In this document: positions 1 to 64,000 of the stretch, piece by piece
How positions within the stretch are numbered: the stretch's first letter is position 1
Layout: each line of letters starts with the position of its first letter
Sequence record: MN176217
Length of the DNA: 64,000 bases
From: Escherichia phage vB_Eco4M-7
Reading direction: 5' to 3' (one strand)
Notes under the pieces: generated by a model
What the model was told of the DNA's origin: nothing
What the model saw: the letters and a program-made list of their open reading frames with translations, nothing else
Databases searched by the model: none
Program-made: the position numbers and the translations under genes

Positions 1-34
1 GACGCTGATCAGACTTTAATTCAATGGGTAAGGT

Positions 35-460
35 TTGATAACACTGGCGGCGGCAAATATCGCTACTATGGCGACGAGCGATTCACCACTAAATTCTATA
101 AGGTACTCGACCATGGCTCATGTTAAAGACGAAGTGTTGTATGGCGCAGAAATTAAGAAGCGCGTGCGTGAGATGGCTTCCGGTGGCACGCTGCTGCCGC
201 CGCGCGTTCGATGCGACCATGTGATTGGCGTATCCGGCACGAAGGAGATGGGCGTGTTGGTAAAAGACATTCGCATTGGCGATGTCATGGTCATCGACCG
301 ACAAGCGCGCGTCGTTATCCAGGTACAGCCGAACGATGATGAAGGTTGTGTCCTATTGAAGCTGAAGAAGCTTTCATCAAGCCCAGCGAAGGCCGTCATC
401 AAGAAGGTTTGGCCCGAAGGATTACGCAAACTCATCCGTCGACCCGTGGAGAATGTTTAA
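35..460 (+). CDS. hypothetical early protein
   Basis: ORF track, 141 aa; first gene of a long plus-strand run of small coupled ORFs; no recognisable motif. Confidence 0.45.
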   Translation: MITLAAANIATMATSDSPLNSIRYSTMAHVKDEVLYGAEIKKRVREMASGGTLLPPRVRCDHVIGVSGTKEMGVLVKDIRIGDVMVIDRQARVVIQVQPNDDEGCVLLKLKKLSSSPAKAVIKKVWPEGLRKLIRRPVENV

Positions 461-696
461 TGGAAGATTATATTAACGCCATGTATATGGCATTCTATGT
501 CGTGCAACTTCCCAATGGCGCGGTATTCTATGGCGAGTATACCTTTGACGTTCAATATGACGTTTCAGAGCGTACAGTGTTAACAAGGGAGTTGATTGCG
601 GACCTTAAGGACGACATAAAACGCGTCGCGCGGCAGCAGTTCAATTTGGATGACACAGTCATCGTTCGAATTACCGGAATAACAGAGGTGCAGTGA
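460..696 (+). CDS. hypothetical early protein
   Basis: Internal ATG at 460 (MEDYINAMY...) overlaps upstream stop (TAATGG); ORF track frame 346..696. Confidence 0.45.
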   Translation: MEDYINAMYMAFYVVQLPNGAVFYGEYTFDVQYDVSERTVLTRELIADLKDDIKRVARQQFNLDDTVIVRITGITEVQ

Positions 697-1025
697 TGAC
701 CCGTGATCAGATACTCGCCGCGCACAGACGCGGATCAGTAAAAGACATCTGGAAAAGACACAACTCATTTGCCGAAGCCTATTACTTCTTAAAGAAGTGC
801 ATAAAAGAGAATGTGAGGATGGGCGATACCGTTTTGACATTCAACCTTTTGTCTTATGGCAATAAGCTTAATGCAATATATGCTTGTCGCCTTGCAAGCA
901 TGAGGTTTGATGCAGGCAGCGACGGAGAGTTAACCATCTATCGATTCTCTCACCGGACGGGTGATACAAAGATAACAAGGACAAGGCACGAGATAGAGAT
1001 TGACCTACTCCACTATGTAAAATGA
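693..1025 (+). CDS. hypothetical early protein
   Basis: ORF track 110 aa; start overlaps upstream stop (ATGA). Confidence 0.5.
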   Translation: MMTRDQILAAHRRGSVKDIWKRHNSFAEAYYFLKKCIKENVRMGDTVLTFNLLSYGNKLNAIYACRLASMRFDAGSDGELTIYRFSHRTGDTKITRTRHEIEIDLLHYVK

Positions 1026-1030
1026 ATATC

Positions 1031-1063
1031 AAAAAGGTGAGCTAAATGCTTGCCTTTTCTTTT
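1031..1063 (+). terminator. rho-independent terminator-like hairpin (copy 1 of repeated cassette)
   Basis: AAGGTGAGC / GCTTGCCTT stem with G-U wobbles (1034-1056) followed by T-rich run; same 25-mer repeated at 2285. Confidence 0.5.
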
Positions 1064-1078
1064 ATCAATACTTATACT
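1050..1078 (+). promoter_or_regulatory. sigma70-like promoter TTGCCT-N17-TATACT
   Basis: -35 TTGCCT 1050-1055 (inside 3' arm of the hairpin), -10 TATACT 1073-1078, upstream of ORF 1111. Confidence 0.45.
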
Positions 1079-1110
1079 CTTTTCATCAAGACGAACAAGT
1101 GAGGTGAATT

Positions 1111-1428
1111 ATGATTTACTTAGGCATCGACAAGGAACAAGACGAGCGGTTAGGAAGCGTGTTAAACGTAGACTTGAACACAGCTGTACACATTAAGCCT
1201 TGGCCAGAGGCGCACCCCGACGTAGTTGTACCCGTTGCGCCTTGGACGCGTTACGTGGCCATTGACGATGACGGTCTTGTTCATTGTTATTCAGAAAAAC
1301 CGACATACTTCGAAAAGTATCGCCAATGGCTCATGACTGGATGGGCAAAGGTGCGCTGTTGCGGCGAAGTCGGTCTGGAAGGCTGGAGCTTCGAGGCTAG
1401 TGAATCGTTTGTCGAGGTGCAATTATGA
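1111..1428 (+). CDS. hypothetical early protein
   Basis: ORF track 105 aa; RBS GTGAGGTG upstream. Confidence 0.55.
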   Translation: MIYLGIDKEQDERLGSVLNVDLNTAVHIKPWPEAHPDVVVPVAPWTRYVAIDDDGLVHCYSEKPTYFEKYRQWLMTGWAKVRCCGEVGLEGWSFEASESFVEVQL

Positions 1429-1643
1429 ATGCCGCGCTGGGTAAGTTGTCATTCAACAAGCGTAACGAGCTGCGCATGGTGTCGCGCTTCCAGTTTGTAT
1501 TGAACTCGATGTCGAATCTTGCCATCACGATGCTTCGCGCTGATTGCCCTGCTGAAAAGCGTGAGACTTTATTTGAACGTCACAACCAATTACGAAAGGC
1601 TGCTTATAAGCTGCAGCAATATGCTATGGAGTATGCAAAATGA
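1425..1643 (+). CDS. hypothetical early protein
   Basis: ORF track 72 aa; ATGA overlap with upstream gene. Confidence 0.5.
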   Translation: MNAALGKLSFNKRNELRMVSRFQFVLNSMSNLAITMLRADCPAEKRETLFERHNQLRKAAYKLQQYAMEYAK

Positions 1644-2023
1644 GAATGAAGCGTTGCCCTTACTGCCACGATGTAATGCACCTTCCACACAAAGAGTTTG
1701 TGCAGCACATGACTAACTGTGATAAGAATCCTAAGAGCGAAAGCCAACTTGAAGAAAGAATGTTCTTGGTGTCATTCAAAGCTTCTGCTTATGAAGTGCA
1801 ACGTTCTTACGGCGCACCAAGTACGATTTACTGCCCAACAACATTGAGAAGTGACATTGACTCAATTCAGCTTGCGGCCTGGATTAACGTTAAGGAAGGA
1901 ATCACGCCGCACTTTATTGCACGCATCCAATCTCAGATTCTACAAATCAAGCGCGAATACAACCGTGACATCACTGAAGTGAAGGTGTTGTCTATCACAC
2001 CGATGAATAAGGAGTTGCCGTGA
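1640..2023 (+). CDS. hypothetical protein with N-terminal CxxC...H...C zinc-ribbon-like motif
   Basis: ORF track 127 aa; MRMKRCPYCHDVMHLPHKEFVQHMTNCD. Confidence 0.5.
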   Translation: MRMKRCPYCHDVMHLPHKEFVQHMTNCDKNPKSESQLEERMFLVSFKASAYEVQRSYGAPSTIYCPTTLRSDIDSIQLAAWINVKEGITPHFIARIQSQILQIKREYNRDITEVKVLSITPMNKELP

Positions 2024-2280
2024 ACAAGGGTCCGATGACTAAGTTAGCCGTTGCCGCGCGGAAGCTTCGACAAGCCGTTAATGGGTCGCGGCCCGTGGTG
2101 TTAACACTCGACGACGCAAAGGCACTGGTAGAGCTACTCGACGAGCACAACCGACGCAAGAATCTGGAGAACACATTACGCTGGCGCGTTACTCCGAAAG
2201 GGCGGGAGAGCGAAAAGAAAGCTTACTTGCGGCGTAAACTAAGGTCGGTCGGCCTTCACGAAGAGGCGAAGAATATTTAA
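2020..2280 (+). CDS. hypothetical basic protein
   Basis: GTG start 6 nt after AGGAG; overlaps upstream stop; 86 aa. Confidence 0.45.
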   Translation: MNKGPMTKLAVAARKLRQAVNGSRPVVLTLDDAKALVELLDEHNRRKNLENTLRWRVTPKGRESEKKAYLRRKLRSVGLHEEAKNI

Positions 2281-2286
2281 TTCAAA

Positions 2287-2316
2287 AAGGTGAGCTAAAT
2301 GCTTGCCTTTTTATTT
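2287..2316 (+). terminator. rho-independent terminator-like hairpin (copy 2)
   Basis: Exact repeat of the 1031-1058 hairpin, followed by T run. Confidence 0.5.
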
Positions 2317-2330
2317 GCCTGTATTATACT
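2303..2330 (+). promoter_or_regulatory. sigma70-like promoter TTGCCT-N16-TATACT
   Basis: -35 TTGCCT 2303-2308, -10 TATACT 2325-2330; RBS AAGGAG at 2344. Confidence 0.45.
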
Positions 2331-2352
2331 TAGTTCATCAAGCAAAGGAGAA

Positions 2353-2661
2353 ATGAGTATGAGTTACGACGAAAGGTTTGGCAGAAGCGGATTATTTCAT
2401 GACGCTGTACACAAAGACAGCAAAGATGTTGTCTGCGCATTCAAGGTTGATTCTTACGGTACACTGAAACCTTTTAAGGTCGGCGAAACATACAAGCTGT
2501 TTCACGGCTGGTTGACGCGTCGCAACAACTTGCCTGACATGGAAGTCTGGTGGATAGAATACAAGGGTCAGGCTCATCGTTGCAAGGTTGTAGAGGTGCG
2601 CGGCGTGGAATACTATCAATCTGTTATCAGCGGCTTTGTTTTTAAAGAGGGTGAGCTATGA
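2353..2661 (+). CDS. hypothetical protein (FKVG-x-TY paralog family)
   Basis: ORF track frame 2299..2661 trimmed to ATG after AAGGAG; shares FKVGETYKLF motif with ORF 3646..3987. Confidence 0.5.
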   Translation: MSMSYDERFGRSGLFHDAVHKDSKDVVCAFKVDSYGTLKPFKVGETYKLFHGWLTRRNNLPDMEVWWIEYKGQAHRCKVVEVRGVEYYQSVISGFVFKEGEL

Positions 2662-2978
2662 GTACCGAAGCGATGAAGAAAAAGATTTTGAACGCTTTGC
2701 AAGAAGCCGTGAACTGTGGTGCAATTAAAGAGTTCAAGGAGACGCAAGAAGGCGGTGAGCCAGTATTCTTCTTTAAGAATAAAAAGGACGGTGTTGCAGC
2801 AATCATGCTATTAAAGAATAGCGATGACACATTTGTTCTTTGCGTCGGCGGGTATGACCTTGTTGCAGACGATATATTCATAACCTGTGCTGGCAGCCTT
2901 GACACTGTTCTGACTTTTTCGCGTCGCGACATCCGTGTTGCAACGTTCGGAGGGAAATATTATGACATCCAACCTTAA
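2658..2978 (+). CDS. hypothetical protein
   Basis: ORF track 106 aa; ATGA overlap. Confidence 0.5.
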   Translation: MSTEAMKKKILNALQEAVNCGAIKEFKETQEGGEPVFFFKNKKDGVAAIMLLKNSDDTFVLCVGGYDLVADDIFITCAGSLDTVLTFSRRDIRVATFGGKYYDIQP

Positions 2979-3126
2979 AGCCCGTTTGTTATTCATCAAG
3001 CTGCATGTGCCATATAAGATTAGTAAGCGCACCTGGCTTAACATTTACAACCGCGGCGGCGACCGTTGTTTGTACAAGGCAAAGCGGCGCAAGAAGGTAT
3101 ATTCTTACACAACATCAATCAAATAA
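2962..3126 (+). CDS. small basic hypothetical protein
   Basis: ATG at 2962 after GGAGGG; in frame with ORF track 2935..3126. Confidence 0.3.
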   Translation: MTSNLKARLLFIKLHVPYKISKRTWLNIYNRGGDRCLYKAKRRKKVYSYTTSIK

Positions 3127-3142
3127 ATAGGATAAGACAACA

Positions 3143-3646
3143 ATGAAAATCGAACAACTCGAAGCAGTATTGGAAATGGCTGTGAAGGCAGGCGCAATCA
3201 GAAGCTATAGCCGCGAGAAGTCGGATGACGCTGCGCACTTTTGTCGCAACTTCTATATTGTCGGCAACCTTAACGACCACTACACCATCGAGTGGTATAC
3301 TAATATGATGACGCTTAAGTCGCGCACCATGGAGCTTTGGTGCGATGACATCTGCTTATCCAACACCCATCCATCCTACGACGTTGCGTTGGCATTCTAT
3401 TACGGAAGCCGTCAACCTGTCGCCCACATCGGTGAGAAGCATGAGCATCTTAAGGCGCGACCAGAGGAATCAATGGAAGGTTGGATTGAATGGGCTGGCG
3501 GCAAGAATCCGGTGCCTGGTAAGAAGGTCATGTTGATGTGGAGGAATGAAGAGAAGTCTTCTTATTCATCCAATTCAGAAGGATGGCTATGGCAGCACAA
3601 CGGAAGCGTTTATGACATCATTGCTTATCGCGTCGTGGAGGAATAA
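3143..3646 (+). CDS. hypothetical protein (shares C-terminal NPVPG...AYRVV domain with 4790..5221)
   Basis: ORF track 167 aa; C-terminus GGKNPVPGKKVMLMWRN...YDIIAYRVVEE. Confidence 0.55.
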   Translation: MKIEQLEAVLEMAVKAGAIRSYSREKSDDAAHFCRNFYIVGNLNDHYTIEWYTNMMTLKSRTMELWCDDICLSNTHPSYDVALAFYYGSRQPVAHIGEKHEHLKARPEESMEGWIEWAGGKNPVPGKKVMLMWRNEEKSSYSSNSEGWLWQHNGSVYDIIAYRVVEE

Positions 3647-3987
3647 TGGAAGAGCAAGAAGGCCGTGAGCTCACGTTCGACGAGCAGATGCAAGAGCTTC
3701 AGCGCACATCGCCGCTGCGCGGTAAGGTTGTTGACATCGAGGCGAGCGAATCCAATCTCACCCAGTGGCGACTCAAGTGCACCAGCACAAGCAAGGATAT
3801 GTTAAGCTTCAAAGTCGGTCAAACCTATTTGCTTTATGAGGCAAAAGGACTTATTATTGATGGAAGGCAAATTGTCTTCACAGTAGTCAGCGGAATGCGT
3901 TGGTTCGTGAAGCGTGATGTCGAGGGCCGTGACATGTTTGTCGCAGGCTTTCCAGAAGCAAGATTCCAATTGGAGAAGGTTAAATGA
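3646..3987 (+). CDS. hypothetical protein (FKVG-x-TY paralog family)
   Basis: ORF track 113 aa; SFKVGQTYLLYEAKG. Confidence 0.5.
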   Translation: MEEQEGRELTFDEQMQELQRTSPLRGKVVDIEASESNLTQWRLKCTSTSKDMLSFKVGQTYLLYEAKGLIIDGRQIVFTVVSGMRWFVKRDVEGRDMFVAGFPEARFQLEKVK

Positions 3988-4316
3988 AATTGAAATGGTA
4001 TGTGGACCCTGAGCCGACAGGCTCATACAGGTCATTCCAACGTCGCGGCTGGCCGATTTGTTACAGCGGCAATCCCGATAAAGAAGACTGCGAGATGATC
4101 GCCGCGATAGTAAGTCTTAACCATGACGGCTATGAAGGCCACTATGCGAGAGCAACCAACCTTCGGCTCAAGGTGCGCATCCATTTCAAGGTCGCAGGCG
4201 AGGACCGCACCGGACTCTCTAAGGAAGAGTTCAGCAGCATTGCCGAAGCAAAGGCATGGCTCAAGGCATTCTATAAGAACAACCCTAAATTCTATCCAAC
4301 TAAGGACGCATCATGA
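3984..4316 (+). CDS. hypothetical protein
   Basis: ORF track 110 aa; ATGA overlap. Confidence 0.5.
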   Translation: MKLKWYVDPEPTGSYRSFQRRGWPICYSGNPDKEDCEMIAAIVSLNHDGYEGHYARATNLRLKVRIHFKVAGEDRTGLSKEEFSSIAEAKAWLKAFYKNNPKFYPTKDAS

Positions 4317-4501
4317 CTAATAAAACACAGCTCATCAATTTTGAAGGCAAAGAATACGAAATAGACGCTCGTGCGCGATTCGTTGCGCGCGATTCTAACG
4401 GAACCATCTGGGCGTATGAGGGTAAACCTGCATGGAACGATTGGCGCGGCCAGTGGGGGATATGCAATTGGCGATTCACTTTGGTGCAAGCAAATTGGTG
4501 A
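4313..4501 (+). CDS. hypothetical protein
   Basis: ORF track 62 aa; Trp-rich. Confidence 0.4.
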   Translation: MTNKTQLINFEGKEYEIDARARFVARDSNGTIWAYEGKPAWNDWRGQWGICNWRFTLVQANW

Positions 4502-4508
4502 TGGAAAG

Positions 4509-4805
4509 ATGTTCGAAGAGAACAGACCAGCATCACGTGATTCATTAAAGGAAGTGGCAGAAATCAAAATCCAAGACCAAGCGCCATCGACCGATAACCA
4601 ATATGCAGTCGGGCAACGTGACATCGAGCAACTCGACGAGGGCGGCTATTATACGCGCCACATCTATGCCATGACGCATGAAGGACTTTACAGCAAGTCA
4701 GACATCGCCGCTGAACTGGCCCATCGTGACTTGCAAATTGACCTTCTCAAGATAGAAGTGCAAAACTTACGCAACACCCTTTTGAATACTTGGAGCTTAA
4801 AATGA
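4509..4805 (+). CDS. hypothetical protein
   Basis: ATG at 4509 just after upstream stop at 4501, in frame with ORF track 4371..4805. Confidence 0.45.
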   Translation: MFEENRPASRDSLKEVAEIKIQDQAPSTDNQYAVGQRDIEQLDEGGYYTRHIYAMTHEGLYSKSDIAAELAHRDLQIDLLKIEVQNLRNTLLNTWSLK

Positions 4806-5221
4806 CGCAACGTTATGATGTTGATTATTGCACGCAGCACGCTTGCACCTGCGAAGTTGTAAAGGATGATGAAGGCGGCTACGTTGAATATGAGGACTAC
4901 GCCGCGCTGGAAGCGAAATACAGTGAAGCGCAACGCGAGTTGGTTGCATTACGCTCACAGGTCCGTGATGCGTCGGTGCTCGTTAAGCAGTTGCATGACG
5001 TTGTTGCTACTATAGGCGTGGATGATGCGCCGAAGGAGGAAGCGTGGACCGTTTGGGAATCCAACGCAACCAATCCCGTCCCAGGACGTATGGTGATGTA
5101 TATGTTGCGCGACGGCTATGAATCTAAATCACCTGTGCTTTCCGATGGGTTGCGTTGGGAGATGATGGGACTGCCACACGGAACGGACATCGTCGCTTAT
5201 CGGGTTGTTAAGGAGGGGTGA
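4790..5221 (+). CDS. hypothetical protein (paralogous C-terminal domain to 3143..3646)
   Basis: ORF track 143 aa; alternative ATG at 4802; C-terminus NPVPGRMVMYMLRD...DIVAYRVVKEG. Confidence 0.55.
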   Translation: MELKMTQRYDVDYCTQHACTCEVVKDDEGGYVEYEDYAALEAKYSEAQRELVALRSQVRDASVLVKQLHDVVATIGVDDAPKEEAWTVWESNATNPVPGRMVMYMLRDGYESKSPVLSDGLRWEMMGLPHGTDIVAYRVVKEG

Positions 5222-5754
5222 TGGGTAACGATGCAGGATGGGGCAAGCCGCGATACTCAAAACTTGCCCACTACTTTGACGACGGCGAGCAAATCAGCTT
5301 GTGCGGTAAATTCAGCAAAGGCAATACAGAGTTGACCGACGCTCAAGAAATGGAATCAAGTTTAACAATTGGTGATTGTTCTAAATGTCGCAAGGCATTA
5401 TATGAGTTATTAACTCTAAGGGGATTGGAAGCGGCAAAATCAAGGGATGAATGGGTCATTAACGTCTGTGAAGGGAATCCAGAATTAATGGATGAATGGC
5501 TAAAGACGGATGCTGTTAATGCCATTTTCAAAAGGCATTATAAAACTTGTATGCGTTACAAGATGAATGATGATATTATTTTTATGGTATTATCTTATTC
5601 AAGGAGCACAATGGACGTCAAAAAGCTTCGACAATATCGCCACAAGGTAATGTGTGAATTACGCCGTTTAGGAGTGATTGTGGATAATAATGTTATTAAA
5701 ACGGAGTTAAAGAAGCGTGATAAAAGGAATGGTGACTGGAAGGTCAGCGGATAA
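5218..5754 (+). CDS. hypothetical Cys-containing protein; last gene of early operon
   Basis: ORF track 178 aa; 3' third is AT-rich with an internal AAGGAG-ATG at 5612. Confidence 0.4.
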   Translation: MMGNDAGWGKPRYSKLAHYFDDGEQISLCGKFSKGNTELTDAQEMESSLTIGDCSKCRKALYELLTLRGLEAAKSRDEWVINVCEGNPELMDEWLKTDAVNAIFKRHYKTCMRYKMNDDIIFMVLSYSRSTMDVKKLRQYRHKVMCELRRLGVIVDNNVIKTELKKRDKRNGDWKVSG

Positions 5755-6180
5755 AGAACATTGATTCGTGTGTTTTGAAGAATGGAATGTGTACAATTGG
5801 TCGCTTTACGCGGCCTTTTTGTCGTTTGGGTCGTGTTTTGTGATAGAATAATTATGACGAGGTGTTTTATTTATTAATTGTGCGGAAATATTTAGAAATA
5901 TATACAAACAGGATTGTTAATATTTTAATAGTGTATGGCTATTGGTCCGTGGTGTTTGTTAGATTCTATCTATGGATTGGATTTTCTTGGGTCGTGGAAC
6001 GTGGTTTTGAACACATTTGATACGCCTAAAATACGGTTAAAAATTAAGCGTATCATGGCTGCAGGCCGCGCCGTTCCTGGATTCCTATTTTCAAAAGTGG
6101 TACACCCTTACGTCATGATACGTCATGGTTTTCTATCCGTAAGAGTGTACAGCCCTTGCCGCGCCTGGCTTGTACATTAA

Positions 6181-6326
6181 TCTTACGGATGATACGGATA
6201 AAACTGAGCATCGTTATATATAGAATTCGAAAAATTAATTAACTCCATTTTAAAAACATTTATATTAATTTTTTTCATATCCTCATACTTATGTTAATTT
6301 ATATATTTAACGTATCATCCGTAAGA
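6181..6326. repeat. inverted-repeat element A: TCTTACGGATGATACG arms flanking ~110 bp AT-rich core
   Basis: 6181-6199 TCTTACGGATGATACGGAT; 6311-6326 is its reverse complement; extra ATACG boxes at 6018, 6112, 6355-6378. Confidence 0.8.
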
Positions 6327-6606
6327 TATAAGTAAAAACAAAGACTTGCGGCAATACGGATGATACGTCATGATACGCTTCAACCAGCCAGCAGCGGCTA
6401 AGTCATTGATTTGCATAACAAGCGGCGAAAGGGATGGATTTCTTTTATACGTATCAAACAGTACACCACGCACCACGGTCCGCAATCCTATTTGCACTAT
6501 GATTTGTGTACGTTTATAGCCATAATGAACATCAATCTGCACTTGAATATAATGTCCATCCATTGTATAATTCACACTATTAATTTGCACTATGGGATTT
6601 TGCACT

Positions 6607-7080
6607 ATGAGTCAAGATTATGTAGCGATGCCTGAAGACTTTGAAGACCCGCGATTCGCAGAGCACAATCAGGCTTTATTCGATGAGTTCATTGACCTTG
6701 TTATTCAGGGCCATGACATGCGCGCAGCTTTTGCACTAGTATTTGGAATGGAAGTTGCAACGGATAACTACACTGGCCAGCGAATCCTTTGCACGCAACG
6801 CAATCCATACTACAAGATGCGCTTCAAAAAGCGTATGGAAGAGATGCCACTCAAGGATTTGTGGAGCGTAAAAGGTGCAATTCACAATTTGGTCAAGCTT
6901 GTGCGTGATCCAGAAGTCGCAGCGTCAGCCAAGCTTAATGCTATTCGTGAACTGAATATCATCTACGACATCACGATGATTGATGAAAACGGCAACAGCA
7001 AGATGGGCCGTTCCATGGACGATTTCTACAAGGATTTTGGAGAGGCGGCCAAAGAAGGCGAGCAATTCTCCCGCCACTAG
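6607..7080 (+). CDS. putative HTH DNA-binding protein, possibly terminase small subunit-like
   Basis: ATG at 6607 overlaps the third TTTGCACTAT motif; N-terminal FDEFIDLVIQGHDMRAAFALVFG resembles small-terminase HTH (recalled pattern, not searched). Confidence 0.35.
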   Translation: MSQDYVAMPEDFEDPRFAEHNQALFDEFIDLVIQGHDMRAAFALVFGMEVATDNYTGQRILCTQRNPYYKMRFKKRMEEMPLKDLWSVKGAIHNLVKLVRDPEVAASAKLNAIRELNIIYDITMIDENGNSKMGRSMDDFYKDFGEAAKEGEQFSRH

Positions 7081-7099
7081 CCAATTTGCACTATAAAAC

Positions 7100-7133
7100 G
7101 GCCCTAGAACACATTGTCTCCAATTCTAGGGCC
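7100..7133. other. 10-bp perfect stem-loop GGCCCTAGAA/TTCTAGGGCC
   Basis: Inverted repeat just after the stop of 6607..7080; no obvious U-tract. Confidence 0.5.
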
Positions 7134-7508
7134 ATCGGTAATACGACGGGGAAGGTTGCAACCGTAAACGCGTTAGAAAGTGTATTATTATAAGTCATCT
7201 TTTAGTCACCTTACGTAACAATTTACGACCTTCAACCGTCCAATCGAACGACTCCACCAGCAGATTCGCACTATAACCTAAGACCACTCGACCCTTCTCG
7301 TTATCGACCCGCCAGCAAGTCTCGAATAGCATTCGATTTGCACTATTAACTATTGCTGCGACTCGCGTAGGATAAGCGCAATTTGCACTATGGTCGTAAA
7401 GGGATAAGGTGCGACCACTTCCGATGGACAACGTAGCGATGAGAATGAGCGTATTCATAAGCCACCAATTTGCACTATGAAAAGCGACCCCGAAGGGCCG
7501 CCATTCGA

Positions 7509-8135
7509 TTAGATAATCTGGAAGGTGTAGGACTTGTTGCCGAACTCGAAGTTCAAGCGTCCAGCTTCTTTAAGCTTCATGCGGAAGCGAATATGCTTGC
7601 TATCCGGCAAGCCCAGCGCGGCGAACGCTACGCGGACCGATTTGAACTCGCCTACACCCTCGACCATAACGCCGTTACGGGTGAGACGCTTTTGCGCCAC
7701 TTCTTTATTATCCCAACTTTTTGCAATACCTTTGCTATTCGAACGGCGATGGGAAGGAATTGCAATTTTATTCGCTCCAACCGGAGCATCATTAAGGCCG
7801 CTTTTAACGAAGGCTTCATATTCTTCGTCGGTCATCGCGTCGAGTTCTTCCTGGGTCGGCTCGGCCTTTTTAACGACCGCGCGCGCCTTATGCGTTTTTA
7901 CATCACTGGACACTTCCTCGCGAGACTTTGCGTCTGGGATGGGCGATTCGTTGGACGGATCATCGAGCGCGTTTAAGGATTCGATTAACGCGATTACGCG
8001 AGTCTCAGCGGTGCGACGGTCCGCGAATTTTTTAATCGGCTTTGAGCCTGAATTTTCGTTATAGAATGCAACGAGGTCGGCGGTCTTGGTTGCGATTACG
8101 TCGCCGCTGGTGGAGAAACGATTCAAACTGGCCAT
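7509..8135 (-). CDS. hypothetical protein
   Basis: ORF track 208 aa; strong RBS AGGAG 8 nt upstream of ATG; protein-like composition unlike the overlapping plus-strand ORF. Confidence 0.6.
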   Translation of the reverse strand: MASLNRFSTSGDVIATKTADLVAFYNENSGSKPIKKFADRRTAETRVIALIESLNALDDPSNESPIPDAKSREEVSSDVKTHKARAVVKKAEPTQEELDAMTDEEYEAFVKSGLNDAPVGANKIAIPSHRRSNSKGIAKSWDNKEVAQKRLTRNGVMVEGVGEFKSVRVAFAALGLPDSKHIRFRMKLKEAGRLNFEFGNKSYTFQII

Positions 8136-8180
8136 AATAAACTCCTAGTTTGGGAGCGGTGTCAACGACCTATTCGTTAA

Positions 8181-8243
8181 CTCATCCGTCCCGATATGAG
8201 TACATTATAATATAGTGTAGAAAAAAAGTAAAGCACTTTTTCG
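8181..8243 (-). promoter_or_regulatory. promoter-like element (minus-strand copy)
   Basis: Reverse complement reads CGAAAAAGTGCTTTAC...TACACT...TATAAT, near-identical to the 8664 element. Confidence 0.5.
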
Positions 8244-8275
8244 ATAAAAATGAGATAAATTATTTTATCTTTTTT

Positions 8276-8318
8276 CTTTACTTCTTCGTACACTCGCGTA
8301 TACTTGTTTATATCGAGA
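8276..8318 (+). promoter_or_regulatory. promoter-like element (copy 2)
   Basis: CTTTACTTCTTCGTACACT (exact 19-mer shared with 8674) + TATACT 8299-8304 + GTTTATATCGAGA. Confidence 0.5.
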
Positions 8319-8360
8319 CGGGCGATGGCCCTTCCTTCTAATAGCATCGGGAGTTTTATT

Positions 8361-8663
8361 ATGACCACTTTAATCTCTTCTATCCTTACTTACGACGAAG
8401 ACCGTTTAACCGTTCGCTCTCTTATCGCCGCCGTTAACGCGGAACTAGAATCCACCATTATTAAGGTCCGCGCGGTCGCTTTCGTCGGCCTTTCCTTCGA
8501 CGATATTAAGTACGCCGAACGTAGCGTCATCCGCTTCGCGAAGACCGATGACGAAGCCGTTACCCTTATCGAGACGGTTACGCCGCGCGGCGAAGCGTTA
8601 ATTATCGTCGAGTATATCGACGTAGAAGGCGATAAGGCTTATAAATATTTTATCGCAAAATAA
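8361..8663 (+). CDS. hypothetical protein
   Basis: ORF track frame 8304..8663, start moved to ATG 8361 after GGGAG; CpG-rich codon choice. Confidence 0.5.
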   Translation: MTTLISSILTYDEDRLTVRSLIAAVNAELESTIIKVRAVAFVGLSFDDIKYAERSVIRFAKTDDEAVTLIETVTPRGEALIIVEYIDVEGDKAYKYFIAK

Positions 8664-8717
8664 CGAAAAAGTGCTTTACTTCTTCGTACACTAAGACTAT
8701 AATGTTTTATATCGAGA
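8664..8717 (+). promoter_or_regulatory. promoter-like element (copy 3)
   Basis: CGAAAAAGTGCTTTACTTCTTCGTACACT, TATAAT 8698-8703, GTTTTATATCGAGA. Confidence 0.5.
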
Positions 8718-8770
8718 GGGGATGAGGTAGCGAATAGGTCGCTACCCTCCCGACTAACTAGGAGAATATT

Positions 8771-9061
8771 ATGATTACTTTAGCCGCTATCCGCGACGCT
8801 CGCGTCGAGACTTCCGAAAATTCCAACGTATTTGGCGAAAAGCTTAAAAACGTCTATCTTTTTAACGTAGACGCAACTATCGAGCCTATTTATGAGCCGA
8901 TCAACTTCCTCGACCTTTACAAGTATCGCGACGAGGACATCGTATCATCCCGCGTAACGATCAACGGCTTCGTCTATACGATTACCGAAATCGGCGGCGA
9001 ATATCTCGCGGTCCCGCAACTCGGCGGCGAAGTAACTTTCTTTAAAATCGTAAGCCTGTAA
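8771..9061 (+). CDS. hypothetical protein
   Basis: ORF track 96 aa; RBS AGGAGAA upstream. Confidence 0.55.
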   Translation: MITLAAIRDARVETSENSNVFGEKLKNVYLFNVDATIEPIYEPINFLDLYKYRDEDIVSSRVTINGFVYTITEIGGEYLAVPQLGGEVTFFKIVSL

Positions 9062-9072
9062 GGAGAAGGAAG

Positions 9073-9282
9073 ATGACTAATATGAATAATTCTCTTAACG
9101 CGCGCGCCCATCGCACCGCCGTAATCGATATGTTCCGCGAGCTTAAGGAATTATGCGATAATATGAACGCGATGTTATCCATCGGCGGCTGGGGATACGA
9201 AGAAGAGGTTAAATACGCGGTTATGCGTCGCCGTCGCGATAACGTCCTTGGACAAATTAAACGCGCCGGATTATTCCTTTAA
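9073..9282 (+). CDS. hypothetical protein
   Basis: ORF track 69 aa; RBS GGAGAAGGAAG upstream. Confidence 0.5.
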   Translation: MTNMNNSLNARAHRTAVIDMFRELKELCDNMNAMLSIGGWGYEEEVKYAVMRRRRDNVLGQIKRAGLFL

Positions 9283-9307
9283 TTATAATTACCCACCGTT
9301 ACTAATA

Positions 9308-9333
9308 GGCCGCGCTTAGTCGCGGCTTTTCTT
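9308..9333 (+). terminator. rho-independent terminator
   Basis: GCCGCG-CTTAGT-CGCGGC hairpin followed by TTTTCTT. Confidence 0.6.
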
Positions 9334-9453
9334 CGTCCCTATCTCGATGCGCTTCTCCGCGAAAACTCCTTTATCCTTCCCTTCGTCGTCGCATAATCTT
9401 CGTCGAGATGCGCCTTAGTTCGCATAACAGGTATTACGTTAAATGGAGAACAT

Positions 9454-9526
9454 CGCGTAAGTCGTTGTTTTATATAGACACATATATCGGACCGTTAGGG
9501 CGGGTCGCGTAAGTCGTTGTTTTATA
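9454..9526 (+). repeat. direct repeat of 21-mer CGCGTAAGTCGTTGTTTTATA (two copies)
   Basis: Copies at 9454-9474 and 9506-9526. Confidence 0.8.
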
Positions 9527-9987
9527 AAGGCGCAAAACTTTCCCTTCGTTCCGAACTAAAACGAGAAATATGCCGACCCTTCGCCCGAAAATAGTACGCA
9601 TGCGAAATTACATGCATCTCGAATAATCCCCACCGATACTATCCTACACGCAATCATTCGCTTTCGAATCATTATGCTTCATATTATCATGCGTCGAATC
9701 ATTCGCTTTCGAATTGTAACGCTGGAAACTGTAACGGCGATTGATTATTGCGTTCGTGTGGTTTTTATGGCATGGGTCTTTTGGTGCGTTTTGCTACTTG
9801 ATGGAATTTGCGGTACACTAATCAAAATACGACACATTTGGTCCACTAACTTTTCAAAGAAAAAGTCCTAGACAGTACCGTACTATTTTGTACCCACAGG
9901 AAATTTGCAGTACACTCCTGCGCAGCAGGCAAAATAAAGGGCCGCACTAAGCGACCCACGATTCACGGTTAAAGCAACATCCACCCA

Positions 9988-10389
9988 CTATTCAATCTTA
10001 TGGGCATCACCAAAACCATCAGCAATCTGGCTGATCAACGACTCAATGGACACAGTTTTACCAATTGATCGAGCGGTAATAGCAAGCATATTATCAATCA
10101 AGCCACGATTGACTTCACATGTTCCAGGCTTTAACTCATCTTCAGAACAACCAAAAAGCTGGTCGCGCAGACTTTCAAGAGAACGCTCAATATTTTCCAA
10201 CTTCTCTTCTAAATCGGATTGGCGACGTAAAACCCATGTCAAGTCACGGTTGCCGACTTCCAATCCATCAGAATAGCAAGGTGGAGCGTCAATTTTGATG
10301 CTGGAACTAAAAGCAGTGCCGCTGCCTTTAGTATAAGTATGGCTCATAGAATCATTTTGGCTCATAGAATCATTTTTATTTGACATATC
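9988..10389 (-). CDS. hypothetical protein with tandem N-terminal SMSQNDSMS repeat
   Basis: ORF track frame 9988..10452, start trimmed to ATG with AAGG RBS; tandem 17-nt repeat at 10340-10380. Confidence 0.5.
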   Translation of the reverse strand, partial: DMSNKNDSMSQNDSMSHTYTKGSGTAFSSSIKIDAPPCYSDGLEVGNRDLTWVLRRQSDLEEKLENIERSLESLRDQLFGCSEDELKPGTCEVNRGLIDNMLAITARSIGKTVSIESLISQIADGFGDAHKIE

Positions 10390-10483
10390 ATTACCTTTAA
10401 TATTTGGGTGATTAACAATAACTATAATAAAGCCGCATAGCGCGCCATTCAAATCGATTTATTAATTGTGACGATTGGATTCA

Positions 10484-10711
10484 TCAATCGATACAAATTG
10501 TGCAGGGTCGCCGGATACAGTTGCGCCGATGATACCCATCTGAGAGAAAAAATTCTGAATAAACTTCCTTCCAGTACTTACGCGCTGCTTTCTGGGCTTG
10601 ACCTTTGCGCTTGAAGCTTTTACCTTGAAATATGAAGCGGTCTTTTGGTGCGTAATACTCCACCACACCTTCCAGCCATTGTAAGAACGCTACTGATTCA
10701 TTTTTATTCAT
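10484..10711 (-). CDS. hypothetical protein; possible +1 frameshift or homopolymer error at T6 run
   Basis: Two overlapping ORFs (10484..10711 and 10462..10668) join at a T6 run near 10545-10552. Confidence 0.35.
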   Translation of the reverse strand: MNKNESVAFLQWLEGVVEYYAPKDRFIFQGKSFKRKGQAQKAARKYWKEVYSEFFLSDGYHRRNCIRRPCTICID

Positions 10712-10718
10712 ATTAACC

Positions 10719-11114
10719 TCAATATTTTAATAAGAAAGCACCCAACCAACTTTCCTCAACCTCACGGCCAGTAGCCACACGGTCGGTCTTGGCTATGGGT
10801 CTGTATTCGCCACAGGGCAATCCGTCTTGTAGTTGTGTACTATTGCCAATTCTCACCAGAACCTTTCCATCAGGGTCGATATAAGCGCGACAACCCATGA
10901 TTTCGAGTCGTTGTAGACACTGGCGAATCGTTTTCAGCTTCTCACCGGACCGGATAGAGCGCGGTCGCGACCGCTGACCGTTTTTATTCACTGTACGCTT
11001 GGCGACCGGAATATCATTGGTGCGTTGCGGCTTGGGTCGGTAATAAGCCTCTTCGCCAGGAGTCGCACCTGGCGTCAGTTCGCGCTTGAGCGCCTTTTCA
11101 ATATCAATGATCAT
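10719..11114 (-). CDS. hypothetical basic protein
   Basis: ORF track 131 aa. Confidence 0.5.
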   Translation of the reverse strand: MIIDIEKALKRELTPGATPGEEAYYRPKPQRTNDIPVAKRTVNKNGQRSRPRSIRSGEKLKTIRQCLQRLEIMGCRAYIDPDGKVLVRIGNSTQLQDGLPCGEYRPIAKTDRVATGREVEESWLGAFLLKY

Positions 11115-11117
11115 GAT

Positions 11118-11216
11118 TTATGCCGCAGCAGCGTGGATGATTGCGTAAACGATTCCAAACAGGGCGACAACACAAACCGTGCCCCAAAATGCAAAGCGTC
11201 GTGCCTCTTTATCCAT
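11118..11216 (-). CDS. small hydrophobic protein (32 aa, single predicted TM helix)
   Basis: Hand-translated MDKEARRFAFWGTVCVVALFGIVYAIIHAAAA; RBS GGAGAAGGG 6 nt upstream; below ORF-track size cutoff. Confidence 0.4.
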   Translation of the reverse strand: MDKEARRFAFWGTVCVVALFGIVYAIIHAAAA

Positions 11217-11496
11217 TAGACCCTTCTCCGCTGTTAATGTTGTCTAGAATCAAGGTTGGAATTTCATCTTGAGTTCTGACTTTGTAATGCGAAGGCATTT
11301 TGCTTTCTAACAATGCCTGTTCGGCTTCTCCCTTTGTCTCAAAGAGCGGGATGCACCAATCAACTGCATCGCCATGTTCATCGCCTGTAACGGCTTTCAA
11401 AAAGACAAGGCGTTTGTCTGCAGGGTCGATTCCGCAAATTAAGTATTTTGGAAGAGCCTTTGCTTTCTGAGCCTTATCAATATCTTCAAATTTCAT
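11209..11496 (-). CDS. hypothetical protein
   Basis: ORF track frame 11209..11508, start at ATG 11496 (MKFEDID) with GAGGTG RBS. Confidence 0.5.
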   Translation of the reverse strand: MKFEDIDKAQKAKALPKYLICGIDPADKRLVFLKAVTGDEHGDAVDWCIPLFETKGEAEQALLESKMPSHYKVRTQDEIPTLILDNINSGEGSNG

Positions 11497-11577
11497 AAAA
11501 CACCTCACTTGTTAACGTATAATGAGTATAACTTAATTGCGCATAAAGTAAAGGCGCTTTTCAGCGCCTTGAGTGAA

Positions 11578-13917
11578 TTATTTTGCTGCTTTCAGCGCGG
11601 CTATCTCTGCCTCGAGAACCTCGATGCGGTCCATCAATGCAAGAATAGCCTCGTGGTGCAGTGCTGCTGCTACGCCTGGTGTGTTGACAGATTTTATGTT
11701 ATCCAACGTCGAACCGTCGCGCAGAGTAACAGGCGATGACTGTGTTTCAGATACTGCTTCAGGAAAGTCTTTCTCTACATCCTGGGCGATGAAGCCAAAA
11801 CCGACGGAGCCATTAGTTTCCAGAGTCCATGCCACGCCTCTAATATTGCGCATCTTGACGAGTGGATCAGTGATCCGCTCAATGTTACTTTTAATACGTT
11901 CATCAGATATACTCCGCCACTCCTGACACCTTGCTATTCCATCGGAGCCAAAAAGATAAGAGGCCGCGCCGCCTGTCCCGCTGTAAACGTTCAATTGAGC
12001 GCGGTCCAGCGCGGTCGTGCTACTCCTTATGCCTCCGAGAATCCAGCTTCCGCTGTACCAGTCACCGCTGATTGAGTTTACAAAATTTCCTTCTGGAACG
12101 TTGGCATAGTTTTGAATCCTTATGGCGTTGTTTTCTGCAGCAGCAACGCCTACTGAATTAACTGGGGATGCAACAAGGTCTTTAGACCGGATATATGCAT
12201 CAACAAATATTGTTCCATCAGGGCGCAGAGTTCCAATCTGGGATGTGGAATTTGGCAACACCAATTTGCCATCTTGGTTAAATGCCCACTCTTGCACCCC
12301 ATTAGATATCACCGCACCTTGTTCAGATGTTAATCCATCAATCTTGCCGTATGCCTGCAAGAATGCTTGATACGCGATGTTCGTGCCAATCTTATATTCA
12401 GATTTTACACTACCGCCTCTGACAAGCGTTCCGGTTGCAGGTTTTACTGCGTCACCATTAATGACGCTCCAAGTCGTATTCGCGGCAACAAATCCACCAG
12501 ATGCACGAATCACCCAAACACCTTCAAAGGCATTAGGTCGAATTTCATTCGCATCATCACGTCCATAAGCGCCATTTGACAGCGATGCATCAAAGTTCAC
12601 GTCTACATAATAACCATCAGAAGTCCCGCGCATACTTCCAGCAGTTTTTACTATTTTTGGCTCAAATGCGCCATATCCTCGCGTCACGCCAGAGGTGCCG
12701 AATGCAGTAAGCATAGACACATTAGGTGAACCAGAAATATTTGGTGCAGCACTCTGCCTGACACGACCGTCGTTTGAAGATACACCTCCATCACCACGCC
12801 CGAATAAACCTGGGATTGAGCCTGCTTGAACGCCGTTGCGGTCTGGAACTCGAAATGTAGTTGTGCCGTTGCCTAATGAATACTTGCCGCGTTTCGCTGG
12901 GTCCGCTAACCAATCTGCATCAGCAATAGGCGAAAGCATTTGCGCATATGCCCAAAGTTCAGGCCAATCTGCACGATTGAGTAATTGGCCGTCAGAAACG
13001 ACTTCGTAAGGCTGGATGTAAGCACGACTGTCTCGCAAGTGGAAGTCGCCGACGCCATAGTTCATAACACCGTTCATGCTTGGGCCAACGGTGCCTGTGT
13101 TCACTAAGTTCTCAACCCAACGCTTGGTTGCAGCATCATAATCGTTTACCGGATCACCAGCAAGCGGAGTCGGCCCTTGTGGACGAATATTCAACCAAGC
13201 TTGAGCATTGTCTGCTGATCCTGTGCCGCCCATTGAAGTTGGAACGATGCTTTGATCAGCGACTTGTCCGAATCCAAAAGCAGACTTCATCCCCTGTATG
13301 GTAGTTTGACCTGTGCCGCCATTTGCGACTGGTATAACGCTTTGCGTGTTATAAACTTGAACCCAATCAGACCAGGATGATATATCGACGCTATACAACC
13401 TTTGGTATACTGTGTTTATCCAGTAAGGCGTGTATCTCTGCACACAGCTGTTCGTTGAAACTCCCGTTTGTAAAACTTCAAGTATTCCAGCTTGTTCTAC
13501 AGGATAGTTGAGTGCTGTTGACGCCCCAGCATTAGTCGGTTGGTAATATTGACCGAACCAGCTTCCGTTCAGCGCGTTAAGGTTTATGCCATTAGGAATT
13601 ACGCCAAAGTTTCGGACAGTACCCGTCAAAGTCGCGGCAGTAGTTCGAATGGAAAGCATATCACCAGCCGCCCAAGCACGCGCTGCAGTACCTTCCTGTG
13701 CACGCTGCACGGTCAGGACGTTTCCAACAACGGCTGTTACTGTGACGATTTCGAATTGGAGGCCTGTTGCGGCGTCAACGATTGTCGCCACTACACGCTC
13801 GTTTGCGCCCAAGGTCGGAAAGCCCGACCCTGAGCGAATTGTGATTGTGGTGTCTGAAGTCGTCGTTGGCTGAGCGAGCGCGACCTCAAAGTTGTTTTTG
13901 AATATTAGCCTTGGCAT
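11578..13917 (-). CDS. tail fibre/spike protein with C-terminal intramolecular chaperone (peptidase S74-like) domain
   Basis: 779 aa; Gly/Thr/Asn-rich fibre-like body; C-terminal SDERIKSNIERI...ALMDRIEVLEAEIAALKAAK resembles the autoproteolytic chaperone domain of phage fibres. Confidence 0.7.
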   Translation of the reverse strand: MPRLIFKNNFEVALAQPTTTSDTTITIRSGSGFPTLGANERVVATIVDAATGLQFEIVTVTAVVGNVLTVQRAQEGTAARAWAAGDMLSIRTTAATLTGTVRNFGVIPNGINLNALNGSWFGQYYQPTNAGASTALNYPVEQAGILEVLQTGVSTNSCVQRYTPYWINTVYQRLYSVDISSWSDWVQVYNTQSVIPVANGGTGQTTIQGMKSAFGFGQVADQSIVPTSMGGTGSADNAQAWLNIRPQGPTPLAGDPVNDYDAATKRWVENLVNTGTVGPSMNGVMNYGVGDFHLRDSRAYIQPYEVVSDGQLLNRADWPELWAYAQMLSPIADADWLADPAKRGKYSLGNGTTTFRVPDRNGVQAGSIPGLFGRGDGGVSSNDGRVRQSAAPNISGSPNVSMLTAFGTSGVTRGYGAFEPKIVKTAGSMRGTSDGYYVDVNFDASLSNGAYGRDDANEIRPNAFEGVWVIRASGGFVAANTTWSVINGDAVKPATGTLVRGGSVKSEYKIGTNIAYQAFLQAYGKIDGLTSEQGAVISNGVQEWAFNQDGKLVLPNSTSQIGTLRPDGTIFVDAYIRSKDLVASPVNSVGVAAAENNAIRIQNYANVPEGNFVNSISGDWYSGSWILGGIRSSTTALDRAQLNVYSGTGGAASYLFGSDGIARCQEWRSISDERIKSNIERITDPLVKMRNIRGVAWTLETNGSVGFGFIAQDVEKDFPEAVSETQSSPVTLRDGSTLDNIKSVNTPGVAAALHHEAILALMDRIEVLEAEIAALKAAK

Positions 13918-13955
13918 TTTACGGTCCTCGTTTTGTCGACAACCGTATTATAACC

Positions 13956-14297
13956 TTAATTTCTTTTGAGAGGAATATGACGGTTGCTGTCATTATTTGG
14001 TTTAATAATGAGCATAAAAACGATTAGAAAGATGATGGCTGATATACTTAATTCAATCAGCGCGGCTTGAGATATGGATTGATCTTCATGATACTGCTTT
14101 TGCATTTCCGCTTTCTTTTGAGCGCAAACTTCAGGTGATATATAATCGCCTTTTGAGTTGCCATAATAAATCTCGCCATTCTCAGAAATAAGCCTGCCGC
14201 AAATATCCGTTTCAGCCTTTGCACTTGACATCATAATAACGGTGCCAATGATAGCAGCGATTGTCCAGATTAGCAGTTGTGATAAAGTGTTGTTCAT
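13956..14297 (-). CDS. membrane protein (N-terminal signal/TM and C-terminal TM)
   Basis: ORF track 113 aa; hydrophobic segments at both ends. Confidence 0.5.
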   Translation of the reverse strand: MNNTLSQLLIWTIAAIIGTVIMMSSAKAETDICGRLISENGEIYYGNSKGDYISPEVCAQKKAEMQKQYHEDQSISQAALIELSISAIIFLIVFMLIIKPNNDSNRHIPLKRN

Positions 14298-14492
14298 GAT
14301 AACCTCTTTAATTCCCTTCCCGATGTGGGAAGGGTGAATATTATTTTACGCGAAAGAATAGGCGCGTGCCACACAGCGAGTCCCAACGGCCCTCACCATC
14401 CCATATCGACCCAACACCAGCAGCGATTGGTCCAGCAGAATTGGCGGCATTGGCCCAGGCGAGTCGTTTAAGCTTCCAACTGCACCAACGAT

Positions 14493-14744
14493 TCACAGTT
14501 CGCCTCCAGACTTCAAAATTAATCCCGCATAGATTATTGCCAGAGCTAAAGGCTCACCGTCGCCAGCCTCTCTATTCTCTTTGATTTGAAGAGTATCCTT
14601 AAGGAATTGCAACTGAACGTTAAATTCATTTTCAATCCCAAGCGTCACAGCCAATTCTTTTACAGAATCTGCATATGCCTTGTCTAGCACTTCTTTTGGT
14701 ACTTTTAAAGTTAATTCACTTGCCATTTTCTTTCCACTCCACAA
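14493..14744 (-). CDS. hypothetical protein
   Basis: ORF track 83 aa; alternative start at 14726. Confidence 0.45.
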   Translation of the reverse strand: MWSGKKMASELTLKVPKEVLDKAYADSVKELAVTLGIENEFNVQLQFLKDTLQIKENREAGDGEPLALAIIYAGLILKSGGEL

Positions 14745-14937
14745 ATGTGCTGCCGCTTGTTTCTCTGTTTAGCAGGTATCTGCCGCGCATCCCATGAAGG
14801 CTGAACTCAACCGTCGATGGATTAGATTTTGAAAGCCATATAGGTTGCCCGTCGAATGGACCGCCTACGCATGTATATTTCGCTTTTGGCTCACTCCTTT
14901 TGGGCCGTTTTGCCCGCTCTTTGATTGATAGTCTCAT
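14716..14937 (-). CDS. hypothetical basic protein
   Basis: ORF track 73 aa. Confidence 0.4.
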   Translation of the reverse strand: MRLSIKERAKRPKRSEPKAKYTCVGGPFDGQPIWLSKSNPSTVEFSLHGMRGRYLLNRETSGSTFVEWKENGK

Positions 14938-15152
14938 CAGTCTTCACCTTGAGATTCCAGACAAGTAAGGACAAGCCACGTCATCGGAAGAATCAAAACC
15001 AGAGAAATGAGGGACCAGATAGACCAGCACAAGATGACAGACTTGAATGTGTGAACGTCGCCAAACACAGCAGTAAAACAGAATCCCATTACAAACGCAA
15101 TAGCTGTGGAATGGTTGTCTATGGCTTTGATGGCACGGTCGATGAGTTTCAT
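14937..15152 (-). CDS. small membrane protein (two hydrophobic helices)
   Basis: ORF track 71 aa; AIAFVMGFCFTAVF and LISLVLILPMTWLVL. Confidence 0.45.
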   Translation of the reverse strand: MKLIDRAIKAIDNHSTAIAFVMGFCFTAVFGDVHTFKSVILCWSIWSLISLVLILPMTWLVLTCLESQGED

Positions 15153-15240
15153 ATTACCTCCGGTTTTGAGTTAATATGATTATAACGCAGACTTTCAGAA
15201 AGGCAAACTTTTTGTGAATTATGCCGTCCATGGCATTGTA

Positions 15241-15471
15241 TCAGTGTGAAGACACAATTAGTGTGCCACTTCCCTTTGCGAAAATTTCAACTCCTGGCGG
15301 GATTTCGATTGTGCCGTTAACAGCAATGCCGATCAGCTTGTCATCGGCCTTTTCCTCAAAACAAATTTCAGCAGCGCCGCCGCGAACTTGAATGAGTGCG
15401 CCGGATACGTTTTCGGCAACGGAAATAACGGAAGTATAAGAGGGAGTGAGTTGAATGTTGACTAGGGCCAT
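15241..15471 (-). CDS. small hypothetical protein, possibly cupin-like beta-barrel
   Basis: ORF track 76 aa; Gly-rich pattern loosely reminiscent of small cupins. Confidence 0.35.
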   Translation of the reverse strand: MALVNIQLTPSYTSVISVAENVSGALIQVRGGAAEICFEEKADDKLIGIAVNGTIEIPPGVEIFAKGSGTLIVSSH

Positions 15472-15485
15472 GGTTTACTCCTGAT

Positions 15486-15512
15486 AAAAAAATGGCCAGA
15501 AAGAATCTGGCC
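15486..15512 (-). terminator. terminator-like hairpin with U-tract on minus strand
   Basis: GGCCAG/CTGGCC stem; A7 run at 15486-15492 on plus strand. Confidence 0.4.
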
Positions 15513-15588
15513 GAAAGATCACCCTTTATCCACTACTAAGCTGGAATCATAATTTTACTTGATATAGCTTGTACAAGCAAACTATAAT

Positions 15589-17049
15589 ATGAATAAAATA
15601 TTAACACATAATTGGAAATTCATGTACCAGTTGAATCCTGCTTTAAAAGAAGTCTGGAAGACAAAAGCGCGATACAAAGTAATATACGGCGGTCGTGCAT
15701 CTTCCAAATCGCACGATGCCGCTGGTTTTGCTATTTATTTGGCGGCAAACTTCAAATTAAAATTCCTTTGCGTTCGACAATTCCAGAACAAGATTTCTGA
15801 ATCTGTATATACTCTATTAAAAGACAAAATAGAGATTTCTGATTTCAAAGATGAGTTCAATTTATTAAAGAACTCTATTGAACATAAAAGAACTAAATCT
15901 GAATTTCTATTTTACGGTATCGCACGTAACGTTGATGAAATTAAATCAACAGAAGGTGTTGACGTCCTTTGGTTGGAAGAAGCGCACGCGCTTACTGAAG
16001 AACAGTGGGACATTATTGAGCCGACAATCCGTAAAGAAGGGTCCGAAATATGGATCATCTTTAACCCTGATGAAGAGGCCGATTTCGTCTACCAAAACTT
16101 TGTTATGCGACCGCCGAAGAATGCCATTGTTAAAAAGATAAACTGGCAAGATAATCCATTCTTGTCGCAAACAATGCTGGACGTTATCGCAGGTATGTAC
16201 GAGCGTGACCCGAAAAAGGCAGAGCACGTTTATGGCGGTGTGCCGAAGACTGGCGGCGACAAATCTGTAATCAACCGCGCATTCGTTAAGGCCGCGCTAA
16301 ATCTCCACAAACACCCTATGCTGGGGTGGAGTTTGTCAGGGTCTAACCGTATAGGCTTTGACGTAGCGGACGATGGCGACGACCTTAACGCCACTGCATT
16401 CGTCACAGGAAACGTATTGCGCGGCATCAAGACGTGGGAAGGTCTGGAAGATGAATTGTTGAAATCGGCAAGCGGAGTTTGGAAAGATGCGCTTACATTT
16501 GGCGCTTCTATAACTTATGACGCCATCGGTGTCGGCGCTTTTGCTGGTTCAAAATTTGATGAACTGAACGAGTATGCAATACATGAAAATCCATCATTTC
16601 CAAGAATCGAATTTAATGCGTTCAATGCGCAAGGGTCTGTTGATGATCCTGATGACGTTTTTCTTGAATTACCACACGTTGAAATACTCAATAAAGACCA
16701 TTTCGCAAACATAAAAGCGCAAAAGTGGACTGAAATTGCAGAGAGATTCAGAAAGACATACGAATATGCAACTGGGCAAGCCGTATATCCGACTGATGAA
16801 TTGATTTCAATCGACACCGATGGTATACCGGAACTTGGGATTCCAGCTTGGACCACTGAAGAGATTGAGACGTTTCTTTTTGAGATGTCAGCGCCGCGCA
16901 AAGATACGTCTGTTCTTGGCAAGTTCAAAGTTGAATCCAAAAAGGATATGGCAAAGCGTGGAGTTAAATCACCTAACAAAGCGGACGCAGCAATCATGGC
17001 ATTGATGAAACCAATCGTTGCAGCATCCGGCTTCTTCTCTAACCTTTAA
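15589..17049 (+). CDS. terL: terminase large subunit
   Basis: 486 aa; Walker A YGGRASSKSH near N-terminus; start may be ATG 15622 because a TATAAT box abuts 15589. Confidence 0.8.
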   Translation: MNKILTHNWKFMYQLNPALKEVWKTKARYKVIYGGRASSKSHDAAGFAIYLAANFKLKFLCVRQFQNKISESVYTLLKDKIEISDFKDEFNLLKNSIEHKRTKSEFLFYGIARNVDEIKSTEGVDVLWLEEAHALTEEQWDIIEPTIRKEGSEIWIIFNPDEEADFVYQNFVMRPPKNAIVKKINWQDNPFLSQTMLDVIAGMYERDPKKAEHVYGGVPKTGGDKSVINRAFVKAALNLHKHPMLGWSLSGSNRIGFDVADDGDDLNATAFVTGNVLRGIKTWEGLEDELLKSASGVWKDALTFGASITYDAIGVGAFAGSKFDELNEYAIHENPSFPRIEFNAFNAQGSVDDPDDVFLELPHVEILNKDHFANIKAQKWTEIAERFRKTYEYATGQAVYPTDELISIDTDGIPELGIPAWTTEEIETFLFEMSAPRKDTSVLGKFKVESKKDMAKRGVKSPNKADAAIMALMKPIVAASGFFSNL

Positions 17050-17052
17050 CAA

Positions 17053-17292
17053 TCAAAGCATTCCGTGCTGAAGGTCGAGTTTTCTTGCAGCAAATGACCT
17101 GGCACGGAATCGCTTACCAGCTCTTACTGCTTGCCGAATCTTCTTTTGCATACACTTACGGTCAAAATCGTTGCGGTCAACGGCTTCGAGTAAATCCCGA
17201 CGCAAAGCACCTAGTGTCGACTTTTCGGATACTTCTATGCCCAGCGCGGCTGCAACATCTTTCAAAACATCGAGTTCGGTTAACGTTCTCAT
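17053..17292 (-). CDS. hypothetical protein
   Basis: ORF track 79 aa; opposite strand between terminase and portal. Confidence 0.45.
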   Translation of the reverse strand: MRTLTELDVLKDVAAALGIEVSEKSTLGALRRDLLEAVDRNDFDRKCMQKKIRQAVRAGKRFRARSFAARKLDLQHGML

Positions 17293-17705
17293 TTGATAAT
17301 CCCCTTGATGTCTGATTCTGCCATAAAGATTGGAGTGCCGCTGCCAGGAACAATAGAGCGCGTTACTTTGTCGAACATATCGTTCTCTTCAACTTGAATA
17401 CGATAAAATTTATTTTTGGATGAAGATGGGCACAATCCAATAAATTTACCAATGCCGCGAACGCATTCATCTTCAAAGTATACTGTTTCACCTTGAATGG
17501 ATTCGATGTTTTCAACCGGATACACCTTGCGACCTAAAAGCCATTCATCCATGGTCGCCTGCAACACGTTTCGCGCATCCAAAATCCAAGGGTCAACTGT
17601 GGCACCTTCATATCGCGCAGCAGTGGCTTTTGCCAGCTCTTCATATTCGCACACATTTACTACTTCGCCTTGATGAAGGACGACAAATACAATTGTTGTG
17701 CTCAT
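17289..17705 (-). CDS. hypothetical protein
   Basis: ORF track 138 aa; 4-nt overlap with downstream gene. Confidence 0.5.
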   Translation of the reverse strand: MSTTIVFVVLHQGEVVNVCEYEELAKATAARYEGATVDPWILDARNVLQATMDEWLLGRKVYPVENIESIQGETVYFEDECVRGIGKFIGLCPSSSKNKFYRIQVEENDMFDKVTRSIVPGSGTPIFMAESDIKGIIK

Positions 17706-17800
17706 TTCAATCTCCTTTCGTTTGGTTAACTAAAATATAACTCAAAATGATACAAAAGCAAAATATTTTATGAACTATTTATGATTACTATACATATCAT

Positions 17801-17829
17801 TTGCTTACAAACACATGAATATTTATAAT
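17801..17829 (+). promoter_or_regulatory. sigma70-like promoter TTGCTT-N17-TATAAT
   Basis: -35 17801-17806, -10 17824-17829, upstream of portal RBS AGGTGG. Confidence 0.5.
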
Positions 17830-17867
17830 ATAGATTGATTCCCTTTCACTGTCAGGTGGCGTTAACA

Positions 17868-20243
17868 ATGAAAATTCTTGGCATAAAACTCTGGGAGAAG
17901 ACGCAACCAGAAGCCGAACCAGCGGAGATGCCGCCAGGCGACCCATTGGCACCGTTTGAACGCCTTGAAAGGCGCGGCAGCGGTCAACGCTGGGAAAAGA
18001 CTGAAAGCAATCGACCGACCTTTAAAACGGTTGATGACTTCCCTTTATATGAGCCTGATATCAACGGGGACGGTGTTGCAATCATCAAAGGTCGCTCAGT
18101 AGATTCAGCAACCGTATCCAAAAAAGTTATGGATAATGCCTTAAAGAACATCAGTTCAGAAGGGCAGGTGAATCCATACACAGTGCCTATTCAGCTGCAA
18201 AACTGGTACTTATCGCAATCATTTATCGGATATCAAGCTTGCGCCATCATCGCGCAGCACTGGCTGGTGAACAAGGCTTGTTCCATGGTAGGTCGCGATG
18301 CGGTCCGTAAAGGCTGGGAAGTAAAATCCAGCTCTGAGTCGGAATTGTCAGTACAGGCCAGCGAACGCCTAAAGCAAATTGATAAAGAATTTAATATCAA
18401 AGAGCACTTAGTTGAAGCCGAACGATTCAAGAATATTTTTGGCATTCGCGTCATCATATTTGACGTGCGCAGCGATGACCCAGAATATTATAGCAAACCT
18501 TTTAACATCGATGGTGTGACAAAAGGGTCTTATAAGGGAATCATTCAGGTTGACCCTTATTGGATGATGCCATTCTTGACGTCTGAAAACACTGCGGACC
18601 CTGCATCACAGCATTTCTATGATCCAGAATATTGGGTGATCAGCGGACAACGTTATCACCGCAGCCACCTCATCATCTTGCGCAACGATGAGCCAGCTGA
18701 TATTCTCAAGCCGACTTATATCTATGGCGGCATTCCTCTGACTCAGCAGATTTATGAACGTATCTATGCCGCTGAACGTACCGCTAACGAAGCGCCATTG
18801 CTGGCGATGTCTAAGCGTACAACCACGCTGCGGACCGACGTTGACAAGGCGATTGCCAATGAGCGGTCGTTTGCCGAACGTTTGATGATGTGGATTAAGT
18901 ACCGCGACAACTATGCGGTAAAAGTGCTTGGTCAGAAAGAAGAGATGGACCAGTTTGACATCAACTTGTCAGACTTCGACAGCATCATCATGAACCAGTA
19001 CCAGCTGGTGGCCGCAATCGCAAAAGTTCCGTCGACAAAACTGTTAGGGACGTCACCTAAAGGCTTTAACGCCACTGGTGAGTTCGAAATGGTCAGCTAT
19101 CACGAAGAATTGGAGACTTGTCAGCAGCACGATTTGACGAAGATTCTTGACCGTCACTATAAAATCCTTTTGAAATCTGAAGGTGTTGAAGTCGACGTTA
19201 AAGTGGCATGGGAGCCAGTTGGTTCACTTACTGCTACTCAGCTTGCAGAGATTAACGACAAACGAGCGAATACTGGTAAGACTCTCATTGATGCTGGCGT
19301 CATCTCCCCTGATGAAGAGCGCGACCGCATCAAGGACGACAAAAACAGCGGCTACAACCGTTTGCCAGAAGATACAGCAGAAGAAACCCCAGGGATGTCT
19401 CCAGAGAATATGGCATTGCTTGGCAAGTCTGCTGGTGAAGTTCTGCAAGGCAAAGCCGATATTGAACAGGCCAAAGCTGATGTCGTCAAGATGAGCGGCC
19501 AGTTCTATAGTAAGACTGGTATCATGCCGGAAGGTGCCGCGCGCGGTGAGTTGGCAGAAAACCCTGACAGGGCACCAGTTGAGATTAACATGGATGATAC
19601 CGATGACGAATCAAGCCATCAGGTTGATGTCCTAACGCAACTGAAAGAAGGTCTGGAGGGTATTGCTGACTATTACCTTAAAGAAGGTCAGGATGTGGAT
19701 TTTGACCCTCAAAAAGACGCAAGGTCTGTGCAGCCGTCTACCCTTCCAAGCGTAAAAGGAAATGTGGTGAATTTACGCCACAACGTAGGGAAGATGGATG
19801 CCGCATCGCTGCCTAAGATGAAGTTGCATGGAATGATTCTTGGAATCGAGAATCCTCGCAACAGCATTCGCAGGGGTAACAGCCTTGATGGTGAATGGGC
19901 AGTTAAGATGCCGCACCATTACGGATTCATCAAAGGAACCAAGGGCGCTGATGGTGATGAAGTCGACTGCTTTGTTGGACCAAATATGAAGTCGCCTAAA
20001 GTATTCATCATTAACCAAAATGATAATTATTCTGGCGAATTTGATGAACACAAGTGTATGCTTGGATTCGATTCAGCAGAAGAAGCGAAAGAAGCATATC
20101 AGGCATCATTTGGTAACGGTTGGAATGGATTCGACTCAATCCACGAATTGGATGTAGACTCATTCAAGGAGTGGTTGAAGGGTGATTGCTCTCAAGCATA
20201 TGGAGCACTCAATAATCCTACTAATTCACCGAAGCAAGGTTGA
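17868..20243 (+). CDS. portal protein with acidic linker and C-terminal inorganic pyrophosphatase-like domain
   Basis: Position after terminase, ~790 aa; C-terminal YGFIKGTKGADGDEVDCFVG ... DSAEEAKEAYQASF parallels family I PPase YGYI..T...DGDPVDVLV ... ENAEAAKAEIVASF. Confidence 0.6.
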   Translation: MKILGIKLWEKTQPEAEPAEMPPGDPLAPFERLERRGSGQRWEKTESNRPTFKTVDDFPLYEPDINGDGVAIIKGRSVDSATVSKKVMDNALKNISSEGQVNPYTVPIQLQNWYLSQSFIGYQACAIIAQHWLVNKACSMVGRDAVRKGWEVKSSSESELSVQASERLKQIDKEFNIKEHLVEAERFKNIFGIRVIIFDVRSDDPEYYSKPFNIDGVTKGSYKGIIQVDPYWMMPFLTSENTADPASQHFYDPEYWVISGQRYHRSHLIILRNDEPADILKPTYIYGGIPLTQQIYERIYAAERTANEAPLLAMSKRTTTLRTDVDKAIANERSFAERLMMWIKYRDNYAVKVLGQKEEMDQFDINLSDFDSIIMNQYQLVAAIAKVPSTKLLGTSPKGFNATGEFEMVSYHEELETCQQHDLTKILDRHYKILLKSEGVEVDVKVAWEPVGSLTATQLAEINDKRANTGKTLIDAGVISPDEERDRIKDDKNSGYNRLPEDTAEETPGMSPENMALLGKSAGEVLQGKADIEQAKADVVKMSGQFYSKTGIMPEGAARGELAENPDRAPVEINMDDTDDESSHQVDVLTQLKEGLEGIADYYLKEGQDVDFDPQKDARSVQPSTLPSVKGNVVNLRHNVGKMDAASLPKMKLHGMILGIENPRNSIRRGNSLDGEWAVKMPHHYGFIKGTKGADGDEVDCFVGPNMKSPKVFIINQNDNYSGEFDEHKCMLGFDSAEEAKEAYQASFGNGWNGFDSIHELDVDSFKEWLKGDCSQAYGALNNPTNSPKQG

Positions 20244-20244
20244 T

Positions 20245-21096
20245 ATGGCTTTTAAAGCTTCGAAAAAACGTGAACGCCGCTCACCCGATAGAATCGGGCG
20301 CGGCAGTCCGATAATCCCATCCAACGCTATTGCGATGGCCTATCGTCGTGAGATGAAAGGTCTTTGCTATACGATGATTGACGACTATCAAGCAGGAATT
20401 GCTGAGTGGCTTGAAAAGAAGCAGGTGAAAAAGTTCTTTGCGCAAGACTCTGCTGATTCAACTTTTCAAACCTTGATGAAGCGACTGCAACTGAAATGGG
20501 CAAAAGCCTTCGCCCGTGTCGGGTCAAAGATTGCCGCAGATTTCATCAAGTCAGTTGAAAAGGGCGCCACTTCTGCTACATTTGCAAGTCTTAAATCTGC
20601 AGGAATAGAAGCGCCAAAAGCCACATATAATAAATTCGTTGAGAACACTCTTAAAACAAGCGAGACGTTCAACACGACTTTAGTGACTAAGGTTGGCGAA
20701 GATATTCACAACAGGGTGTACGAAGCGGTGATGCTTTCGCTGACTTCGCCAGACCCAGCACAACAAGGCACGTCAGGCATTCAGGCGGCATTAAGAAATG
20801 TAAAACACTTCTCTGCAAAACGCGTAGACCTTATCGCTAAAGACCAAACAAGCAAACTTTATTGCGTATTAAGTGATGAAAGGATGCGACAGAATGGCGT
20901 TGAGGAATTTGAGTGGGCGCATTCAGGAGCAGGCAAAGAGCCGCGAATATCACATGAGCACGTCGACGGCATGAGATTCAAGCTTGATGACAAACGCTTA
21001 TGGGAAGTAGGTGGAGAACTTAAGTTCAAAAAGGGTGACATCGGTCCTCCTGGATGGGCGATACACTGCAAGTGCAGAAAAATACCAATTATCTGA
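20245..21096 (+). CDS. head morphogenesis protein (Mu F / SPP1 gp7-like)
   Basis: Position after portal; C-terminal HVDGMRF...HCKCRK motif typical of the family. Confidence 0.6.
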   Translation: MAFKASKKRERRSPDRIGRGSPIIPSNAIAMAYRREMKGLCYTMIDDYQAGIAEWLEKKQVKKFFAQDSADSTFQTLMKRLQLKWAKAFARVGSKIAADFIKSVEKGATSATFASLKSAGIEAPKATYNKFVENTLKTSETFNTTLVTKVGEDIHNRVYEAVMLSLTSPDPAQQGTSGIQAALRNVKHFSAKRVDLIAKDQTSKLYCVLSDERMRQNGVEEFEWAHSGAGKEPRISHEHVDGMRFKLDDKRLWEVGGELKFKKGDIGPPGWAIHCKCRKIPII

Positions 21097-21103
21097 GGTC
21101 ATT

Positions 21104-22024
21104 ATGACGATACCAATCAACACATTCCCTCTATCTGGACAAACTCCAGTCTTGCCTGCGGTGTATGCTAATGGCTTGGCGATTGTCTCAGAATTCACAT
21201 CAGATAAAAACCTGATTGTTCCATTGAGTCCGCCGCTTGCATCAGGGTATAACTCAGTAGGTCAATTCTTTATGATTGGCAATGATGGCGATTCGACCAG
21301 TAAGCCTAATCTGACATTGTCTGTACCTAAGATGGACATCACAGACGTTCAAACTGGCTTGACTGCATCAACAATCACCATTGCTTTTGGAGAAGCGGTG
21401 ATTATAGGAATGGAGTCTGGAGGGTCCAAGAATGCTGTCGCCGTTAAGGTAGTCAAATCCAGCGACAACCAATACACGTTACCAGCTGCGACGGATTCCG
21501 TTCTCGGCGGCGTCAAAATAGGAAGCGGAATAAGCGTCGCAGGTGATGGTACAATTAGCGTCACTCAATACTCATTGCCGATTGCGTCAGCATCTACTTT
21601 AGGCGGCGTAAAGGTCGGTACAACTCTATCAATTGATGGTTCCGGTGTGCTTAACGCAGCGGAAAGCACCGTCCAGAATGCCACGAACAGTGTTAGCAAT
21701 CCTCCAACCACTTTGGTTAATCTGGCAACCTTAAACCTTCCTGCAGGAAAGTGGCTTGTGACGGCAAGTCAGTTGACTGTCGCGACAGCAGGAATTCAAG
21801 CGAACACCGGAATTACAGCCAAATTGTCAACAAGCGATTCAGATATTACGGATGATGCATTTACGATGTCAGCGGGCATTCGGGCTGCAGGTCGTTTTGG
21901 CGGCAACATCCCGACAAAAATAATCACTCTTGCCGCGCCTGGTGATGTATATCTAAACTATCAGTGCACCGATGCATTGACATCTACCGTTCACGGACAG
22001 ATCACCGCAATTAAGCTGAACTAA
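21104..22024 (+). CDS. virion fibre-like protein with repeated ...LGGVK(I/V)G...S(I/V).G(D/S)G... motifs
   Basis: ORF track frame 21011..22024 trimmed to ATG after GAGGT; tandem fibre-repeat-like motifs. Confidence 0.45.
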   Translation: MTIPINTFPLSGQTPVLPAVYANGLAIVSEFTSDKNLIVPLSPPLASGYNSVGQFFMIGNDGDSTSKPNLTLSVPKMDITDVQTGLTASTITIAFGEAVIIGMESGGSKNAVAVKVVKSSDNQYTLPAATDSVLGGVKIGSGISVAGDGTISVTQYSLPIASASTLGGVKVGTTLSIDGSGVLNAAESTVQNATNSVSNPPTTLVNLATLNLPAGKWLVTASQLTVATAGIQANTGITAKLSTSDSDITDDAFTMSAGIRAAGRFGGNIPTKIITLAAPGDVYLNYQCTDALTSTVHGQITAIKLN

Positions 22025-22255
22025 AGAGGAAGTTATGCAAAAGATCATTCAGTCACGTTATGTTAAAGTGCGAAATATTAATTGCAACTCTTTGCTTTCT
22101 TGGAAATGGGCTGTTTATGACTCAATGTTGATTGGCGTTTTAGTTGCAGGAGTGCTATTTAATATTCACTGAATTCATCGGCAAAGGATTGCCGCGAGTT
22201 TTATACGTATAATGACGTATCATACGTATCAAGTAAGTTATTGTTTTCAAAAGAA

Positions 22256-22402
22256 TCTTACGGATGATACGGATGATACGCATCGCCGCCGTACTATATA
22301 GGAATTCAAATAAATTAATTTAAAATTATATATCTAATTTAATTTTATTTTTTTATAAACTCTTATATATGAAAAGTATCCGTATCATCCGTATCATCCG
22401 TA
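22256..22402. repeat. inverted-repeat element B: TACGGATGATACGGATGATACG arms flanking ~95 bp AT-rich core
   Basis: 22256-22280 and reverse complement at 22378-22402; further arm at 22461-22477; shares AATCTTACGGATGATACGGAT with element A. Confidence 0.8.
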
Positions 22403-22535
22403 GCACACCAGTGATAGCGCGGCTTATACACCGATACGGATAAAAATACGCCTCATTTTATCCGTATCATCCGTATCACACTAATAAAGGCGCGGCTATA
22501 TCGGTTGTTATACATATTCAAACCATAATTATTGT

Positions 22536-22564
22536 TTGCCTAAGTTTTTTTCATTAGATATAAT
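22536..22564 (+). promoter_or_regulatory. sigma70-like promoter TTGCCT-N17-TATAAT
   Basis: -35 22536-22541, -10 22559-22564, upstream of scaffold-like gene. Confidence 0.5.
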
Positions 22565-22587
22565 ACACAATACTTATTTGAGGGTGG

Positions 22588-24006
22588 ATGCGAATGCAAA
22601 CGGCACGCGAAATTGACAAAAATGGATTCTTGACGATTATGGGTTGTCCAATTTCGTCATTTGGCATTTTTGATTATTCTGCTGGTCAAGTTGGTCTTGA
22701 TGGTGATCCGAATCGCATCGTAAAAGTCTATCGCCCTGAGTCAGCGGTGAAAGACCCCGAAGCGATAGATTCATTCAAAAATATCCCTTTCATCGACAAT
22801 CACGAAATGCTTTCTGGATTTGAAGGTGATGAGGATAACACAGCACCCGAAGAGTATGGAGTTGATGGCGTTCTGACTGGCAATGTTTATTATGACAAGC
22901 CATGGATGCGCGGCGACCTTAAAGTGTTTAGCCGTCGTCTGAAGAAGGCCATTGATTCTGGAAAGGTTGACTTGTCTTTGGGCTATGACTGTGAATTCAT
23001 CATACAGTCTGGAGAGTTTGACGGGCAGCCGTATGAAGTGGTGCAGACAACTCTTCGCGGCAACCACATTGCTCTCGTGGACGTTGGTCGAGTACCAGGT
23101 GCACGGGTGCTGGATGGTCGTTGCTTTGACCATCTTTGTTTGACGACTGTAACACCATCCAACGAGGATTTAGACATGCCAAAACCGTTAAAAGGTAAAG
23201 CGCGTGATAATGCTGTTGAACAGCTGAAATCACTGATCCCTGCGCTCGAACAATTTCTGAATGAAGAGAGTACTGAAGCTGCTCATCAGGACGAAGTTGA
23301 AGTGAAAGCAGAAGAGAAGGACTCAACCGAAAATCGTGAAGAAGTAATGGTTGATCCAGAAGTCAAGGCAGAAGCAGAAGAAACCCCAGAAGGTGAAGAG
23401 AAGTTTGAAGTTGAAACTGAATCTAACGCTGGCGGCGAACTTCCGCAATTGATCAGCCAAATCGAAGCACTTATTGCAAAACTGAAAGGTGGCGCGGTAG
23501 GTGATGAAGAAGAAGTTGAAGCCGAAGTCAAAGACGAAGAAGTTGAAGTCAAGGCTGAAGATGTATCACCTTGCGACAAAGCTGAAGATGTGGTTAGCGG
23601 CCTGCAAAACAGCAACGTAAAGGGGGCTTCGGTCGAAAAAGATGACAAACCGACAAAAGCGGCGAAAGCGTCGCCAGGTCCAGCAAAAGGGGAACACTCA
23701 ATGGCATCTGATTCAGCAGTTGCTGCTTTCTACGCTGATTCTGCTCGTAAGAATAGCCTCTACCAGCGCCTGTCTAAAGTTGTTGGTGCCTTTGATCATG
23801 CAACTATGGACTCCAAGTCCGTAGCGAAATATGGCGCTAAAAAGTTAGGCTTGAAGTGCGTTGATGGTGCTGAGTTTGACGTGGTGGATAATTATCTACG
23901 CGGCGTTGAGCACGGTCAAAAACAGCGTGTAGTCGCAAAACAAAAGGCCGCTGCGGATTCTGCAGCAACTGACGAAGCATTTGAAGCTTGGTTGAAAGGG
24001 GAATAA
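22588..24006 (+). CDS. putative prohead scaffolding protein (possibly with N-terminal protease-like domain)
   Basis: 472 aa; long acidic E/K/V-rich central region; position between MuF-like and capsid genes. Confidence 0.45.
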   Translation: MRMQTAREIDKNGFLTIMGCPISSFGIFDYSAGQVGLDGDPNRIVKVYRPESAVKDPEAIDSFKNIPFIDNHEMLSGFEGDEDNTAPEEYGVDGVLTGNVYYDKPWMRGDLKVFSRRLKKAIDSGKVDLSLGYDCEFIIQSGEFDGQPYEVVQTTLRGNHIALVDVGRVPGARVLDGRCFDHLCLTTVTPSNEDLDMPKPLKGKARDNAVEQLKSLIPALEQFLNEESTEAAHQDEVEVKAEEKDSTENREEVMVDPEVKAEAEETPEGEEKFEVETESNAGGELPQLISQIEALIAKLKGGAVGDEEEVEAEVKDEEVEVKAEDVSPCDKAEDVVSGLQNSNVKGASVEKDDKPTKAAKASPGPAKGEHSMASDSAVAAFYADSARKNSLYQRLSKVVGAFDHATMDSKSVAKYGAKKLGLKCVDGAEFDVVDNYLRGVEHGQKQRVVAKQKAAADSAATDEAFEAWLKGE

Positions 24007-24008
24007 AC

Positions 24009-24626
24009 ATGACTTTCCAAACTAGTGTAGGCCGTCAATATACAACTGGCTTTCCTGGCGACATCGTTCGCGACGGCCCACAGCGTGGGAAGCCAGGCCG
24101 AATCGTTAGTGCCAACGACGGTGCAAACGTAAACGCCATCAGCCGTGTGTTTGGTTTTAAGGCTGACGTGTCATTAATGGGTACTGGCCAGACCAAAACC
24201 TTGGGCGCGCAGGACTTTGAAGTTGAACTGGGCGGCACCAATTACTATGGCATCCTTGGCAACAGCAAGCGTTACGCTCTGTATGGCAACTCTACTGGTC
24301 CTTTGGGTGCCAGCATGGTTCTGCCTCAATATAGCGAAGGCGAGTTCTACGATATGTGCACGGGCCTCGTAGTTGAAGTATTCAACCCAAGCACCAGTCC
24401 GCAGACGCTGAACTACGGCGACCTGCTCGCTTATGTACCTAAAGGCATTTCCAGCGGTAACAACCCGAACAACTTGCCTATCGGTGCAATTATCGCCTAT
24501 ACTGGCTCACTGCCAACTGGCATGGTTGCCATTCCAGGCGGTATCGTGATTGACCCGACTGCTATTGCCCTTTCCGGCCCAAGCGTCCAGTCTTCCACTT
24601 ATACCATTGTACAATTGACTCGTTAA
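24009..24626 (+). CDS. hypothetical head protein
   Basis: ATG 24009 after AAGGGG; in frame with ORF track 23988..24626; sits between scaffold and capsid. Confidence 0.4.
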   Translation: MTFQTSVGRQYTTGFPGDIVRDGPQRGKPGRIVSANDGANVNAISRVFGFKADVSLMGTGQTKTLGAQDFEVELGGTNYYGILGNSKRYALYGNSTGPLGASMVLPQYSEGEFYDMCTGLVVEVFNPSTSPQTLNYGDLLAYVPKGISSGNNPNNLPIGAIIAYTGSLPTGMVAIPGGIVIDPTAIALSGPSVQSSTYTIVQLTR

Positions 24627-24640
24627 TAGGCAGGTGAATA

Positions 24641-25780
24641 ATGACTCGCATTAGCCAAACACACTCTCGCCTCCCAGCGAGCAAGGTGCGCCCTTTTGAT
24701 ATGCAATCCGTTACTGATGCGGCTGTTTCCCAGCTTGCTCGTATCGGTATTGTGTTTGATTCCGCGATTGTGCGTGATCAGATTGAGCACTTAAACCGTG
24801 CAGGCGCTTTTCGCGTAGGTGACGCCGCGTTTACTGCGCCGCAGACTACTCCGTCAATCCCGACCCCGTTGCAATTCCTGCAGCAGTGGTTGCCTGGCTT
24901 CGTCAAAATCATGACCGCTGCTCGTAAAATCGACGAACTGGTTGGTATTGATACCGTTGGTCAGTGGGAAGATGCAGAAATCGTTCAGGGTATCGTTGAA
25001 CCAGCTGGCACCGCAGTTGAATATGGTGATTTCACCTCTATTCCTCTGGCAAGCTGGAACGTAAACTTTGAACGTCGTTCTATCGTTCGTGGCGAAATGG
25101 GCATGGCAGTTGGTATGCTGGAAGAAGGCCGCGCGTCTGCGATGCGTCTGAACTCCGCAGAAACCAAGCGCCAGCAGGCTGCTGTATCTCTGGAAATCAT
25201 GCGTAACGCAATCGGCTTCTATGGCTGGTACAACGGGAACAACCGTACATTCGGCTTCCTGAATGATCCAAACCTGCCAGCGGCGATGACTTCCAACACC
25301 ACTTCCGGCTGGGCTACTGCGACCTTCCAACAGGTGACTGCAGACATCCGTTTGATGGTTCGTCAAATTCGTGTGAACTCTCAGGACCAGATTGATCCAG
25401 AGAAGGTTGACATGACTCTGGCACTGCCGACCAACTCTATCGATTGGCTGTCCAACACCACTGACTTCGGTATTTCTGTACGTGACTGGATCACCCAGAC
25501 TTATCCGAAGATGAAGATCAAGTCTGCACCGGAACTCAACGGCGCACTTGGCAGCAACCCGACTTTCTTGAACGTGGCATACCTGTACGCTGATCACATT
25601 GATTCCTCAATCGATGGTTCAAGCGATGATGGTTCCGTATTCAGTCAGCTGGTTCAAACCAAGTTCATGACTCTGGGCGTTGAAAAGCGTGCTAAGAGCT
25701 ACGTCGAAGACTACGCAAACGCAACAGCAGGCGTTCTGCTCAAGCGTCCTTTCGCAGTCGTCCGTATGACTGGTATTTAA
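24641..25780 (+). CDS. major capsid protein
   Basis: 379 aa; gene order; strongly optimised codon usage (CTG, CGT, GGT, GAA). Confidence 0.6.
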
Positions 25781-25805
25781 TTGCTGTGATTACACAGTAA
25801 AACAC

Positions 25806-25835
25806 ATGGGGCGTGGTCGAAAGGCTTCGCCCCAT
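25806..25835 (+). terminator. stem-loop after capsid gene (possible terminator/attenuator)
   Basis: ATGGGGCG / CGCCCCAT 8-bp stem with 14-nt loop; weak U tract. Confidence 0.35.
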
Positions 25836-25895
25836 ATCAATAGACCTCAAGGGCTGTAGGGGCTTATTTGAGGCTTATATAAATAGGACTACAAA

Positions 25896-26360
25896 ATGTC
25901 AAAATACATCGTTTCAACTATGTCTATGTCAGTAAACTACACCTTCTATACGGAAGTGAAAGAAAACCCGAATGCAAAAGCTGGTTCAGGCGCTCTTCCA
26001 AATATTCGCAAACAGATTCTAATCAAGGGCGGCGCTGGTCTTACTTCAGAAACTTCCGGCTTTGGTGAAATGGCAAAAGGCGCTGACGGTGCACCTTTGT
26101 GGACTCCTGAAGGAATCGTCACCGTTGTAAGCGATGCAGATTTTGAGCATCTGAAAGATCACCACGTGTTTAAGCAGCATCTTGAAAAAGGTTTGGTGAA
26201 AGTCGTAAATCACGACATTGTTGGCAATCACAAAGCCGTCGCTAAAGAAGTTCGCAGCATGTCAGACGACCCGTTTGCGCCTATGACGCGCGAAACTGCT
26301 GACAAGCGCATCAAGGTGAAATTGAGCGGCGACCAAGAAGATGATTTATTCCGCGTTTAA
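25896..26360 (+). CDS. hypothetical virion protein
   Basis: ORF track 154 aa. Confidence 0.5.
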   Translation: MSKYIVSTMSMSVNYTFYTEVKENPNAKAGSGALPNIRKQILIKGGAGLTSETSGFGEMAKGADGAPLWTPEGIVTVVSDADFEHLKDHHVFKQHLEKGLVKVVNHDIVGNHKAVAKEVRSMSDDPFAPMTRETADKRIKVKLSGDQEDDLFRV

Positions 26361-26374
26361 ATAAGGTGAATGCC

Positions 26375-26830
26375 ATGTCATTAGATTACGAAAAGTTCAG
26401 AATTAAATTTCCACAGTTTGCTGATCAGGTTAAATTCCCTGACACAACACTTCAAGTATTCTATGACATGGCATGTGAATTTATTGAATCACAAGACAGT
26501 CCTTGTCGTGTTTTAAATGGCAGTAAATTGGAGCTGGCATTGGAATATATGACGGCTCATCTTTTATGCATAGCCGCAGACCAACAAGTGTCTGTGTCTT
26601 CTGGTGACGGAGTTGAACAAGGCGGCTTCGTGACTGGCGCAACAATTGGTGACATCACAGTGAACAAAGTCGCGCCGCCTGCGAGTGATGGCTGGGAATA
26701 CTGGCTATCAAGCACTCCATATGGCATGGCGCTGTGGGCGCTTCTTCAAGCACTGGCCGTTGGCGGCTTGTCATTCGGCGGTCTTCCAGAGCGTGAAGGA
26801 TTCCGTAAAATTGGTGGGGTATTCTGGTGA
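26375..26830 (+). CDS. putative head-tail connector/adaptor protein
   Basis: ATG 26375 after AAGGTG; position downstream of capsid. Confidence 0.35.
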   Translation: MSLDYEKFRIKFPQFADQVKFPDTTLQVFYDMACEFIESQDSPCRVLNGSKLELALEYMTAHLLCIAADQQVSVSSGDGVEQGGFVTGATIGDITVNKVAPPASDGWEYWLSSTPYGMALWALLQALAVGGLSFGGLPEREGFRKIGGVFW

Positions 26831-27213
26831 GGATTCCTGGCGTAAACTTATATCGAGTTGCGACAAAGGTTATCGGTCGCCAACCGATTCAATATTACAT
26901 GTACAAGGGGCGCACCCTTGATAAGATGCGCAACTATGTCACTACATATGAAAAACCAATCACCTTGCTTGCTTCGGTGCAGGCTGTACTTCGAAACCAA
27001 TACGTTGAGCTTGGTTTAGAGCTTCAAAAGAACTATGTTAAAATCTGGGTGGACAAAGACATTGTTGACCTTGACCGCGACGCTTCCGGCGACTATTTTG
27101 TGTTTGGTGGCAAAACGTACAAGATGGAAGATGAAACGACATGGTTTGACCAAGATGGTTGGACGACTTGCCTTGCCGTGGAAGTAAAACAAAGCTTTCC
27201 AGTGTCTACTTGA
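26827..27213 (+). CDS. hypothetical virion protein
   Basis: ORF track 128 aa; ATGA overlap. Confidence 0.45.
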   Translation: MRIPGVNLYRVATKVIGRQPIQYYMYKGRTLDKMRNYVTTYEKPITLLASVQAVLRNQYVELGLELQKNYVKIWVDKDIVDLDRDASGDYFVFGGKTYKMEDETTWFDQDGWTTCLAVEVKQSFPVST

Positions 27214-27214
27214 G

Positions 27215-27796
27215 GTGTATATGACAGATGTCGACCTGATTGACATGCTGGCAACGCGAATTGAAGAAGGTCTGGCGGCGTATAGTCGTGCAGACCTTTC
27301 TGCTGTTCCGGTCCAGAAAAAATACCAACCGACTCAACAGGGCATTCCGACTGGTGATCAGATTTGGTTTAACCTTTTATTCTCAGTCCCATTCGGTTGG
27401 TCAATGAGAAAGAATGAATTTGTCAATGATGAATCTCAATTCGTTAATGGCAAATTTAAAGACATTGAAGATCAGATATACGCAACACGTTTTCAAATTA
27501 GCGGCTTATTTCCAGAAGTGCCTGGCAATCCAGAAAAGCCTACGGCTAATGACGTTTTGACTTATTTAGCAAGATTCATAACCCACAAGGCTAATTTGAG
27601 GGATTGGTTTAAAAGGCATCAAGCTTCAGTATATAGAGTCGACATGAACAACAATGAAAAGTTCTATGACGACATGTCTCAGTTTGAATCGTTTCCTTCT
27701 TTTGATTTGGTAATCCTTCACAGAAACGCAATTTCAATTGACACGCCTGCTGTTGCAAGAGCTGTTAATAACGATTTAGGCGATATTCCGGTGTGA
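27215..27796 (+). CDS. hypothetical virion protein
   Basis: ORF track 193 aa; alternative ATG 27221. Confidence 0.45.
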   Translation: MYMTDVDLIDMLATRIEEGLAAYSRADLSAVPVQKKYQPTQQGIPTGDQIWFNLLFSVPFGWSMRKNEFVNDESQFVNGKFKDIEDQIYATRFQISGLFPEVPGNPEKPTANDVLTYLARFITHKANLRDWFKRHQASVYRVDMNNNEKFYDDMSQFESFPSFDLVILHRNAISIDTPAVARAVNNDLGDIPV

Positions 27797-27797
27797 T

Positions 27798-28283
27798 ATG
27801 ACAAAATCAAAAATGATAGAAAAACAGATAAAGGCGCTTCAATCGATGAAGGGTCTTACTGTTGAGGCAGGATGGTTTGATTCTACCAGATACCCTTCAG
27901 AAACTGGTGGAGAAGGAGTGTTGGTGTCAGAAGTCGCGCGGCTTAATGAATTTGGTCACATAGCCGTTTTGAACTTTGGACAAGGGCCAGTCAGGGTAGA
28001 AGTTCCACCCAGACCATTCATGAGATATGCCTATGAATTATTCGTTAGTGAGCGCAGTGAAATAGAGAATAAAATTGCTAAAAAGATTTTTTCCGGTAAA
28101 ATAGACGCTAGACAGGCATTAGGTCAAATTGGGCTTGCGATGGAAGCAAAGATTGTCGAATCAATTAAAAACGGACCTTGGCAAAGAAACGCCAGATATA
28201 CCGTGCGTGTGAAAGGATTCGACAAACCTTTAATTCACAGCAGCCTTATGTGGCAATCTGTCAACAGCCAAGTCATTAAATAA
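27798..28283 (+). CDS. hypothetical virion protein
   Basis: ORF track 161 aa. Confidence 0.45.
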   Translation: MTKSKMIEKQIKALQSMKGLTVEAGWFDSTRYPSETGGEGVLVSEVARLNEFGHIAVLNFGQGPVRVEVPPRPFMRYAYELFVSERSEIENKIAKKIFSGKIDARQALGQIGLAMEAKIVESIKNGPWQRNARYTVRVKGFDKPLIHSSLMWQSVNSQVIK

Positions 28284-28295
28284 GAGGACACCGAC

Positions 28296-29834
28296 GTGAT
28301 CAGTCAATCTCGTTATATTAAAATTGTATCAGGGGTCGGAGCAGGCGCGGCTGTTGCAGTTCGCAAACTGTCGCTTCGCATCATGACTTCCAATACAGTC
28401 CTGCCGCCTGGCATTGTAGCAGAATTTTCAACTGCTGATGCCGTTGGATCATATTTCGGTTTTTCTTCCGAAGAATACAAGCGTGCAGCATTGTATTTTG
28501 GATTCATCAGCAAGCAAATCAACTCGCCTGATTCAATCAGCTTTTCTCGCGTTGTATCCACGGCGATTCCTGCAATGGTTATCGGCGATACTGAGCCTAA
28601 AACGCTTGCTACTTTTCAGGCATTCACTGGCGCTATCTTAAGCATCACTTATGACGGCACAGACTACCTGACTGACGCCATCAACCTTTCAGCGGCAACA
28701 AGCCTTGCCAACGTAGCGGAACTTTTGGAAACGGCAATCAACACCAAGTTTGCAGCCGAAGGTGGCACGTCGGTGCCTGCACTTGCTGATGCAGAAGTGT
28801 ATTGGAATGCCAACACCCAGCAGTTCACTTTGGAAGCCGCTACGTCGACCGCTGGTGCTGGAAACCTTTCGATTAACGTCACAGGTCAACCGACAGACCC
28901 ATCTCAGGCGCTTGGTTGGACGACTACTGGCACCGTTACGGTTGCTGGCCAGGGTGTAGCAAGTCCGGTAGAAGCCATCGCGGCATCTGTGGAGATTTCC
29001 AACAACTTTGGCTCATTCCTTTTCGCTGGAGCAAACCGAACGCTGGAAGAAATCACAGCCGTTGCAGCTTGGACTCACTCGCAGAACAATATGTACATGT
29101 ATCTGTTCTCGACTGCATTCGCCAACATTGGCTCATACTATACCGCACTGAAAGGTTACTCAGGCGTTGGTATGATGATCCGTGCAACCAACCTTGCGAA
29201 TGATTACATCGACCAGGCACCTGCTGAAATTCTCGCGGCGACAAACTATAATACTGTAAATGCAACTCAAAACTACATGTACTATCAGTTTGACACGCGA
29301 AATGTTACTGTATCGACTGATTCACGCGCAGATACTGCTGATCAAAACCGTGCAAACTATATCGGCGCTACTCAGCAAGCTGGTCAAACGCTCGCATTTT
29401 TCCAGCGTGGCGTTCTGATGGGCGGGTCTACCGCAGCAGTTGACATGAACACTTATGCCAACGAGATGTGGCTTAAATCTGCTATCACTTCTCAGCTGTT
29501 CAGCATGTTCTTGGATCTTGGTCGCGTGCCTGCAAACGAAGAAGGCAAAGCGACTGTCCAAGCAATGATTCAAGTTGCTGTTGACAATGCGAAGGTTAAC
29601 GGCACCATCTCTGTCGGTAAGGCGCTGACGGAAATCCAGAAACAGTACATCACGCAAACTTCCGGTGATAACACTGCTTGGCGGCAGGTTGAGACTATCG
29701 GTTATTGGTTGACTGTCGATTTTGACACTGAAACCACTTCCGATAACCGCACCGAATACTATGCAACATACACGCTAATCTACTCTAAAGATGATGCTGT
29801 GCGTCGCGTTGAAGGTCGTGACGTTCTTATTTAA
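28296..29834 (+). CDS. putative tail sheath protein
   Basis: 512 aa, immediately upstream of tube-like gene; positional inference only. Confidence 0.5.
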   Translation: MISQSRYIKIVSGVGAGAAVAVRKLSLRIMTSNTVLPPGIVAEFSTADAVGSYFGFSSEEYKRAALYFGFISKQINSPDSISFSRVVSTAIPAMVIGDTEPKTLATFQAFTGAILSITYDGTDYLTDAINLSAATSLANVAELLETAINTKFAAEGGTSVPALADAEVYWNANTQQFTLEAATSTAGAGNLSINVTGQPTDPSQALGWTTTGTVTVAGQGVASPVEAIAASVEISNNFGSFLFAGANRTLEEITAVAAWTHSQNNMYMYLFSTAFANIGSYYTALKGYSGVGMMIRATNLANDYIDQAPAEILAATNYNTVNATQNYMYYQFDTRNVTVSTDSRADTADQNRANYIGATQQAGQTLAFFQRGVLMGGSTAAVDMNTYANEMWLKSAITSQLFSMFLDLGRVPANEEGKATVQAMIQVAVDNAKVNGTISVGKALTEIQKQYITQTSGDNTAWRQVETIGYWLTVDFDTETTSDNRTEYYATYTLIYSKDDAVRRVEGRDVLI

Positions 29835-29881
29835 ATAATTGCCGCCGTAACTGGCGGCCATCTCTCTGAGAGGAATCTGTA

Positions 29882-30349
29882 ATGATTAACGTTTCCGGTT
29901 TTGGCGCTTCGATTCGTTTGGTAGCATCAAACACTTTTCCGAATGGTGTGACTCTTTCTGATTTTGCAGATGATGCTGATCCGATTGACGCGCCGGACCT
30001 GCAAATCTCTGAGGCCGCAATGGGCCTTAACGGTGACTTAGTAGTATGGAACCGTGCAAACCCGCTTGAAGTTGGCGTGAACATCATCCCTACTTCTGAA
30101 AGTGATGTCAACTTGGACGTTCTTGCAGCTGCAAACCGCGTAGGCAAGCGTAAGAACTCCGCAAAAGACGTGATCACACTTGTGCTGACTTATCCTTCTG
30201 GAATGGTTATCACGCTAAACAAAGGCACCTTGACAACTGGTTCAGTAATTCCTGGCATCCAGTCTCAAGGTCGTGTGAAAACACGCCAATATCGCTTCAA
30301 GTTTGAGAACGTAGTCAAAACTGGCGTGAGCAACCAAGAGATTTTATAA
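29882..30349 (+). CDS. putative tail tube protein
   Basis: 155 aa after sheath; paralogous to 31300..31797. Confidence 0.5.
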   Translation: MINVSGFGASIRLVASNTFPNGVTLSDFADDADPIDAPDLQISEAAMGLNGDLVVWNRANPLEVGVNIIPTSESDVNLDVLAAANRVGKRKNSAKDVITLVLTYPSGMVITLNKGTLTTGSVIPGIQSQGRVKTRQYRFKFENVVKTGVSNQEIL

Positions 30350-30678
30350 TGTATCAAATACCACTTGACAGCGTACCTAACCAGAATATCAGCTTTAACG
30401 TTGACGGTGCATATTGGCAGTTGCACATTTTTGCCGCTATCGAGCATATGTGTGCCGACGTATATCGCAATGGTGAACTTTTGATTCAAGGGGTGCGCTG
30501 TTTTGATGGTATCCCAATGGTGCCTTATAAGTATCTCATGATTGGGTACGGTAATTTCATTTTCGACAGCGTACCTGATTATGAAAGTTTTAACTCTGGC
30601 GGCTGTAATCTATATTACATGTCAGAATCTGAGTTGGCTGAATTCCAGGCCACTGCTGAAGCGGAGTTTGCAATTTGA
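30349..30678 (+). CDS. hypothetical tail protein
   Basis: ORF track 109 aa. Confidence 0.45.
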   Translation: MYQIPLDSVPNQNISFNVDGAYWQLHIFAAIEHMCADVYRNGELLIQGVRCFDGIPMVPYKYLMIGYGNFIFDSVPDYESFNSGGCNLYYMSESELAEFQATAEAEFAI

Positions 30679-31031
30679 CAACTCTAACCATTGAAGTGAA
30701 CGAAAATAATGACCTTTTTCTACCTGATGGAAGAAACTTAAATATTCTTTCAGGAGAAAAAGCGATGGTGCAAGTAATCAAGGCCGCGCATCAGATGCGA
30801 CTTGGTGAAGACTTGTACGATATAGAAAACGGGGTCGATTATTTGGGGACCGTTTTCAAGTCGCCCGTTGACGAAGACGGTGCGCGAAAGTCGATTGCAG
30901 ATGCTATTCTGAAGAAAGCAGACGTTGCCGGAATCGACTCATTGACTGTCACCATCCAAAACGGTATCCTTGGATTCACTGCAGAAGTGGTGACTATTTA
31001 TGGCGAACGTATAAAGGTGAGTAATCAATAA
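30675..31031 (+). CDS. hypothetical tail protein
   Basis: ORF track 118 aa; TTG start. Confidence 0.4.
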   Translation: MTTLTIEVNENNDLFLPDGRNLNILSGEKAMVQVIKAAHQMRLGEDLYDIENGVDYLGTVFKSPVDEDGARKSIADAILKKADVAGIDSLTVTIQNGILGFTAEVVTIYGERIKVSNQ

Positions 31032-31297
31032 TGGCACAAGTAATTCATTTTGCAAATGGCGTCATGAAATTTGGCGAAAAATTTGAAGACGCATCAGAGC
31101 TGTTTAATAAGAAGGTTGAGCCTGTTACAGAAATCAAAGAGCAGGTCGAAGAAAAGTCCGTTGAACAAAAACTCGATTTTGATTCCATGAGTGTTTCAGA
31201 ATTGAAGTCTTATGCCAAAGAAAATGGCATCGACATCAAGGGTCTTTCTTATAAGGATGAAATTCTTGCTGCAGTTAAATCTGCATCTGCGGAGTAA
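31031..31297 (+). CDS. hypothetical acidic protein
   Basis: ORF track 88 aa. Confidence 0.45.
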   Translation: MAQVIHFANGVMKFGEKFEDASELFNKKVEPVTEIKEQVEEKSVEQKLDFDSMSVSELKSYAKENGIDIKGLSYKDEILAAVKSASAE

Positions 31298-31299
31298 AA

Positions 31300-31797
31300 A
31301 TGGTCAATATTAGTGGATTTGGCACAAGCATTAGAATTGTCGCTCTTCAATCTTTTCCTGTTGGGCTGAATATCAGTTCTTTGTCTGATGACCAGGATTC
31401 GCTAATTATTGAGGAAGTTGAATCAGTAGGTTATCAACTTACTTACGACGGCGGCATTTGCATATACGACAAAGCCGCCGTCGTTCGCGTATCCATTGCG
31501 GTCATTCCAAACACTGAAGATGACATAAATCTTAAGCTTTTATTATCTGCCCGTAAAGGTGGATTCAAGTGGTTGCCAATTCAGGATGTGACATCAATGC
31601 TTATTACATATCCTGACGGTGGAAGGGTGGCATTCTCTAACGGAACAATAATCAGCGGTCCGCTTGGTGACTCCATAGAGCAATCAGGCCGTCGCAAGAC
31701 AAACCGATACACATTTGTGTTTGCCAGCTACGGCGGCGCGCAGAGCACGTCTCAAATTGCCAAGGGCGTGGTGCAGAGCATATTGGGGTCCATTTAA
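31300..31797 (+). CDS. tail tube-like paralog
   Basis: MVNISGFGTSIRIVALQSFP... aligns with 29882 product along its length (SGFG.SIR.VA, ITYP.G, QSGR.KT.Y.F). Confidence 0.5.
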   Translation: MVNISGFGTSIRIVALQSFPVGLNISSLSDDQDSLIIEEVESVGYQLTYDGGICIYDKAAVVRVSIAVIPNTEDDINLKLLLSARKGGFKWLPIQDVTSMLITYPDGGRVAFSNGTIISGPLGDSIEQSGRRKTNRYTFVFASYGGAQSTSQIAKGVVQSILGSI

Positions 31798-32330
31798 TGG
31801 CTATCGATTTACTGTCATATAGTCTATCAAACAGAAGCTTCACGATAAAGAGCTTCAACCTTGGAGAAGTATCCACGCTTGGATGGGCCATAGTCAACGT
31901 CAAAATAAGACTCCAAGCGAAGATATTCAAAAACCAAAGGGAAGACGGCAGCTATATTGTCGATGGCAGAGTAAAGATGCCGCGAATACTCACTGTCACC
32001 GTGATAGCGCAAACGAAAAGTGCATCAGATGCAATAGCTAAAATGCTGCAAAACAGGTCGACTATATACACAATTAATTCCCGTGGTCTAATATTCGAAC
32101 GTATGGTGCTGCAAAATAACAACTTCAGCCAGGACGCTGACAATATAACGTCTCAGCCCATACAATTGGTCTTCCATGAGATATTAACACAGCAGGATGT
32201 GTCTATTCAAACAGCGCAGGCAGGCGACTCAACAGTAATAGAGCGCGGCATTGCATACATAAAAGAAACTTCTGCCAGCGTCACTGGCGTCGCTACAAAG
32301 GTGATGAATGGTATCAAGGGGATGTTCTGA
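31797..32330 (+). CDS. hypothetical tail protein
   Basis: ORF track 177 aa. Confidence 0.45.
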   Translation: MAIDLLSYSLSNRSFTIKSFNLGEVSTLGWAIVNVKIRLQAKIFKNQREDGSYIVDGRVKMPRILTVTVIAQTKSASDAIAKMLQNRSTIYTINSRGLIFERMVLQNNNFSQDADNITSQPIQLVFHEILTQQDVSIQTAQAGDSTVIERGIAYIKETSASVTGVATKVMNGIKGMF

Positions 32331-32890
32331 TGGACTTCGTTTCGATTCTGCTTTCTGGTCAATCTTTGACCATAACGAATGAGTCAACAGGTCTTCCTGT
32401 CTGGACAAGGCTTTCACCTGTTTCTGCAGAAATAACATCCCCAGCAGAAACAACTCAATTCCCTCTTGCCGGTACAGCCATGCAGGTTGTCGAAGTATCA
32501 AGCACGTCATCAGTAAGCAATTTACAGGCGGCAAAGGTTGTAATGCCAGCCCATATGGCGTTAAACGTAATTTGCAATGACCAGTCTACAATTGAAAATA
32601 TCATAAATTCATTTGATGATGACGAAGTCACATTTTCAATAACTTCTCGAAGCATCATTGCCAGTAAAATGTCGATGTCCGACGTTGAAATAACCCAGTC
32701 AGAAGAAAACTTGAATGGAGTCTCAATAGTAATAACTTTCGAGCAAACGTCATTTAGCATTCAAGGAAGCTTCGACCCTAAACAATCTGCAGACGAATCA
32801 TCAAATGGTGTTGCTATTAAAGAACCAGTCAGTTTGACTACAACTGTGAGTTCGTTATATAATAAAATAAAATCAACAGTAGGAATATAA
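32330..32890 (+). CDS. hypothetical tail protein
   Basis: ORF track 186 aa; Ser/Thr-rich. Confidence 0.45.
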   Translation: MDFVSILLSGQSLTITNESTGLPVWTRLSPVSAEITSPAETTQFPLAGTAMQVVEVSSTSSVSNLQAAKVVMPAHMALNVICNDQSTIENIINSFDDDEVTFSITSRSIIASKMSMSDVEITQSEENLNGVSIVITFEQTSFSIQGSFDPKQSADESSNGVAIKEPVSLTTTVSSLYNKIKSTVGI

Positions 32891-32891
32891 A

Positions 32892-33308
32892 ATGAAGATC
32901 ACCAACAAACAAACTGGTCGTACAGTAGAAATTAAAATCAGCAAAATGACTGCGATGGAAGGCTGGAATATTCAACGTCGCTTTGTCGAATTTGCAATGT
33001 CGAAGGACCCTGCGTTTCGTTCAGAGTATACGATGGAAGTGTTGAGCTTCGCAAAAGTCGAGCTTGATGTGGGCCAAGAAATCCCATTAAGTACTGGTGC
33101 ACTAATTGACAACCATCTTGGTGACTGGGAAAACCTTAAAGAAGTCTTCGAAGCAGTCCTCATGGAGAACGGTATAAACCCAGATACTCACGCCGAGCGT
33201 GAAGGCTACTGGGAACAAGCTGGCGGCGAAATGGCTGCAGCATTCATCGGCGAATCGATGCGATTAATCGCGCCATTCCTCAGCGGCGAGACTCCAAACA
33301 AGGGGTAA
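32892..33308 (+). CDS. putative tail assembly chaperone
   Basis: 138 aa directly upstream of tape measure gene. Confidence 0.4.
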   Translation: MKITNKQTGRTVEIKISKMTAMEGWNIQRRFVEFAMSKDPAFRSEYTMEVLSFAKVELDVGQEIPLSTGALIDNHLGDWENLKEVFEAVLMENGINPDTHAEREGYWEQAGGEMAAAFIGESMRLIAPFLSGETPNKG

Positions 33309-33311
33309 ACT

Positions 33312-35492
33312 GTGTCTGACTCATTAGAAAAATTTGTGCTTCAATATACGGTGGACTTGAAAGAGTCCATCAATCGTCTTGAGCAATTGCAAGATAAGGT
33401 TGATCAGACAAACAAAAAGGCAAAATCCGCTGGCAAAGATTTCTCTGGAGCATTCAAAGATGTTTTTGGCGAGCTAAAGCCGCTTACTGGTGAGCTAGGG
33501 TCAATTGACGGAATACTTGCGCGGCTGACATATCGTTTTGCCGCGCTCGTCCCTGTTGTCGCAGGATTGGCCGTCGTCGTCAAATCCATCGTTGATGTTC
33601 GAAAAGAATACGAAGCGCAAAGAAAGCTTGGTTTTGAAGCCGGACTCTCTCCAATGGGTGTCGAACAACTACAACGACAGTTGAATGAAAGTTCAGGGGG
33701 CATCCTTGGCGCACAGGGGTCGCGCGATTTAATCAGCAAAGCTTCTAATTTGGCATTCAACGCATACACCAACCCTGATGTGATGAACAAGGACAACTTG
33801 TTGCTGAACAAGATGGGGACAAGTCCTTTCAACAGTAACGGCGGCATCAAAGACACGAATCAGCTGCTTGATGAAATTGGAACAAAGCTGAGAAGTGTTA
33901 ATGAGCAAACCGCGCGTGCCATTGGTGCTCTGGCAGGATTCACGGCTGATGAAGTCCGCGCCCTTCGTGAGCGCAACCAGTCTGTGAAAGAAAGCACGCG
34001 CATAAGTGACGAAGAAACCGCGAAGCTGCAAAGACAGCAAGCTGCTCTTGAGACTATACGAAATAGTATGGGGCAAATTCAAGAAGATTGGCGGCGTATT
34101 GAACTGGTCATCGGTGAAAACGTTATGCCTGCATTCTCGACGCTTGTCAGCAAAACCGCCGATACAGTCGAAGGATTCCAGATGATGTTCCAAAGAATGT
34201 CTGACGGATGGAGCGAATTTGTCGACAATTTCATTGCTGACTTGAAACATCCGTTCGACAAGCAGGCCGCTGTCAACGAGCGTCACGAGCGTGCCGTTGA
34301 TAGATGGATCACGCAGATGGCAGACGGCGATGTGAAACGCCAGAGGAATCAAGAGCAGAACGCTGCTGAACAACGTTCTGCACAGGCGCTTTTCACTCGT
34401 GATATAAATCTTTTTTCAAGCGCCGTGTCAACTTTTGCTGGCGTGATTGATGAGCGTCAAGCTTGGGCGGCATGGGCAGGTGAAATTGGGCGCAGCGCAG
34501 GGCAATCCGCGATGCCTGGAACGCCTGCATTGAATACTGGCGCGACCATAGGGAATAATCTTGGGTCAGGAAACCCGACAGTGTATGACTCAATATATGA
34601 GGAAGCTTCAAAACGCTATGGCATACCTGTGGCGATGATGAAGGCCGTGACTGAAGTTGAATCTGGATTCAATCCAAATGCTGTGAGCGGAGCAGGCGCG
34701 ACTGGTTTGATGCAAATAATGCCTTCTAACTTCAAGGGTCTTGGAATAACCGATGGCAATGATCCTCGACAAAACATTATGGGCGGCGCTCAACTGTTGA
34801 AAGAGTATTTAAACGCTGCCAACGGCGATTGGAATCTTGCGCTGACGATGTATCACGGTGGCTACGACCGCAGCGGCTGGGGCAAGAATACACGCGCTTA
34901 TCCTGGAAAGGTCATGGCCGCTCTCGACCGACAATCCAATGGTGAGTATGCCACGGCAGCGCCGCAAGGTGCACCAGTTACTCCAGTACTTAGCGGTAGC
35001 GGAGCGGAAGCGCCAAAGGGCAGCTATGCACCAGTACAAGGCCAATCGCGCCAAACGGTGCAATACAGGCAATTGCAAGAAGCCATTGCAGGATACCTGA
35101 ACGTACCAGTTGAGCAGTTGATGCAGGGACAAGTCAACAAAGGTGATATTGACTTTGCTCAAACTTACCTTAAGCTTGGCACGCAAAGGGATTATATTAA
35201 AAACATGCAACTGGCTTCAACTCCAGGTGTAAGACCGAACATTCAAGCCGAAGCGATGAAAAACGCTCGTCTTGCTGCATTCCAGCTTGAAGCATTCCAG
35301 AAATATGGCGGCGACCTTTCCGCGAATAGTCGACCTGGTGGGCGTGATATTACTATGGGTCAGAAAAACGTTGTCATCAACGTCAACGGCGCTCAAGACC
35401 CACGCAGCACGGCATTCGAAACGAAACGGGTGCTTGAACAAGATGATATCAACGACATAAACAACCTTACTGCTACACCTTTGAAGTGGTGA
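33312..35492 (+). CDS. tail tape measure protein with lytic transglycosylase (SLT) domain
   Basis: 726 aa, GTG start; coiled-coil-like body; VTEVESGFNPNAVSGAGATGLMQIMPSNF. Confidence 0.7.
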   Translation: MSDSLEKFVLQYTVDLKESINRLEQLQDKVDQTNKKAKSAGKDFSGAFKDVFGELKPLTGELGSIDGILARLTYRFAALVPVVAGLAVVVKSIVDVRKEYEAQRKLGFEAGLSPMGVEQLQRQLNESSGGILGAQGSRDLISKASNLAFNAYTNPDVMNKDNLLLNKMGTSPFNSNGGIKDTNQLLDEIGTKLRSVNEQTARAIGALAGFTADEVRALRERNQSVKESTRISDEETAKLQRQQAALETIRNSMGQIQEDWRRIELVIGENVMPAFSTLVSKTADTVEGFQMMFQRMSDGWSEFVDNFIADLKHPFDKQAAVNERHERAVDRWITQMADGDVKRQRNQEQNAAEQRSAQALFTRDINLFSSAVSTFAGVIDERQAWAAWAGEIGRSAGQSAMPGTPALNTGATIGNNLGSGNPTVYDSIYEEASKRYGIPVAMMKAVTEVESGFNPNAVSGAGATGLMQIMPSNFKGLGITDGNDPRQNIMGGAQLLKEYLNAANGDWNLALTMYHGGYDRSGWGKNTRAYPGKVMAALDRQSNGEYATAAPQGAPVTPVLSGSGAEAPKGSYAPVQGQSRQTVQYRQLQEAIAGYLNVPVEQLMQGQVNKGDIDFAQTYLKLGTQRDYIKNMQLASTPGVRPNIQAEAMKNARLAAFQLEAFQKYGGDLSANSRPGGRDITMGQKNVVINVNGAQDPRSTAFETKRVLEQDDINDINNLTATPLKW

Positions 35493-35496
35493 TAAT

Positions 35497-36369
35497 TTGA
35501 AAAAGAGAATCCTTAAAGTCACCTTATCTATGCCGGATGGCACAAGCCAAGTGCTTGATGAAGGATTGATGCTCAGATGCCGAATCAAAAAGGCAGCACT
35601 TTCCGTGCAGAATAAGGCCACAATCGAAGTTGCAGGATTGACAGGGTACTTGAGAGAGTACCTGCTTTCCAACTTCACCGCATTCAACAAACGTCTGCGT
35701 GATCAAGGCCAATTGGCGGCGAATTATGTCAACGTAACAATTGAAGCTGGATATAGAGAAGGCAACGTTGTTAGTAGCAACTTAGTCTACAAGGGGCAAG
35801 TCACAACGGTCGAGATAACAGCGCCGCCGCCGAACATCGTCATACGCATCACTTGCTACACCAACCAGATAAACAGGACTAAGTTTATCACTCAAGCTGC
35901 ACCGTCAAACCCAACATTCAAAGAGTTTGTGGAGTGGTCGGCAAAGCAAATGGACATTGATACTGTTATATGCGATACTTCGATTAACAATCAGCGCCTT
36001 GTTAACCCAGGCCGCACAACATATGTTGCAGCCGCCTTGTTGCTTGAGATTCAGAACTATCAAAGGAACTCTATTGCGGCATATATCGATGATGATACGC
36101 TCATCGTCAAGGATAAAGACAAAATTCTGAATCCAGAACAGATAACGGTGATTGAGGAATTTGTCGGAATACCGATGTGGAACGAGTGGGGTGCTGACTT
36201 CACTTGCATGTATAACGCGGATTTGAAGCTTGCCCAAGGTGTGAAATTCAAATCAGTCTTAAACCCAAGCTTGAACGACACCACATTTGTCATCATGCAA
36301 CTTGAATATGATTTAGCAAGTCGTGATGATATATTTACGGTGACGGGCGGCGTTGCACCATCGGCCTAA
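35497..36369 (+). CDS. putative baseplate/distal tail protein
   Basis: ORF track 290 aa downstream of tape measure. Confidence 0.4.
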   Translation: MKKRILKVTLSMPDGTSQVLDEGLMLRCRIKKAALSVQNKATIEVAGLTGYLREYLLSNFTAFNKRLRDQGQLAANYVNVTIEAGYREGNVVSSNLVYKGQVTTVEITAPPPNIVIRITCYTNQINRTKFITQAAPSNPTFKEFVEWSAKQMDIDTVICDTSINNQRLVNPGRTTYVAAALLLEIQNYQRNSIAAYIDDDTLIVKDKDKILNPEQITVIEEFVGIPMWNEWGADFTCMYNADLKLAQGVKFKSVLNPSLNDTTFVIMQLEYDLASRDDIFTVTGGVAPSA

Positions 36370-36371
36370 AT

Positions 36372-36893
36372 ATGAGAAAGAATAAAGTAATTGAGCTGTT
36401 TGGAGTTACTTATGAAATACATCAATTCAGCGCAATAGACGCGTTTGAAATGGTTGATGCGATAAGCATATTAACTCCACTTGAATTATTAAGTGAATGT
36501 TATGTTATTAAATATGACGGAACTAAAGTCAGATTAAACTCTGAGAAGGCCATAAGTGAAGAAGTGAAAAGTGTGCCAAATCACTTGCCGCCCAACCTTG
36601 TATTGAAAGTTCTAATGGAAGCGGTGAAGAAGCACAATTTTGGATTCCTCAGTGATTGGAAAGGCACTAAGATCCCAAATAGATTCTTGGCTGACGTCCC
36701 GACCGTAGAGCCTAATTATCTTGAGCCGATGGTTGCAAGCCTAATAAACAATGGTCTTGCTTCGTTAAAAGAATTGGAAGAATATTATTCATTGCGTGAT
36801 GCATTCGCTATGTTTGATGGACTAATAGCAAAATCACTTAATGAAGCCTACTCAAACGAAGCTGCCATTAAAGAATCAAAGTCAAATCGCTAA
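36372..36893 (+). CDS. hypothetical protein (AT-rich insertion in baseplate cluster)
   Basis: ORF track 173 aa; visibly AT-richer codon usage than flanking genes. Confidence 0.5.
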   Translation: MRKNKVIELFGVTYEIHQFSAIDAFEMVDAISILTPLELLSECYVIKYDGTKVRLNSEKAISEEVKSVPNHLPPNLVLKVLMEAVKKHNFGFLSDWKGTKIPNRFLADVPTVEPNYLEPMVASLINNGLASLKELEEYYSLRDAFAMFDGLIAKSLNEAYSNEAAIKESKSNR

Positions 36894-36903
36894 AATATTG
36901 CTT

Positions 36904-36952
36904 ATAGACTCCTTATAGATTATAATTTGTTGATCAGATCTAAGGAGTCTAT
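36904..36952 (+). promoter_or_regulatory. RBS-sequestering hairpin with embedded TATAAT
   Basis: 12-bp perfect inverted repeat 36904-36915 / 36941-36952 pairing the AAGGAG RBS and ATG 36951; TATAAT at 36919-36924 in the loop. Confidence 0.5.
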
Positions 36953-37679
36953 GATGGCAGAAAAGTTAACCCAACTTACAAGCCCCAACCAAACTGACAA
37001 ATCAAGTATGTTTGCCGCGCTGCAGGGAATGCTGGACCGTGGCAAGTATACCACTGACGGCATGATTCCTGCACAAGTAATATCTTATGACCGCAAACAA
37101 AATTTAGCAGTCATAAAGCCTGTTATTCATTTCGTAAGTCTTGATGATAAACCAGTGGAGCGTCAACCTTTGGTGTCAATTCCTGTATTGGCAATTGGCG
37201 GCGGCGGCTTCGTGATCAACTTTCCTTTGAAAGAGGGCGATTTGGGCTGGATATTCGCTGGCGACCGCGAGTTGTCGACATTCCTTGAAGAATTGAAGCC
37301 GACCGCGCCTACCAATGGCCGCGCGAAAACTTTCGCTGATGGACTGTTCATACCGGATGTATTCCGAAAATACACCATAAGCGGAGAGGATGCAGGCTCA
37401 ATGGTAATTCAGTCACTCAGCGGCGCTGTACGAATCGCATTAAGTGATGACTCGATAAACATAACTGCATCGGCTGGAGTAAATGTGAAAACACCAATAA
37501 CCACTATCGACCAACAATTGATAGTTAATGGAAAGGCAACGTTCAATGGTGGTATAGAAGGGAAAGAAGGAACGACGGCAACGCTTCCGACTGGCACAAC
37601 AATCGGCGGCACAAATGTATCCACTCACGGTCACATAGGTAACGGACCTGGAAACAGAACTGGGGATATGATAGAATGA
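36951..37679 (+). CDS. putative baseplate spike/hub protein
   Basis: ATG 36951 after AAGGAG; in frame with ORF track 36927..37679; Gly/Thr-rich C-terminus. Confidence 0.4.
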   Translation: MMAEKLTQLTSPNQTDKSSMFAALQGMLDRGKYTTDGMIPAQVISYDRKQNLAVIKPVIHFVSLDDKPVERQPLVSIPVLAIGGGGFVINFPLKEGDLGWIFAGDRELSTFLEELKPTAPTNGRAKTFADGLFIPDVFRKYTISGEDAGSMVIQSLSGAVRIALSDDSINITASAGVNVKTPITTIDQQLIVNGKATFNGGIEGKEGTTATLPTGTTIGGTNVSTHGHIGNGPGNRTGDMIE

Positions 37680-38947
37680 GTGCACAATATTCTTACATAG
37701 TAAGCACTGGTGTAATAACCATCGACACAGCCGATTTGCTGGCTGACGTTCAAAGTGAATGGATTGAGTCATTAGGGGTCGGGCTTGACGTTGATGCCTC
37801 GACACCGCAAGGCACCCTAATCGCAACGGAGACTTTGGCAAGAACTTCAGTGATGAAGAACAACGCCGAGCTGGGAAGTCTCATCAACCCAAATTATTCG
37901 TATGGCGTATACCTTGATGCCATCGCGGCATTGCTTGGGATTGAGCGAACTAAAAACATCAGCACGATGCTAAAAGGAATTACCGCAGAAGGAATGCCGC
38001 TGTTGGAGATTCCTGCTGGAAGTTTGCTGACGGATTCAAACGGTACATACTGGTATGTTCTGGAAGACGTTCAAATCGCTTCGACTGGCAAGACAAGCAA
38101 TATGACTCTTGCATCAAAAGAGTACGGCTCATTCACTGTTGCGCCTGATGAAGAGTTTACCGTGGTGCAAGGATATGACGTCATCGGATGGTCAAGAACG
38201 TATTCAACATCAGCAACGACGACCGTACCAGGTACGCAATACATGGGCGACGGAGCGTTAAAGGCCGCTCGCGTTAAGCGCCTTTACCAGCAGGGAATTG
38301 CATCGCTTGGTGCTATTCGCGCTCGCGCCATGTCGGTCGACGGCGTGGAATCGGTTATGGTCGTGGAGAACGACACGGGATTGCCTGGAACGGTGCGCGG
38401 CATCACCTTTTCAACGCCTAACGGTGTCTGGGTGTGCGCAAGCGGAACGTTCGATAAGCAAGTTTTTGCTGAGACTATTTTCAAGGCAAAGATGGGCGGC
38501 CAGCCGTGGGACTTTGGTGCTACCAACCAGGGTGATCCAGTCAACTCGCCTGATGGAATAGAAGTTGTCGACGAAGAATCGCAACTGTCTTATTTCGTAA
38601 AGTTCAACACTGCTGTCATATATGACTTGTATGTCGATATTACTGTTGTAAGAGGCACCGCAACCGCCGATGCCGAATCTATTATTGCCGCTGTGTTGAA
38701 TTACGGTAATGGAAATTTTAACGGCGAGCAAGGATATGCAGTGGGCCAATCTCAATCTTCTTTTGAGATTGCTTCAGCAGTGTCTTGCGAGTATCCAGGT
38801 CTGTACATTAAAGATTGCAAAATTGCAGCAGTAAAAAGCGGACAGGCAGCGCCAAATTATCCATCCGATTACGGCAGCGAGTGGATTGCCAACCCTTGGG
38901 ATAAGGCGAATACTATGCGCGGCTTCATCAACGTTAAATTTGTGTGA
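37676..38947 (+). CDS. putative baseplate wedge protein (baseplate J-like)
   Basis: 423 aa; position and size; family call by inspection only. Confidence 0.45.
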   Translation: MSAQYSYIVSTGVITIDTADLLADVQSEWIESLGVGLDVDASTPQGTLIATETLARTSVMKNNAELGSLINPNYSYGVYLDAIAALLGIERTKNISTMLKGITAEGMPLLEIPAGSLLTDSNGTYWYVLEDVQIASTGKTSNMTLASKEYGSFTVAPDEEFTVVQGYDVIGWSRTYSTSATTTVPGTQYMGDGALKAARVKRLYQQGIASLGAIRARAMSVDGVESVMVVENDTGLPGTVRGITFSTPNGVWVCASGTFDKQVFAETIFKAKMGGQPWDFGATNQGDPVNSPDGIEVVDEESQLSYFVKFNTAVIYDLYVDITVVRGTATADAESIIAAVLNYGNGNFNGEQGYAVGQSQSSFEIASAVSCEYPGLYIKDCKIAAVKSGQAAPNYPSDYGSEWIANPWDKANTMRGFINVKFV

Positions 38948-38953
38948 GGAACT

Positions 38954-41692
38954 ATGCAAAAGTTTGACACAAACCTGTTGCAAAACCTTAAGTGGATGCA
39001 GAACAACGCGCCAAACATCACATCTTTGGTTCAGAAGAAGAGTGACTGGTATGAGCGATATCAAGATCAGTTTTGGATTGACTGGTACAAGAACATATTC
39101 AACATTGATACTTGTGATGCAATGGGCATCTATATTTGGTGTGACATACTATGCATACCAAGGGATTTTGTTGACTTAAGCAACTATGAGCACAACTGGG
39201 CATTTGGACCCACACGCGACAACTTCGAAGGGCCGGACAATATCGGCGGCAACTTCTTTGGTGCTGGCGGAAAGGTTGTGAAAAACATCGAAGAAGCCCG
39301 CATCCTTCTGAAGCTTCGTTATCTGACGCTTACAAGTGATGGCCGCATAGAAAGCATCAACCGTATGCTTAAGTGGATTTTCAACCGTGGAGAAGATTGG
39401 GATTACTCTTCATCGCGCTACGCATATGTGACAGATAATACTCAAGGCGCGGTGTCTTCTTCTGAAGCAACAAACGGCTCATTCCTTCTGTACGACTGGC
39501 AGGGGTCAACTGAGATTCAGCACGATTATAAACAAGTTCTTTTGAGCCACGGCAACAACGCAGGACTTACCATAAGTGGGGTGGCAGGGACCGTTTCGCG
39601 AATGGCACACCCAGACTGGTATTCATGGGGTAATGGTTCCGGCGCTGGTATTGTCGGCGGTGATACACGACAATATGGCGGCCCTGACTATTACGGCCAA
39701 CTGTGCGGTGACTACCCAGGAGAGGCCATAGAGAATTTCGCCAACGCAGTACGGGTCATCAAGACCGCTTCCAGCGGCGAGCCTGTGTATTCTTTGGCCA
39801 ATAATCCAAGCGCCAAATCTATTGCTCTTCCTTCTCAGGCTGGTGTAAACGTTTGCTATAGCTTCTACATAAAAGTGCTTTCTGAAAACGTGGCTTCTGT
39901 TTCCGTAACAGAGAACAGTGATGCATCGAGTAATGGAAAACTTTTCGACCCAGTGACTGGGCAGTTCAACCTTGACTCTTCTTTGAGTTATTTCATCACA
40001 GGCAAGTTCGACGGTGTGAGAAGGGAATCAAACCGTGGTGGCATCAAGGCAATCGGCGGCGATTGGTACAGAATCTGGATTGTAGAGCAAACTGCAAACG
40101 CGACGGCTGGGGTGAAAACAAGCTTTTCAATTGAGTTGAAAGCAACTGCCGCTGGATCAACCCAGACTCGCGAATTGCCTGAAGGGTCTGATGCGCTTCT
40201 TTTTGGATACTCCATTTGTGTTTGCGACCCTGTTCAAAATCCTAATGGACCTGAGCCTTATTTCTATGGGACTCAAAATCCTCCTGCAGATGGAACGGCA
40301 ATCCTGTCTGTTACGGCAGGAACGCTCAACAACATATCTTGCGCAAACGGTCCGTTGACAACAAGGGATGGCGTGGTAGGTGAATCATTCATGCAGCCTG
40401 GTTCATCGCTTGCATACTCTGGTTCAATCGACGGCTACCCGTACCCAGGAAACGCAACATTGATTGCAGAGACTGACGGCATCAGACGCTCATGGAACGT
40501 TAGCCGATTGGACGGCGTACCGCCGCCGCCGACCGCTGACTATTACATGGAATATGTCATCGGGCCTTATTTCGCCAACAACTTATCCGACAACTTTAAG
40601 ACGCTAGTTGGCGACAGGAATGAAGGATTCTTGCCAGCAAATGCCGGAATACGTTGGCAGCTTTACCAAGAAGTCGCAGACTTATCTGATATTGATTTGA
40701 CTGTCAGCAACATAACAGACACGCGAGTAGGATTCGAAACGGAAGGTGTCGCATGGATTAACACTGACGGCATCATCAGAGTTGGCGGCATAAACGAGTG
40801 GCCGTTGAACAACTTCAAAGGTGTTATACGACAGCTTGAATCTTTGAAAGGTGTGAACCAAGTTATCGACGGCGCACTTGTCAACGACTATTCAATCTCA
40901 AAAGCATCAAGAGATGACTTTGGTCGTGAAATCCCACGTGCCGCGATCACAAACTACTGGCGATACACACAACCCAATGACGGCACATCTTTTGGCAATA
41001 TCGTCAAGGACGGAGATAACACGGTAACGGCGACGCCAATCAGCGGTGTGCCCAACCAGTTCCCATCATTCAAGCTTTCCGCTACAATAGGGACTGTGCC
41101 AGCATCCGGCTATGCACGTGCTGTACTTGCTACTAAATACACTGGCAACCTGACTGGTCCTTTGTCATTTATCGCAATAGTTAAAAACAACACGGTAAAC
41201 GGTCAAAAACTTTTCGTAACCGTACCGGATGGTATGGGCGGCTATATCCCTAAATTCTACAGCATAGGCGCAGGTGATTTGCAACGTATCGAAATTGACC
41301 TTGCCGCTGAGATTGTTGCAGGAACGACTTGGGATGGTTCGACAGGTGGAATCAGCATTGGTTTGATATCAGGGAAAGACTTGCCGACCGAAGTTGGTAC
41401 GACTCTTGAACTTGATATTTTAAGCTTGATGCTTGTTTCTGGTAATACGATGAATGCGCTTGCGATTTCAACAAGCGAAGACTTTGCAAAGAAAACTGCA
41501 ACTTCTATATACATCAAAAACCCAGGGTCACTGGCGACTGGAGTTCAATTGATAGCTTCGAATGGGGATGTTGTAGCGACAGTAAACTTTCCAAGAAGTG
41601 CTGCTGGCGGTTATGTTTCAAGCATGAATATAACTGACTTAACTGGTGATTGGGCATCAACCCTTTTATCAAAAATTAAATACATCGTGTAG
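38954..41692 (+). CDS. large baseplate/tail fibre-associated structural protein
   Basis: 912 aa; Gly/Ser/Thr/Asn-rich; upstream of tail fibre gene. Confidence 0.45.
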   Translation: MQKFDTNLLQNLKWMQNNAPNITSLVQKKSDWYERYQDQFWIDWYKNIFNIDTCDAMGIYIWCDILCIPRDFVDLSNYEHNWAFGPTRDNFEGPDNIGGNFFGAGGKVVKNIEEARILLKLRYLTLTSDGRIESINRMLKWIFNRGEDWDYSSSRYAYVTDNTQGAVSSSEATNGSFLLYDWQGSTEIQHDYKQVLLSHGNNAGLTISGVAGTVSRMAHPDWYSWGNGSGAGIVGGDTRQYGGPDYYGQLCGDYPGEAIENFANAVRVIKTASSGEPVYSLANNPSAKSIALPSQAGVNVCYSFYIKVLSENVASVSVTENSDASSNGKLFDPVTGQFNLDSSLSYFITGKFDGVRRESNRGGIKAIGGDWYRIWIVEQTANATAGVKTSFSIELKATAAGSTQTRELPEGSDALLFGYSICVCDPVQNPNGPEPYFYGTQNPPADGTAILSVTAGTLNNISCANGPLTTRDGVVGESFMQPGSSLAYSGSIDGYPYPGNATLIAETDGIRRSWNVSRLDGVPPPPTADYYMEYVIGPYFANNLSDNFKTLVGDRNEGFLPANAGIRWQLYQEVADLSDIDLTVSNITDTRVGFETEGVAWINTDGIIRVGGINEWPLNNFKGVIRQLESLKGVNQVIDGALVNDYSISKASRDDFGREIPRAAITNYWRYTQPNDGTSFGNIVKDGDNTVTATPISGVPNQFPSFKLSATIGTVPASGYARAVLATKYTGNLTGPLSFIAIVKNNTVNGQKLFVTVPDGMGGYIPKFYSIGAGDLQRIEIDLAAEIVAGTTWDGSTGGISIGLISGKDLPTEVGTTLELDILSLMLVSGNTMNALAISTSEDFAKKTATSIYIKNPGSLATGVQLIASNGDVVATVNFPRSAAGGYVSSMNITDLTGDWASTLLSKIKYIV

Positions 41693-41702
41693 AGGAACGG
41701 CA

Positions 41703-43490
41703 ATGCCAACACTTATTAACAGACCTTTCGCGCAAAGCGGTGATGTATCCGTGGTGCCGGATGCAAGTCCAAGCGGTTATGTGAACTTCCAGCGCGGCTA
41801 CACCCCTGACTATGCACTTGCGCTGGAAGCCGGAAACGTCGCCGCGAAAGCAGTTGAACGTGAGTCGATGAACTGGTTGCTGAATCTGATCACCGACAAC
41901 CTTATGTTCATCCAGGACCACGGCGCTCAACAGTATTTCTCGTCTGACTTGAAGCCAGATGGATACCCGAAAAATGCCATCGTTGTCAGCAACTCTGGCA
42001 CCCCTTCAGCGCCTGAATGGCGCATTTTCCAGAGTGCGGTAGACGGCAACACCAGCGCAGTCCCAGCTAACGGCGAAACGGAATCTTGGCAGGAATTGAC
42101 GCTGCCTAGCGAAGCGAGAAAATATATTCCTATGCCTGCTGGCGGCGATGCGCAAAACCCGTATTTTGTTCGCGGACTGATTTCAAACTTTGTGGACTTT
42201 GATAATATCACGACTTCCACAACTATTGTCATTCAATCTGATGCCGTTGCCGCTCTCTGCTCTAATATCCCGAACGCGGTTGGTGCGACGAAGGTTGCAG
42301 GTCGTCTCCAGGTTTGCGCTTGGCAGGTTAATGCGCAGACTTTCGCCCTGCAGCAATACACGTCAATGAACGGATATGTTTTCACCCGCTCTTATACTTC
42401 TGGTGCTTGGAGTACCTGGATTCAAAATGCTACTGTTCAAGACGTGCAAATTGGAACGCCGAATCTTGCATCAGGTAAAGGCGCACAAGATATAATCCTT
42501 ACCGTTCCAGCAGGTTATTCATGGCCTCCGTCAGCAGGTAGTCGCCTGACCATCGTTAATGATGTCACGACCACCGGACCTGTCACCGTGACCATTGGTG
42601 CAAACAAAGTTGCAGTCCTTGGATTCGACGGCGGCGAGCTGCCAGCAGGGTCCATCGTCGGTCTTCTTCCTTTTACTATTATTTATGACGGCACCGTTTG
42701 GCGTCTTCTTCAAGCATTCGGCGCGGCGCAAATCGGTGTCGATGCTAGTGAGCCGCAACAGTTTGTCACAAAGCGCCAACTCGATGCTTTGGCCGCGAAG
42801 TTGATAACTATGGGTGATGTATTCGAAGTCGGTGAGACTCGATTCTTGACTAATGGCACAAACCCAAATACTAAACTGGGCGCTTACGGTCAGGTGTGGA
42901 CCAGATTGCCTGACAACATGGTCATCAGGACGTCTGGCACGGCAAGAAACGGTCTTGACACTGGAGGTGCAGACTCTGTTACTCTTACCGCCGCCATGCT
43001 TCCTCTGCACAATCACAGCGTTAACATAACTACGCGACAGAGTGGTCCATGGTCCAATACCACTGGAGACGCAGGCAACCATAACCACACAGGCGATACC
43101 AGTCAAAACGGTGCTCACGTGCACGGAATGGATTCAGCAGGCAACCACCACCATGACAGTAGCTGGGGTGAATCGAATACGAATGATGCGCGGTATGGCG
43201 TGTATGATGGGACGCACAACAACTTCGGAAGTCGAAAGGGCGGCGACTGGGACAACTATAAATACAACACCTCAACTAACGGCAACCACGTTCACAATAT
43301 TCAATCTTCTGGGTCACACACTCATGGGTTGAATATAAATTACGCTGGCAATCACAGCCATGGATATACCCTCCCCGCTCACACTCACGATGTGGTCGGT
43401 AACACTGGCAATGCAGGGCAGTCCGTCCCAACGGCTGTTTCAACTCTGCCGCGATATGTCGTCTTGAACGGCTGGTACAGAAGCGCATAA
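41703..43490 (+). CDS. tail fibre protein with C-terminal His-box repeats
   Basis: ATG 41703 after AGAGGAACGG; GNHNHTGD, AHVHG, GNHHHD, GNHVHN, GSHTHG, GNHSHG, AHTHD repeats. Confidence 0.7.
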   Translation: MPTLINRPFAQSGDVSVVPDASPSGYVNFQRGYTPDYALALEAGNVAAKAVERESMNWLLNLITDNLMFIQDHGAQQYFSSDLKPDGYPKNAIVVSNSGTPSAPEWRIFQSAVDGNTSAVPANGETESWQELTLPSEARKYIPMPAGGDAQNPYFVRGLISNFVDFDNITTSTTIVIQSDAVAALCSNIPNAVGATKVAGRLQVCAWQVNAQTFALQQYTSMNGYVFTRSYTSGAWSTWIQNATVQDVQIGTPNLASGKGAQDIILTVPAGYSWPPSAGSRLTIVNDVTTTGPVTVTIGANKVAVLGFDGGELPAGSIVGLLPFTIIYDGTVWRLLQAFGAAQIGVDASEPQQFVTKRQLDALAAKLITMGDVFEVGETRFLTNGTNPNTKLGAYGQVWTRLPDNMVIRTSGTARNGLDTGGADSVTLTAAMLPLHNHSVNITTRQSGPWSNTTGDAGNHNHTGDTSQNGAHVHGMDSAGNHHHDSSWGESNTNDARYGVYDGTHNNFGSRKGGDWDNYKYNTSTNGNHVHNIQSSGSHTHGLNINYAGNHSHGYTLPAHTHDVVGNTGNAGQSVPTAVSTLPRYVVLNGWYRSA

Positions 43491-43498
43491 GGTGATTT

Positions 43499-44143
43499 AT
43501 GATTAATGCAAACGTAATATCTAAAGGGACCGGATGCAGCATGGATGTCGCAGAGGAGTGGGTGGACCCTTTCAAGCAGGCTTGTGAGCACTACGGAATC
43601 AAAAGCAAGAATGCCATCGCGGCGCTGCTTGCAAACGTAGGAGTGGAAACAGGCAGTCTGAAGACCTTTGTGGAAAACTTGAACTACTCCGCTCAAGGTC
43701 TTGCGAATACATGGCCTAGCCGTTACAGCGCCAGCGGTCGTTTCGGCGGCGCACCAAACTCCTTGGCACTGTCGATTGCCCGTAAACCAATGGAAATCGC
43801 CAATAATACATATGCAAACCGAATGGGCAATGGTTCGGTAGCATCTGGCGACGGTTGGAAGTACCGTGGCCGTGGTGCCATTCAGCTGACTGGAAAGGCC
43901 AACTATGCAGAGTATTCAAAGCAATCAGGGTATGACGCATTGAATAACCCTGACATTTTGACTGAGCCGAAATACATCGCTGACAGCGCGGCATGGTTTT
44001 TCAAGAACAGCGGTTGCATTCCACTTGCTGATGCTGGCGCATTTGATTCGACTGTGAAGCGGATTAACGGGGCCGCGCCAAATACGGCTAACCATGGGGA
44101 TTTGCGACGGAAGCGTTACAAGGATGCACTAGCAGTTGTGTAA
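43499..44143 (+). CDS. endolysin, glycoside hydrolase family 19-like
   Basis: 214 aa; WKYRGRGAIQLTGKANY and SAAWFF motifs. Confidence 0.65.
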   Translation: MINANVISKGTGCSMDVAEEWVDPFKQACEHYGIKSKNAIAALLANVGVETGSLKTFVENLNYSAQGLANTWPSRYSASGRFGGAPNSLALSIARKPMEIANNTYANRMGNGSVASGDGWKYRGRGAIQLTGKANYAEYSKQSGYDALNNPDILTEPKYIADSAAWFFKNSGCIPLADAGAFDSTVKRINGAAPNTANHGDLRRKRYKDALAVV

Positions 44144-44145
44144 GA

Positions 44146-44175
44146 AAAAGGCCCATATGGGCCTTTGTTTATTTT
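44146..44175. terminator. bidirectional rho-independent terminator
   Basis: GGCCCATATGGGCC hairpin flanked by A5 and TTTGTTTATTTT between convergent genes. Confidence 0.65.
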
Positions 44176-44399
44176 ACGGCTTCAACCTGGACGGGCGGCG
44201 CGGAACTTGTATCAATGTCTGGCAAGTCGAAGTAATACCCCGCCATGCCAATTACGCCAACAATCGCAGCCCGTGCCACCTTGTTGCTGATTGACTCCCC
44301 AATAAGCTTTACCAACAGGGACAAGATTTGAGACGTCAAAGCCTTTTTCAGCCTTTTGTTTTCTTCCAAATCTTTCTGCATAACTACCACCCATGTCAA
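44169..44399 (-). CDS. small protein with one hydrophobic helix (possible lysis-associated)
   Basis: ORF track 76 aa; AAIVGVIGMAGYYF; convergent with endolysin. Confidence 0.4.
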   Translation of the reverse strand: MTWVVVMQKDLEENKRLKKALTSQILSLLVKLIGESISNKVARAAIVGVIGMAGYYFDLPDIDTSSAPPVQVEAVK

Positions 44400-44938
44400 C
44401 GCACTTCCTGTGTCTTAACATTACCTGAAGCATCTCTTAAGGGCAGTGGATAGTAGGCCATTTGGTAGTCTGATACGCCTTCAACATGATAAAACACGAT
44501 TACGTCTTTGCTGTTGATGAGCATGTTAACGACATCTGATTTATCTTCTGGAGTGAGTATGAGTGCGCCGCCTGTCCTGCTGTCTACTGCAACAGGGTAT
44601 GTCTTGTCGACAAGGCCGCTGTCCAATGTATTATACCTGACAACGATTTCAGCGGCATCAACTTTTGCAATTGACATTCCGAACACAAACGAAACGACTT
44701 GGCGACCGCGATCATTCATTACGCACATCTTTTCCTTATCAAACCTTTCCTTTATCACATCATATTTGTTCCAGCAAAATTCGAACGATTGGCCGTTGTT
44801 AAAATATCTCGTTAACACTTTGGCATTACTATTTGGCGGTGTAAACATACTTTCAGCCGCTGCACTTTTGGTGAAGAACAAGACTGTCAGCATAGCCATG
44901 ATGGTGATCAAAACAATCTTTAAAGTTTTCGATTTCAT
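44396..44938 (-). CDS. secreted/periplasmic hypothetical protein
   Basis: ORF track 180 aa; N-terminal signal-peptide-like MKSKTLKIVLITIMAMLTVLFFTKSAAA. Confidence 0.5.
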   Translation of the reverse strand: MKSKTLKIVLITIMAMLTVLFFTKSAAAESMFTPPNSNAKVLTRYFNNGQSFEFCWNKYDVIKERFDKEKMCVMNDRGRQVVSFVFGMSIAKVDAAEIVVRYNTLDSGLVDKTYPVAVDSRTGGALILTPEDKSDVVNMLINSKDVIVFYHVEGVSDYQMAYYPLPLRDASGNVKTQEVR

Positions 44939-45010
44939 TATAATTCACCTTTTGATTACGAATATTAATAGTATAGGCCGAAGGTTTTGAAAGTAAATAA
45001 GGCGAAAGGT

Positions 45011-45040
45011 AAATAAAAGAAAAGCCGGAGATTTCCGGCT
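45011..45040 (-). terminator. rho-independent terminator (minus strand)
   Basis: AGCCGGA/TCCGGCT hairpin preceded on plus strand by A-rich run. Confidence 0.55.
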
Positions 45041-45114
45041 TTATGTATACACTGTATATTAAATTCTATAAAACAACGCGATAGATTATCCGCACCAATT
45101 ACTTATCTAGTGTC

Positions 45115-46077
45115 TTAAAAATACTCCATATCGGTAATATCACGGAAGCATTTATACAAAGCAGAGCGCGGCACGTCGACGATGCCAAAGTTAAAGAATT
45201 TATACGTTAGGTATTTATCGCGATAGTTCTCGCGATTCTCCCAAAGCATTTTACGCTCTGCCATAGGCATTGAACCAGCGGAGACGCGGAAAGGAATCAT
45301 TTCACCTTTCTCATCCACATATTTTGGATTGACGACTATGAATGAGCCAAGGTATGCTTTCGCAACTAAACCTTCAGCCTCTTTTGAACGCTTGGTGCGA
45401 CCCAATTCGTCAATGAATGCTTCGTTGTTGTTCTCCATCATCTCAACGAAGTCTATGATCAACCCTTCTTCATCGGTCCACGGCTTGTCCTTCCACACAT
45501 CACGTGACTTCGGCGTCGCGCGCCCATGCTTATATTTGCCCGTCCAAGACTTGCCATACAAGCCTTCATATCCAAGCTGGTCTGCTTCGATTTGCATCGC
45601 CGCGTACTGTTCCATATTTTCGATGTTTCGATATTCGAGAGCGCGAAGGAATGGGCGTCGACCATGGTTGATGAGATGTTGATTAACTTCAGCAACTCTA
45701 GCTCGATAGTTTGCATAACGCTTTTCAAAAGGCAGATCAGGGTCGCTGAAGTCATCAAACACCCACCATGTAAAGTTAGTGATTGCATCAGTATTCATGC
45801 ATGCAGTATAGGCCTGTTGCATGACGTTCTTATCATTTGGATTGCCGTCGATTAGCTCTCCATCAAGTCCGTGAATTAGCTCACCCAAAAAGAGGAACTC
45901 TTTTTTGATTTGAACGTTGCGCAACGGCATGCCGGAAGTGCCCATTGGCAAGTTGTCATACGCCATTGCACGTATGCCATCGACCTTGAATGACAGTCCG
46001 CAAGGCAGCGGCACGTCCTCGCCGCGCTCGATAATCTGCTTACGTTGGCAACCCTTCATTGGTTTTAATGCTGTCAT
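45115..46077 (-). CDS. ATP-dependent DNA ligase
   Basis: 320 aa; motif I KVDGIRAM, DGELIDG, EGLYGK and EGLVAK. Confidence 0.75.
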   Translation of the reverse strand: MTALKPMKGCQRKQIIERGEDVPLPCGLSFKVDGIRAMAYDNLPMGTSGMPLRNVQIKKEFLFLGELIHGLDGELIDGNPNDKNVMQQAYTACMNTDAITNFTWWVFDDFSDPDLPFEKRYANYRARVAEVNQHLINHGRRPFLRALEYRNIENMEQYAAMQIEADQLGYEGLYGKSWTGKYKHGRATPKSRDVWKDKPWTDEEGLIIDFVEMMENNNEAFIDELGRTKRSKEAEGLVAKAYLGSFIVVNPKYVDEKGEMIPFRVSAGSMPMAERKMLWENRENYRDKYLTYKFFNFGIVDVPRSALYKCFRDITDMEYF

Positions 46078-46079
46078 AA

Positions 46080-46703
46080 TTATTGTCCTGTAACTTCTCT
46101 GATCACACGGTCTTCAAGTTCCAGCTTCTTTACCATTTTGCAGGAGTGCTCATAAGCTGGATCAGTAGATTTGATGAACGTTCCGTTGTACATGACACCT
46201 TTGCGGTCCTTGATGTCTTCGTAGGCCGCTTGCGCACAGTCGGATAAGCGAAGGCCATAATCATGAGCTACGCCGGAAAGGTAATCGACTGCGGCCATGA
46301 TGGTGACGTCAATATCCATGGTCTGATTCTTAGCAATAGCATCACCAAGCCGTCCAAGGGTCTTTGCCAGGCGAAGGATGAATGAATGAGGGTGAGCGCC
46401 TTTATCAGCACAACCGCCGCCATTAATGTTTTCGATTTCAGTACCGTTTTGCGCCGCCAGGATGGTCAACACAACAAGACAATCGCCAATGTCGTCCTTG
46501 ATTGCAGCTTGCAAGTCACAGATGGCCTGCTCTGTATATCCAATTTCAGGGTCGAAGAACACAAGGTCATGGAGTTGATCAACGTGGTCGGTTAACTCCC
46601 CAAACTCGCTGATAAGCTTCGGGTATTGGTCCTTAAGGTCGCAACCTTGGATGATGTTACGGTCAGAAGCCCACTGGCGAATGTTTGCATAAATCTGTTT
46701 CAT
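46080..46703 (-). CDS. MazG-like nucleotide pyrophosphohydrolase (all-alpha NTP-PPase)
   Basis: 207 aa; EFGELTDHVD and acidic helices. Confidence 0.45.
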   Translation of the reverse strand: MKQIYANIRQWASDRNIIQGCDLKDQYPKLISEFGELTDHVDQLHDLVFFDPEIGYTEQAICDLQAAIKDDIGDCLVVLTILAAQNGTEIENINGGGCADKGAHPHSFILRLAKTLGRLGDAIAKNQTMDIDVTIMAAVDYLSGVAHDYGLRLSDCAQAAYEDIKDRKGVMYNGTFIKSTDPAYEHSCKMVKKLELEDRVIREVTGQ

Positions 46704-47219
46704 TTATTTTTCCTTTGATGCATTGAATTGATCGATTTTTATTTTAGCCTGATTATAAGTATCAATCAAGCTATTAACTTTCTCTTTTAATCGATTTGTT
46801 TCTGCGGCGAACTGAACAAGAAATCTGACATCCTCTTCTGATAGTCCACAGTTTCCTTCTGGGATAGAGAGGCGTCCAGTGGTCGCAGAGTCGGGCACAC
46901 TCCTGAGTAACTCACGGGAACAGCTGAGTTGCTCGCGCAACTTGACATTCCCAGACTTGTAACGAGCAATAGTGTCATCAGCAACCAGTTGCGCTTCCTG
47001 GCGACCCTTCTCATATGCCGATGCCGATTCAACCTGTAAAGTTGCAATTTGCTCTTCGAGTGCATTTATCTTGTCCTTACGCTCATTAAGCGATGTCAGA
47101 TATTGATTATCCTTGGCCAGTGATGCGTTGGTTTGCTGCAGGTCTTCAACGTATGATCCAGCGGCAAATGCGCCAACAAGGGCCAGAATCTTCAGGAGCG
47201 GTACAATTCTTTCTATCAT
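46704..47219 (-). CDS. i-spanin (Rz-like)
   Basis: 171 aa; N-terminal TM IVPLLKILALVGAFAAGSYV then coiled-coil; o-spanin-like ORF embedded in +1 frame. Confidence 0.55.
   Translation of the reverse strand: MIERIVPLLKILALVGAFAAGSYVEDLQQTNASLAKDNQYLTSLNERKDKINALEEQIATLQVESASAYEKGRQEAQLVADDTIARYKSGNVKLREQLSCSRELLRSVPDSATTGRLSIPEGNCGLSEEDVRFLVQFAAETNRLKEKVNSLIDTYNQAKIKIDQFNASKEK
46787..47014 (-). CDS. o-spanin (Rz1-like) embedded in i-spanin gene
   Basis: MRRVARKRNWLLMTLLLVTSLGMSSC lipoprotein-like signal (non-canonical lipobox), Pro-containing tail. Confidence 0.4.
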   Translation of the reverse strand: MRRVARKRNWLLMTLLLVTSLGMSSCASNSAVPVSYSGVCPTLRPLDASLSQKETVDYQKRMSDFLFSSPQKQID

Positions 47220-47276
47220 GATGCACCAGATAAATAAAAGGCCGCCAAACGGCAGCCTTGTTGATTTGATTGTCGA

Positions 47277-48137
47277 TTAAAACTCTTCTGCGTCGGTCGG
47301 AGTTTCATTGACAGGACCAGCGGCACCGCTTGCTTCTTCCTGCTTGCTGCGGTCGATGTTAACGTTACCGCCAACTACGTCGTTGTGGAATGCCTTGGCG
47401 ACTTCGTACAGGCCTTTGTCCTGCACCAGACCTTCTAGCTCAAACTTCAGAACAGACCAGGTGTTGCCGTCTTTGGACTGGGATGCAGTACCCATGCGAA
47501 CGATGTTCATAAAGGTCGGCGGCGTTTTCAGACCCTGCGGAGTCTGAACTTTCTTCTGCTGCAGAGCGGTCATCAGCATGCGAGACGGCTTGATCATGGA
47601 AGAAGTCAGAGACAGCATTGCGCTACCAAATTCACCAGTTTCTTCGTTCAACAGAATTACGAAGTGGTTGCGTGTATCTGCGTAGTAAGGAGATTTCTTC
47701 TCGTGCACCTTGCCGTTTTCGTCCGGCACGAATACCTTACCGTTGATCTCAACAGCGCGGCCTGCCGCGACTTCTGCATCAACGTGCTCTTTGGTGAATT
47801 CACCTTTAAAGCCTTTATCGTCGGACTCGCGACCGCCCCAAAGAATGAAGGTGCGTTTGAATGCGCAAGGGATGATCTGCACGCCTTTCTTACCGTCATA
47901 CAACTCACCAGTAACGGTGTTGTAAAGCATGCCAGCTTTTGCACCAGGAACGTGTTTTGGATCATCTTCGTCGACCATAGGAGACATCTTCTGCAGGACG
48001 ACGATAAAAGGAATGGCATACGCATCGGCATCGGCACCTTCAAAACCAGCGCCAAAATCGGTCATGTCGACAAAATCAGCCATAGCGGACATCTGGGTGT
48101 TTTTCACTGCAACTTCGGTAGTTTCTTTCTTAGACAT
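47277..48137 (-). CDS. putative ssDNA-binding protein (acidic C-terminal tail ending in Phe)
   Basis: 286 aa; C-terminus ...PVNETPTDAEEF; position in replication module. Confidence 0.4.
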   Translation of the reverse strand: MSKKETTEVAVKNTQMSAMADFVDMTDFGAGFEGADADAYAIPFIVVLQKMSPMVDEDDPKHVPGAKAGMLYNTVTGELYDGKKGVQIIPCAFKRTFILWGGRESDDKGFKGEFTKEHVDAEVAAGRAVEINGKVFVPDENGKVHEKKSPYYADTRNHFVILLNEETGEFGSAMLSLTSSMIKPSRMLMTALQQKKVQTPQGLKTPPTFMNIVRMGTASQSKDGNTWSVLKFELEGLVQDKGLYEVAKAFHNDVVGGNVNIDRSKQEEASGAAGPVNETPTDAEEF

Positions 48138-48196
48138 TTGATATTTTCCTATAGTATCAAGTTTCGTGGCAACCTGATTTCAAGATAAAGGTTAAA

Positions 48197-48754
48197 TTAC
48201 TTTTTGCTTTTAGGCAAGGTTATTTTAGCTTCTTTGTATTCAAAAACGCTAATATCTTCACTAACTGGGTTGCCCGCTTCCAGCTGTTCTTTTACAAATG
48301 ACTTCAGTGTAGCAGAATGAACGCCTTGTTTCAATGTGGCTTCAACACCATCTTCACGCAGCGCGGCAACAATCTCTTGCGCCTGTTCGATTTCTTCGCG
48401 ACCGAACTCAGCCGTGACGCTGGACTTGATCAAGCCGCCGTAACCGTTGTTTACAAGCCAATCGAAAACTTTTAATTCGTTTTCTTTCTTGATTGAAGCG
48501 TTCACCTTGGACTCGACCTTGATTTTGGTCTTGTCCTCAAGCTTGATTTCGGACACACCAAGCTCATCCATAACGCCAGGAAGCAGAACAGTTTTGATTT
48601 CACTGATGCGCTGCTTTTGCATATCAGCTTCATCTTCAAGCTCTGTCAAAGCTTCTTGGCGTTCTGCCAGTTCAGATACTAAGCGCGCAAGGCGCTCTTG
48701 AATGCCCTCAGGAGCAACCTGCGGCAAATCATCTTCCCAATTAATATTGCTCAT
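48197..48754 (-). CDS. hypothetical acidic coiled-coil protein
   Basis: ORF track 185 aa. Confidence 0.5.
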   Translation of the reverse strand: MSNINWEDDLPQVAPEGIQERLARLVSELAERQEALTELEDEADMQKQRISEIKTVLLPGVMDELGVSEIKLEDKTKIKVESKVNASIKKENELKVFDWLVNNGYGGLIKSSVTAEFGREEIEQAQEIVAALREDGVEATLKQGVHSATLKSFVKEQLEAGNPVSEDISVFEYKEAKITLPKSKK

Positions 48755-49014
48755 ATTTTACCTTCTTGCATTAGCCCTTCAACACGGGTCATTTGATAAC
48801 GTTCAGGTTTCCAAGCCGCCAAAGCCTTCTCAGCGCCTTTTAAGGTTTTATATGCCTTGATGCCAGGCACAATAACGGTATTCACCCCAGCACCGTTGCC
48901 ATAATCAAACTCTTTCACAACGCGGAACATCCCGTCAATTTCTTTGACCAAAAGACGTTTGAAAGCGATTGCGCCAGTAGCTTCATTTTTGTAACGTTCA
49001 AGGATGCGTACCAT
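48751..49014 (-). CDS. hypothetical protein
   Basis: ORF track 87 aa. Confidence 0.45.
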   Translation of the reverse strand: MVRILERYKNEATGAIAFKRLLVKEIDGMFRVVKEFDYGNGAGVNTVIVPGIKAYKTLKGAEKALAAWKPERYQMTRVEGLMQEGKI

Positions 49015-49088
49015 TTTGTATTCCTCTGTTTCGTTTCGATGAAGTAATTATGACTCATCTTCCGTGACAAGTCAAATTATTTTTGATA

Positions 49089-50612
49089 TTAATTCATCTT
49101 TTTGCCGTCGAGGATGTGATCAGCAAGCATAGACTTCATACTCAATGAACGCTGAATTTCTTCGTCGATGGTATCAACCCCAATAAAATCAACATACAAC
49201 ACGCTTGATTTGGTGCCGATGCGGTGATTTCGGTCTTCGGATTGCTTGCGCAACTCGTTGTCATAGTTGCAAGAATAATAGATTGCCAAGTCGGCGGCGG
49301 TAAGCGTGATTCCGATGCCTGCCGCTGCAGCGTGACAAACTAAGACTTGCGTTCCACCGTTCTCAACTGTGTTCTTTTGGAAGTCATCAATCAAGAACTC
49401 GCGCTGCTCTTTTGATGTTTCACCGTTGTACACACCAGTGACCACGCCTTCAGACTCAAGCCAATCCTTAATCTGGTTCATCTCTTCCTTAAAGATGGCC
49501 CAAACAATGAATTTGCGCTCTGGGTCATCTTCCAACACCCCTTCCACATAGTCCTTAAAGGCCGTGAATCGTGGGTTGTCTTCCATGTACACCATCTCAT
49601 CATACACCTTAACAAAGCCTGATGTCACCTGCTTCATCTTAGTGCGAGATGCGATCATCTCAAACTTAACGTTTTCTTCTTCGCCTTTATACTCCATCAG
49701 ATAGTTGTACTCATTCTTGAGTTCATCATAGACATCGCGCTGCTTAGGCGACAACTCGAAGTCGATAAACTTGTACACCTTCTCTGGAAGGTCCGGCAGG
49801 TATTCCGCTTTTGTCGCGCGGAAATAGTGCGGCTCCATCAGCCGGATAAGCTTGTCAAGGTTTTTGTACATCGGTCGGCCAAACTGGTCTTTGCGCGGCA
49901 CTTGCGGAATGCCATAACCGTTGCCGCCGATTTTCTTGAGAATGGCCTGCATCTCTGGGTCGTGCGCTTCAAGTAGTACTGTGAATTCAGAGTTAAATGC
50001 GCGGAACGATTTGGTGCCAAGCAAACCTGCTTCAAGGAAGTGATACTGCATGTAAATATCAGCAGGCGAGCGCGGCAGCGGCGTACCGGAAAGGATTCGA
50101 CGGGCCTTTGCCAGCCGTCCCAATTCCACAACCTTGATGGAGCGTTTGGCTGTGTTATTTTTGATACGCGTCGATTCATCAATGATCATCAAACAGCGGT
50201 ATTTCTTCAAGACCGACTCAATGTGTTGATAACCGACTGGTGTGTTGACGGTGTCAATGTTGAATGAGAAGATGCGCGCAGGCACTTCGCCTTCAGGGTA
50301 GTGATCAGCAAACATCTTCTCCCAAAGCGCCTTGCCCTTTTTAGTCTTCATCTTGTCATTGCCGCGCCAGTAATGCCCAATCCACTTGATGGAAAGGTGT
50401 TCTGGTGCTTCACGACGAATCCAGTTTGAGTGTACACCGTTAGGAGCGATGACAACCATGGCATCAAATGCGCCAGCGGCGAAGTGTTTTTCAAACTCTG
50501 CCAAAGCGGTCCAGGTTTTGCCAAGACCCTGCTCCATAAAATAAGCAAAGTATTTTCTGCGGCCTGCTTTATCAAGCGCCAATAATTGGTGGCGCATTCC
50601 TTGTGTTTTCAT
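49089..50612 (-). CDS. SNF2-family helicase
   Basis: 507 aa; EQGLGKTW (Walker A), IIDESTRIKN (DExx box). Confidence 0.75.
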   Translation of the reverse strand: MKTQGMRHQLLALDKAGRRKYFAYFMEQGLGKTWTALAEFEKHFAAGAFDAMVVIAPNGVHSNWIRREAPEHLSIKWIGHYWRGNDKMKTKKGKALWEKMFADHYPEGEVPARIFSFNIDTVNTPVGYQHIESVLKKYRCLMIIDESTRIKNNTAKRSIKVVELGRLAKARRILSGTPLPRSPADIYMQYHFLEAGLLGTKSFRAFNSEFTVLLEAHDPEMQAILKKIGGNGYGIPQVPRKDQFGRPMYKNLDKLIRLMEPHYFRATKAEYLPDLPEKVYKFIDFELSPKQRDVYDELKNEYNYLMEYKGEEENVKFEMIASRTKMKQVTSGFVKVYDEMVYMEDNPRFTAFKDYVEGVLEDDPERKFIVWAIFKEEMNQIKDWLESEGVVTGVYNGETSKEQREFLIDDFQKNTVENGGTQVLVCHAAAAGIGITLTAADLAIYYSCNYDNELRKQSEDRNHRIGTKSSVLYVDFIGVDTIDEEIQRSLSMKSMLADHILDGKKMN

Positions 50613-51031
50613 GACAATTCCTCTAAATACTTGATGATGTGATGAATAGTTCCCTTCACGATTATCTCACGTTGAACGTCTGCAGTATTATAACGCTTTA
50701 ATTCAATCGAAGGGTGGACTAAATAAAACATCTTCTCAGAATCAACCTTAAGCAAAACGAATGATGGGTATCTCCAATCATTCCAAGAAGAAAGAAAGCT
50801 GCATTGACCTTTCTCAAATGCATTTCTGAAAGGTGCAGTGGTGGCCCTTGCAGGCCACGATTCAAAGAACTTCATTTCAAGCCAAAAGCCGCGCCCTTTC
50901 CGGTTGGTGCCGATTACGTCCGGCACGCCGTCACCCGTCATCGACTCGATTCGTTGAAGCTTCAATACTGATTCTGAGTGCTTCTTCAGGGGCACGAAAA
51001 TGTATTTTTGTTCACGGTTATTTGTTGCCAT
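50609..51031 (-). CDS. VRR-NUC domain nuclease
   Basis: ATG 51031 with AGGTG RBS; GDGVPDVIG...WLEMKF PD-ExK motif. Confidence 0.6.
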   Translation of the reverse strand: MATNNREQKYIFVPLKKHSESVLKLQRIESMTGDGVPDVIGTNRKGRGFWLEMKFFESWPARATTAPFRNAFEKGQCSFLSSWNDWRYPSFVLLKVDSEKMFYLVHPSIELKRYNTADVQREIIVKGTIHHIIKYLEELS

Positions 51032-53915
51032 CTGGATACACCTGTTTGATAACGTCGACGATGAACATGTCAATTCCTTCAAGCTTGCGACCTTTCATCA
51101 GGAAGAATGCGCCGTTCCCGACGTTTTCAGCAATGTATTTCCCGTACTTCTGGAACTTCTCTGGACGAATCCTGAAGCGCATTGGCGAGTCTGTCGAGTC
51201 GTCTTTGCACATAAGGTCGATGAACTGAGTCTCAAGCTTGTTCCCGTACTGGTCAAACTCTGCGTAGCGGCCATCAGCTTGAAGACCCTTTTTAAGCTTG
51301 CCGTGCTTTGTATAGATGCCGCGCTCAAGTCGTTTACGGATGCGTGTTGCTTCGTTCTCGTCCGCAAGCACTTTCTTTGTCAACTTGCCGATTACTATTG
51401 CACGCTCGTCATCGCCGACTTCCTTCATCTGGCGTATTGAAGCGCCGGACGTCACGCCAATCAGATAAGGGTCATTATATGCCCATCCGAACTTTGTGTG
51501 CATCTCTGTAAGGTCGCCATATTTTACTTCAGCAGCGGCCAATGCATCCTTCTGTTTTTGCGTTAATGTTCCGGCTTCGCGCGCTTCGATATACTTCATC
51601 GCCTTCACCATGCCGTACCCTTTCGCGTTCATAATGCCGCCGATTAGCTTTCCGTTCGCGATTGTCCAGTTCATTGAAGAGTGATCAGGGTCGATTGGAA
51701 CGTAATCCACGCCTTCCTTCGCAAGTTCACGTAATATCGCAATCGTCTGGTCTTCGTCCTTAGCAGCGCGTAAGCAGGCAGCGGCAAATTCCAACGGGTA
51801 GTGTCGCTTAAGCCACAATGTCCAGTAGGTCACGACCGCGTATGACACGGAGTGCGACTTGTTAAAGCCCCATGACCCGAACGTGGCCATCGCTTGCCAA
51901 AGCTTTCTTGCATCCGCTTCCGGTACGCCGTTATTTATTGCGCCTGCAACGAAGTCTTCGCCAAGCTTGTTAAAGTATTCTTCACCCTTACGGCCTGACA
52001 TTGCCTTACGTACAGCGGATGTTTTCGCCCAGTCAAATGAACCAATCTCTTTGACCACGGCCATGATTTGCTCTTGGTAAAGAAACACTCCGTAAGTCTC
52101 TTTTAAGTACGGCTCAAGCTGCGGCACGTCGTATTCAATCGGCGCACGCCCTGCCGCGCGTTCAATGTATTTCTGGGCCATACCGGACGACAACGGTCCA
52201 GGTCGACCAAGGGCTGTCAGGTTATCGATTTTGTTGAAGTTGTCAACGTGCACAAAGTTTGTCACTGAGCGTACAGCATCGCCTTCGAACTGGAAGATGC
52301 CTGACATCTTGTTTTCGTTAAGGATGTCAAGGACGCTTTGATCATCAAGCTTGATTCCGTAGAGCGTTTCAGCATCAATAACGCCTGTATCAGAAATAAT
52401 GCCGAGAGTACGAAGGCCCAGCGCATCAAGCTTCAAAAGGTTGAGGTATTCGCTGTCAGGCTTATCGATTTGCGCAATCCCTTCTGCAGTTACAGTACAG
52501 TAATCAGAGATTGGGTCATTACAAACAATGATTCCCGCTGCGTGCACCCCTGTGTGGGACGGGTGAATCTCAAGGTCACCCATGCAACGCGCGGCGTCAG
52601 GATATTTCGCCACGAACTCTTGGCCCGTGGTCGTTGTTGCAAAGGTATCCTCCAGGCCGTGACCATAACGGGCGTCACCGGATGAGTATTCAAGCAGTGC
52701 GTTTTTAATGTTGGCCGTTTCGTGGTATCCAATGTTGAACTTCTTACCAACCTGCGCCATTACTGAGTTGGCCTTAAGCGTGTTGATGTTGCCAAGCTTT
52801 GCAACGTTCATTTCGCCGTATTTCTCTTTAAGATAATCAAACACCATATAGCGTTTGGTATCTTCAAAGTCGATGTCGATGTCAGGAAGGTCGGCGCGGC
52901 TTACGTCGATGAATCGGGCAAACAGCAGCTTATACGGGATTGGGTCCACTTCCGTGATGCCGAGGCAATAGCAAACAAGTGAACCAGCCGATGAGCCGCG
53001 TGCAGGACCGACGAGCATTTTTGTTTTTGCGAATCGTACAAGGTCCGCTACCACCAGAAAGTATGAGTCGAAATCTTTCAGCTGAATCTGGTGAATTTCT
53101 TCGTTGAAGCGGTCCTCATATTCCTGAGTCCATTCTTTGATGTGACCTGCTTTTAGACGGTACTCCATCCCCTCGCGAGCAAGCTTTACCATGTCACCAG
53201 CAAGGTGAATAATCGGTGCCTTACGCAATTTCAAGTCAAGTCCGACTATGCCGTTTGCTATGTCAACAGCATTGGCCGTTGCCTGATCAAGTTCATCTTC
53301 AGTCAAGATGCCTTTAAGCTGTTTGCGCAAGTCTTCCACGCCAACGATGCAATGCGGCTTAACCGTATCGCGAACTTCCCAAGCATAAGCGAAGTCAACG
53401 TGCTCAGGAGAAGGCATGTGATTGTATCCGGTTAAAACCAGCGGCCTTCCACCGCTACAATGAGCCAATGCCTGGCGCTTTGCCAAAAGGAACGATGATG
53501 GGTTGACGTCTATATAGTCGTAGTCCTCTGGCCGCAGCAGCTCCACGGCACCGCCACAGAATTTAACGACGCCATCAAGCGCACCGAACTCTGCACGGGT
53601 AAGGCCGCCGCGCTGCGTTGCAAGTGTCGTAGCGTTGTAAAAAGATTTTAAGTCAAGGGCCAATATCCAAGCCTTCGGTTTGAATCCCTTTTTCGGGTCC
53701 GCATCAGGGTCGATGATTGGAATCTCCATTCCAAACATAGGCTTAATATCATTTTTCTGGCATTCCTTTTCCCAGCGAACGTGACCCCATGTGTTGTTAT
53801 CAACTAATGCCGCGACTTCGCAGCCCAACTCTTTGAGCCGTGCTATAATTTCAGGATGCCGTCCATAAACTTCTTTGAACGTGTAACCGCTGCGAACTCT
53901 CAATTGTGGAAACAT
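51018..53915 (-). CDS. DNA polymerase III alpha subunit (DnaE-like)
   Basis: 965 aa; N-terminal PHP-like LRVRSGYTF; continuous ORF. Confidence 0.75.
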   Translation of the reverse strand: MFPQLRVRSGYTFKEVYGRHPEIIARLKELGCEVAALVDNNTWGHVRWEKECQKNDIKPMFGMEIPIIDPDADPKKGFKPKAWILALDLKSFYNATTLATQRGGLTRAEFGALDGVVKFCGGAVELLRPEDYDYIDVNPSSFLLAKRQALAHCSGGRPLVLTGYNHMPSPEHVDFAYAWEVRDTVKPHCIVGVEDLRKQLKGILTEDELDQATANAVDIANGIVGLDLKLRKAPIIHLAGDMVKLAREGMEYRLKAGHIKEWTQEYEDRFNEEIHQIQLKDFDSYFLVVADLVRFAKTKMLVGPARGSSAGSLVCYCLGITEVDPIPYKLLFARFIDVSRADLPDIDIDFEDTKRYMVFDYLKEKYGEMNVAKLGNINTLKANSVMAQVGKKFNIGYHETANIKNALLEYSSGDARYGHGLEDTFATTTTGQEFVAKYPDAARCMGDLEIHPSHTGVHAAGIIVCNDPISDYCTVTAEGIAQIDKPDSEYLNLLKLDALGLRTLGIISDTGVIDAETLYGIKLDDQSVLDILNENKMSGIFQFEGDAVRSVTNFVHVDNFNKIDNLTALGRPGPLSSGMAQKYIERAAGRAPIEYDVPQLEPYLKETYGVFLYQEQIMAVVKEIGSFDWAKTSAVRKAMSGRKGEEYFNKLGEDFVAGAINNGVPEADARKLWQAMATFGSWGFNKSHSVSYAVVTYWTLWLKRHYPLEFAAACLRAAKDEDQTIAILRELAKEGVDYVPIDPDHSSMNWTIANGKLIGGIMNAKGYGMVKAMKYIEAREAGTLTQKQKDALAAAEVKYGDLTEMHTKFGWAYNDPYLIGVTSGASIRQMKEVGDDERAIVIGKLTKKVLADENEATRIRKRLERGIYTKHGKLKKGLQADGRYAEFDQYGNKLETQFIDLMCKDDSTDSPMRFRIRPEKFQKYGKYIAENVGNGAFFLMKGRKLEGIDMFIVDVIKQVYPDGNK

Positions 53916-54457
53916 TATTTACTCCAGATGTCATATACGCCAATTTGTTGGCAGACTTTGTGCAGTAATATTACGTCGTCTAATGCACGGTGTTTCTGTT
54001 CATATTTTCCGAAATATAATTCATACAGCTCTTGAAGCTTAACTCTTCGGCCAAAAATAGGCAAGGTTTGCTCAACTGTACAAATGTTTATTTCTGGAAA
54101 ATTAACATCATCAAGCGTAAGTCCTTCGCGCTGTAGTGCATAATCAAGAATGTTTTTATCGAACGCATGGTTGTGCGCGATAGTGGCATCCGTCTTCTTG
54201 AAGATTTCTTTTAGCTGCGGGACAAAATTGATGAATGGTGGATTGCACTCAAGGTCTTCATTTGTTAATCCGGTAATCTTTGTGATAATTTCTTCAATCA
54301 CGATTTCAGGATTAATTATGAATTCAAACGTTTCAAGAATCTCTTTGCCGTCTGTCAACAGACCTGCAAATTCAATAGGGCGCGGCTGCATCCCAAGCGG
54401 CGCTTTCGGGTGCACGGTCAATCCGGTTGTTTCGAAGTCATAAGGGAGAAATAACAC
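53915..54457 (-). CDS. DnaQ-like 3'-5' exonuclease
   Basis: 180 aa; Exo I motif YDFETTGL. Confidence 0.75.
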   Translation of the reverse strand: MLFLPYDFETTGLTVHPKAPLGMQPRPIEFAGLLTDGKEILETFEFIINPEIVIEEIITKITGLTNEDLECNPPFINFVPQLKEIFKKTDATIAHNHAFDKNILDYALQREGLTLDDVNFPEINICTVEQTLPIFGRRVKLQELYELYFGKYEQKHRALDDVILLHKVCQQIGVYDIWSK

Positions 54458-54511
54458 ATTAGCCTCCTACAAAAAGGCCGCCCATTAGGACGGCCACAGA
54501 TTCACGATTCG

Positions 54512-55063
54512 TTATACAGTGTACGGAGTACCGTCTTGATTCAAGCGCACGATAAACTTCAAATCAACGCCGATGATTTCACGCGTATCAAAGATCACAT
54601 AGTTGTAACGACGTTGACCAGCAATGTTCGGGTTGGTATGAGAGTCAGTTACAACTTCCTGTGCAACCTGAATGCCTTCTTCGCTAAAGAACTTACGCCA
54701 TTCAGCAAGTTCAGCGGCAGTTACGTGCATACCAAGATGGCTAACCTGATTGTCATGCGCATCGATATATTCGATGTTTTCGTTAATCCAGTTGCAACCC
54801 ATTGTGTAGTCAAGGATTTCAAGCTCAAGAGGCTTACCAGCGCCCCCATCAGTACCGTTGCCAGCCTGATAGTTGAAGCGCAAGTCAGCTTCATTGGTGC
54901 AATCGTCGCGACGACCTTTAAAGTCATCAGCTTCAAATACGCGACCAGTAGCAACAACATGATCATGGAACCATTCTGTCAGGCCGATTTTAGCCAAGAA
55001 ATCCTGTGCGCGCTGAGCATCTGGAATTGACAGGGCGATTTGTTCAATTTTAAAATGTGGCAT
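54512..55063 (-). CDS. hypothetical protein, possible VOC (glyoxalase-like) fold
   Basis: 183 aa; His/Glu pattern only; weak. Confidence 0.3.
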   Translation of the reverse strand: MPHFKIEQIALSIPDAQRAQDFLAKIGLTEWFHDHVVATGRVFEADDFKGRRDDCTNEADLRFNYQAGNGTDGGAGKPLELEILDYTMGCNWINENIEYIDAHDNQVSHLGMHVTAAELAEWRKFFSEEGIQVAQEVVTDSHTNPNIAGQRRYNYVIFDTREIIGVDLKFIVRLNQDGTPYTV

Positions 55064-55159
55064 TTTGTTTCCTTAATTAAATATTATTGATTAATTACTG
55101 TGTTGTCTTCGTCCTGTTTCTTTTCAGGAGCGGGTGTGACAACTTCAAATGTTCGTGAT

Positions 55160-55843
55160 TTATTTACCAAATGGAATATCAGTACCAGACATAAAGCGCC
55201 ATGCGCCCGTAATTAAGATATGGCGAATGAAGTCAGCAATTACTTGCGGCTCAGTCTCCAATCCATTCATCAATGCCTTTTTCTGGTATTCAGCGGCGTA
55301 TTCAGGAGTCCAGCCGCGAGTCGCGCAAACGGCATCTTCAATCTGTTTAGACATGCCAGTGCCGCGCAACTTGTTAGGACTAATAGAGAATACCGTGATG
55401 CCGTACTTAGGCGTAAGTTCGTGAGCCATCTGCTTGCTGATCATAAGCGCAGCAGCCTTGGATGCATTATAACATAAGCTGGACGTCATAGGAATATGCG
55501 CAGCGTTGGAAACAATGTTGATCACAAAGCCTTTGTTGTCGATAAGACTTTTCAGCGCAGCCTGAGTCGTGTTAACGAAAGAGAATGCGTTGGTGTGCAT
55601 AACGCGGTTAAACTCTTCATAGTTTACATCTTCAAACCAATTGTTAGAGTTGACACCAGCACAGTTGATCAAGCCTTCAACATCATATGGGCTTAAAATT
55701 TCTTTCATCTGTTTAGCATCGCGGACGTCATATCCGTATGCTGAATCGATGCCAAGCACGTTATGACCGTAAGCGCCAAGGGTGTCAAAAATAGATTTAC
55801 CAAGACCGGAATTGGAACCTGTTACAACAATTACTTTTTTCAT
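55160..55843 (-). CDS. short-chain dehydrogenase/reductase
   Basis: 227 aa; VVTGSNSGLGKS and YNASKAA (YxxxK). Confidence 0.7.
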   Translation of the reverse strand: MKKVIVVTGSNSGLGKSIFDTLGAYGHNVLGIDSAYGYDVRDAKQMKEILSPYDVEGLINCAGVNSNNWFEDVNYEEFNRVMHTNAFSFVNTTQAALKSLIDNKGFVINIVSNAAHIPMTSSLCYNASKAAALMISKQMAHELTPKYGITVFSISPNKLRGTGMSKQIEDAVCATRGWTPEYAAEYQKKALMNGLETEPQVIADFIRHILITGAWRFMSGTDIPFGK

Positions 55844-55910
55844 TTATTTATCCTTTTTTTGGACTTCGTTTCGATGAGGTAAATATAACTCATCGAAACG
55901 CACAAGTAAA

Positions 55911-56786
55911 CTATTTATTGAAATTAATATTATGGGTGTTGACAAGACGTTCACACATGGCGCTATAAACACCATCGTCGTGTATCGAGTCTTCATGCTT
56001 CAGGCCGCTGATTGCGAAGCGTGTAAGCTTGACAATCTTAAGCTCGAACAGGTGCCACATGTGGTAGTCTTCCGGTGTCTTCAACGTTACGCCATTAGGG
56101 AACAACACCTGCATAACCTGACCTACCATCACAGCGTTATCGCCATAAACGGCATTGCGCTCACGGAAGGTCGCTGCCATCGCATCAAGAATATCAGCAG
56201 CGGTTGCTGGGGCTTGTTGTTCAACTTCAACAAGTTTAGTCTCTTCTTTTCCTGTTGCACTTGGATCAACTGCTAATTGTTGCACCACTTCACCTGCCTT
56301 GCAAAGATTAAATGTAAAGGCGATTTTATTTTGCGCCATGGAATTATAATGCAAAGCTTCTTCTTGCATCCGCGCGAGTACGTCTTGTCTATCTTCAAAT
56401 ACGTTGATTATTCGATAATCGCCGTGTCGCAATACATACGATAACCATGCAGATTTCATAACAGTTGATGGACGCTTGTCGCCATGTTCTCTCATCTTGA
56501 TTGTGAATTCATCAAAAGGGAAAACGTTGTCCAGACGTTCAAAAGTGACTTGTCTGTATTTTTCTGGTCTTGCAGTCCAATATTCAACCGCCTCACCGCG
56601 AAGTGATGCCGTCTCTACTGCTGACGCAATGTTAGGATAGAACTGATCATAACCAATGCCGCTGTGGTAATCATCATAGTCGGACAACGGGCCTGCCACC
56701 CTGATACGGTCTAAGCGCCAACGGTCATCAAACAGAGTTCCGTCAAGGTCGAATACGTTTAAGATTTGGTTATTTTTGATACTCAT
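55911..56786 (-). CDS. HAD-superfamily hydrolase with C-terminal extra domain
   Basis: 291 aa; motif I VFDLDGTLF; C-terminal ~130 aa of unknown type. Confidence 0.55.
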   Translation of the reverse strand: MSIKNNQILNVFDLDGTLFDDRWRLDRIRVAGPLSDYDDYHSGIGYDQFYPNIASAVETASLRGEAVEYWTARPEKYRQVTFERLDNVFPFDEFTIKMREHGDKRPSTVMKSAWLSYVLRHGDYRIINVFEDRQDVLARMQEEALHYNSMAQNKIAFTFNLCKAGEVVQQLAVDPSATGKEETKLVEVEQQAPATAADILDAMAATFRERNAVYGDNAVMVGQVMQVLFPNGVTLKTPEDYHMWHLFELKIVKLTRFAISGLKHEDSIHDDGVYSAMCERLVNTHNINFNK

Positions 56787-57586
56787 CCTTTTGATACTCC
56801 ATCTTTGGCAACTGGATTATTGGTGATTGGCATCGCATCCCAAAACTGGATGCGCAACTCTTCTTGCTGTGCAGTGGTATCCATCCAATCACGATACCAT
56901 GGGCAATGGGCCTTACCGTGACGAGGAAATGCGCACTTACCCATACCGATGCACTGCGGCTGTAGTAAAGGATTGGCCCACGGGTGCACCTTAAGGACTT
57001 CCGCAACCATTGCACGGAATACTTCTTGATACTCGCCTTGAGTACGCGTGCACAAGCGGTTAGAGGCCATTTGTTGTAGAGTGCGCAAGTTGAACTTTGC
57101 CATGATATGCGTTTGCATATTAGAAGGCAACACGGCACGTGCATCTTGAATCTCTGCGCCAGCCGCGCGAAGTTCTTGGTATAGGGCGTCAATGGTTGCC
57201 ATTGCATCATCCCATTTCTCTGCCAGTTCAGCAGCCTTCTCGTCATGACGAGTCCATCCCTTTGGATCATCCTCTGGGTAAGTAAATTTGGCAGGACGAA
57301 TCGCATCAAACGCTGATGACTCTTGAGCGCGGCTTGTGCGTTCTTGATATGCACCTGTTCGTGTGCGCACCATCTGATGAGTCATATTCTTTGATACATC
57401 AGTGATGTCAAAGATATAGTCAACAAAGTCGAAAGGTGACTTGATGGTGTCAAGCATGTAGCGCCAGTGCTCTTGCTTCTCTGATTCTGTCATCTCAGAG
57501 ACGGGCTTGCCAGTCATGCGCGTGTTCTTTGTTTCCAGCAAAAGGTCAAGTGCATCTTGGGTGTATCGAATTAATTCAACTTTCAT
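56783..57586 (-). CDS. ThyX-like protein with divergent active-site motif
   Basis: 267 aa; SPFDFVDYIFDITDVSKNMTHQMVRTRTGAYQERTSR parallels ThyX ...[35 protein letters not shown], with RHR replaced by RTR. Confidence 0.5.
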   Translation of the reverse strand: MKVELIRYTQDALDLLLETKNTRMTGKPVSEMTESEKQEHWRYMLDTIKSPFDFVDYIFDITDVSKNMTHQMVRTRTGAYQERTSRAQESSAFDAIRPAKFTYPEDDPKGWTRHDEKAAELAEKWDDAMATIDALYQELRAAGAEIQDARAVLPSNMQTHIMAKFNLRTLQQMASNRLCTRTQGEYQEVFRAMVAEVLKVHPWANPLLQPQCIGMGKCAFPRHGKAHCPWYRDWMDTTAQQEELRIQFWDAMPITNNPVAKDGVSKG

Positions 57587-57599
57587 TTTAATTATCCTA

Positions 57600-58046
57600 T
57601 TAACGGTAGTTAACTAGTTGCTGATCACCAGAGAAGGTGCAATGATAAACGAATTGTGCGTTATAAAGCAACTGAAAACTTTTCTTTGGTTCATTATTAG
57701 AACTCATTGATGTAAAGATTTCTGCACCAGAACGGTTTTCACCAATAAGGTTTATAAAGCCGCCAGTTGAACGAGGTTGGACGAAAGTGAAACGTTGCAT
57801 CCACGGAGTGCGGTTGGCACCTTTCCCTGTGAATCCCTGAATCTGAATATTCAGACCTTCTTGCTCGTTCACACCGATGTAAGTGGTAATTGTTGCGCCA
57901 GTCGTCGCTGCAGTCTTGCCGTCCATCGCTTCGCAATCGTAAACAGCGATTGAATCGGAAGTACGGACAGCGGCTTCAGTCGCTTCCATATACATGGTTC
58001 CGAGAATAGCAGTTGCGGCAAGCGCGATTCCAGTGATGCGTTTCAT
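57600..58046 (-). CDS. secreted hypothetical protein
   Basis: 148 aa; signal-peptide-like MKRITGIALAATAILGTMYMEATEAA; two Cys. Confidence 0.5.
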   Translation of the reverse strand: MKRITGIALAATAILGTMYMEATEAAVRTSDSIAVYDCEAMDGKTAATTGATITTYIGVNEQEGLNIQIQGFTGKGANRTPWMQRFTFVQPRSTGGFINLIGENRSGAEIFTSMSSNNEPKKSFQLLYNAQFVYHCTFSGDQQLVNYR

Positions 58047-58111
58047 TTTCGTTTCCTCTATGAGTTCTGCTTCAATGATTAAAGTATACGCCCATTGAAG
58101 CAGAAAGCAAA

Positions 58112-59107
58112 TTATTTATTAGCAATATAAGCAAATTTTTGATAGTTATTTGCTTTGATGAGTTTTTCAACTTCAGCAAGGTCATGGGCGACGTCATCAA
58201 GCAAAATGTTTCGCCAAGTAGCGAATCGACCGACACTAAATACGTTCAAATCCATGGTCAGTTGCAGGAGTAGGGCGTGTCGTAAGTCTTTCGGAATGTC
58301 GACAATCTTGCCATACTTCTGGTCGACCTTTTCAACTTCTTCAAGAGCGATGTCACTCCATGAGAGGCCAAAAGCCGTCAACACTTCGTCAACTTCTGCA
58401 CGCAACTTAATGTCACGGTAACGAGTAATGCCGCCAGCGGCTTCAACTGCGGCTTCACTTACGCTAACCAAAGGAATTGTTTCAATGATCAGCGTGTCAC
58501 CAGTGATTGATGCGCGGTAAGTTCTGACGGAGTAGTCAGGAAAGTAAATGGTTTGATACAGTTCACACTTGCGTTTAATCTTAAAGCGGTAAACACGAAT
58601 GTTTGCCTTATCGAATGAGAAATCAATCTTTTGATCAATCCCAGCAAGCTTCATCATGACTGGCAGCGGCGATGTGTTGATGATTGGCGTCTCGCTATAG
58701 CCGCAAAGCGTGTCGACCGGAGTATTAAAGAATATACGGTCACCCAGTTTATCGACAAGCTGATCATAAAAGTCATCAGGCGCAATATAACGCGTTGCAG
58801 TTTTAAGCTTCATGATTGAACGGCTGCCAAACTGATTGGTGACCTTCATGGAATACATATTGGCAAGGTTGATTGGGCAATGGTCGTGATAGTAGTTACC
58901 GCGAAAATACACAGCCTTGTCAACTGTCACGGCCTTAAAAGGGATTCCGGTAATACGGCTTACTTCTTCGCCGCGAAAGCGTAGCAGGGCCTTGTGCTGT
59001 GGCGCTCGCTCCCCTGCTTCGTACACAATAGAGTTCGGGAAGTGACACGCGGTAATAAGTCCTGCCAAACCGCCGCCGATAATCATTACAGGTTGTTTCA
59101 TGTTCAT
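58112..59107 (-). CDS. FAD/NAD(P)-binding oxidoreductase-like protein
   Basis: 331 aa; N-terminal Rossmann motif VMIIGGGLAGL. Confidence 0.55.
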   Translation of the reverse strand: MNMKQPVMIIGGGLAGLITACHFPNSIVYEAGERAPQHKALLRFRGEEVSRITGIPFKAVTVDKAVYFRGNYYHDHCPINLANMYSMKVTNQFGSRSIMKLKTATRYIAPDDFYDQLVDKLGDRIFFNTPVDTLCGYSETPIINTSPLPVMMKLAGIDQKIDFSFDKANIRVYRFKIKRKCELYQTIYFPDYSVRTYRASITGDTLIIETIPLVSVSEAAVEAAGGITRYRDIKLRAEVDEVLTAFGLSWSDIALEEVEKVDQKYGKIVDIPKDLRHALLLQLTMDLNVFSVGRFATWRNILLDDVAHDLAEVEKLIKANNYQKFAYIANK

Positions 59108-59186
59108 TTGTCCTTTGTGGGTGATATGAGAAGTATAATAGCTAAATTATTTTACAGCAACAAGTCATTTCTATTTAGTACAGACG

Positions 59187-59213
59187 AAAAAAGACCCACA
59201 ACAAGTGTGGGTC
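59187..59213 (-). terminator. rho-independent terminator (minus strand)
   Basis: GACCCACA/TGTGGGTC stem preceded on plus strand by A6. Confidence 0.6.
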
Positions 59214-59241
59214 AATTACCGCTATATAACCGTCCTACAGG

Positions 59242-60087
59242 TTATTCCGCTTGATCACCGTCTTCAGCATCGTCGTTGGATTCAACATCGACAAACTCGA
59301 TGTGGCCCATCTCTTCCAGCTTGCTCAGGTAGGAGCGAACAGAAGCGCCAAACAGTTGATCTTTAACTTTTTCGCCCAGCTCATCGATAGACTGTGCCAC
59401 ACCAACTTCGCCTTCTTTGATCGCCGCCAGAACGCGTCCACGGGTGGAATGCTCTTGCGGCTGGCTCAGGCCATTGCCAGTGTAGATGAAGTGAGTGGCT
59501 TTTGCACGACGCTGACCGTTTGCCTTTTTAGCAGCCTTACGTTCTGCGATGGCTTTGCGACGTTCTTCAGCTTCTTTCTTACGCTGTTCTTTCTGCTGTT
59601 CTGCAGCTTCTTTCGCCGCAATCTTAGCAGCTTCACGCTCTGCCTTGCGTTTCGCTTTAGCTTCTTCTTTGGCCTTCTCTTTTTCGGCCTTCGCTGCAGC
59701 ACGGGCTTGATCACGCTCTGCTTTCTTGGCCGCAGCCTGCTCAGCTTTCAGGCGCTTGGCTTCTTCTTTAGCCTTTGCCTTTTCGATTTCTTTTGCTGCT
59801 TTAGCGGCTTCACGCTCTGCTTTCTTGGCAGCAGCCTTTTCTGCACGCTCTTTAGCTTTCTTAGCTGCTTCTTCAGCACGCTTCTGAGCCTTCTCATCAG
59901 CAGCCTGCTTGCGTTTCAGCGCAGCTTCTTCACGCTTGGCTTGTTTTTCCTGCTCACGCTTCTGGCGTTTTTCTTCGGCTTCTTTCTTTTTAGCCAGGCG
60001 TTTTTCTTCAGCCACGCGACGACGTTCTGCTGCGGCTGCTTGTTTTTCTTCTTTAGATAATACTTTGATTGCTTCGGCCATATTCAC
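59242..60087 (-). CDS. Lys/Ala/Glu-rich low-complexity protein with globular C-terminal domain
   Basis: 281 aa; ~200 aa of KAEREAAKAAKE-type repeats. Confidence 0.55.
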   Translation of the reverse strand: MNMAEAIKVLSKEEKQAAAAERRRVAEEKRLAKKKEAEEKRQKREQEKQAKREEAALKRKQAADEKAQKRAEEAAKKAKERAEKAAAKKAEREAAKAAKEIEKAKAKEEAKRLKAEQAAAKKAERDQARAAAKAEKEKAKEEAKAKRKAEREAAKIAAKEAAEQQKEQRKKEAEERRKAIAERKAAKKANGQRRAKATHFIYTGNGLSQPQEHSTRGRVLAAIKEGEVGVAQSIDELGEKVKDQLFGASVRSYLSKLEEMGHIEFVDVESNDDAEDGDQAE

Positions 60088-60240
60088 AGTCCTTAAATAA
60101 ATTAGTTTATTTTATATTCCCCGTTTGGGATAACTTAATTATGCCTTCAGTCGTCGCCAGTAGCAACTAAAAACTATGGCGGCAATGCCACTTTAATTAA
60201 ACTGATTTTCAGTTTTATTTTTCGTAAATTTACGTCAACA

Positions 60241-61425
60241 TTAACGCGCTTTCAAATCACGGTACACGGTCAGATTCTTCTTAGCGCGGGTGATTGCGGT
60301 GTACATCATCTTGGAGTACGGGACGCCGCGCAAGATTTCTTCCAGCACGCACACGTTATCCCACTCGCTGCCTTGCGATTTGTGCACCGTGATTACATAG
60401 CCATAGTCCATCCCGCCAACAGCGCGTTGCGCTTCTTTGCGCACTTCCTGATCAGTAGAGAAGGAAAGAGGATTGATCTTCACCTTTATATCTTTACCAT
60501 CAGTTAATGAACGCAAGTTGACATACATTATTTCATTCGACTCGTCTTCATCCCTTTCAAAGTCCGGCACTGGTTCATAGCTAATAACAATCCCCTGCTC
60601 GCCATTACAGAATCCTGGCCCGTGCTGGTTGAAGGTGCAAATAACTTTCTCGCCGATTCCTGGCATTGGCGTTATACGTCCGCTCACTTGCCGTAATAAT
60701 GAATTCCATTTATCTTTGGTGCTATTATAGGAGCAAATAATTTGATCATCTTCGCCCATGAATTTCTTCAATGCAGTAACGCGCGGCGATTCTGCCAATA
60801 CTTTGACGTCATCGTATTCACGCGGAGGAAGGCGGTTGCCTTGGCGCACGAAGAAGGAGGCGCGGATTATATTGGACTCTTTCCCTTGCCGCATGATTTC
60901 GGTTAACAGCACGTCAACGGCATCTTCAGTAAAGTAGGCGGCGGCTTTTACCGGAGGGACTTGTCCAATGTCGCCTAATGCCAGGACAGGGATGCGGTGA
61001 TCAAGAAGGCGCTCTGTGTCCCACTCGCCAACCATCGACGCTTCATCGAGTACAACAAGGTGCGGCCTTTCATCCAGCTTTGACTTTCTCGAAAAGATTG
61101 GCTCATTGTCGTCATTTACGCCGCGCACGTTATAGATGAACTGGTGAAGGGTCTTAGCGCCACGACAGCCTTTTTGCTTTAATCGGCTTGCAGCCTTTCC
61201 GGTCGGCGCAATATAGATAGCGCCGTACTCACCGACACAGCGGCGCACAATCTCACGAGCAATAGAGGTTTTACCAGTCCCTGCATAGCCAGCAATGAAA
61301 AACACACGCTTCGTCGTTTTACCGTCCTGCAATCGCTTGTACCATGCAACGGCCTTCTCGATGGCATCGATTTGTTGCGCGTTAAACTGAATAACTGGCT
61401 CATCATTAAATTCTGGAATGTTCAT
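60241..61425 (-). CDS. Dda/RecD-like SF1B DNA helicase
   Basis: 394 aa; Walker A GYAGTGKTS, Walker B VVLDEASMV, VHKSQGSEWDNV. Confidence 0.75.
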   Translation of the reverse strand: MNIPEFNDEPVIQFNAQQIDAIEKAVAWYKRLQDGKTTKRVFFIAGYAGTGKTSIAREIVRRCVGEYGAIYIAPTGKAASRLKQKGCRGAKTLHQFIYNVRGVNDDNEPIFSRKSKLDERPHLVVLDEASMVGEWDTERLLDHRIPVLALGDIGQVPPVKAAAYFTEDAVDVLLTEIMRQGKESNIIRASFFVRQGNRLPPREYDDVKVLAESPRVTALKKFMGEDDQIICSYNSTKDKWNSLLRQVSGRITPMPGIGEKVICTFNQHGPGFCNGEQGIVISYEPVPDFERDEDESNEIMYVNLRSLTDGKDIKVKINPLSFSTDQEVRKEAQRAVGGMDYGYVITVHKSQGSEWDNVCVLEEILRGVPYSKMMYTAITRAKKNLTVYRDLKAR

Positions 61426-61751
61426 TATAACTCCACTACGCTGTCAAGGTCCAGATATACTGGAATAAAATGGCAATCTTCTTTTCGTTCAAACATCTCA
61501 CCATCAACATGGCTGAAGAAAACAGTTGTGTTTGGTATCTTCCATCCTTTCTCGTCGCGCACTAAGTACGCCATGGATTCAACAGGGATGTACAGCGATA
61601 CCGGATTTGCGGCAAAAATAAATTTGATTCTGTCTGGTTGACCCAGGAATCGCATGATTGTTAGGCTTGAATTCAATCTTGTATTAAGGAAGGACTCAAC
61701 GATTCCGACGTGTGTTGCACGTTCGCGTTGCTTCGTCTCTTTTTCGTTCAT
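61425..61751 (-). CDS. hypothetical protein
   Basis: ORF track frame 61425..61760; ATG 61751 with AAAGG RBS. Confidence 0.45.
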   Translation of the reverse strand: MNEKETKQRERATHVGIVESFLNTRLNSSLTIMRFLGQPDRIKFIFAANPVSLYIPVESMAYLVRDEKGWKIPNTTVFFSHVDGEMFERKEDCHFIPVYLDLDSVVEL

Positions 61752-61854
61752 TTCAGGCAACCTTTGTTAGTGCGGAAATATTTTTTGATAGTATAATTGC
61801 AGATATAGTATAAAGCAAAGTAAATCGAAATTGTGAACTAAATGGTAAATATTG

Positions 61855-61882
61855 TTGACTTTGTATCACTCAATATTATACT
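61855..61882 (+). promoter_or_regulatory. sigma70-like promoter TTGACT-N16-TATACT
   Basis: -35 61855-61860, -10 61877-61882, in divergent intergenic region. Confidence 0.5.
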
Positions 61883-61911
61883 GCAGGTATTGATCACCGA
61901 AGGAAAGAAAG

Positions 61912-62994
61912 ATGGCTAGTTTAAGAGAAGAAGCAAAAATAATTGAAGAGTTTTTAACAGAACTCCAAAGAGGCATTCCAGAAGATGAGCGCGTCATGAC
62001 GGTGTTTGCTCCTGAAGCAACGGTACAGACCGACGAGCGCGGCAAGAAGATTAACAGCAGCTTCTGGCCTAAGCCTTGGAAGTTGGGCAAGCCGCTCATG
62101 CAGCACCAAAACGGCTATGCTTGCATCAGTTCAATGCGTAAGTCTCCCAACCCAAAGACGGGTGAGATGCGATACTGGCGTACAGAGTCTGCCTTTGGTC
62201 ACGGCATGGCGATGATGGTTGATGACATCGGTCACGGTAAAGGGTCCAAAGGCGATTTAGATTTGGAATTCTTTTTCGAGCGACTGAAGCCGACTGTCAT
62301 CGTCGAGACTTCACCGAACAACCACCAGCTTTGGTACTTCTTTAAAGAACCGATTGGCCATCTTATTCAGTTCAAAGCGTTCCTTGGGTCTTTCGTTAAC
62401 ATGGTACTCAAGAAGGGCGGCGACAACACGATTAAAGACGTAACGCGCGTGGGTCGTGTTCCTGGGTGCATCAATAACAAGCGTGTGACTCACGACGGCC
62501 CCTATAAATATGTCGATGAGAACGGCGACCCGTTCCGCTGCCGACTTGTCCATGCAGACTACTCCTTGCGCTACACCATCGAAGACATTTGTCAGGCATT
62601 TGGCTTTCACGTCGTCATGCCGCAAAAGCGTGAGATTCAAATTGACGTCGATGAATACAAGTATGATGCTGTTTGGTATAAAATAGCCCAGCAGATTCTA
62701 GCGCGCAACAAGATGGGTGAAGGGTCTGATGGCGACGTCATCGAGAATATGTCAGGCAAGTGTCGCATAATCTGTCCTTGGGGTGAAGAGCACACCAACG
62801 GCGACCCGTATGGCGCTTACTTTCGCGGCCCTATCCCTGGTGCAGAACATGAATTTGTGTTCGGTTGCGCCCACGACTGCCACCGGAAAGGGGAAGGCAA
62901 GAAAGGTTGGACTGCTTTTGTTGAAGCAATCGTCATGCCTTATATTGAGAATCAACTTGACATGATAAATCGTCGTGCAGGTGGCATAAAATAG
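61912..62994 (+). CDS. AEP-family primase-polymerase-like protein with Cys/His-rich C-terminus
   Basis: 360 aa; MMVDDIG (DxD), ETSPNNHQLWYFF (S..H), TRVGRVPGCINNKR (R..PG.N.K); CPWGEEH...FGCAHDCH. Confidence 0.5.
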   Translation: MASLREEAKIIEEFLTELQRGIPEDERVMTVFAPEATVQTDERGKKINSSFWPKPWKLGKPLMQHQNGYACISSMRKSPNPKTGEMRYWRTESAFGHGMAMMVDDIGHGKGSKGDLDLEFFFERLKPTVIVETSPNNHQLWYFFKEPIGHLIQFKAFLGSFVNMVLKKGGDNTIKDVTRVGRVPGCINNKRVTHDGPYKYVDENGDPFRCRLVHADYSLRYTIEDICQAFGFHVVMPQKREIQIDVDEYKYDAVWYKIAQQILARNKMGEGSDGDVIENMSGKCRIICPWGEEHTNGDPYGAYFRGPIPGAEHEFVFGCAHDCHRKGEGKKGWTAFVEAIVMPYIENQLDMINRRAGGIK

Positions 62995-62995
62995 T

Positions 62996-63023
62996 TTGCT
63001 TTTATTTTCATAGCAACTATAAT
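62996..63023 (+). promoter_or_regulatory. sigma70-like promoter TTGCTT-N16-TATAAT
   Basis: -35 62996-63001, -10 63018-63023, upstream of small ORF 63053. Confidence 0.45.
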
Positions 63024-63052
63024 CATTTTATGAACTGAAGCAGAGGTGATTC

Positions 63053-63199
63053 ATGCAAAGCGAAGAATTGAACATCGAGGTTGAATGTCTGTTAAAGTCG
63101 TTAGAACCTAAACCAGCAGAGCTTCCGACCCTTCAAGGAGTCATGGCTCACCATCAAGCGGCTGCGGCCAAACAATACTCTGAATTTGTTAAGGAATAA
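63053..63199 (+). CDS. small hypothetical protein (48 aa)
   Basis: Hand-translated MQSEELNIEVECLLKSLEPKPAELPTLQGVMAHHQAAAAKQYSEFVKE; RBS GAGGTG. Confidence 0.4.
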   Translation: MQSEELNIEVECLLKSLEPKPAELPTLQGVMAHHQAAAAKQYSEFVKE

Positions 63200-63201
63200 A
63201 A

Positions 63202-63492
63202 ATGAACGAACCAAAAATGATGACCGTTGAAGAAGCACAAAAGCTTCGTGTTGAAAACGAGCTTAAGCTTGTCAACCAGATTCTCCCCTTGTTTGCAGGC
63301 TACGCAGTGGAGGAAGTTGTTGGGGCAATCCTTAACGTATCCACGCATGTCGCTATGAATCTTCAGGCAGAGCGATTCAACACGCTGCTGACTATTAAAG
63401 ACCTTACCGTCAGCGCAACGTTCACTGTTGAGCCAGTCAATTTTGACGAAGCTTCAGCCGCGATTCAACAACAAAGAGATCAAGAGGTGTAG
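63202..63492 (+). CDS. hypothetical protein
   Basis: ORF track 96 aa. Confidence 0.5.
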   Translation: MNEPKMMTVEEAQKLRVENELKLVNQILPLFAGYAVEEVVGAILNVSTHVAMNLQAERFNTLLTIKDLTVSATFTVEPVNFDEASAAIQQQRDQEV

Positions 63493-63493
63493 C

Positions 63494-63757
63494 ATGGGCG
63501 CTTTCCGTAACGAGTTCATCTGGAACGTCACCAGCAATCTCTCGACTTGTCCTAACTGTGCGAGCGATGTTATCAAGGTGCGGCAGCATCGCAACGCGGA
63601 GGAAGGTGCCTGGGAAGATGGCGACCTTGTAGAGTGCCAGTGCTGCTCTCATGAAGGTGTTGTGGAACTTCACGCTGGCAAAGGTTGTCCACCAGCAGAA
63701 CGTACAGCACGCGTTGAATGGGATGCAACAGACTCCATTGGTGATCCTCAACAGTAA
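63494..63757 (+). CDS. zinc-ribbon-like hypothetical protein
   Basis: ATG 63494 after AGAGGTG; CPNC...CQCCSH; ORF track frame 63428..63757. Confidence 0.45.
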   Translation: MGAFRNEFIWNVTSNLSTCPNCASDVIKVRQHRNAEEGAWEDGDLVECQCCSHEGVVELHAGKGCPPAERTARVEWDATDSIGDPQQ

Positions 63758-63775
63758 ATTTAGGTATAGATACTT

Positions 63776-63880
63776 ATGAAAGCCGTAAAGAAATACACAT
63801 TAATCATTTCCCTTGTCATCATCCTGGGGCTATTATATGTATTGGATATGGCATATTATTTGGCAGGGGTGAGTGGATGA
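63776..63880 (+). CDS. small hydrophobic protein (34 aa)
   Basis: Hand-translated MKAVKKYTLIISLVIILGLLYVLDMAYYLAGVSG; weak RBS. Confidence 0.3.
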   Translation: MKAVKKYTLIISLVIILGLLYVLDMAYYLAGVSG

Positions 63881-64000
63881 ATATTGTAATTCTTTATGGT
63901 GAAAATATCAGCGATGACGACATCGAAGTTGCCGTTGATGTTTACGGTATCGATGAGGTGAAACGTGTTGAAGAAATTAGTGGCGCAAATCTCAATGAGA
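63877..64000 (+). CDS. hypothetical protein (3' truncated by window end)
   Basis: ATG overlapping upstream stop (ATGA); MNIVILYGENISDDDIEVAVD... runs off window. Confidence 0.35.
   Translation, partial: MNIVILYGENISDDDIEVAVDVYGIDEVKRVEEISGANLNE

Follow-up and report, generated by a model that had tools for sequence, protein, structure and literature searches.

Introduction

The Ea22-like proteins of phage lambda are small mosaic proteins of the non-structural region in which a conserved coiled coil is combined with interchangeable C-terminal domains (PMC10834534). DUF551 (PF04448), which occurs in E. coli CPS-53 YfdS and in variant 2 of the Stx-phage Ea22, is a Trp-rich, portable C-terminal phage and prophage domain of ~60-70 amino acids that sits behind a coiled coil or a dATP/dGTP diphosphohydrolase domain (PMC10834534). 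In a Wifcevirus genome, we have identified a domain, here referred to as the B domain, which is similarly small, Trp-rich, portable and C-terminal. As in the Ea22-like proteins, the proteins at one of its two gene positions (B2) keep their C-terminal domain while the N-terminal parts vary, ranging from 29% to 98% identity. However, the signatures differ, that of DUF551 being ..LP..VL....W....THW.PLP and that of the B domain WIxW.GG..PV....W.H...DIxAYRVV, and the structure predicted for the B domain is mostly beta, unlike that of the lambda Ea22 C-terminal domain, a mixed alpha-beta dimer (PMC10834534).

The first-pass annotation of this DNA had proposed two paralog families among its small genes, referred to here as pair A (A1 and A2) and pair B (B1 and B2). 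The joint reading that we regard as probable is that only pair B is real and shares a common phage domain, putatively a portable binding module, and that A1 and A2 have a motif in common by chance.

The gene block and its setting

The stretch of DNA that was analysed, the window, has a length of 64 kb and is a Wifcevirus genome with 99.7% identity to Escherichia phage vB_Eco4M-7n. The region studied forms the distal portion of a rightward gene block in which small genes are closely packed; in relatives, this block follows the DNA primase gene and is encoded on the same strand as it. Two internal cassettes, each with a hairpin and a promoter-like sequence, lie within the block:

1029-1078: near-identical copy of the hairpin/promoter cassette
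2282..2330, plus strand: hairpin with sigma-70-like promoter cassette, just upstream of A1 (2359..2661)
5799..5815, plus strand: terminator-like hairpin with T-run, which closes the rightward gene block

The two cassettes share an exact repeat of 26 nt (1033-1058 = 2286-2311), and TTGCCT-N16/17-TATACT is found at both. An Rfam scan of positions 1-9000 and an NCBIfam scan of the block proteins gave no match, and none of eight block proteins matched PADLOC defence profiles at E <= 0.1. The literature on Wifcevirus and vB_Eco4M-7 holds nothing on these genes or their expression timing. For vB_Eco4M-7, a system to assemble synthetic genomes is available (PMC11074155).

B1 and B2 share a C-terminal domain

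The features of pair B are as follows:

3143..3646, plus strand: B1, 167-aa two-module protein (ORF list and PHROG matches)
3476..3643, plus strand: B domain copy 1 (WIEW-GG-NPVPG ... W.W ... DIIAYRVVEE)
4802..5221, plus strand: B2, 139-aa protein (GenBank start in the 99.7% identical phage)
5039..5218, plus strand: B domain copy 2 (WTVW-..-NPVPG ... RW ... DIVAYRVVKEG)

The C-termini of B1 and B2 are identical in 25 of 59 aligned residues (42%). This similarity is significant by BLASTP, with E = 3e-11 in the pairwise comparison and 1e-8 against all ORFs of the window, and by a Smith-Waterman score of 107 as compared to a shuffle maximum of 61. Similarly, phrog_16943 and phrog_11995 match both proteins (E 5e-6 to 8e-5), and a hidden Markov model built from 117 domain instances scored 79 bits for copy 1 and 65 bits for copy 2; the same model found no third copy in the window. 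Judged from these alignments, the C-terminal homology of B1 and B2 is genuine, and the W..W..NPVPG...AYRVV motif on which the pair had originally been proposed is literally present in both. The shared stretch is longer than first given, comprising ~58 instead of ~45 residues.

The remainder of the two proteins does not suggest a common origin. In B1, residues 1-104 constitute a globular module of ~104 residues that matches phrog_21861 (6e-54), followed by residues ~102-166, which match phrogs 9174, 26870, 16943 and 11995; AlphaFold2 predicts the domain copy therein as mostly beta (mean pLDDT 89). B2 consists of a short N-terminal head, a probable coiled coil and the C-terminal B domain. Its N-terminus matches phrog_23083 at 9.8e-9, and residues 33-75 give weak matches to Pfam models of coiled-coil type (DivIC and TPR, E ~0.15). 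GenBank starts B2 at ATG 4802 and not, as in the first-pass annotation, at TTG 4790, which would give 143 aa. Among annotated anti-defence, defence and host-takeover families, the only match of any block protein is that of B2 residues 8-51 to the Lar-like restriction alleviation phrog_3592, which is weak (E = 0.0031) and has no counterpart in a Pfam match. The N-terminal modules of B1 and B2 are unrelated, and the two proteins share a portable domain rather than being products of a whole-gene duplication.

The B domain is widespread in phages

The B domain is a beta-rich unit of ~58 residues with the signature W-I-x-W-x-G-G-x-x-P-V ... V ... R-x-G ... [LF]-x-W-x-H ... D-I-[IV]-A-Y-R-V-V. A word-indexed homolog search returned only five proteins. 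An exhaustive HMM search of 1.84 billion proteins with a profile of seven sequences identified 4011 clusters (50% identity) at E <= 1e-3 and 260 at E <= 1e-10. With the domain consensus as tblastn query, 260 phage records were obtained from phages of Salmonella, Escherichia, Klebsiella, Pseudomonas, Burkholderia and Rhizobium, nearly all of them annotated as 'hypothetical'. Proteobacterial phages very commonly carry the domain, some relatives are actinobacterial-looking, and at least six bacterial loci, in Cupriavidus, Sphingomonas, Rhizobiales and some metagenome bins, were confirmed by the consensus query.

The domain occurs as a stand-alone protein of 56-70 aa, in tandem arrays of two to five copies, or attached to other modules. 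Among the best 152 proteins, sorted by summed score and hence enriched in multi-copy proteins, 47 have one copy, 83 two, 16 three and six at least four. In 97 of these 152 the last copy ends no more than 10 residues from the C-terminus, and 26 consist essentially of the domain only. Fusion partners are dGTP_diPhyd_N, the N-domain of dATP/dGTP diphosphohydrolase (six cases), DUF3310/SaV-like (five) and DUF6378 (four), and the same fusions are seen among structural neighbours in BFVD. These partners are poorly characterised in their own right.

No Pfam or NCBIfam model matches the B domain, even at E <= 10, and it is not yet delineated as a unit in either collection. The profiles of PHROGs 16943, 11995, 9174 and 26870 cover it; these are automatic clusters of whole proteins with varied partners and carry no annotation. 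A sequence-profile search of the PDB detected no solved structural relative, its only match being a weak one (E = 0.049) to the WW domain of Salvador, which resembles the B domain in being short and of beta structure and in having a Pro besides two signature Trp residues. A Pfam match to Tudor_Coilin in two B-domain relatives was rejected as a local match of 16 residues on the DIVAYRV strand.

Conserved flanks and a variable centre

Within Wifcevirus, where genomes are otherwise ~90% identical across the genus, both B gene positions are kept. The B1 gene is present in all 12 genomes compared, although the B1 protein of Mansfield has no C-terminal B domain. Across the 12 genomes the flanks of the B domain are 72-91% identical, as opposed to 42-51% for the centre. 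Numbered along the domain, W10, W13, G15, G16, P19, W46, D54, I55, Y58 and R59 are invariant, and the variable positions are 31-53. The central ~25 residues fall into at least five types, which have been exchanged between the B1 and B2 positions. For example, B1 of EC150 and CWP003 has B1-type flanks (90-97% identity at the nucleotide level), while its centre is 69-71% identical to that of B2 in the window and 47-49% to that of B1. P0020, a B2-like relative, has two B domains in tandem. The central region could vary merely for want of constraint and not as a consequence of selection.

A putative role for the B domain

Based on these sequence comparisons, we infer for the B domain the role of a portable module for binding or targeting. 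Its invariant residues (Trp, Gly, Pro, Tyr and Arg) may act as a fixed scaffold for a binding surface made up by the variable centre. In this way the domain would take the modules to which it is fused to some partner inside the infected cell; B2 might present it as an oligomer by means of its coiled coil. From the fusion partners and the gene neighbourhoods, this partner would probably belong to DNA or nucleotide metabolism, or else be a host factor that varies between strains. The neighbourhoods are mixed, some copies sitting amid lysis genes or transcription regulators.

An alternative, which we regard as possible but unlikely, is that the B domain does not target proteins but serves proteins of phage DNA or nucleotide metabolism as an accessory domain for nucleotide or nucleic acid binding, with B1 and B2 being small DNA- or nucleotide-binding factors of the replication module. 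It would account for the recurrent fusions to the dATP/dGTP diphosphohydrolase N-domain, DUF3310 and DUF6378, and B-domain genes do adjoin genes for DNA polymerase, exonuclease or primase: one directly follows the DNA polymerase gene in BcepNY3, one lies between DNA polymerase I and exonuclease plus primase in Burkholderia phage HN03, and those of Wifcevirus are part of the block after the primase gene. The invariant residues W10, W13, W46, Y58, R59 and D54 could stack on bases, and tandem arrays would suit a polymeric ligand, yet the domain has no similarity to known nucleic-acid- or nucleotide-binding folds, and a hypervariable centre exchanged between loci is not expected of a generic DNA or nucleotide binder. 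One fusion is annotated as polynucleotide kinase, a label that has no Pfam support.

The hypervariable centre, swapped like a cassette, is also the only, and circumstantial, indication that genes of this block may act in host takeover or anti-defence. It might be speculated, at a clearly lower level of confidence, that the B domain represents an undescribed fold family, an intracellular variable-loop scaffold with a rigid Trp/Gly/Pro core, whose centre of ~25 residues is cassette-swapped between paralogous loci and phages and would redirect effectors or inhibitors attached to the domain towards host or defence proteins that evolve rapidly. If true, such a scaffold would be an intracellular counterpart of the diversification of receptor-binding proteins.

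A1 and A2 share a short motif

The second proposed pair comprises the following features:

2359..2661, plus strand: A1, 100-aa orphan protein, predicted all-beta, apparently not a paralog of A2
2473-2502: FKVGETYKLF motif in A1
3646..3987, plus strand: A2, 113-aa orphan protein, genus-conserved
3808-3837: FKVGQTYLLY motif in A2

The start of A1, initially placed at 2353, was moved to ATG 2359, which suits the AAGGAG at 2345-2350 better and is also used in GenBank; the start of A2 overlaps the B1 stop by one base. Homologs of A1 are confined to Wifcevirus-like contigs (identity >= 67%). For A2, only three homolog clusters exist, all at >= 91% identity, its relatives in viral contigs are limited to three near-identical loci, and Pfam, PHROG and NCBIfam gave no match.

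The FKVG(E/Q)TY(K/L)L(F/Y) motif is present in both proteins as described, and their similarity amounts to this stretch of 10-12 residues. BLASTP aligns 12 residues with 19.6 bits, which corresponds to E = 0.005 as a single comparison and to ~2.5 when the 479 window ORFs are searched; several clearly spurious ORFs, among them antisense ones, equal or beat this score. The Smith-Waterman score of A1/A2 is 40, which ties for fourth place when 16 operon proteins are compared in all 120 pairs. Shuffling gives p = 0.008 per pair; of fully shuffled sets of the 16 proteins, 69% contain a pair that scores 40 or more. Comparison of the ortholog profiles by hhalign, which are narrow (>= 67% identity for A1, >= 91% for A2), yielded a probability of 16% over 15 columns. 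By formal alignment, the kinship of A1 and A2 is thus not above chance. It was also asked whether the ORF at 2658..2978 is related to the N-terminus of B1, and this was discarded at E = 8.3 as not significant.

If pair A were a true paralog family like pair B, A1 and A2 would go back to an old duplication, with divergence everywhere but in a functionally constrained FKVG(E/Q)TY.L(F/Y) strand. The two are alike in size (100 and 113 aa), the moderately confident AlphaFold2 model of A1 (pLDDT 73) has the motif leading into a beta strand, and A2 is the best phmmer match of A1 in the window, albeit at E = 0.99. The motif is invariant or nearly so inside both ortholog sets, which is uninformative because the sets are too close. 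Beyond 12-15 columns there is no similarity, and while A2 is universal (12 of 12 Wifcevirus genomes, 92-100% identity), A1 is dispensable, being absent from FEC19, Ro157lw and EC150, three of the 12. A BFVD search with the A1 model, in which no match went below E = 0.3, recovered no Wifcevirus protein of 113 aa and hence no ortholog of A2; it has little power, as it missed the orthologs of A1 itself too. We consider an old duplication very improbable; A1 and A2 are, as far as their sequences tell, unrelated genus-restricted orphans with a shared 10-residue motif that is likely due to chance.

Relation to DUF551 and Ea22-like proteins

We consider it very improbable that the B domain is a very divergent portable C-terminal domain of the DUF551 or Ea22 type and B2 an Ead/Ea22-like protein. 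Short N-terminus, coiled coil and small swappable C-terminal domain recall Ea22 variants and YfdS, and DUF551 and the B domain have dATP/dGTP diphosphohydrolase as a common fusion partner (PMC10834534), both being Trp-rich with ~60 residues. Yet the Pfam DUF551 model, which recovers its positive control YfdS (E = 2.7e-4; 22.2 bits, cutoff 22), matches neither B1, B2 nor four other B-domain proteins at E <= 10, and at 1e-3 it finds 0 of 148 representatives of the B-domain family. When the B profile of 117 sequences was compared to YfdS by hhalign, the probability was 0.2% (a weak test, with a single DUF551 sequence), and B2 has no match to Pfam Ead_Ea22 at E <= 1. The tblastn matches of YfdS in phages are almost all at least 95% identical to it.

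An additional paralog pair

A pair absent from the first-pass annotation was found elsewhere in the block:

1111..1428, plus strand: phrog_1972 member 1 (PHROG match 2.7e-21)
4313..4501, plus strand: phrog_1972 member 2 (PHROG match 5.6e-10)

The two are related by BLASTP (E = 5e-6), and their Smith-Waterman score of 60 exceeds 48.5, the 95th percentile of the best pair in shuffled sets. The second member is an N-terminal fragment, its gene being split by one additional G (+1) at 4455-4459, where a run of five G is read directly; in EC150, Bas101, Bas100 and Mansfield a single ORF of ~163 aa takes its place. By these similarities, the two are a real paralog pair.

Implications

The original proposal of two paralog families matters little, as it comes down to a chance motif and to a domain that small accessory phage proteins share in an ordinary way. 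The B domain itself deserves to be recorded: it has a sharp signature, is spread over thousands of clusters of phage proteins, frequently as tandem copies, and has no entry in Pfam or NCBIfam. Its definition would improve annotation in hundreds of phage genomes, including therapeutic candidates among Jerseyvirus, Kagunavirus, Webervirus-like, rV5-like and Wifcevirus phages, and the pattern of conserved flanks and a swapped centre offers a concrete and testable way to approach the targets that these accessory proteins recognise.

Organization of the small-gene block

Bases 2000-6000 of the window are 99.7% identical to Escherichia phage vB_Eco4M-7n of the genus Wifcevirus, and about 25 other Wifcevirus genomes match this region at 87-96% identity in several separate pieces. 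The four genes under study, A1 (2359..2661), A2 (3646..3987), B1 (3143..3646) and B2 (4802..5221), are annotated as 'hypothetical protein' throughout, and reside in a block which, in relatives, is preceded on the same strand by a DNA primase gene:

about 35..5754, + strand, block of small genes reading rightward, most of them overlapping, from the ORF list, containing both pairs
1029-1078 and 2282-2330, near-identical cassettes interrupting the block, each a hairpin followed by TTGCCT-N16/17-TATACT
5799-5815, terminator-like hairpin at the end of the block

The cassettes have the exact 26-nt hairpin AAAGGTGAGCTAAATGCTTGCCTTTT in common, and their TTGCCT-N16/17-TATACT elements are sigma-70-like. 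Each resembles a terminator or attenuator coupled to a promoter, and together they would divide the block internally. Because the second cassette is located directly upstream of A1, the ATG at 2359, 8 nt past AAGGAG, is preferred over 2353 as the start of this gene, and the start at 2299 in one GenBank record is unlikely. The last gene of the block (5221-5754, phrog_2358) occurs across Wifcevirus as two very different alleles, 91-99% or only 34-41% identical to the window copy. The following 840 bp or so up to the next rightward gene (5755-6591) lack a convincing gene and any Rfam match, and harbour the terminator-like hairpin and, at 6526-6571, a pair of strong promoter-like sites. Further downstream, four copies of the motif CCAATTTGCACTAT (span 6487-7482) lie around the divergent region 6480-7480, and the exact 19-nt repeat CTTTACTTCTTCGTACACT is present twice (8276-8294 and 8674-8692), each copy followed by a TATACT/TATAAT box; both repeats are candidate phage promoters or operators.

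Paralogy within the block

The first-pass annotation had proposed two paralog families, A1 with A2 and B1 with B2. The motif on which the former was based is present, as FKVGETYKLF in A1 and FKVGQTYLLY in A2; paralogy of the two proteins was, however, not borne out. BLASTP aligned only 12 residues, at E = 0.005 for the single comparison and about 2.5 against the 479 window ORFs, a search in which antisense junk ORFs matched the same score. The Smith-Waterman score of 40 was tied fourth in the all-against-all comparison of the 16 block proteins, and in 69% of fully shuffled protein sets some pair scored at least 40. The ortholog alignments of A1 and A2 gave an hhalign probability of 16% over 15 columns, and homologs of either protein are close and genus-restricted only. 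Of 12 Wifcevirus genomes, three lack A1, whereas every one encodes A2 (92-100% identity). An all-beta fold is predicted for A1 with moderate confidence (pLDDT 73); a Foldseek search of this model against viral models returned no match and also missed A1's own orthologs, rendering the test powerless. We conclude that the common FKVG motif is a coincidence.

The homology of B1 and B2 withstood the BLASTP and Smith-Waterman comparisons, with 42% identity over 59 C-terminal residues, E = 3e-11 pairwise (1e-8 against all window ORFs) and a Smith-Waterman score of 107 (shuffle maximum 61). Their N-terminal parts are unrelated: residues 1-104 of B1 match phrog_21861, and the N-terminus of B2, with a probable coiled coil, matches phrog_23083 and, weakly, a Lar-like PHROG. 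Therefore, the two proteins share a domain of about 58 residues (the B domain), rather than being products of the gene duplication that had been suggested.

A third, genuine paralog pair, absent from the first-pass annotation, is formed by 1111-1428 and 4313-4501. Both match phrog_1972 (E = 2.7e-21 and 5.6e-10), their products share the core 'A.D..G....Y..KP' (pairwise E = 5e-6), and the Smith-Waterman score of 60 is family-wise significant. A run of five G at 4455-4459, four in EC150 and Bas101, shifts the frame and yields two ORFs, 4313-4501 and 4509-4805, the counterpart of which is a single ORF of about 163 aa in EC150, Bas101, Bas100 and Mansfield; the run could be a pseudogenising mutation, a homopolymer sequencing error or a slippery site. 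The product of 4509-4805 also matches the N-terminal part of an endolysin-like protein (43499-44143, phrog_181) over 45 residues (42% identity, E = 7e-4 among window ORFs). Elsewhere in the window, 29882-30349 and 31300-31797 encode paralogous proteins of about 155-165 aa (33% identity over 141 aa, E = 1e-25), both matching phrog_2420 ('tail fiber protein').

Variation and distribution of the B domain

Proteins at the B1 and B2 positions are kept in all 12 Wifcevirus genomes compared, the N-terminal parts at the B2 position ranging from 98% identity to no match. The B1 ortholog of phage Mansfield (4672-5010) stops short of the B domain, and in a B2-like database protein (P0020) the same coiled coil is followed by two tandem copies; these two cases are direct evidence for gain and loss of the domain as one unit. 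Within the genus, average identity is 72-91% in the flanks of the domain and only 42-51% in its centre, of which at least five types occur in the 12 genomes. The centre that the window and Mansfield carry in B2 is of the type carried in B1 by CWP003, EC150 and Bas101. In nucleotide sequence, B1 of EC150 and CWP003 is 90-97% identical to window B1 in the flanks; the centre is 69-71% identical to window B2 versus 47-49% to window B1. As judged from these alignments, evolution of the domain is mosaic and cassette-like, with a conserved frame.

A seven-sequence profile retrieved 4011 clusters at E <= 1e-3 from a library of 1.84 billion representatives. Among the 152 best-scoring proteins, 47 have one copy, 83 two and 22 three or more; 26 consist of little but the B domain, and 97 have their last copy at the C-terminal end, as do B1 and B2. 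A consensus query found 260 phage records from many genera, nearly all annotated as 'hypothetical'. Pfam and NCBIfam hold no model for the domain, and none of the four PHROGs containing it has an assigned function. Recurrent fusion partners are the dATP/dGTP diphosphohydrolase N-domain, DUF3310/SaV-like and DUF6378. Positions W10, W13, G15, G16, P19, W46, D54, I55, Y58 and R59 are near-invariant, and AlphaFold2 with 117 domain instances modelled a small beta structure with confidence (pLDDT 89). The obvious analogue is DUF551, which is alike in size, position and partners (PMC10834534), although a relationship is undetectable by sequence.

Proposed role

The B domain is modular, widespread, joined to recurrent partners and mosaic, and we infer that it is a portable binding module. 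Its variable centre would set the binding specificity, and the fused part would supply activity or oligomerisation. Judging by genomic neighbourhoods and fusion partners, its target would belong to DNA or nucleotide metabolism or be a strain-variable host factor; the main alternative is that the domain binds nucleotides or nucleic acid. The evidence speaks neither for nor against an anti-defence role; PADLOC and the other libraries gave no match of this kind for proteins of the small-gene block, apart from the weak Lar-like PHROG match of B2. Overall, half of the original observation holds, and the finding is an ordinary one, except that it points to a common phage domain so far undescribed.

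Follow-up and report, generated by a model that had tools for sequence, protein, structure and literature searches.

The window analyzed here comprises 64,000 nucleotides from Escherichia phage vB_Eco4M-7 (MN176217). The region of interest, 852 bp at positions 5755-6606, is 100% identical to the corresponding sequence of Escherichia phage vB_Eco4M-7n and 88-97% identical to those in 27 other records, all of which belong to Wifcevirus, a group of E. coli and Shigella myoviruses with genomes of about 68 kb. The gene map of the window (Table 1) is based on open reading frames (ORFs) and their matches to PHROG, Pfam and PDB. To the left of the region lies a block of small genes closed by a terminator-like hairpin; the annotators of phage WFC also mark similar terminators close by. 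To the right lies terS, the gene for the small terminase subunit, the product of which has a 41% identical homologue in Pbunavirus E217; in phage Mansfield, the first sizeable gene is annotated as the terminase small subunit. The 208-aa protein encoded next to terS has a predicted model with two small confident domains and might conceivably be a DNA-binding partner. A second non-coding region, upstream of the gene for the head-maturation protease, contains an element with the same architecture, and terS, terL and the portal gene all lie between the two elements, which are denoted copies A and B. A RepB-like primase is encoded as well and, just beyond the edge of the window, a VapE/D5-like helicase.

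Table 1. Genes and sequence features associated with the two elements in the 64,000-nucleotide window
Feature	Positions	Strand	Remarks
Small genes	35-5754	+	
Non-coding region with copy A	5755-6606		
Terminator-like hairpin (intrinsic type)	5799-5815	+	closes the small-gene block
Copy A, left flank	5755-6179		sequence variable, features kept
Copy A, left-flank boxes	GATACG 6019 (+), 6049 (-), 6117 (+); TCTTACGGAT 6135-6144 (-); GCCGC 6065, 6158		
Copy A, left arm ATCTTACGGATGATACG	6180-6196	+	17 nt, perfect
Copy A, core	6197-6310		114 bp, 82% AT, partly dyad-symmetric
Direct-terminal-repeat region	6247-9862		left end exact; right end 9862 (WFC-type records) or ~9781 (Mansfield, PhageTerm); PMC6563267, PMC6753283
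Copy A, right arm	6311-6327	-	17 nt, reverse complement of left arm
Copy A, right flank	6328-6480		first ~230 bp of packaged DNA
Copy A, right-flank boxes	TACGGATGATACG 6355-6367; GATACG 6372; CGTATC 6450; GCGGC 6348, 6394, 6422		
TTTGCACTATG boxes	6490, 6583, 6598		near the promoter-like site of terS
Sigma-70-like promoter, TTGAAT-17-TATAAT	6543-6571	+	5' of terS
terS (small terminase)	6607-7080	+	phmmer E=2.2e-34 to PDB 7UXE (TerS decamer of Pbunavirus E217; PMC9611059)
Mostly minus-strand genes, including tail fibre	~7.2-14.3 kb		
208-aa protein gene	7509-8135	-	adjoins terS in all four genera, 37-48% identity
TerL	15589-17049		
Portal	17835-20243		
MuF-like head protein	20182-21096		
ORF	21011-22024		plus a 45-aa ORF
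Non-coding region with copy B	22174-22587		
Terminator-like hairpin	22179-22194	+	left edge of the intergenic region with copy B
Copy B, outer GATACG boxes ACGTATCATACGTATC	22216-22230	-	
Copy B, left arm	22255-22280	+	ATCT plus two tandem 9-bp units TACGGATGATACGGATGATACG
Copy B, core	22281-22380		100 bp, 82% AT; homologous to core of A, lacks AACTCC|ATTTT
Copy B, right arm	22381-22402	-	22-nt perfect complement of 22259-22280
Copy B, right flank	22403-22500		GCGGC 22419, 22492; GATACGGAT 22433; two more arm units 22460-22477 (-)
Sigma-70-like promoter, TTGCCT-17-TATAAT	22536-22564	+	5' of the head-maturation protease gene
Head-maturation protease	22588-24006		followed by capsid and tail genes
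RepB-like primase	61912-62994		

A sequence-only reading of this DNA had described the 5755-6606 region as non-coding, with an AT-rich core held between inverted arms and surrounded by additional short boxes, and this description largely holds. There is no convincing ORF in the region, where one relative carries an annotated weak minus-strand ORF (6315-6563). The perfect inverted repeat is real, but its arms are 17 nt long rather than the 16 nt claimed, and they enclose the AT-rich core. The boxes containing ATACG, perceived as extra sites around the arms, correspond to GATACG at eight positions, 6019(+), 6049(-), 6117(+), 6191(+), 6311(-), 6362(+), 6372(+) and 6450(-), and the GCCGCGCC boxes to GCCGC at 6065 and 6158. 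The second copy, placed 16 kb away, is confirmed as well, with arms at 22259-22280 and 22381-22402 around a core at 22281-22380; it aligns colinearly with copy A, in the same orientation, over ~170 bp that include the arms and the core.

The two elements stand out from the rest of the window by several measures. Apart from the arms of A and B, the 64 kb contain no perfect inverted repeat of 17 nt or more with a loop of at most 150 nt; at a minimum length of 13 nt and the same loop limit, all such repeats lie in A or B, compared to approximately none in shuffled sequence. The 13-mer TACGGATGATACG occurs in eight exact copies, three in A and five in B, and nowhere else in the 64 kb; when up to two mismatches are allowed, there are 12 matches versus 0.87 expected. 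The two elements also contain 17 of the 35 GATACG hexamers of the window. The cores of A and B are the two most AT-rich 100-bp segments of the 64 kb (85% compared to 54% overall) and, when folded as single-stranded DNA, the elements form long imperfect hairpins (z=-5.2 for A and -6.6 for B relative to shuffles), with the dyad symmetry extending into the cores. The IHF consensus was uninformative, with one match in the right flank of A, none in B and seven in the window, as was a search of IMG/VR for an exact 14-mer of the arm motif, which yielded at least 120 loci, nearly all of them chance matches.

The sequence-only reading had named absence of the element from related phages as a result that would count against it. 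Copy A is present in 28 of the 28 Wifcevirus records, with no presence/absence polymorphism, and analogues exist in four other genera. Different parts of the element evolve differently within Wifcevirus. In the subgroup that includes WFH and ECML-117, the sequence of the left part (5755-6179) is swapped out wholesale, with the boxes retained. The 170 bp beyond the right arm are almost invariant among the seven distinct Wifcevirus sequences, and the right arm itself carries a single C-to-T mismatch in many relatives.

The deposited genome ends and published terminus calls place both the left terminus of the genome and the left boundary of the direct terminal repeat between positions 6246 and 6247, within the core of copy A. 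All Wifcevirus records that carry or annotate the ~3.6-kb direct terminal repeat start at the base equivalent to 6247 of the window. These include WFC, WFH, Ro157lw (USA) and SP13 (both repeat copies in the record), as well as Mansfield, in which the repeat, 1-3673, is annotated as “predicted by PhageTerm”; the WFC record opens with ATTTTAAAAACATTT, which is base 6247 of the window. For WFC and WFH, a terminal repeat of ~3.7 kb has been reported by Korf et al. (PMC6563267). The sources of these assignments are genome depositions and statements in print, and the start of an earlier record may have been taken over by some depositors. The terminus is located 6-7 bp off the dyad center of copy A, in the loop at the apex of the predicted hairpin, and terS starts 360 bp inside the left end of the genome. 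The junction sequence AACTCC|ATTTT is invariant in all Wifcevirus copies of A that were examined. A Logan contig from an unrelated run, ERR1301472, starts exactly at the base equivalent to 6247, and in one ENA contig, homology ends exactly at this base; short contigs (3.4-3.9 kb) from these two sources have variable ends, and these two coincidences, one start and one loss of homology, amount to anecdotal support.

More distant relatives were located through TerS homology, and the same relationship between the element and the genome end recurs among them. In Pantoea phage Kyle (Kylevirus), with a TerS that is 43% identical and a 3,603-bp repeat, the record starts in the AT-rich core, 356 bp upstream of terS. 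In Serratia phage MTx (Myosmarvirus), the repeat called by PhageTerm (1-3566) begins within the homologous core, at a distance of 376 bp from the downstream terS homologue. For Pseudomonas phage JG024, Ipoutcha et al. (PMC10913387) observed that 36 of 161 long reads began at 59,376 +/- 5, in agreement with a pac restriction fragment, and this position maps to the AT-rich core of the homologous element, in the interval separating the primase gene from terS. The same base opens the records of five further Pbunavirus genomes that were deposited independently (BrSP1, E2005-C, Pa193, phage 109 and PB10), and the pac site of SCUT-S1 has been reported to lie in an AT-rich region (PMC6521218).

Thus, the record starts at 6247, together with the positions in Kyle, MTx and JG024 that fall in the homologous core, point to copy A as a packaging-initiation and terminus site. 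A reproducible end of virion DNA is found here, as attested by deposited records and papers, and the site adjoins the small-terminase gene, in an arrangement that is alike in the four other genera examined. Judging from deposited genome ends and from statements in the literature, cleavage to initiate packaging probably takes place in the core of copy A throughout the group. Taking all the evidence together, we consider it likely that copy A is a pac-like site for the initiation of DNA packaging, with the first terminase cut made in the core. None of the four roles put forward in the sequence-only reading was that of a packaging-initiation site, the one best supported by the evidence. Regulator-binding sites bracketing a bendable core, one of those four, come close in form, provided that the binders belong to the packaging or replication machinery.

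The two-copy layout, with A upstream of terS and B upstream of the head-protease gene, is maintained in four genera; in Kyle, MTx and Pbunavirus LBL3, the second homologous element occupies the intergenic region before the head-protease gene, at a distance of 16-18 kb downstream from A. The repeats that flank the cores differ between genera: TACGGATGATACG in Wifcevirus, GGTTATT plus ATATCCGAA in Kyle, CGAAAAG in MTx, GGTAATTTGG in Pbunavirus and TAACTA in BcepF1. Within each genome, however, the arm motif is common to A and B, as would be expected if a single sequence-specific protein, co-evolving with its sites, bound both copies.

A second class of boxes is common to all these genera, namely, the pentamer GCGGC (consensus H-GCGGC-W-R), the same class as the GCCGC boxes mentioned above. 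These pentamers are strikingly polar. Within 230 bp of the core center, across 8 elements from 4 genera, the boxes read GCCGC to the left of the core in 18 of 19 cases and GCGGC to the right in 22 of 22 (Fisher p=9e-11, with the boxes not fully independent given that A and B, and the genera, are related). The only exception is half of a terminator hairpin. Copy A of BcepF1, from a fifth genus, conforms to this polarity, with four boxes to the left of the core and three to its right. When the whole window was scanned without bias for the polar pattern, a single maximum emerged, at 6246, with copy B tied for second place and 0.4% of the positions scoring that high. The signal is in the orientation, the enrichment in GCGGC density being only about 2-fold. 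Copies of A of the ECML-117 type keep the polar boxes with an unrelated left-flank sequence, and this survival of the pattern where the surrounding sequence is no longer alignable points to selection acting on it.

These features suggest a scheme for the initiation of packaging. Terminase would make its first cut in the AT-rich core, between 6246 and 6247, creating the left physical end of the virion DNA and the left boundary of the repeat. Proteins would bind the inverted TACGGATGATACG arms, the ATACG boxes outside them and the GCGGC pentamers, which point outward, and could assemble into a recognition complex with two-fold symmetry that straddles the core; a core that melts or bends readily would thereby be offered to the terminase nuclease. 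A role like that of cosB of lambda or pacB of T7 might fall to the 170 bp on the right side of the cut, which hardly vary. The candidate binders are TerS, the conserved 208-aa neighbor and a replication protein. Of these, TerS suggests itself first as the putative arm binder, but its E217 homologue was reported to show no appreciable DNA binding in vitro (PMC9611059).

Functionally, copy A is closest to the classical pac sites with flanking repeat clusters and is the direct homologue of the putative pac of Pbunavirus. In the pac site of phage P1 and the pacL-pacC-pacR region of SPP1, clusters of repeat boxes are located on both sides of the cleavage region, at or beside the small-terminase gene, and packaging is one-directional. 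Copy A resembles these sites in that putative recognition boxes lie on both sides of the cut, terS is adjacent and packaging would likewise proceed one way, but the ends of Wifcevirus genomes are fixed, with a 3.6-kb direct terminal repeat, as opposed to the permuted ends produced by headful packaging; furthermore, copy A has an 82% AT core with inverted, polar boxes on its two sides, and there is a conserved second copy. The Pbunavirus site (59,376 in JG024, and that of SCUT-S1) shares with copy A the location upstream of an E217-type terS, the AT-rich core containing the cut, the flanking repeats and the polar GCGGC boxes. The differences are that Pbunavirus genomes are permuted as a result of headful packaging, in contrast to the fixed ends and long repeat of Wifcevirus, and that the arms are GGTAATTTGG instead of TACGGATGATACG. 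At the concatemer junction of T7 and T3, pacB and the origin-promoters phiOL and phiOR are located near the ends, the T7 repeat is 160 bp long, and promoters for the T7 RNA polymerase are needed. Wifcevirus shares with these phages direct terminal repeats, precise ends, packaging signals just within the left end, the need for a step that duplicates the repeat, and origin-like AT-rich elements tied to the formation of the ends. It differs in having no phage RNA polymerase, a far longer repeat of 3.6 kb and a symmetric, repeat-flanked core.

A model of packaging alone leaves unexplained the conserved and apparently uncut second copy that is located 16-18 kb away in four genera. Its conservation in these genera, with arms tracking those of A, shows that copy B is functional and, to judge from the shared sequences, very probably bound by the same factor or factors as A. 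Copy B may be a further site of complex assembly that escapes cutting and either assists packaging or serves as a replication origin; these two options, replication origin or auxiliary terminase site, lead among the readings of the boxes and copy B. None of the Wifcevirus records starts in copy B, and AACTCC|ATTTT is present, in Wifcevirus, only in A. In Kyle, the core of B is nearly identical to that of A around the cut. Among the 268 Pbunavirus records, one, E215, was opened inside the core of the B analogue, without redundancy; this opening is within chance, or could reflect an assembly break in the AT-rich hairpin or occasional cutting at B.

That both copies are replication origins, or an origin and a cis-acting replication region, with the packaging cut at A being secondary, is a substantial possibility, albeit one that we rate short of probable. 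Under this scenario, the iteron-like 9-bp repeats and the inverted GCGGC pentamers would load an SF3-type (VapE/D5-like) helicase and an AEP primase head to head, and terminase would exploit the origin adjoining terS, so that this explanation overlaps with the packaging model for A and competes with it over the boxes and copy B. Both A and B display the layout expected of an iteron origin, in which recurring short boxes stand on either side of a putative AT-rich unwinding element. No other spots in the 64 kb are as rich in AT as the two cores, the dyad symmetry reaches into them, with the single-strand folding scores given above, and the pentamers are polar and inverted on the two sides; such a symmetric architecture around an AT-rich core fits an origin at least as well as a packaging site. 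Comparable layouts, with iterons flanking an AT-rich region, are found in P4 ori/crr, SPP1 oriL/oriR and the SaPI origins. The likeness to P4 ori and crr, the SaPI/PICI ori and SPP1 oriL/oriR extends to replicon-specific short repeats, the presence of two related sites per genome, and a phage-encoded primase/helicase initiator, the gene for which is adjacent to the element in three of the five genera; specifically, in Pbunavirus, Myosmarvirus and BcepF1, the primase(-helicase) gene directly precedes copy A. In contrast to these origins, one copy here coincides with the packaging cut, and the replication function is putative. In Wifcevirus and Kyle, the helicase gene lies away from A, and an origin alone does not account for the mapping of the genome ends to the core of A in four genera. 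Cumulative GC skew, used as an origin indicator, is uninformative because its turning points occur only where gene orientation switches. Guo et al. noted that the pac region of Pbunavirus “could be a replication origin” (PMC6521218).

The packaging and replication functions could also be combined in a dual-use module, an SF3-helicase-type origin of which each genome holds two, the one nearer terS having been recruited for cleavage by terminase; we offer this as a speculative and rather unlikely synthesis. The outward GCGGC pentamers and the genus-specific iterons around the unwinding core would constitute the origin, and rightward firing from the left boundary of the repeat would copy the 3.6-kb repeat locally, providing one for each packaged genome. 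The headful Pbunaviruses would employ the same module as a pac site.

Another explanation, in our estimate also rather unlikely, confines copy B to packaging, as a non-cleaved second binding site for the terminase recognition complex that either pairs with A or titrates or positions TerS. T4 provides an analogy in the form of two homologous gp16-binding sequences, in genes 16 and 19, which have been proposed to come together before packaging, but this synapsis model is itself not firmly established. The arms, core and polar boxes that A and B have in common in each genus, the placement of the two copies on either side of terS, terL and the portal gene, and the confinement of the cut sequence to A in Wifcevirus are all compatible with an auxiliary site, although the near-identity of the two copies at the cut in Kyle implies that sequence alone cannot explain why B would remain uncut. 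The TerS of E217 has been proposed to build higher-order ring assemblies, but the same study reported no DNA binding by this protein in vitro (PMC9611059).

A role in the transcriptional control of late genes, with promoters or UP-like elements in the cores and the repeats acting as operators for a phage regulator of terS (A) and the head-protease/capsid operon (B), seems improbable. Each element does precede a late gene, with a terminator-like hairpin on one side and a promoter-like site on the other, and the annotators of LBL3 and JG024 predicted sigma-70 promoters within the homologous cores (PMC3008698). However, for both elements the strong promoter matches (10 of 12 positions) are displaced from the core by 200-250 bp to the right, the matches inside the core are weak (9 of 12 positions in the core of A), and promoter-like sites are, overall, no more common than in shuffled sequence. 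Moreover, unlike a general late-gene operator, the arm motif is found nowhere else in the 64 kb, two-fold symmetric polar boxes spread over ~400 bp are atypical of a promoter, and the genome end in the core is left without explanation.

The remaining proposals of the sequence-only reading, a miniature inverted-repeat mobile element or a small non-coding RNA locus, draw on the terminal inverted repeats spaced ~130-150 bp apart, the two copies per genome and the good folding of the elements as single strands, but have very little to recommend them: the mobile element was rejected given that there are no target-site duplications, only two copies, fixed syntenic positions in four to five genera and genus-specific arms, and a known non-coding RNA was rejected given that a search of positions 5000-23000 on both strands produced no Rfam match at E<=1, with each element situated between a terminator-like hairpin and a promoter-like site, the cores being 82% AT and the arms, taken as unvarying, giving no covariation signal.

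The genome start and the terminal repeat of these phages are already on record, in GenBank features and genome announcements, as is the AT-rich pac region of Pbunavirus. In the literature searched, Pbunavirus included, we found no description of the anatomy of the element, of the cut at the dyad center or of the conserved second copy, and none of genus-specific arms that co-vary between A and B or of outward-pointing GCGGC boxes.

Little is understood of how phages that carry long direct terminal repeats select their ends and duplicate that repeat. Here, the cut is pinned to one base (6246|6247) within a symmetric box architecture that spans four to five genera, including the therapeutically used Pbunaviruses of Pseudomonas. 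Copies A and B provide defined DNA substrates for studying the binding of TerS, the helicase and accessory proteins, and the structure of an E217-type TerS has been solved. For the synthetic rebooting of Wifcevirus and Pbunavirus genomes, the fragment junctions and the ends of linear assemblies should respect the copy A site; for vB_Eco4M-7, a system of in vitro assembly and rebooting has been published (PMC11074155). If true, the dual-use module would be a concrete mechanism for the generation of long direct terminal repeats. The conserved copy B, 16 kb away from the packaging site, is the part that still merits study.

In the subgroup of Wifcevirus relatives comprising ECML-117 and WFH, copy A, the inverted-repeat element with an AT-rich core upstream of terS, resembles copy B, the second such element upstream of the head-protease gene, more closely than the copy A of the window does (ECML-117 1440-1640 compared with window 6160-6350). 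The copy A of this subgroup contains a tandem pair of arm units, the short repeats that form the inverted arms of both elements, together with a CGCGTCGCCGC stretch. This B-like form suggests either that the two copies have undergone gene conversion or that the subgroup has kept the ancestral state.

The record of Pseudomonas phage E215 (NC_042080.1), which lacks terminal redundancy, is opened within the AT core of its copy-B analogue, with 329 bp separating this point from the head-protease gene downstream. The opening may reflect an assembly that broke in an AT-rich hairpin, or it may hint that copy B is cut. A short ORF directly ahead of copy B (Table) has counterparts at the equivalent position in phages Kyle, MTx and LBL3. 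The AT-rich segment upstream of the portal gene contains neither the arm motif nor the polar pattern of GCGGC boxes.

Repeats are also found on both sides of the terS start codon, the last upstream copy of TTTGCACTATG overlapping the codon itself, and an alternative start is available. At the other end of the terminal repeat (window 9640-9870), a degenerate array precedes the right end, which differs by depositor, being placed at 9862 in WFC-type records versus about 9781 in the PhageTerm call for Mansfield. The motif CAGTACACTAATCA, located close to this array, also occurs in Pantoea phage Kyle next to its right end, and the right ends of both Kyle and Mansfield lie about 33-35 nt upstream of it.

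Features of the window
Feature	Coordinates	Strand	Remarks
TTTGCACTATG, three copies	6490-6609		immediately upstream of terS
Alternative terS start	6592		in-frame ATG
terS start codon	6607		
TTTGCACTATG, variant fourth copy	6730-6745		within terS
Degenerate repeat array	about 9640-9760		AATCATT(A/C)GC and AATTGTAACG
CAGTACACTAATCA	9815-9828		
AT-rich segment	17732-17831		82% AT, third in AT content among 100-bp windows; directly upstream of portal gene
45-aa ORF	22035-22172	+	hydrophobic C-terminal half

In BcepF1, the small-terminase homologue (NC_009015.1, 20082-20486, minus strand) is not annotated in the record, and the small plus-strand ORF calls spanning this region, BcepF1.058-.060, are probably spurious. 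Numerous contigs about 68 kb long, filed as E. coli in NCBI, ENA and the Logan assemblies, carry near-identical homologues of the protein encoded at window 7509-8135, and one single homologue occurs on 48 contigs. Thus, it seems that Wifcevirus genomes are often carried along in public sequencing data for E. coli.

Follow-up and report, generated by a model that had tools for sequence, protein, structure and literature searches.

A one-orientation motif array around the small-terminase gene, inside the terminal repeat of Escherichia phage vB_Eco4M-7: a candidate packaging-recognition region

The small-terminase gene (terS) of Escherichia phage vB_Eco4M-7 is surrounded by an array of eight to nine copies of an 11-bp motif, ATTTGCACTAT, which all point in the same direction and lie within the direct terminal repeat (DTR) of the genome. 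Sequence comparison shows that DNA-level selection has preserved the array in five phage lineages, and the 157-aa protein encoded in its midst is a genuine small terminase (TerS) of the family known from the Pbunavirus E217. We propose, with a probability of about 45%, that the array is a candidate TerS recognition region, comparable to a pac or cosB site, for site-specific packaging. The two copies nearest the promoter (copies 2 and 3) may be putative operators as well. The window analyzed is a stretch of 64,000 nucleotides (record MN176217) from this phage, a Wifcevirus, that is, a PB1-related myophage of E. coli.

A search allowing at most one mismatch returned eight matches to ATTTGCACTAT, exclusively on the plus strand between 6490 and 7478, with starts at 6490, 6583, 6598, 7084, 7264, 7336, 7381 and 7468; by chance, 1.9 matches are expected, and none of 100 shuffled sequences contained eight or more. 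The eight copies in one orientation described in an earlier note on this DNA are thus confirmed, as are their sites, although the positions given there were 1–2 nt off and the full 12-mer AATTTGCACTAT is exact in only four of the eight. A ninth, weaker copy, TTTTGCACTAG, is present within terS. There are no further copies in the rest of the window, nor in the 4.1 kb of the genome outside it, as judged from phage vB_Eco4M-7n, which is 99.9% identical; the array is the only occurrence of the motif in the ~68-kb genome, matching the earlier expectation that a genome-wide count would show enrichment here alone. The copies are spaced irregularly, by 15–355 bp, and extend over ~1 kb, from −117 to +871 relative to terS; five of them run antisense to the local genes. 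The motif is not mentioned in the papers examined on Wifcevirus, vB_Eco4M-7, Mansfield, E217 and its TerS, or Pbunavirus transcription. The features of the array and its immediate surroundings are as follows.

6490–6500, plus strand: motif copy 1, ATTTGCACTAT; in most relatives TCAGCACTAT, poorly conserved
6543–6571, plus strand: sigma-70-like promoter TTGAAT-17-TATAAT, predicted by consensus scan
6583–6593, plus strand: motif copy 2, ATTTGCACTAT, in the 5' leader of terS, directly 3' of the predicted −10 box
6598–6608, plus strand: motif copy 3, TTTTGCACTAT, overlapping the terS ATG at 6607, as had been noted before
6607–7080, plus strand: terS, encoding the 157-aa small terminase of the E217 (Pbunavirus) TerS family, assigned by profile and Foldseek
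6729–6739, plus strand: weaker extra copy TTTTGCACTAG, in the terS codons F-A-L; L011 has a copy at the same position
7084–7094, plus strand: motif copy 4, with the terS stop codon on one side and the terS terminator hairpin on the other
7100–7133, no strand: bidirectional terminator hairpin GGCCCTAGAA...TTCTAGGGCC, at the boundary between terS and the convergent minus-strand genes; a counterpart is annotated in WFC
7195–7458, minus strand: 87-aa gene, overlapped by copies 5–7, with a signal-peptide-like N-terminus
7264–7274, plus strand: motif copy 5, ATTCGCACTAT, in most relatives ATTTGCACTAT; within the 87-aa gene, minus-strand reading S-A-N
7336–7346, plus strand: motif copy 6, within the 87-aa gene (N-S-A-N)
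7381–7391, plus strand: motif copy 7, within the 87-aa gene (H-S-A-N)
7468–7478, plus strand: motif copy 8, flanked by the start of the 87-aa gene and the terminator of the 208-aa gene
7509–8135, minus strand: 208-aa gene, convergent with terS and adjoining it throughout the TerS family

The assignment of the 157-aa protein is based on two comparisons. A profile built from seven homologues matched PDB entry 7UXE ('Small terminase') over positions 4–152 with E = 4.6e-46, and the best Foldseek match was 7uxe_A, the TerS of E217, with 42% identity, E = 2.8e-6 and TM-scores of 0.44/0.57; after it came only the TerS proteins of PaP3 and NV1, with E > 0.4. TerS protomers typically combine an N-terminal helical region for DNA binding, a helical core for oligomerisation and a C-terminal tail that is beta-stranded or flexible; the AF2 model of the 157-aa protein (pLDDT 70.6) shows helices in residues 9–119, short strands in 123–133 and a disordered tail. 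From the profile and Foldseek matches, the earlier guess of a small-terminase or regulator HTH protein can be sharpened to a small terminase proper, not merely an HTH-like protein. Variable sites in terS fall 5/3/45 on the three codon positions, and the TerS family comprises 167 representative clusters. Pfam gave no match for the 157-aa protein or its neighbours, PHROGs linked them only to families without a known function, and scanning 40 members of the TerS family against Pfam likewise gave nothing meaningful.

The stretch under copies 5–8, formerly described as holding no convincing gene, does contain one under copies 5–7: the minus-strand ORF at 7195–7458 has variable sites distributed 2/5/30 over the codon positions in 11 genomes, indicating purifying selection. 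Homologues of this 87-aa gene were found in array-bearing lineages only. The database matches of the 208-aa protein are all >91% identical to it. Its profile yielded no significant match in the PDB, and its single-sequence structure model reached a pLDDT of 43, too low to be of use. This gene carries a mosaic patch (window 7759–7795) in which most Wifcevirus genomes have two extra motif copies and this window has none. A single complement of the recombination hotspot Chi, CCACCAGC, is found in the array, at 7254, preceding motif copy 5; the motif and Chi itself (GCTGGTGG, which acts in the orientation that RecBCD meets when it enters from the end) are unrelated in sequence, and we rejected their identity.

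The case for selection on the DNA comes from relatives. Between −150 and +1000 of terS, the window, Mansfield, L011, L012, L013 and Kyle each have 7–14 GCACTA cores on the terS strand and none on the opposite strand, an enrichment with Poisson p values from 3e-7 to 7e-17. In the four other array lineages, TerS is just 43–68% identical and the surrounding DNA cannot be aligned. Kyle has no copies upstream of terS and 14 within and downstream of it, and several lineages have close pairs of copies, 10–15 bp apart. The three copies in the 87-aa gene use the same codons (AGT GCA AAT), and copies in different lineages sit at non-homologous codons. Sites thus turn over even within overlapping genes, which argues for selection acting on the DNA. 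Within the genus, 3 of 55 motif columns are variable versus 52 of 373 flanking columns; the difference is not significant (p = 0.09) because the whole region is 91–96% identical, and we count this result against the packaging reading.

The array is confined to an enterobacterial clade in which TerS is at least 43% identical, and motif and TerS do not co-occur across the family: the array was absent from the examined Pbunavirus, MyoSmar, FoX7 and PCSE1 loci and from 15 IMG/VR loci, and k-mer enrichment and repeat finding revealed no comparable one-way array there. In Serratia phage MyoSmar, a DTR and a TerS homologue occur without the array, which also counts against a role in packaging. Other repeats were seen at two of these loci, namely three palindrome-containing 22-bp repeats 3' of terS in MyoSmar and AAATATCG repeats 5' of terS in PCSE1. 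In 16 of 21 diverse TerS-family loci, the 450 bp preceding terS contain a different heptamer, GCGGCAA, which has the orientation of terS and is never found on the opposite strand; in the window it falls within 6330–6370. It is therefore a better family-wide candidate for a TerS site than the GCACTA motif, and its wider association with the TerS family weakens the claim that TerS binds the ATTTGCACTAT sites.

The strict polarity of the array would also be expected if the motif marked strand-specific nicks in virion DNA, as in T5 and BF23 or in Pseudomonas phages of the tf/LUZ24 type; nicking of a single strand would explain why all sites are on it. The core, read as CACT/ATG, resembles the reported tf/LUZ24 nick consensus, TACT/RTGMC. 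Known nick sites are, however, spread along the genome rather than bunched in 1 kb, we identified no candidate for a nickase, and the available records on Wifcevirus report no nicks, so that we consider this explanation very unlikely. BF23 and T5 have both specific nicks and long terminal repeats (PMC10644984).

The position of copies 2 and 3, between the predicted −10 box and the terS ATG, bears on regulation. Transcription of terS from the predicted promoter would start just before these copies (a second promoter candidate lies at 6526–6553), and in L011 three copies directly follow a TATAAT. An operator function is compatible with this arrangement for those two copies, through which TerS could curb its own synthesis. 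The sites might even be purely transcriptional, as operators of a repressor or activator or as a phage-specific promoter element for terS and the convergent minus-strand genes, with no role in packaging; the core shares seven of nine positions with the T4 MotA box (TTTGCTTTA). We consider this broader view improbable. No −10-like element follows the copies at a constant distance, the motif precedes no other gene in the genome, and five copies are oriented against the local genes; the distribution in Kyle is difficult to reconcile with it, and operators rarely need 8–14 scattered one-way copies in coding sequence. The phage-specific promoters of Pbunavirus, moreover, are characterised by another motif, the core of which is CTGGG (PMC10914365). 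A sigma-70 or phage-specific promoter class was rejected for the motif itself: its copies coincide with no consensus promoter match, it is found nowhere else in the genome, and five copies are antisense. By-eye comparison with sigma-54, sigma-70, MotA-box, DnaA-box, marbox, TrpR and NtrC half-site sequences gave no consistent partner or full consensus.

The relation of the array to the genome ends was examined using relatives. The DTR is based on the PhageTerm annotation of Mansfield, the start of which maps to position 6247 of the window.

6247–9781, no strand: direct terminal repeat, ~3.5 kb, with boundaries mapped from relatives onto the window
9805–9824, plus strand: motif-related element AATTTGCGGTACACTAATCA, beginning 23 nt outside the right end of the DTR
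9902–9916, plus strand: second motif-related element AATTTGCAGTACACT; the L011 counterpart is ...ATCACGCACTAT

At the left end, the boundary falls between ...ttaactcc and ATTTTAAAAAC; at the right end, by the Mansfield/Kyle-type boundary, it falls between GGGTCTTT and TGGTG, and the WFC record places it ~80 bp farther, at ~9862. Exact duplicates of the DTR are present in the records of WFC (3784 bp) and Kyle (3603 bp). The array begins 243 bp and ends 1232 bp inside the left edge of the DTR. The element at the right end occurs at the identical 23-nt distance in Mansfield and Pantoea phage Kyle, which represent two genera. The previously claimed AATTTGC(G/A)GTACACT variants are indeed present, at 9805 and 9902, and a search allowing up to two mismatches found no third match to this sequence. 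Rfam covariance models gave no match in 5800–10100 at E values up to 1.

Of the three readings offered in the earlier note (a pac region, autoregulatory operators or origin iterons), the location near the physical genome end, within the DTR, favours the pac type; adjacency to terS supports it too, an operator reading is compatible with copies 2 and 3, and iterons do not fit. Iterons are regular tandem direct repeats, typically of 17–22 bp, accompanied by an initiator gene and an AT-rich element for unwinding. Repeated direct sites are indeed found here close to an AT-rich stretch (6200–6310) flanked by inverted repeats, as would befit a phage origin whose repeats bind a replication initiator. 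This stretch, however, goes with a separate repeat family, TGATACG; no initiator gene is adjacent, primase and helicase genes being elsewhere; and the units, with only 11 bp, are short, irregular in spacing (15–355 bp) and embedded in three genes. We therefore consider the iteron reading very unlikely.

A protein other than TerS might read the array, which would then serve the biology of the DNA end and not the initiation of packaging; we think this unlikely, though far from implausible. Candidate binders are a conserved Enterobacterales host protein or a phage protein such as the 208-aa neighbour, and the array could act as a T5-like injection stop or anchor at the inner side of the terminal repeat, or in protecting or organising the incoming end. 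Cognate pairs of TerS and site usually drift together, so a core that stays invariant while TerS identity falls to 43% could mean a more conserved binder, and it is GCGGCAA, not the array motif, that tracks the TerS family. The array is polar and lies beside one DTR boundary, which in the right-hand DTR copy is the inner one, similar to the injection stop signal (iss) of T5 (bioRxiv 10.1101/866236). Kyle, L012 and MyoSmar have 4–9 correctly oriented Chi sequences in the same zone, showing that it has been shaped by end-related selection. The 208-aa gene always adjoins terS, and one homologue of its product gives a faint NUMOD-like DNA-binding hint; the protein also occurs in relatives without the array, however. 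No known host-factor site was matched: the best, judged by eye, was the DnaA box at seven of nine positions, and CTAT, the most conserved part of the motif, falls outside that match. Furthermore, PB1-like phages are not known for two-step injection, and the T5 iss, a non-coding region, contains inverted repeats, whereas the array consists of direct copies only and overlaps three genes.

If the array is instead a packaging-recognition region, ring-shaped TerS oligomers would load onto its head-to-tail sites on concatemeric DNA, the direct repeats fitting either a cyclically symmetric ring or a sliding ring that reads DNA with polarity. Bound TerS would direct the large terminase, whose gene is ~9 kb away, to the left boundary of the repeat close by, where its cut would initiate packaging, and the motif-related element at the right boundary could aid the placing of the terminal cut. 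Like pac and cosB sites, the array is near a genome end, at and beside the small-terminase gene, and unique in the genome. The pac sites of P22 and SPP1, which lie in or beside terS genes, are precedents (PMC9611059), and the TerS of HK97 slides on DNA, reading the sequence meanwhile (PMC11331095). Banzai, a Pbunavirus, is reported to be a headful packager (PMC12390725), and for the TerS of E217 no appreciable binding to DNA was seen in vitro; its overexpression reduced E217 infectivity (PMC9611059). That the examined Pbunavirus relatives lack the array, and that this group includes a reported headful packager and a TerS without appreciable binding in vitro, was counted in favour of the packaging reading; the lack of detectable binding by E217 TerS, as the closest solved homologue, was also counted against it. 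A further point against it is the size of the array, which at 1 kb with spacings of 15–355 bp far exceeds classical pac and cosB sites. More specifically, the array could be a polar signal that the terminal repeat has been entered: read by TerS rings sliding on the DNA or by the terminase during translocation, it would, with the right-end element at 23 nt, set a precise second cut, or the entering end would be arrested or anchored as in T5. We regard this as a rather improbable elaboration.

We know of no recognition sequence for the E217/PB1-type TerS family, members of which are used in phage therapy, and to our knowledge the definition of both boundaries in phages with long exact terminal repeats is poorly understood. 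It is accepted that viral DNA is selected for packaging by small terminases, and their mode of recognition is debated (PMC9611059, PMC11331095). The locus supplies a short, concrete candidate site, GCGGCAA as a second candidate, an element at the DTR boundary and copy numbers that vary in nature, and synthetic reconstruction of this E. coli phage is already possible (PMC11074155). Should TerS bind the motif, structural work on the family would gain a defined substrate, and DTR formation a handle; if it does not, some other factor reads a polar signal that is under strong selection at the end of a phage genome. A second-cut signal would provide a mechanism for defining and duplicating kilobase-long exact terminal repeats, and an injection stop would place T5-type arrest in a group in which two-step entry is not known.

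Among known systems, cosB of phage lambda (R3-R2-R1, the sites of gpNu1) resembles the array in having several short asymmetric sites in the interval that separates the genome end from the beginning of the small-terminase gene, in the terminase gene lying beside its own presumed sites, and in being unique in the genome. Lambda cosB has three sites of mixed orientation in ~120 bp plus IHF, with the cohesive-end cut ~50–100 bp away; the array has 8–14 copies in one orientation over ~1 kb and overlaps terS and two antisense genes, in a phage with a 3.5-kb DTR and a TerS of the E217-type fold family. The pac sites of SPP1/SF6 (pacL/pacR, in and upstream of gene 1) and of P22 (inside gene 3) likewise place the recognition sequence in or around terS, and in SPP1 multiple contact points flank the cut (PMC9611059). 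Those phages, in contrast, package by headful with imprecise series cuts, while the ends here are defined and the DTR exact; the array is also several-fold larger than these pac sites and a candidate site only.

E217 (7UXE) shares with vB_Eco4M-7 a homologous TerS, the separation of terS from terL, and a convergent gene of ~205 aa after terS; a difference is that the Pbunavirus loci examined have no GCACTA array. The termini of Pbunavirus are disputed, with a headful report for one member (PMC12390725).

Short direct-repeat arrays that adjoin a DTR boundary are also known from T7 (SRL/SRR) and T3/T7 (pacB). Dunn and Studier (1983) and Chung and Hinkle (1990) reportedly suspected the T7 arrays of a role in concatemer processing. 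They consist of tightly spaced heptamers outside the 160-bp repeat, in a system that relies on transcription by the phage RNA polymerase, whereas the present array is loosely spaced, around terS and inside a 3.5-kb repeat. The iss of T5, finally, comprises 1.6 kb of non-coding DNA with inverted repeats, palindromes and paired DnaA boxes (bioRxiv 10.1101/866236), unlike the direct copies of one short motif found here, mostly in genes, around terS. Both are nevertheless conserved clusters of cis-acting repeats that lie close to a border of the long terminal repeat containing them (bioRxiv 10.1101/866236).

The 12-mer AATTTGCACTAT occurs four times in the window and the 9-mer core TTGCACTAT seven times. 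With up to one mismatch, ATTTGCACTAT is found at eight sites (6490, 6583, 6598, 7084, 7264, 7336, 7381 and 7468), all on the plus strand, where 1.9 would be expected and none of the shuffles reached eight. An earlier note, made from the sequence alone, had recognized these eight same-strand copies with coordinates 1-2 nt off, and had correctly seen the third overlap the ATG of the small terminase gene, terS, at 6607. A ninth copy, TTTTGCACTAG, lies inside the terS ORF. No further similar copies were found in the rest of the window or in the 4.1 kb of the genome outside it, read from phage vB_Eco4M-7n (99.9% identical), in line with the expected enrichment at this locus only; the two variants noted near 9806 and 9900 are also present.

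Features of the terS locus and of the direct terminal repeat (DTR) in the window
6170-6196 and 6311-6337: inverted repeat with 27-nt arms around the left DTR boundary
6247-9781: DTR, with the right end placed by the Mansfield/Kyle-type boundary
6348-6354, plus strand: GCGGCAA
6729-6739: ninth motif copy
7100-7133: bidirectional hairpin at the end of terS
7195-7458, minus strand: 87-aa gene
7509-8135, minus strand: 208-aa gene, convergent with terS
9805-9824: right-end element AATTT-N4-GTACACTAATCA

A Pfam search with ORF 6607-7080 gave no match. However, a profile of its homologues matched PDB entry 7UXE, 'Small terminase', with E=4.6e-46, and E217 TerS is the best structural match of the AlphaFold model of the 157-aa protein (42% identity), which bears out the first of the two options in the earlier note (small terminase or regulator HTH); the annotation itself is already known from the GenBank record of Mansfield. 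The TerS family comprises 167 representative clusters and is found, according to phage records, in Wifcevirus, Kylevirus and about 295 Pseudomonas phages (mostly Pbunavirus), as well as in Serratia phages MyoSmar/Hera and in Xanthomonas, Burkholderia and other phages. The large terminase gene lies about 9 kb from terS; in E217, too, the TerS and TerL genes are apart (PMC9611059). Predicted sigma-70-like promoters are located upstream of terS at 6526-6571, so that copies 2 and 3 lie between the -10 box and the ATG.

The window belongs to Wifcevirus, E. coli myophages distantly related to the Pseudomonas PB1-like phages, with WFC, WFH, ECML-117 and Mansfield as its kin (PMC6563267; BASEL preprint). 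The Mansfield record starts at a PhageTerm-predicted DTR of 3,673 bp, and its first base corresponds to window position 6247; exactly duplicated DTRs are present in WFC (3,784 bp) and Pantoea phage Kyle (3,603 bp). This places the array within the DTR, at a distance of 243-1,232 bp from its left edge. The left boundary (6246|6247) is roughly central in the AT-rich spacer of 114 bp that separates the inverted arms, and eight copies of TGATACG/CGTATCA, in both orientations, lie on either side of the boundary (6018-6460). The same family surrounds the equivalent boundary in the metagenomic contig L011, whereas Kyle has other words there, AATATCCGAA and GGTTATT repeats. Repeats and arms could represent a cleavage-site architecture or an origin. 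In both Mansfield (PhageTerm) and Kyle, the element AATTT-N4-GTACACTAATCA begins exactly 23 nt downstream of the right DTR end, and about 70 bp around this end can be aligned between Wifcevirus and Kyle (window 9760-9830; L001:3650-3720; L003:3580-3650), genomes that are otherwise unalignable as DNA. The WFC record puts the right end about 80 bp to the right of the position that PhageTerm gives for Mansfield. The elements at 9805, 9836 and 9902 resemble the array motif, except that 3-5 additional bases separate ATTTG from CACTA; the L011 counterpart of the last reads GCACTAT. Sequences like the motif, all in one orientation, thus mark the DTR twice, in its left part and at its right edge. Two sigma-70-like promoters (8277-8304 and 8675-8703, plus strand) have in common an 18-nt block, TTTACTTCTTCGTACACT, also present at position 2454 of metagenomic contig L013; it contains GTACACT, which recurs at the right edge of the DTR.

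The strongest result comes from comparing the window with four lineages that are not alignable with it as DNA: the metagenomic contigs L011, L012 and L013, and Kyle, whose TerS proteins are 68%, 50%, 46% and 43% identical to that of the window, in this order. In all four, the motif core is repeated 7-14 times on the terS strand, and never on the opposite strand, in a zone that starts about 110 bp before the beginning of terS and extends about 1,100 bp past it (Poisson p 3e-7 to 7e-17). The consensus from 59 sites is c-a-A-T-T-T-G-C-A-C-T-A-T, and in several lineages local pairs are spaced 10-15 bp apart. Site positions are not conserved between lineages. Within the genus, copy 1 is degenerate in most Wifcevirus genomes, and a mosaic patch of about 37 bp in the 208-aa gene (7759-7795) holds two extra adjacent copies, 14 bp apart, in most of them (Mansfield, WFC, Bas98, Bas100, TH32, kaset and WFH) but not in the window, Ro157lw, ECML-117 and RCIP0319. 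Motif columns do not stand out within Wifcevirus (3/55 are variable versus 52/373 elsewhere, p=0.09) because the region is 91-96% identical. No GCACTA-type array was found in Pbunavirus PS44 and PB1, MyoSmar, FoX7 and PCSE1, or in another 15 loci from IMG/VR, whose TerS identity is 30-42%. MyoSmar has three AAAAAAATAAGCATGCTTTGTA copies directly 3' of terS (L005:4509-4639), and Salmonella phage PCSE1 several AAATATCGC copies 5' of it (L007:387-634). The papers examined on Wifcevirus, vB_Eco4M-7, Mansfield, E217 TerS and Pbunavirus transcription mention neither the array and its conservation despite turnover nor the right-end element nor GCGGCAA.

The stretch with copies 5-8, described earlier as lacking a convincing gene, does contain one: 7195-7458 is a real gene under purifying selection, with 2/5/30 variable sites by codon position in 11 Wifcevirus genomes. 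The N-terminus of the 87-aa product resembles a signal peptide; the protein has two conserved Cys, and its homologues occur only in lineages with the array. Ser-Ala-Asn appears three times, each the reverse reading of a motif copy in the identical codons AGT GCA AAT, while in homologous genes the motif occupies different codons, even different frames, depending on the lineage. No known RNA family matched the array locus. As number and polarity are kept while positions turn over, and codons are identical in overlapping genes, the comparison shows selection on the DNA word itself and not on encoded peptides or RNA. The 208-aa gene adjoins terS in all family branches examined (Wifcevirus, Kyle, Pbunavirus, MyoSmar and PCSE1); its protein, with a conserved C-terminal block SVRAAF..L.LPDSKHIRFRMKLK and, in one homologue, a faint I-HmuI NUMOD-like match (E=0.04), might bind DNA as a partner in packaging or in early functions. 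Farther right, a 69-aa gene (9073-9282, plus strand) matching phrog_10377 'transcriptional regulator' is apparently extra in this genome, WFC and Mansfield having a terminator in its place directly after the homologue of 8771-9061; around 8140-8200 the window also has another sequence type than these two phages.

The most economical reading, to which we assign a probability of about 0.45, is that the array is a terminase recognition region. A different binder is less likely but a serious alternative, since the motif is invariant across strongly diverged TerS proteins and a second element, GCGGCAA, is more widespread. In the 450 bp preceding terS, the latter is present on the terS strand (about 90-400 bp from the gene) in 16 of 21 diverse TerS-family loci (L003:155, L004:206/229, L005:3712/3781, L007:603, L012:253, L013:297 and many IMG/VR loci), and on the opposite strand in 0 of 21; control zones gave 2 and 1. 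GCGGCAA is therefore a cis element of the whole family, situated between terS and the DTR edge, a serious competitor as TerS site and possibly the conserved terminase or TerS site. The role of another binder could lie at the DNA end, for instance in arresting injection, for which T5 iss offers an analogy (bioRxiv 10.1101/866236), or in end protection. Favoring an end function, CCACCAGC, which is complementary to E. coli Chi (GCTGGTGG), forms same-orientation clusters within the initial 2 kb of the DTR, with nine copies in Kyle (L003:255-1972), six in L012 (323-1824) and four in MyoSmar (L005:4653-4993); the window has a single copy, at 7254, directly before motif copy 5. In this orientation, RecBCD that enters at the left end would recognize the complements and be stopped by them, which shows that end-related selection acts in the terS zone of these three; it also suggests that RecBCD meets the end near terS rather than the other one. 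Lower probabilities go to a purely transcriptional role, to nicking sites on one strand and to iterons of an origin. Among the pac region, operators and iterons proposed in the earlier note, the pac-type reading is favored and iterons are disfavored.

As a terminase recognition region, the head-to-tail array would load TerS around its own gene, near the left cut site. Direct repeats would suit a ring with cyclic symmetry, around which DNA wraps so that every DNA-binding domain contacts it in one orientation, or a ring sliding on DNA with directional reading, as HK97 TerS does (PMC11331095). The promoter-proximal copies 2 and 3 would also permit autoregulation by TerS, in agreement with a report that too much TerS is harmful in E217 (PMC9611059). 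For a TerS family without a known recognition site, the locus supplies a concrete candidate sequence, and the phage is accessible to synthetic rebuilding. Site-specific recognition may have been gained in the DTR-packaging enterobacterial clade; this would fit the contrast with Pbunavirus, which lacks the array in the genomes examined, whose E217 TerS had no detectable DNA binding in vitro (PMC9611059), and one member of which is reported to package by the headful mechanism (PMC12390725).

Follow-up and report, generated by a model that had tools for sequence, protein, structure and literature searches.

A probable small terminase gene of Escherichia phage vB_Eco4M-7 near the predicted left end of a long terminal repeat and within a one-strand motif array

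Analysis of the 64,000-nt window (the whole stretch of Escherichia phage vB_Eco4M-7 DNA considered here, record MN176217) indicated that the gene at positions 6607–7080 very probably encodes the small terminase subunit (TerS) of this Wifcevirus and is orthologous to the gene for the decameric TerS of Pseudomonas phage E217, as judged from sequence comparison and a predicted structure. By homology with phages WFC, Mansfield, and Kyle, the terS start codon would lie within a direct terminal repeat (DTR) of ~3.6 kb, 360 nt from its left physical end. The gene is spanned by an array of short ATTTGCACTA repeats, which is a real, selected cis-element, conserved in the clade and confined to one strand. 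The identity of TerS and the separation of the two packaging genes are already known, at the family level from E217, whose structure was released in 2022, and at the genus level from the annotation of Mansfield in 2019. The additions made here are a corrected gene annotation, the placement of the gene within the terminal repeat, which is by homology, and the clade-conserved one-strand cis-element.

Wifceviruses are myoviruses of E. coli and Shigella with genomes of 66–72 kb and are distant kin of the Pseudomonas Pbunaviruses (PB1-like) (bioRxiv 10.1101/2024.09.12.612763). The region 5800–8200 of the window was 92%–96% identical at the nucleotide level to the Wifceviruses vB_EcoM_WFC, F13, SP13, Ro157lw, ECML-117, and FEC19. 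The value of the annotation is that the gene has been left as "hypothetical protein" in most Wifcevirus records (nearly all of those other than the Mansfield record, including vB_Eco4M-7n) and is missed by the curated family libraries; the paper describing vB_Eco4M-7 listed the large subunit alone for DNA packaging. Wifceviruses have been proposed for use against E. coli O157, and the positions of terS, the genome end, and the terminal repeat bear on the design and rebooting of synthetic genomes, the insertion of tags, and the judgement of transduction risk. The features of the region are collected in Table 1.

Table 1. Features of the terS region and of the interval up to terL (window positions; predicted features are marked as such)
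Feature	Position	Strand	Basis or remark
Predicted direct terminal repeat (DTR)	6247..9862		Homology to WFC, Mansfield, Kyle
AT-rich region with the predicted left end	6170..6337		19% GC at 6200–6299
Motif array, nine copies of (A/G)AT-TTGCACTA-(T/C)	6489..7480	+	
Array copies 5' of or within terS	6489–6502, 6582–6595, 6597–6610 (overlaps the terS ATG), 6728–6741	+	
Array copies 3' of terS	7083–7096, 7264–7276 (TTCGCACTA variant), 7334–7348, 7380–7393, 7467–7480	+	
Two overlapping sigma-70-like promoter candidates 5' of terS	6526..6571	+	TGAACA-16-TATAAT and TTGAAT-17-TATAAT; 10/12 matches each (consensus scan, pattern matches)
terS, probable small terminase subunit, 157 aa	6607..7080	+	Probable ortholog of Pseudomonas phage E217 gp78 (PDB 7UXE)
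GC-rich hairpin GGCCCTAGAA...TTCTAGGGCC, likely two-way terminator	7100..7133		Inverted repeat, 10-nt arms, 100% complementary
Conserved 208-aa gene, convergent with terS, function unassigned	7509..8135	-	phrog_4730
Conserved element GGAATTTGCGGTACACTAATCA beside the DTR right edge	9803..9825	+	Second partial copy at 9900–9916
779-aa tail-fibre gene between terS and terL	11578–13917	-	phrog_6921
terL, large terminase, 486 aa, partner of TerS	15589..17049	+	8508 nt from terS stop to terL start

The terS reading frame starts from the ATG at 6607, and an alternative in-frame ATG at 6592 would give a longer version of the protein. The 474-nt version is the one annotated in WFC and Mansfield, and homologues with 28%–96% identity start at the position equivalent to 6607 (alignment A2). 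In a phmmer search against the sequences of solved structures, the product had a single significant match, 7UXE, "Small terminase" (E = 2.2e-34, query residues 3–147), and the remaining, non-terminase matches had E values of about 0.9. A profile built from 20 homologues likewise recovered only 7UXE among the solved structures (E = 2.3e-51). This 189-aa protein, present as ten chains per entry, is gp78 of Pseudomonas phage E217; it shares 41% identity with the terS product over ~145 residues, and tblastn revealed likewise similar proteins in ~300 Pbunavirus genomes. In the PHROGs database, the product falls into phrog_4783 (E = 3.7e-75), a family labelled "unknown function", while the match to phrog_1595, "terminase small subunit", was only marginal (E = 0.086). 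No Pfam or NCBIfam family was matched up to E = 1, whether of terminases or of transcription factors, the latter being the outcome that the first-pass annotation had set beforehand as refuting its reading. This empty result is due to the curated models missing the TerS lineage of the window, and it is no argument against the function.

The AlphaFold2 model of the protein (pLDDT 76.7) comprises helices up to residue 119, a beta-hairpin at residues 123–133, and a disordered C-terminal tail. These parts correspond to the fold of a TerS protomer with an N-terminal helical DNA-binding domain, a helical-hairpin oligomerisation core, a short beta stalk, and a flexible C-terminal tail. The last residue, His, is nearly invariant among the homologues, most of which end in K-H. 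The best fold match of the predicted model was E217 TerS (7UXE), and the next ones were also small terminases, those of PaP3, NV1, and SF6. Moreover, the Mansfield ortholog (361–834) is annotated as "terminase small subunit" following an HHpred match to SF6 TerS. The candidacy of this gene as a small terminase, proposed in the first-pass annotation from the letters alone, is thus borne out by the 7UXE sequence match, the top fold match, and the HHpred-based annotation in Mansfield. Sigma-70-like promoter candidates on one side and a likely hairpin terminator on the other make terS appear to be a self-contained unit; the hairpin stands between terS and the convergent minus-strand genes, and the homologous site in WFC is annotated as a terminator on both strands.

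The E217 protein is the closest known relative with a solved structure, and it forms a decameric ring (Lokareddy et al. 2022, J Mol Biol 434:167799, cited by the review PMC9611059), compared with the nonamer of SF6; a complementation assay for E217 is also mentioned in the review. The two systems share the predicted protein fold, a convergent gene of ~205 aa, a TerL gene located 7–9 kb downstream past minus-strand genes, and the position of terS at a mapped or predicted end or pac site. With 157 aa against the 189 aa of E217 TerS, the protein encoded in the window is smaller by 32 residues and is devoid of most of the E217 C-terminal extension. The repeats flanking the gene also differ (ATTTGCACTA in the window, GTAATTTGG in the Pbunaviruses), as do the reported genome ends, a DTR of ~3.7 kb in Wifceviruses and circularly permuted headful DNA in the Pbunavirus JG024. 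The Wifcevirus ortholog CPT_Mansfield_002 (MK903282) has the same 474 nt, the same 360-nt offset from the left DTR end predicted by PhageTerm, and the same motif copies at nearly equal positions; the sole difference is the annotation. No sequence similarity of the window TerS to the G1P-type small terminases of SPP1 and SF6 (2CMP, 3ZQP) was detectable by profile search.

The two packaging genes are far apart. TerL was identified by matches to Pfam Terminase_3 (PF04466, E = 3e-37) and to TIGR01547 (NCBIfam), and among solved structures to the E217 TerL nuclease (8DKR, E = 6e-84) and Sf6 gp2 (4IDH, E = 4e-64). All ORFs flanking terL (13956–15471 and 17053–17705) are on the minus strand, and no terminase family was found among their PHROGs matches, in agreement with the earlier statement that no small-terminase candidate sits beside terL; the 8.5-kb spacing given there was also correct (8508 nt). 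The same order, TerS followed by minus-strand genes and then TerL, was found in E217 (7.7 kb) and in the metagenomic relative L011 (a gap of 9.3 kb), and the layout near TerS was equal in L010 and L012–L015. The E217 terS gene is described as far from terL in a review (PMC9611059). In the E217 record (66291 bp), TerL is at 1233–2615 and TerS at 59299–59868, but across the record junction, 7.66 kb separate the TerS stop from the TerL start. The apparent "58 kb" between these genes would therefore reflect the choice of the point at which the record begins, if the genome is circularly permuted like that of JG024 or has its left end just 5' of terS, as suggested by the read starts of JG024. The separation of terS and terL is ancestral to the Pbunavirus–Wifcevirus lineage rather than the result of a recent insertion.

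The first-pass annotation had supposed that the packaging genes are split by an accessory block. The split holds and is conserved in the relatives, but the block is not purely accessory because it contains the 779-aa tail-fibre gene. In addition to this gene, the 8.5-kb interval comprises the rest of the ~3.6-kb terminal repeat, the gene of the 208-aa protein, and small genes without assigned function. The 208-aa product is 100% identical to a vB_Eco4M-7n protein, and mass spectrometry of vB_Eco4M-7 preparations revealed vB_Eco4M-7_19 (23.0 kDa, given as 208 aa) (PMC7048862, PMC11074155). E217 gp79 (203 aa) has a similar size and the same position. Homologues of the 208-aa protein among the matches listed were all at least 91% identical, and the search of solved-structure sequences yielded no relative. 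This protein also accepted a HiBiT tag. The WFC annotation indicates a Peptidase_S74 chaperone domain in the ortholog of the 779-aa tail-fibre protein.

Another arrangement was seen in the record of Pseudomonas phage PS44 (KM434184.1; L004/L007), in which terS is present twice, at 602–1171 and 60998–61567, and TerL follows 1.3 kb after the first copy. We considered whether this is a natural variant with terS near terL, but it probably arose as an artefact of assembly, as the ~2 kb at the start of the record duplicate an internal stretch and not its end. For the same reason, that the source of the copy is internal, a true terminal repeat is disfavoured.

The genome ends of the relatives place terS close to the start of packaging. 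In the WFC record, bases 1–3784 are exactly the same as 68689–72472, and the edges of this repeat map to positions 6247 and 9862 of the window; terminal repeats of ~3.7 kb have been reported for WFC and WFH (PMC6563267). For Mansfield, PhageTerm predicted a DTR of 3673 bp, and the record was opened there (PMC6753283); this DTR begins at the exactly homologous base, ATTTTAAAA. In Pantoea phage Kyle (TerS 43% identical), an exact terminal duplication of 3603 bp starts 356 nt 5' of terS, and its first bases are similar (...TC/AYTTAAAAA, where the slash marks the DTR start). The distance from the left end of the DTR to the terS ATG is 356–360 nt in WFC, Mansfield, and Kyle. In the window, the predicted left end is at 6247, and the right end would be at ~9783 (equivalent to Mansfield and Kyle) or at 9862 (equivalent to WFC), since the right edge in WFC is 79 nt further to the right than the PhageTerm prediction for Mansfield. 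The predicted left end coincides with the centre of a palindrome (6230–6273) in the AT-rich region, and inverted TACGGATGATACG / ATCCGTAAGA-type repeats with arms at 6170–6196 and 6311–6337 border this palindrome. At the other side of the repeat, a conserved element, AATTTNNNAGTACACTAATCA, follows the right edge of the DTR at a distance of ~25 nt in both Mansfield and Kyle, and its copy in the window is at 9803–9825. This right-edge element resembles a copy of the array motif into which 4 nt have been inserted.

The Pbunavirus JG024 is reported to be circularly permuted and to use headful packaging, and 36 of its 161 long reads start at 59,376 ± 5, which was proposed as the pac site (PMC10913387). 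This pile-up of read starts is 601 nt upstream of gp79, the terS homologue of JG024. In four relatives, therefore, terS adjoins a mapped genome end or pac site, and from the ends of WFC, Mansfield, and Kyle together with the JG024 read starts, we consider this proximity to the packaging start a conserved feature. The genomes of lambda, P22, and SPP1 are likewise organised with the small terminase gene beside the packaging start.

By analogy with known TerS proteins and the related phages, the vB_Eco4M-7 protein would form a ring, and its N-terminal helical domains would contact DNA near the packaging start, which presumably adjoins terS itself. The ring could then recruit or regulate TerL, encoded 8.5 kb downstream. 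TerL would cut the AT-rich site at about 6247, and packaging would proceed rightwards.

The other component of this region is the repeat array, which the first-pass annotation had associated with the terS candidate. This association was confirmed. The exact sequence TTTGCACTA occurs eight times, always on the plus strand and within 6491–7477, and nowhere else in the 64 kb, while 0.93 ± 0.96 copies (maximum 3) are expected from shuffled sequences. The ninth copy is the variant TTCGCACTA at 7265–7273. A search with the pattern TT[TC]GCACTA revealed 52 sites in seven loci. By identity of their TerS to that of the window, these loci were the window itself (100%, nine copies), L010 (68%, six copies), L011 (50%, ten copies), L012 (43%, nine copies), L013 (51%, seven copies), L014 (51%, five copies), and L015, which is Kyle (43%, six copies). 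All 52 sites are on the terS-sense strand between -116 and +1260 relative to the terS ATG, compared with a chance expectation of about 0.15 in those intervals. No copies were found elsewhere in the seven loci, of which 8.7–64 kb each were examined. The motif was absent around terS of E217, JG024, tabernarius, and Hera. Among the IMG/VR relatives that are more distant, one has a single copy around terS and none has an array. A k-mer search of the terS surroundings in the Pseudomonas and Serratia relatives and in those from high-GC metagenomic DNA also found no ATTTGCACTA array, but it detected weaker lineage-specific repeats, for example, GTAATTTGG in the Pbunaviruses and, in Hera, three copies of a 21-mer.

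Copies of the motif are located in intergenic DNA, in terS (where TTT GCA CTA encodes F-A-L), and in the minus-strand ORF 7195–7458, in which three copies share one reading frame and each reads x-S-A-N. Therefore, the conserved unit is the DNA and not a peptide. ORF 7195–7458 is either a doubtful gene call or a sequence under two simultaneous constraints. Its 87-aa product has a signal-peptide-like N-terminus, and similar small ORFs have been called at this place in the relatives.

Instead of a packaging protein, the terS product might be an HTH-type regulator, such as an early-gene repressor or autoregulator acting on the ATTTGCACTA sites, with the likeness to E217 gp78 transferring only a putative label. 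Two motif copies between the promoter-like sites and the ATG, one of them overlapping the ATG, do occupy an operator-like position; however, the more distant relatives have no motif copy within about 35 nt 5' of the ATG. Two further points are compatible with a regulator. No curated terminase family was matched, and for E217 TerS, a review (PMC9611059) reports no appreciable DNA binding in vitro and reduced infectivity upon overexpression. Against this, no transcription-factor family was matched either, the E217 homologue is a decameric ring like other TerS and was deposited as a small terminase, and the further fold matches (PaP3, NV1, SF6) are small terminases. Moreover, four relatives have the gene right beside a mapped end of the genome or a pac site. 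We consider a regulator with no packaging role very improbable and retain the assignment as TerS.

The logo of 62 sites has no conserved -10-like element, with at most about 0.3 bits at every position outside the core, and five of the nine copies in the window point into the antisense of minus-strand genes. Reading of the motif as a promoter is therefore unlikely and was rejected. The T4 MotA box is TTTGCTTTA, and the resemblance of the array core to it is only superficial. The array could instead represent binding sites of TerS, origin iterons for the VapE-like primase-helicase encoded upstream, or a one-directional signal related to the genome end.

Binding of TerS to the ATTTGCACTA array is a tentative possibility to which we give somewhat less than even credence. 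The layout recalls that of lambda cosB, where the gpNu1 R sites lie between cosN and the Nu1 gene: in the window, a predicted genome end, short repeated sites, and the terS start are likewise found within a few hundred base pairs. Nevertheless, there is no homology to cosB, and the window is predicted to have long direct-repeat ends, as opposed to the cohesive ends of lambda. In addition, the array continues ~900 bp past the gene start and is strictly confined to one strand. It could be an undescribed extended signal within a long terminal repeat, either a landing pad of ~1 kb for the TerS decamer or a RecBCD/Chi-linked module for end protection and recombination that serves to circularise or concatemerise the genome; we regard this as rather doubtful. 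The motif array and the oriented Chi clusters of the relatives are the only parts of the present analysis that are possibly new with respect to the recognition, protection, or circularisation of genomes with long terminal repeats.

Besides the array, the window contains a second, distinct family of repeats, TATCCGTAAGA/GATACG. TGATACG / CGTATCA and ATCCGTAAGA repeats at 6018–6458 flank the AT-rich predicted left terminus at 6247 on both sides and in both orientations. Related repeats of the TATCCG(N)AAGA type flank the same region in L011 (TTATCCGCAAGA) and Kyle (ATATCCGAA). This second family could be the recognition site proper of the terminase, or an origin. In E217 and JG024 (L002/L009), GTAATTTGG repeats ~166 nt apart, along with a tandem pair, are located between -902 and +10 relative to terS; they flank the long-read-mapped pac position of JG024, and an inverted pair overlaps the terS start. 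The sequence AATTTG is contained in both GTAATTTGG of the Pbunaviruses and the Wifcevirus array motif. In Serratia phage Hera (L006), AAAAAATAAGCATGCTTTGTA occurs three times at 3520–3650, just 3' of the terS homologue, in place of the ATTTGCACTA array.

The protein might be TerS while the array serves replication: the ATTTGCACTA copies would be origin iterons for the VapE-like primase-helicase, and TerS would read the lineage-variable TATCCG(N)AAGA / GATACG repeats flanking the AT-rich cut. Short direct repeats on a single strand are typical of origin iterons, and a VapE-like primase-helicase gene is present upstream in the relatives, as is a primase-annotated gene in E217 and JG024. The distances are also in line with such a division of roles. 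The second family is found within about 230 nt of the predicted cut on both sides and in both orientations, recalling the repeats at the JG024 pac site, while the array starts 245 nt from the cut and reaches 1.2 kb away, which is far for a pac site. However, the AT-rich region with the other repeat family looks more origin-like than the array does, and the GC skew, examined as an indicator of an origin, merely tracks gene orientation. Furthermore, the known TerS sites of P22, SPP1, and lambda lie in or adjoin the TerS gene, as the array does. On balance, we consider iterons an unlikely explanation.

Finally, with TerS again correctly assigned, the array might be an end-protection or recombination module of the terminal repeat. 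A host or phage enzyme coming in from the left DNA end would read it much as RecBCD reads the Chi sites that are co-located and co-oriented in the relatives. Chi (GCTGGTGG) is present on the minus strand around terS in six to nine copies per locus in L011–L015 and in four copies in Hera, between -198 and +1615 relative to the terS ATG. These sites are intermingled with the motif copies, often directly adjoining them, and Chi in this orientation acts on RecBCD that comes in from the mapped left end. One Chi copy on the plus strand was also found in L014, and L011 and L013 have one and two same-oriented copies, respectively, further upstream. The restriction of the array to enterobacterial-type relatives, with its absence in the Pseudomonas, Serratia, and more distant IMG/VR relatives, is in line with such a module. 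However, the predicted DTR of the window contains only one minus-strand Chi (7254–7261) and one in the opposite orientation (8106–8113) facing the right end, and L010 has no such Chi around terS, so the two arrays can be uncoupled. No enzyme is known to read ATTTGCACTA, and the literature search on the motif gave nothing relevant; with TTGCACTAT as the query, it returned unrelated primers and oligonucleotides only. We consider such a module quite improbable. A scan of IMG/VR for TTTGCACTA-N20-50-TTTGCACTA, aimed at arrays beyond the present TerS family, found at least 120 stretches against a rough chance estimate of about 50, and among the matches listed, those with multiple copies were short-period tandem repeats, save for two Wifcevirus contigs.
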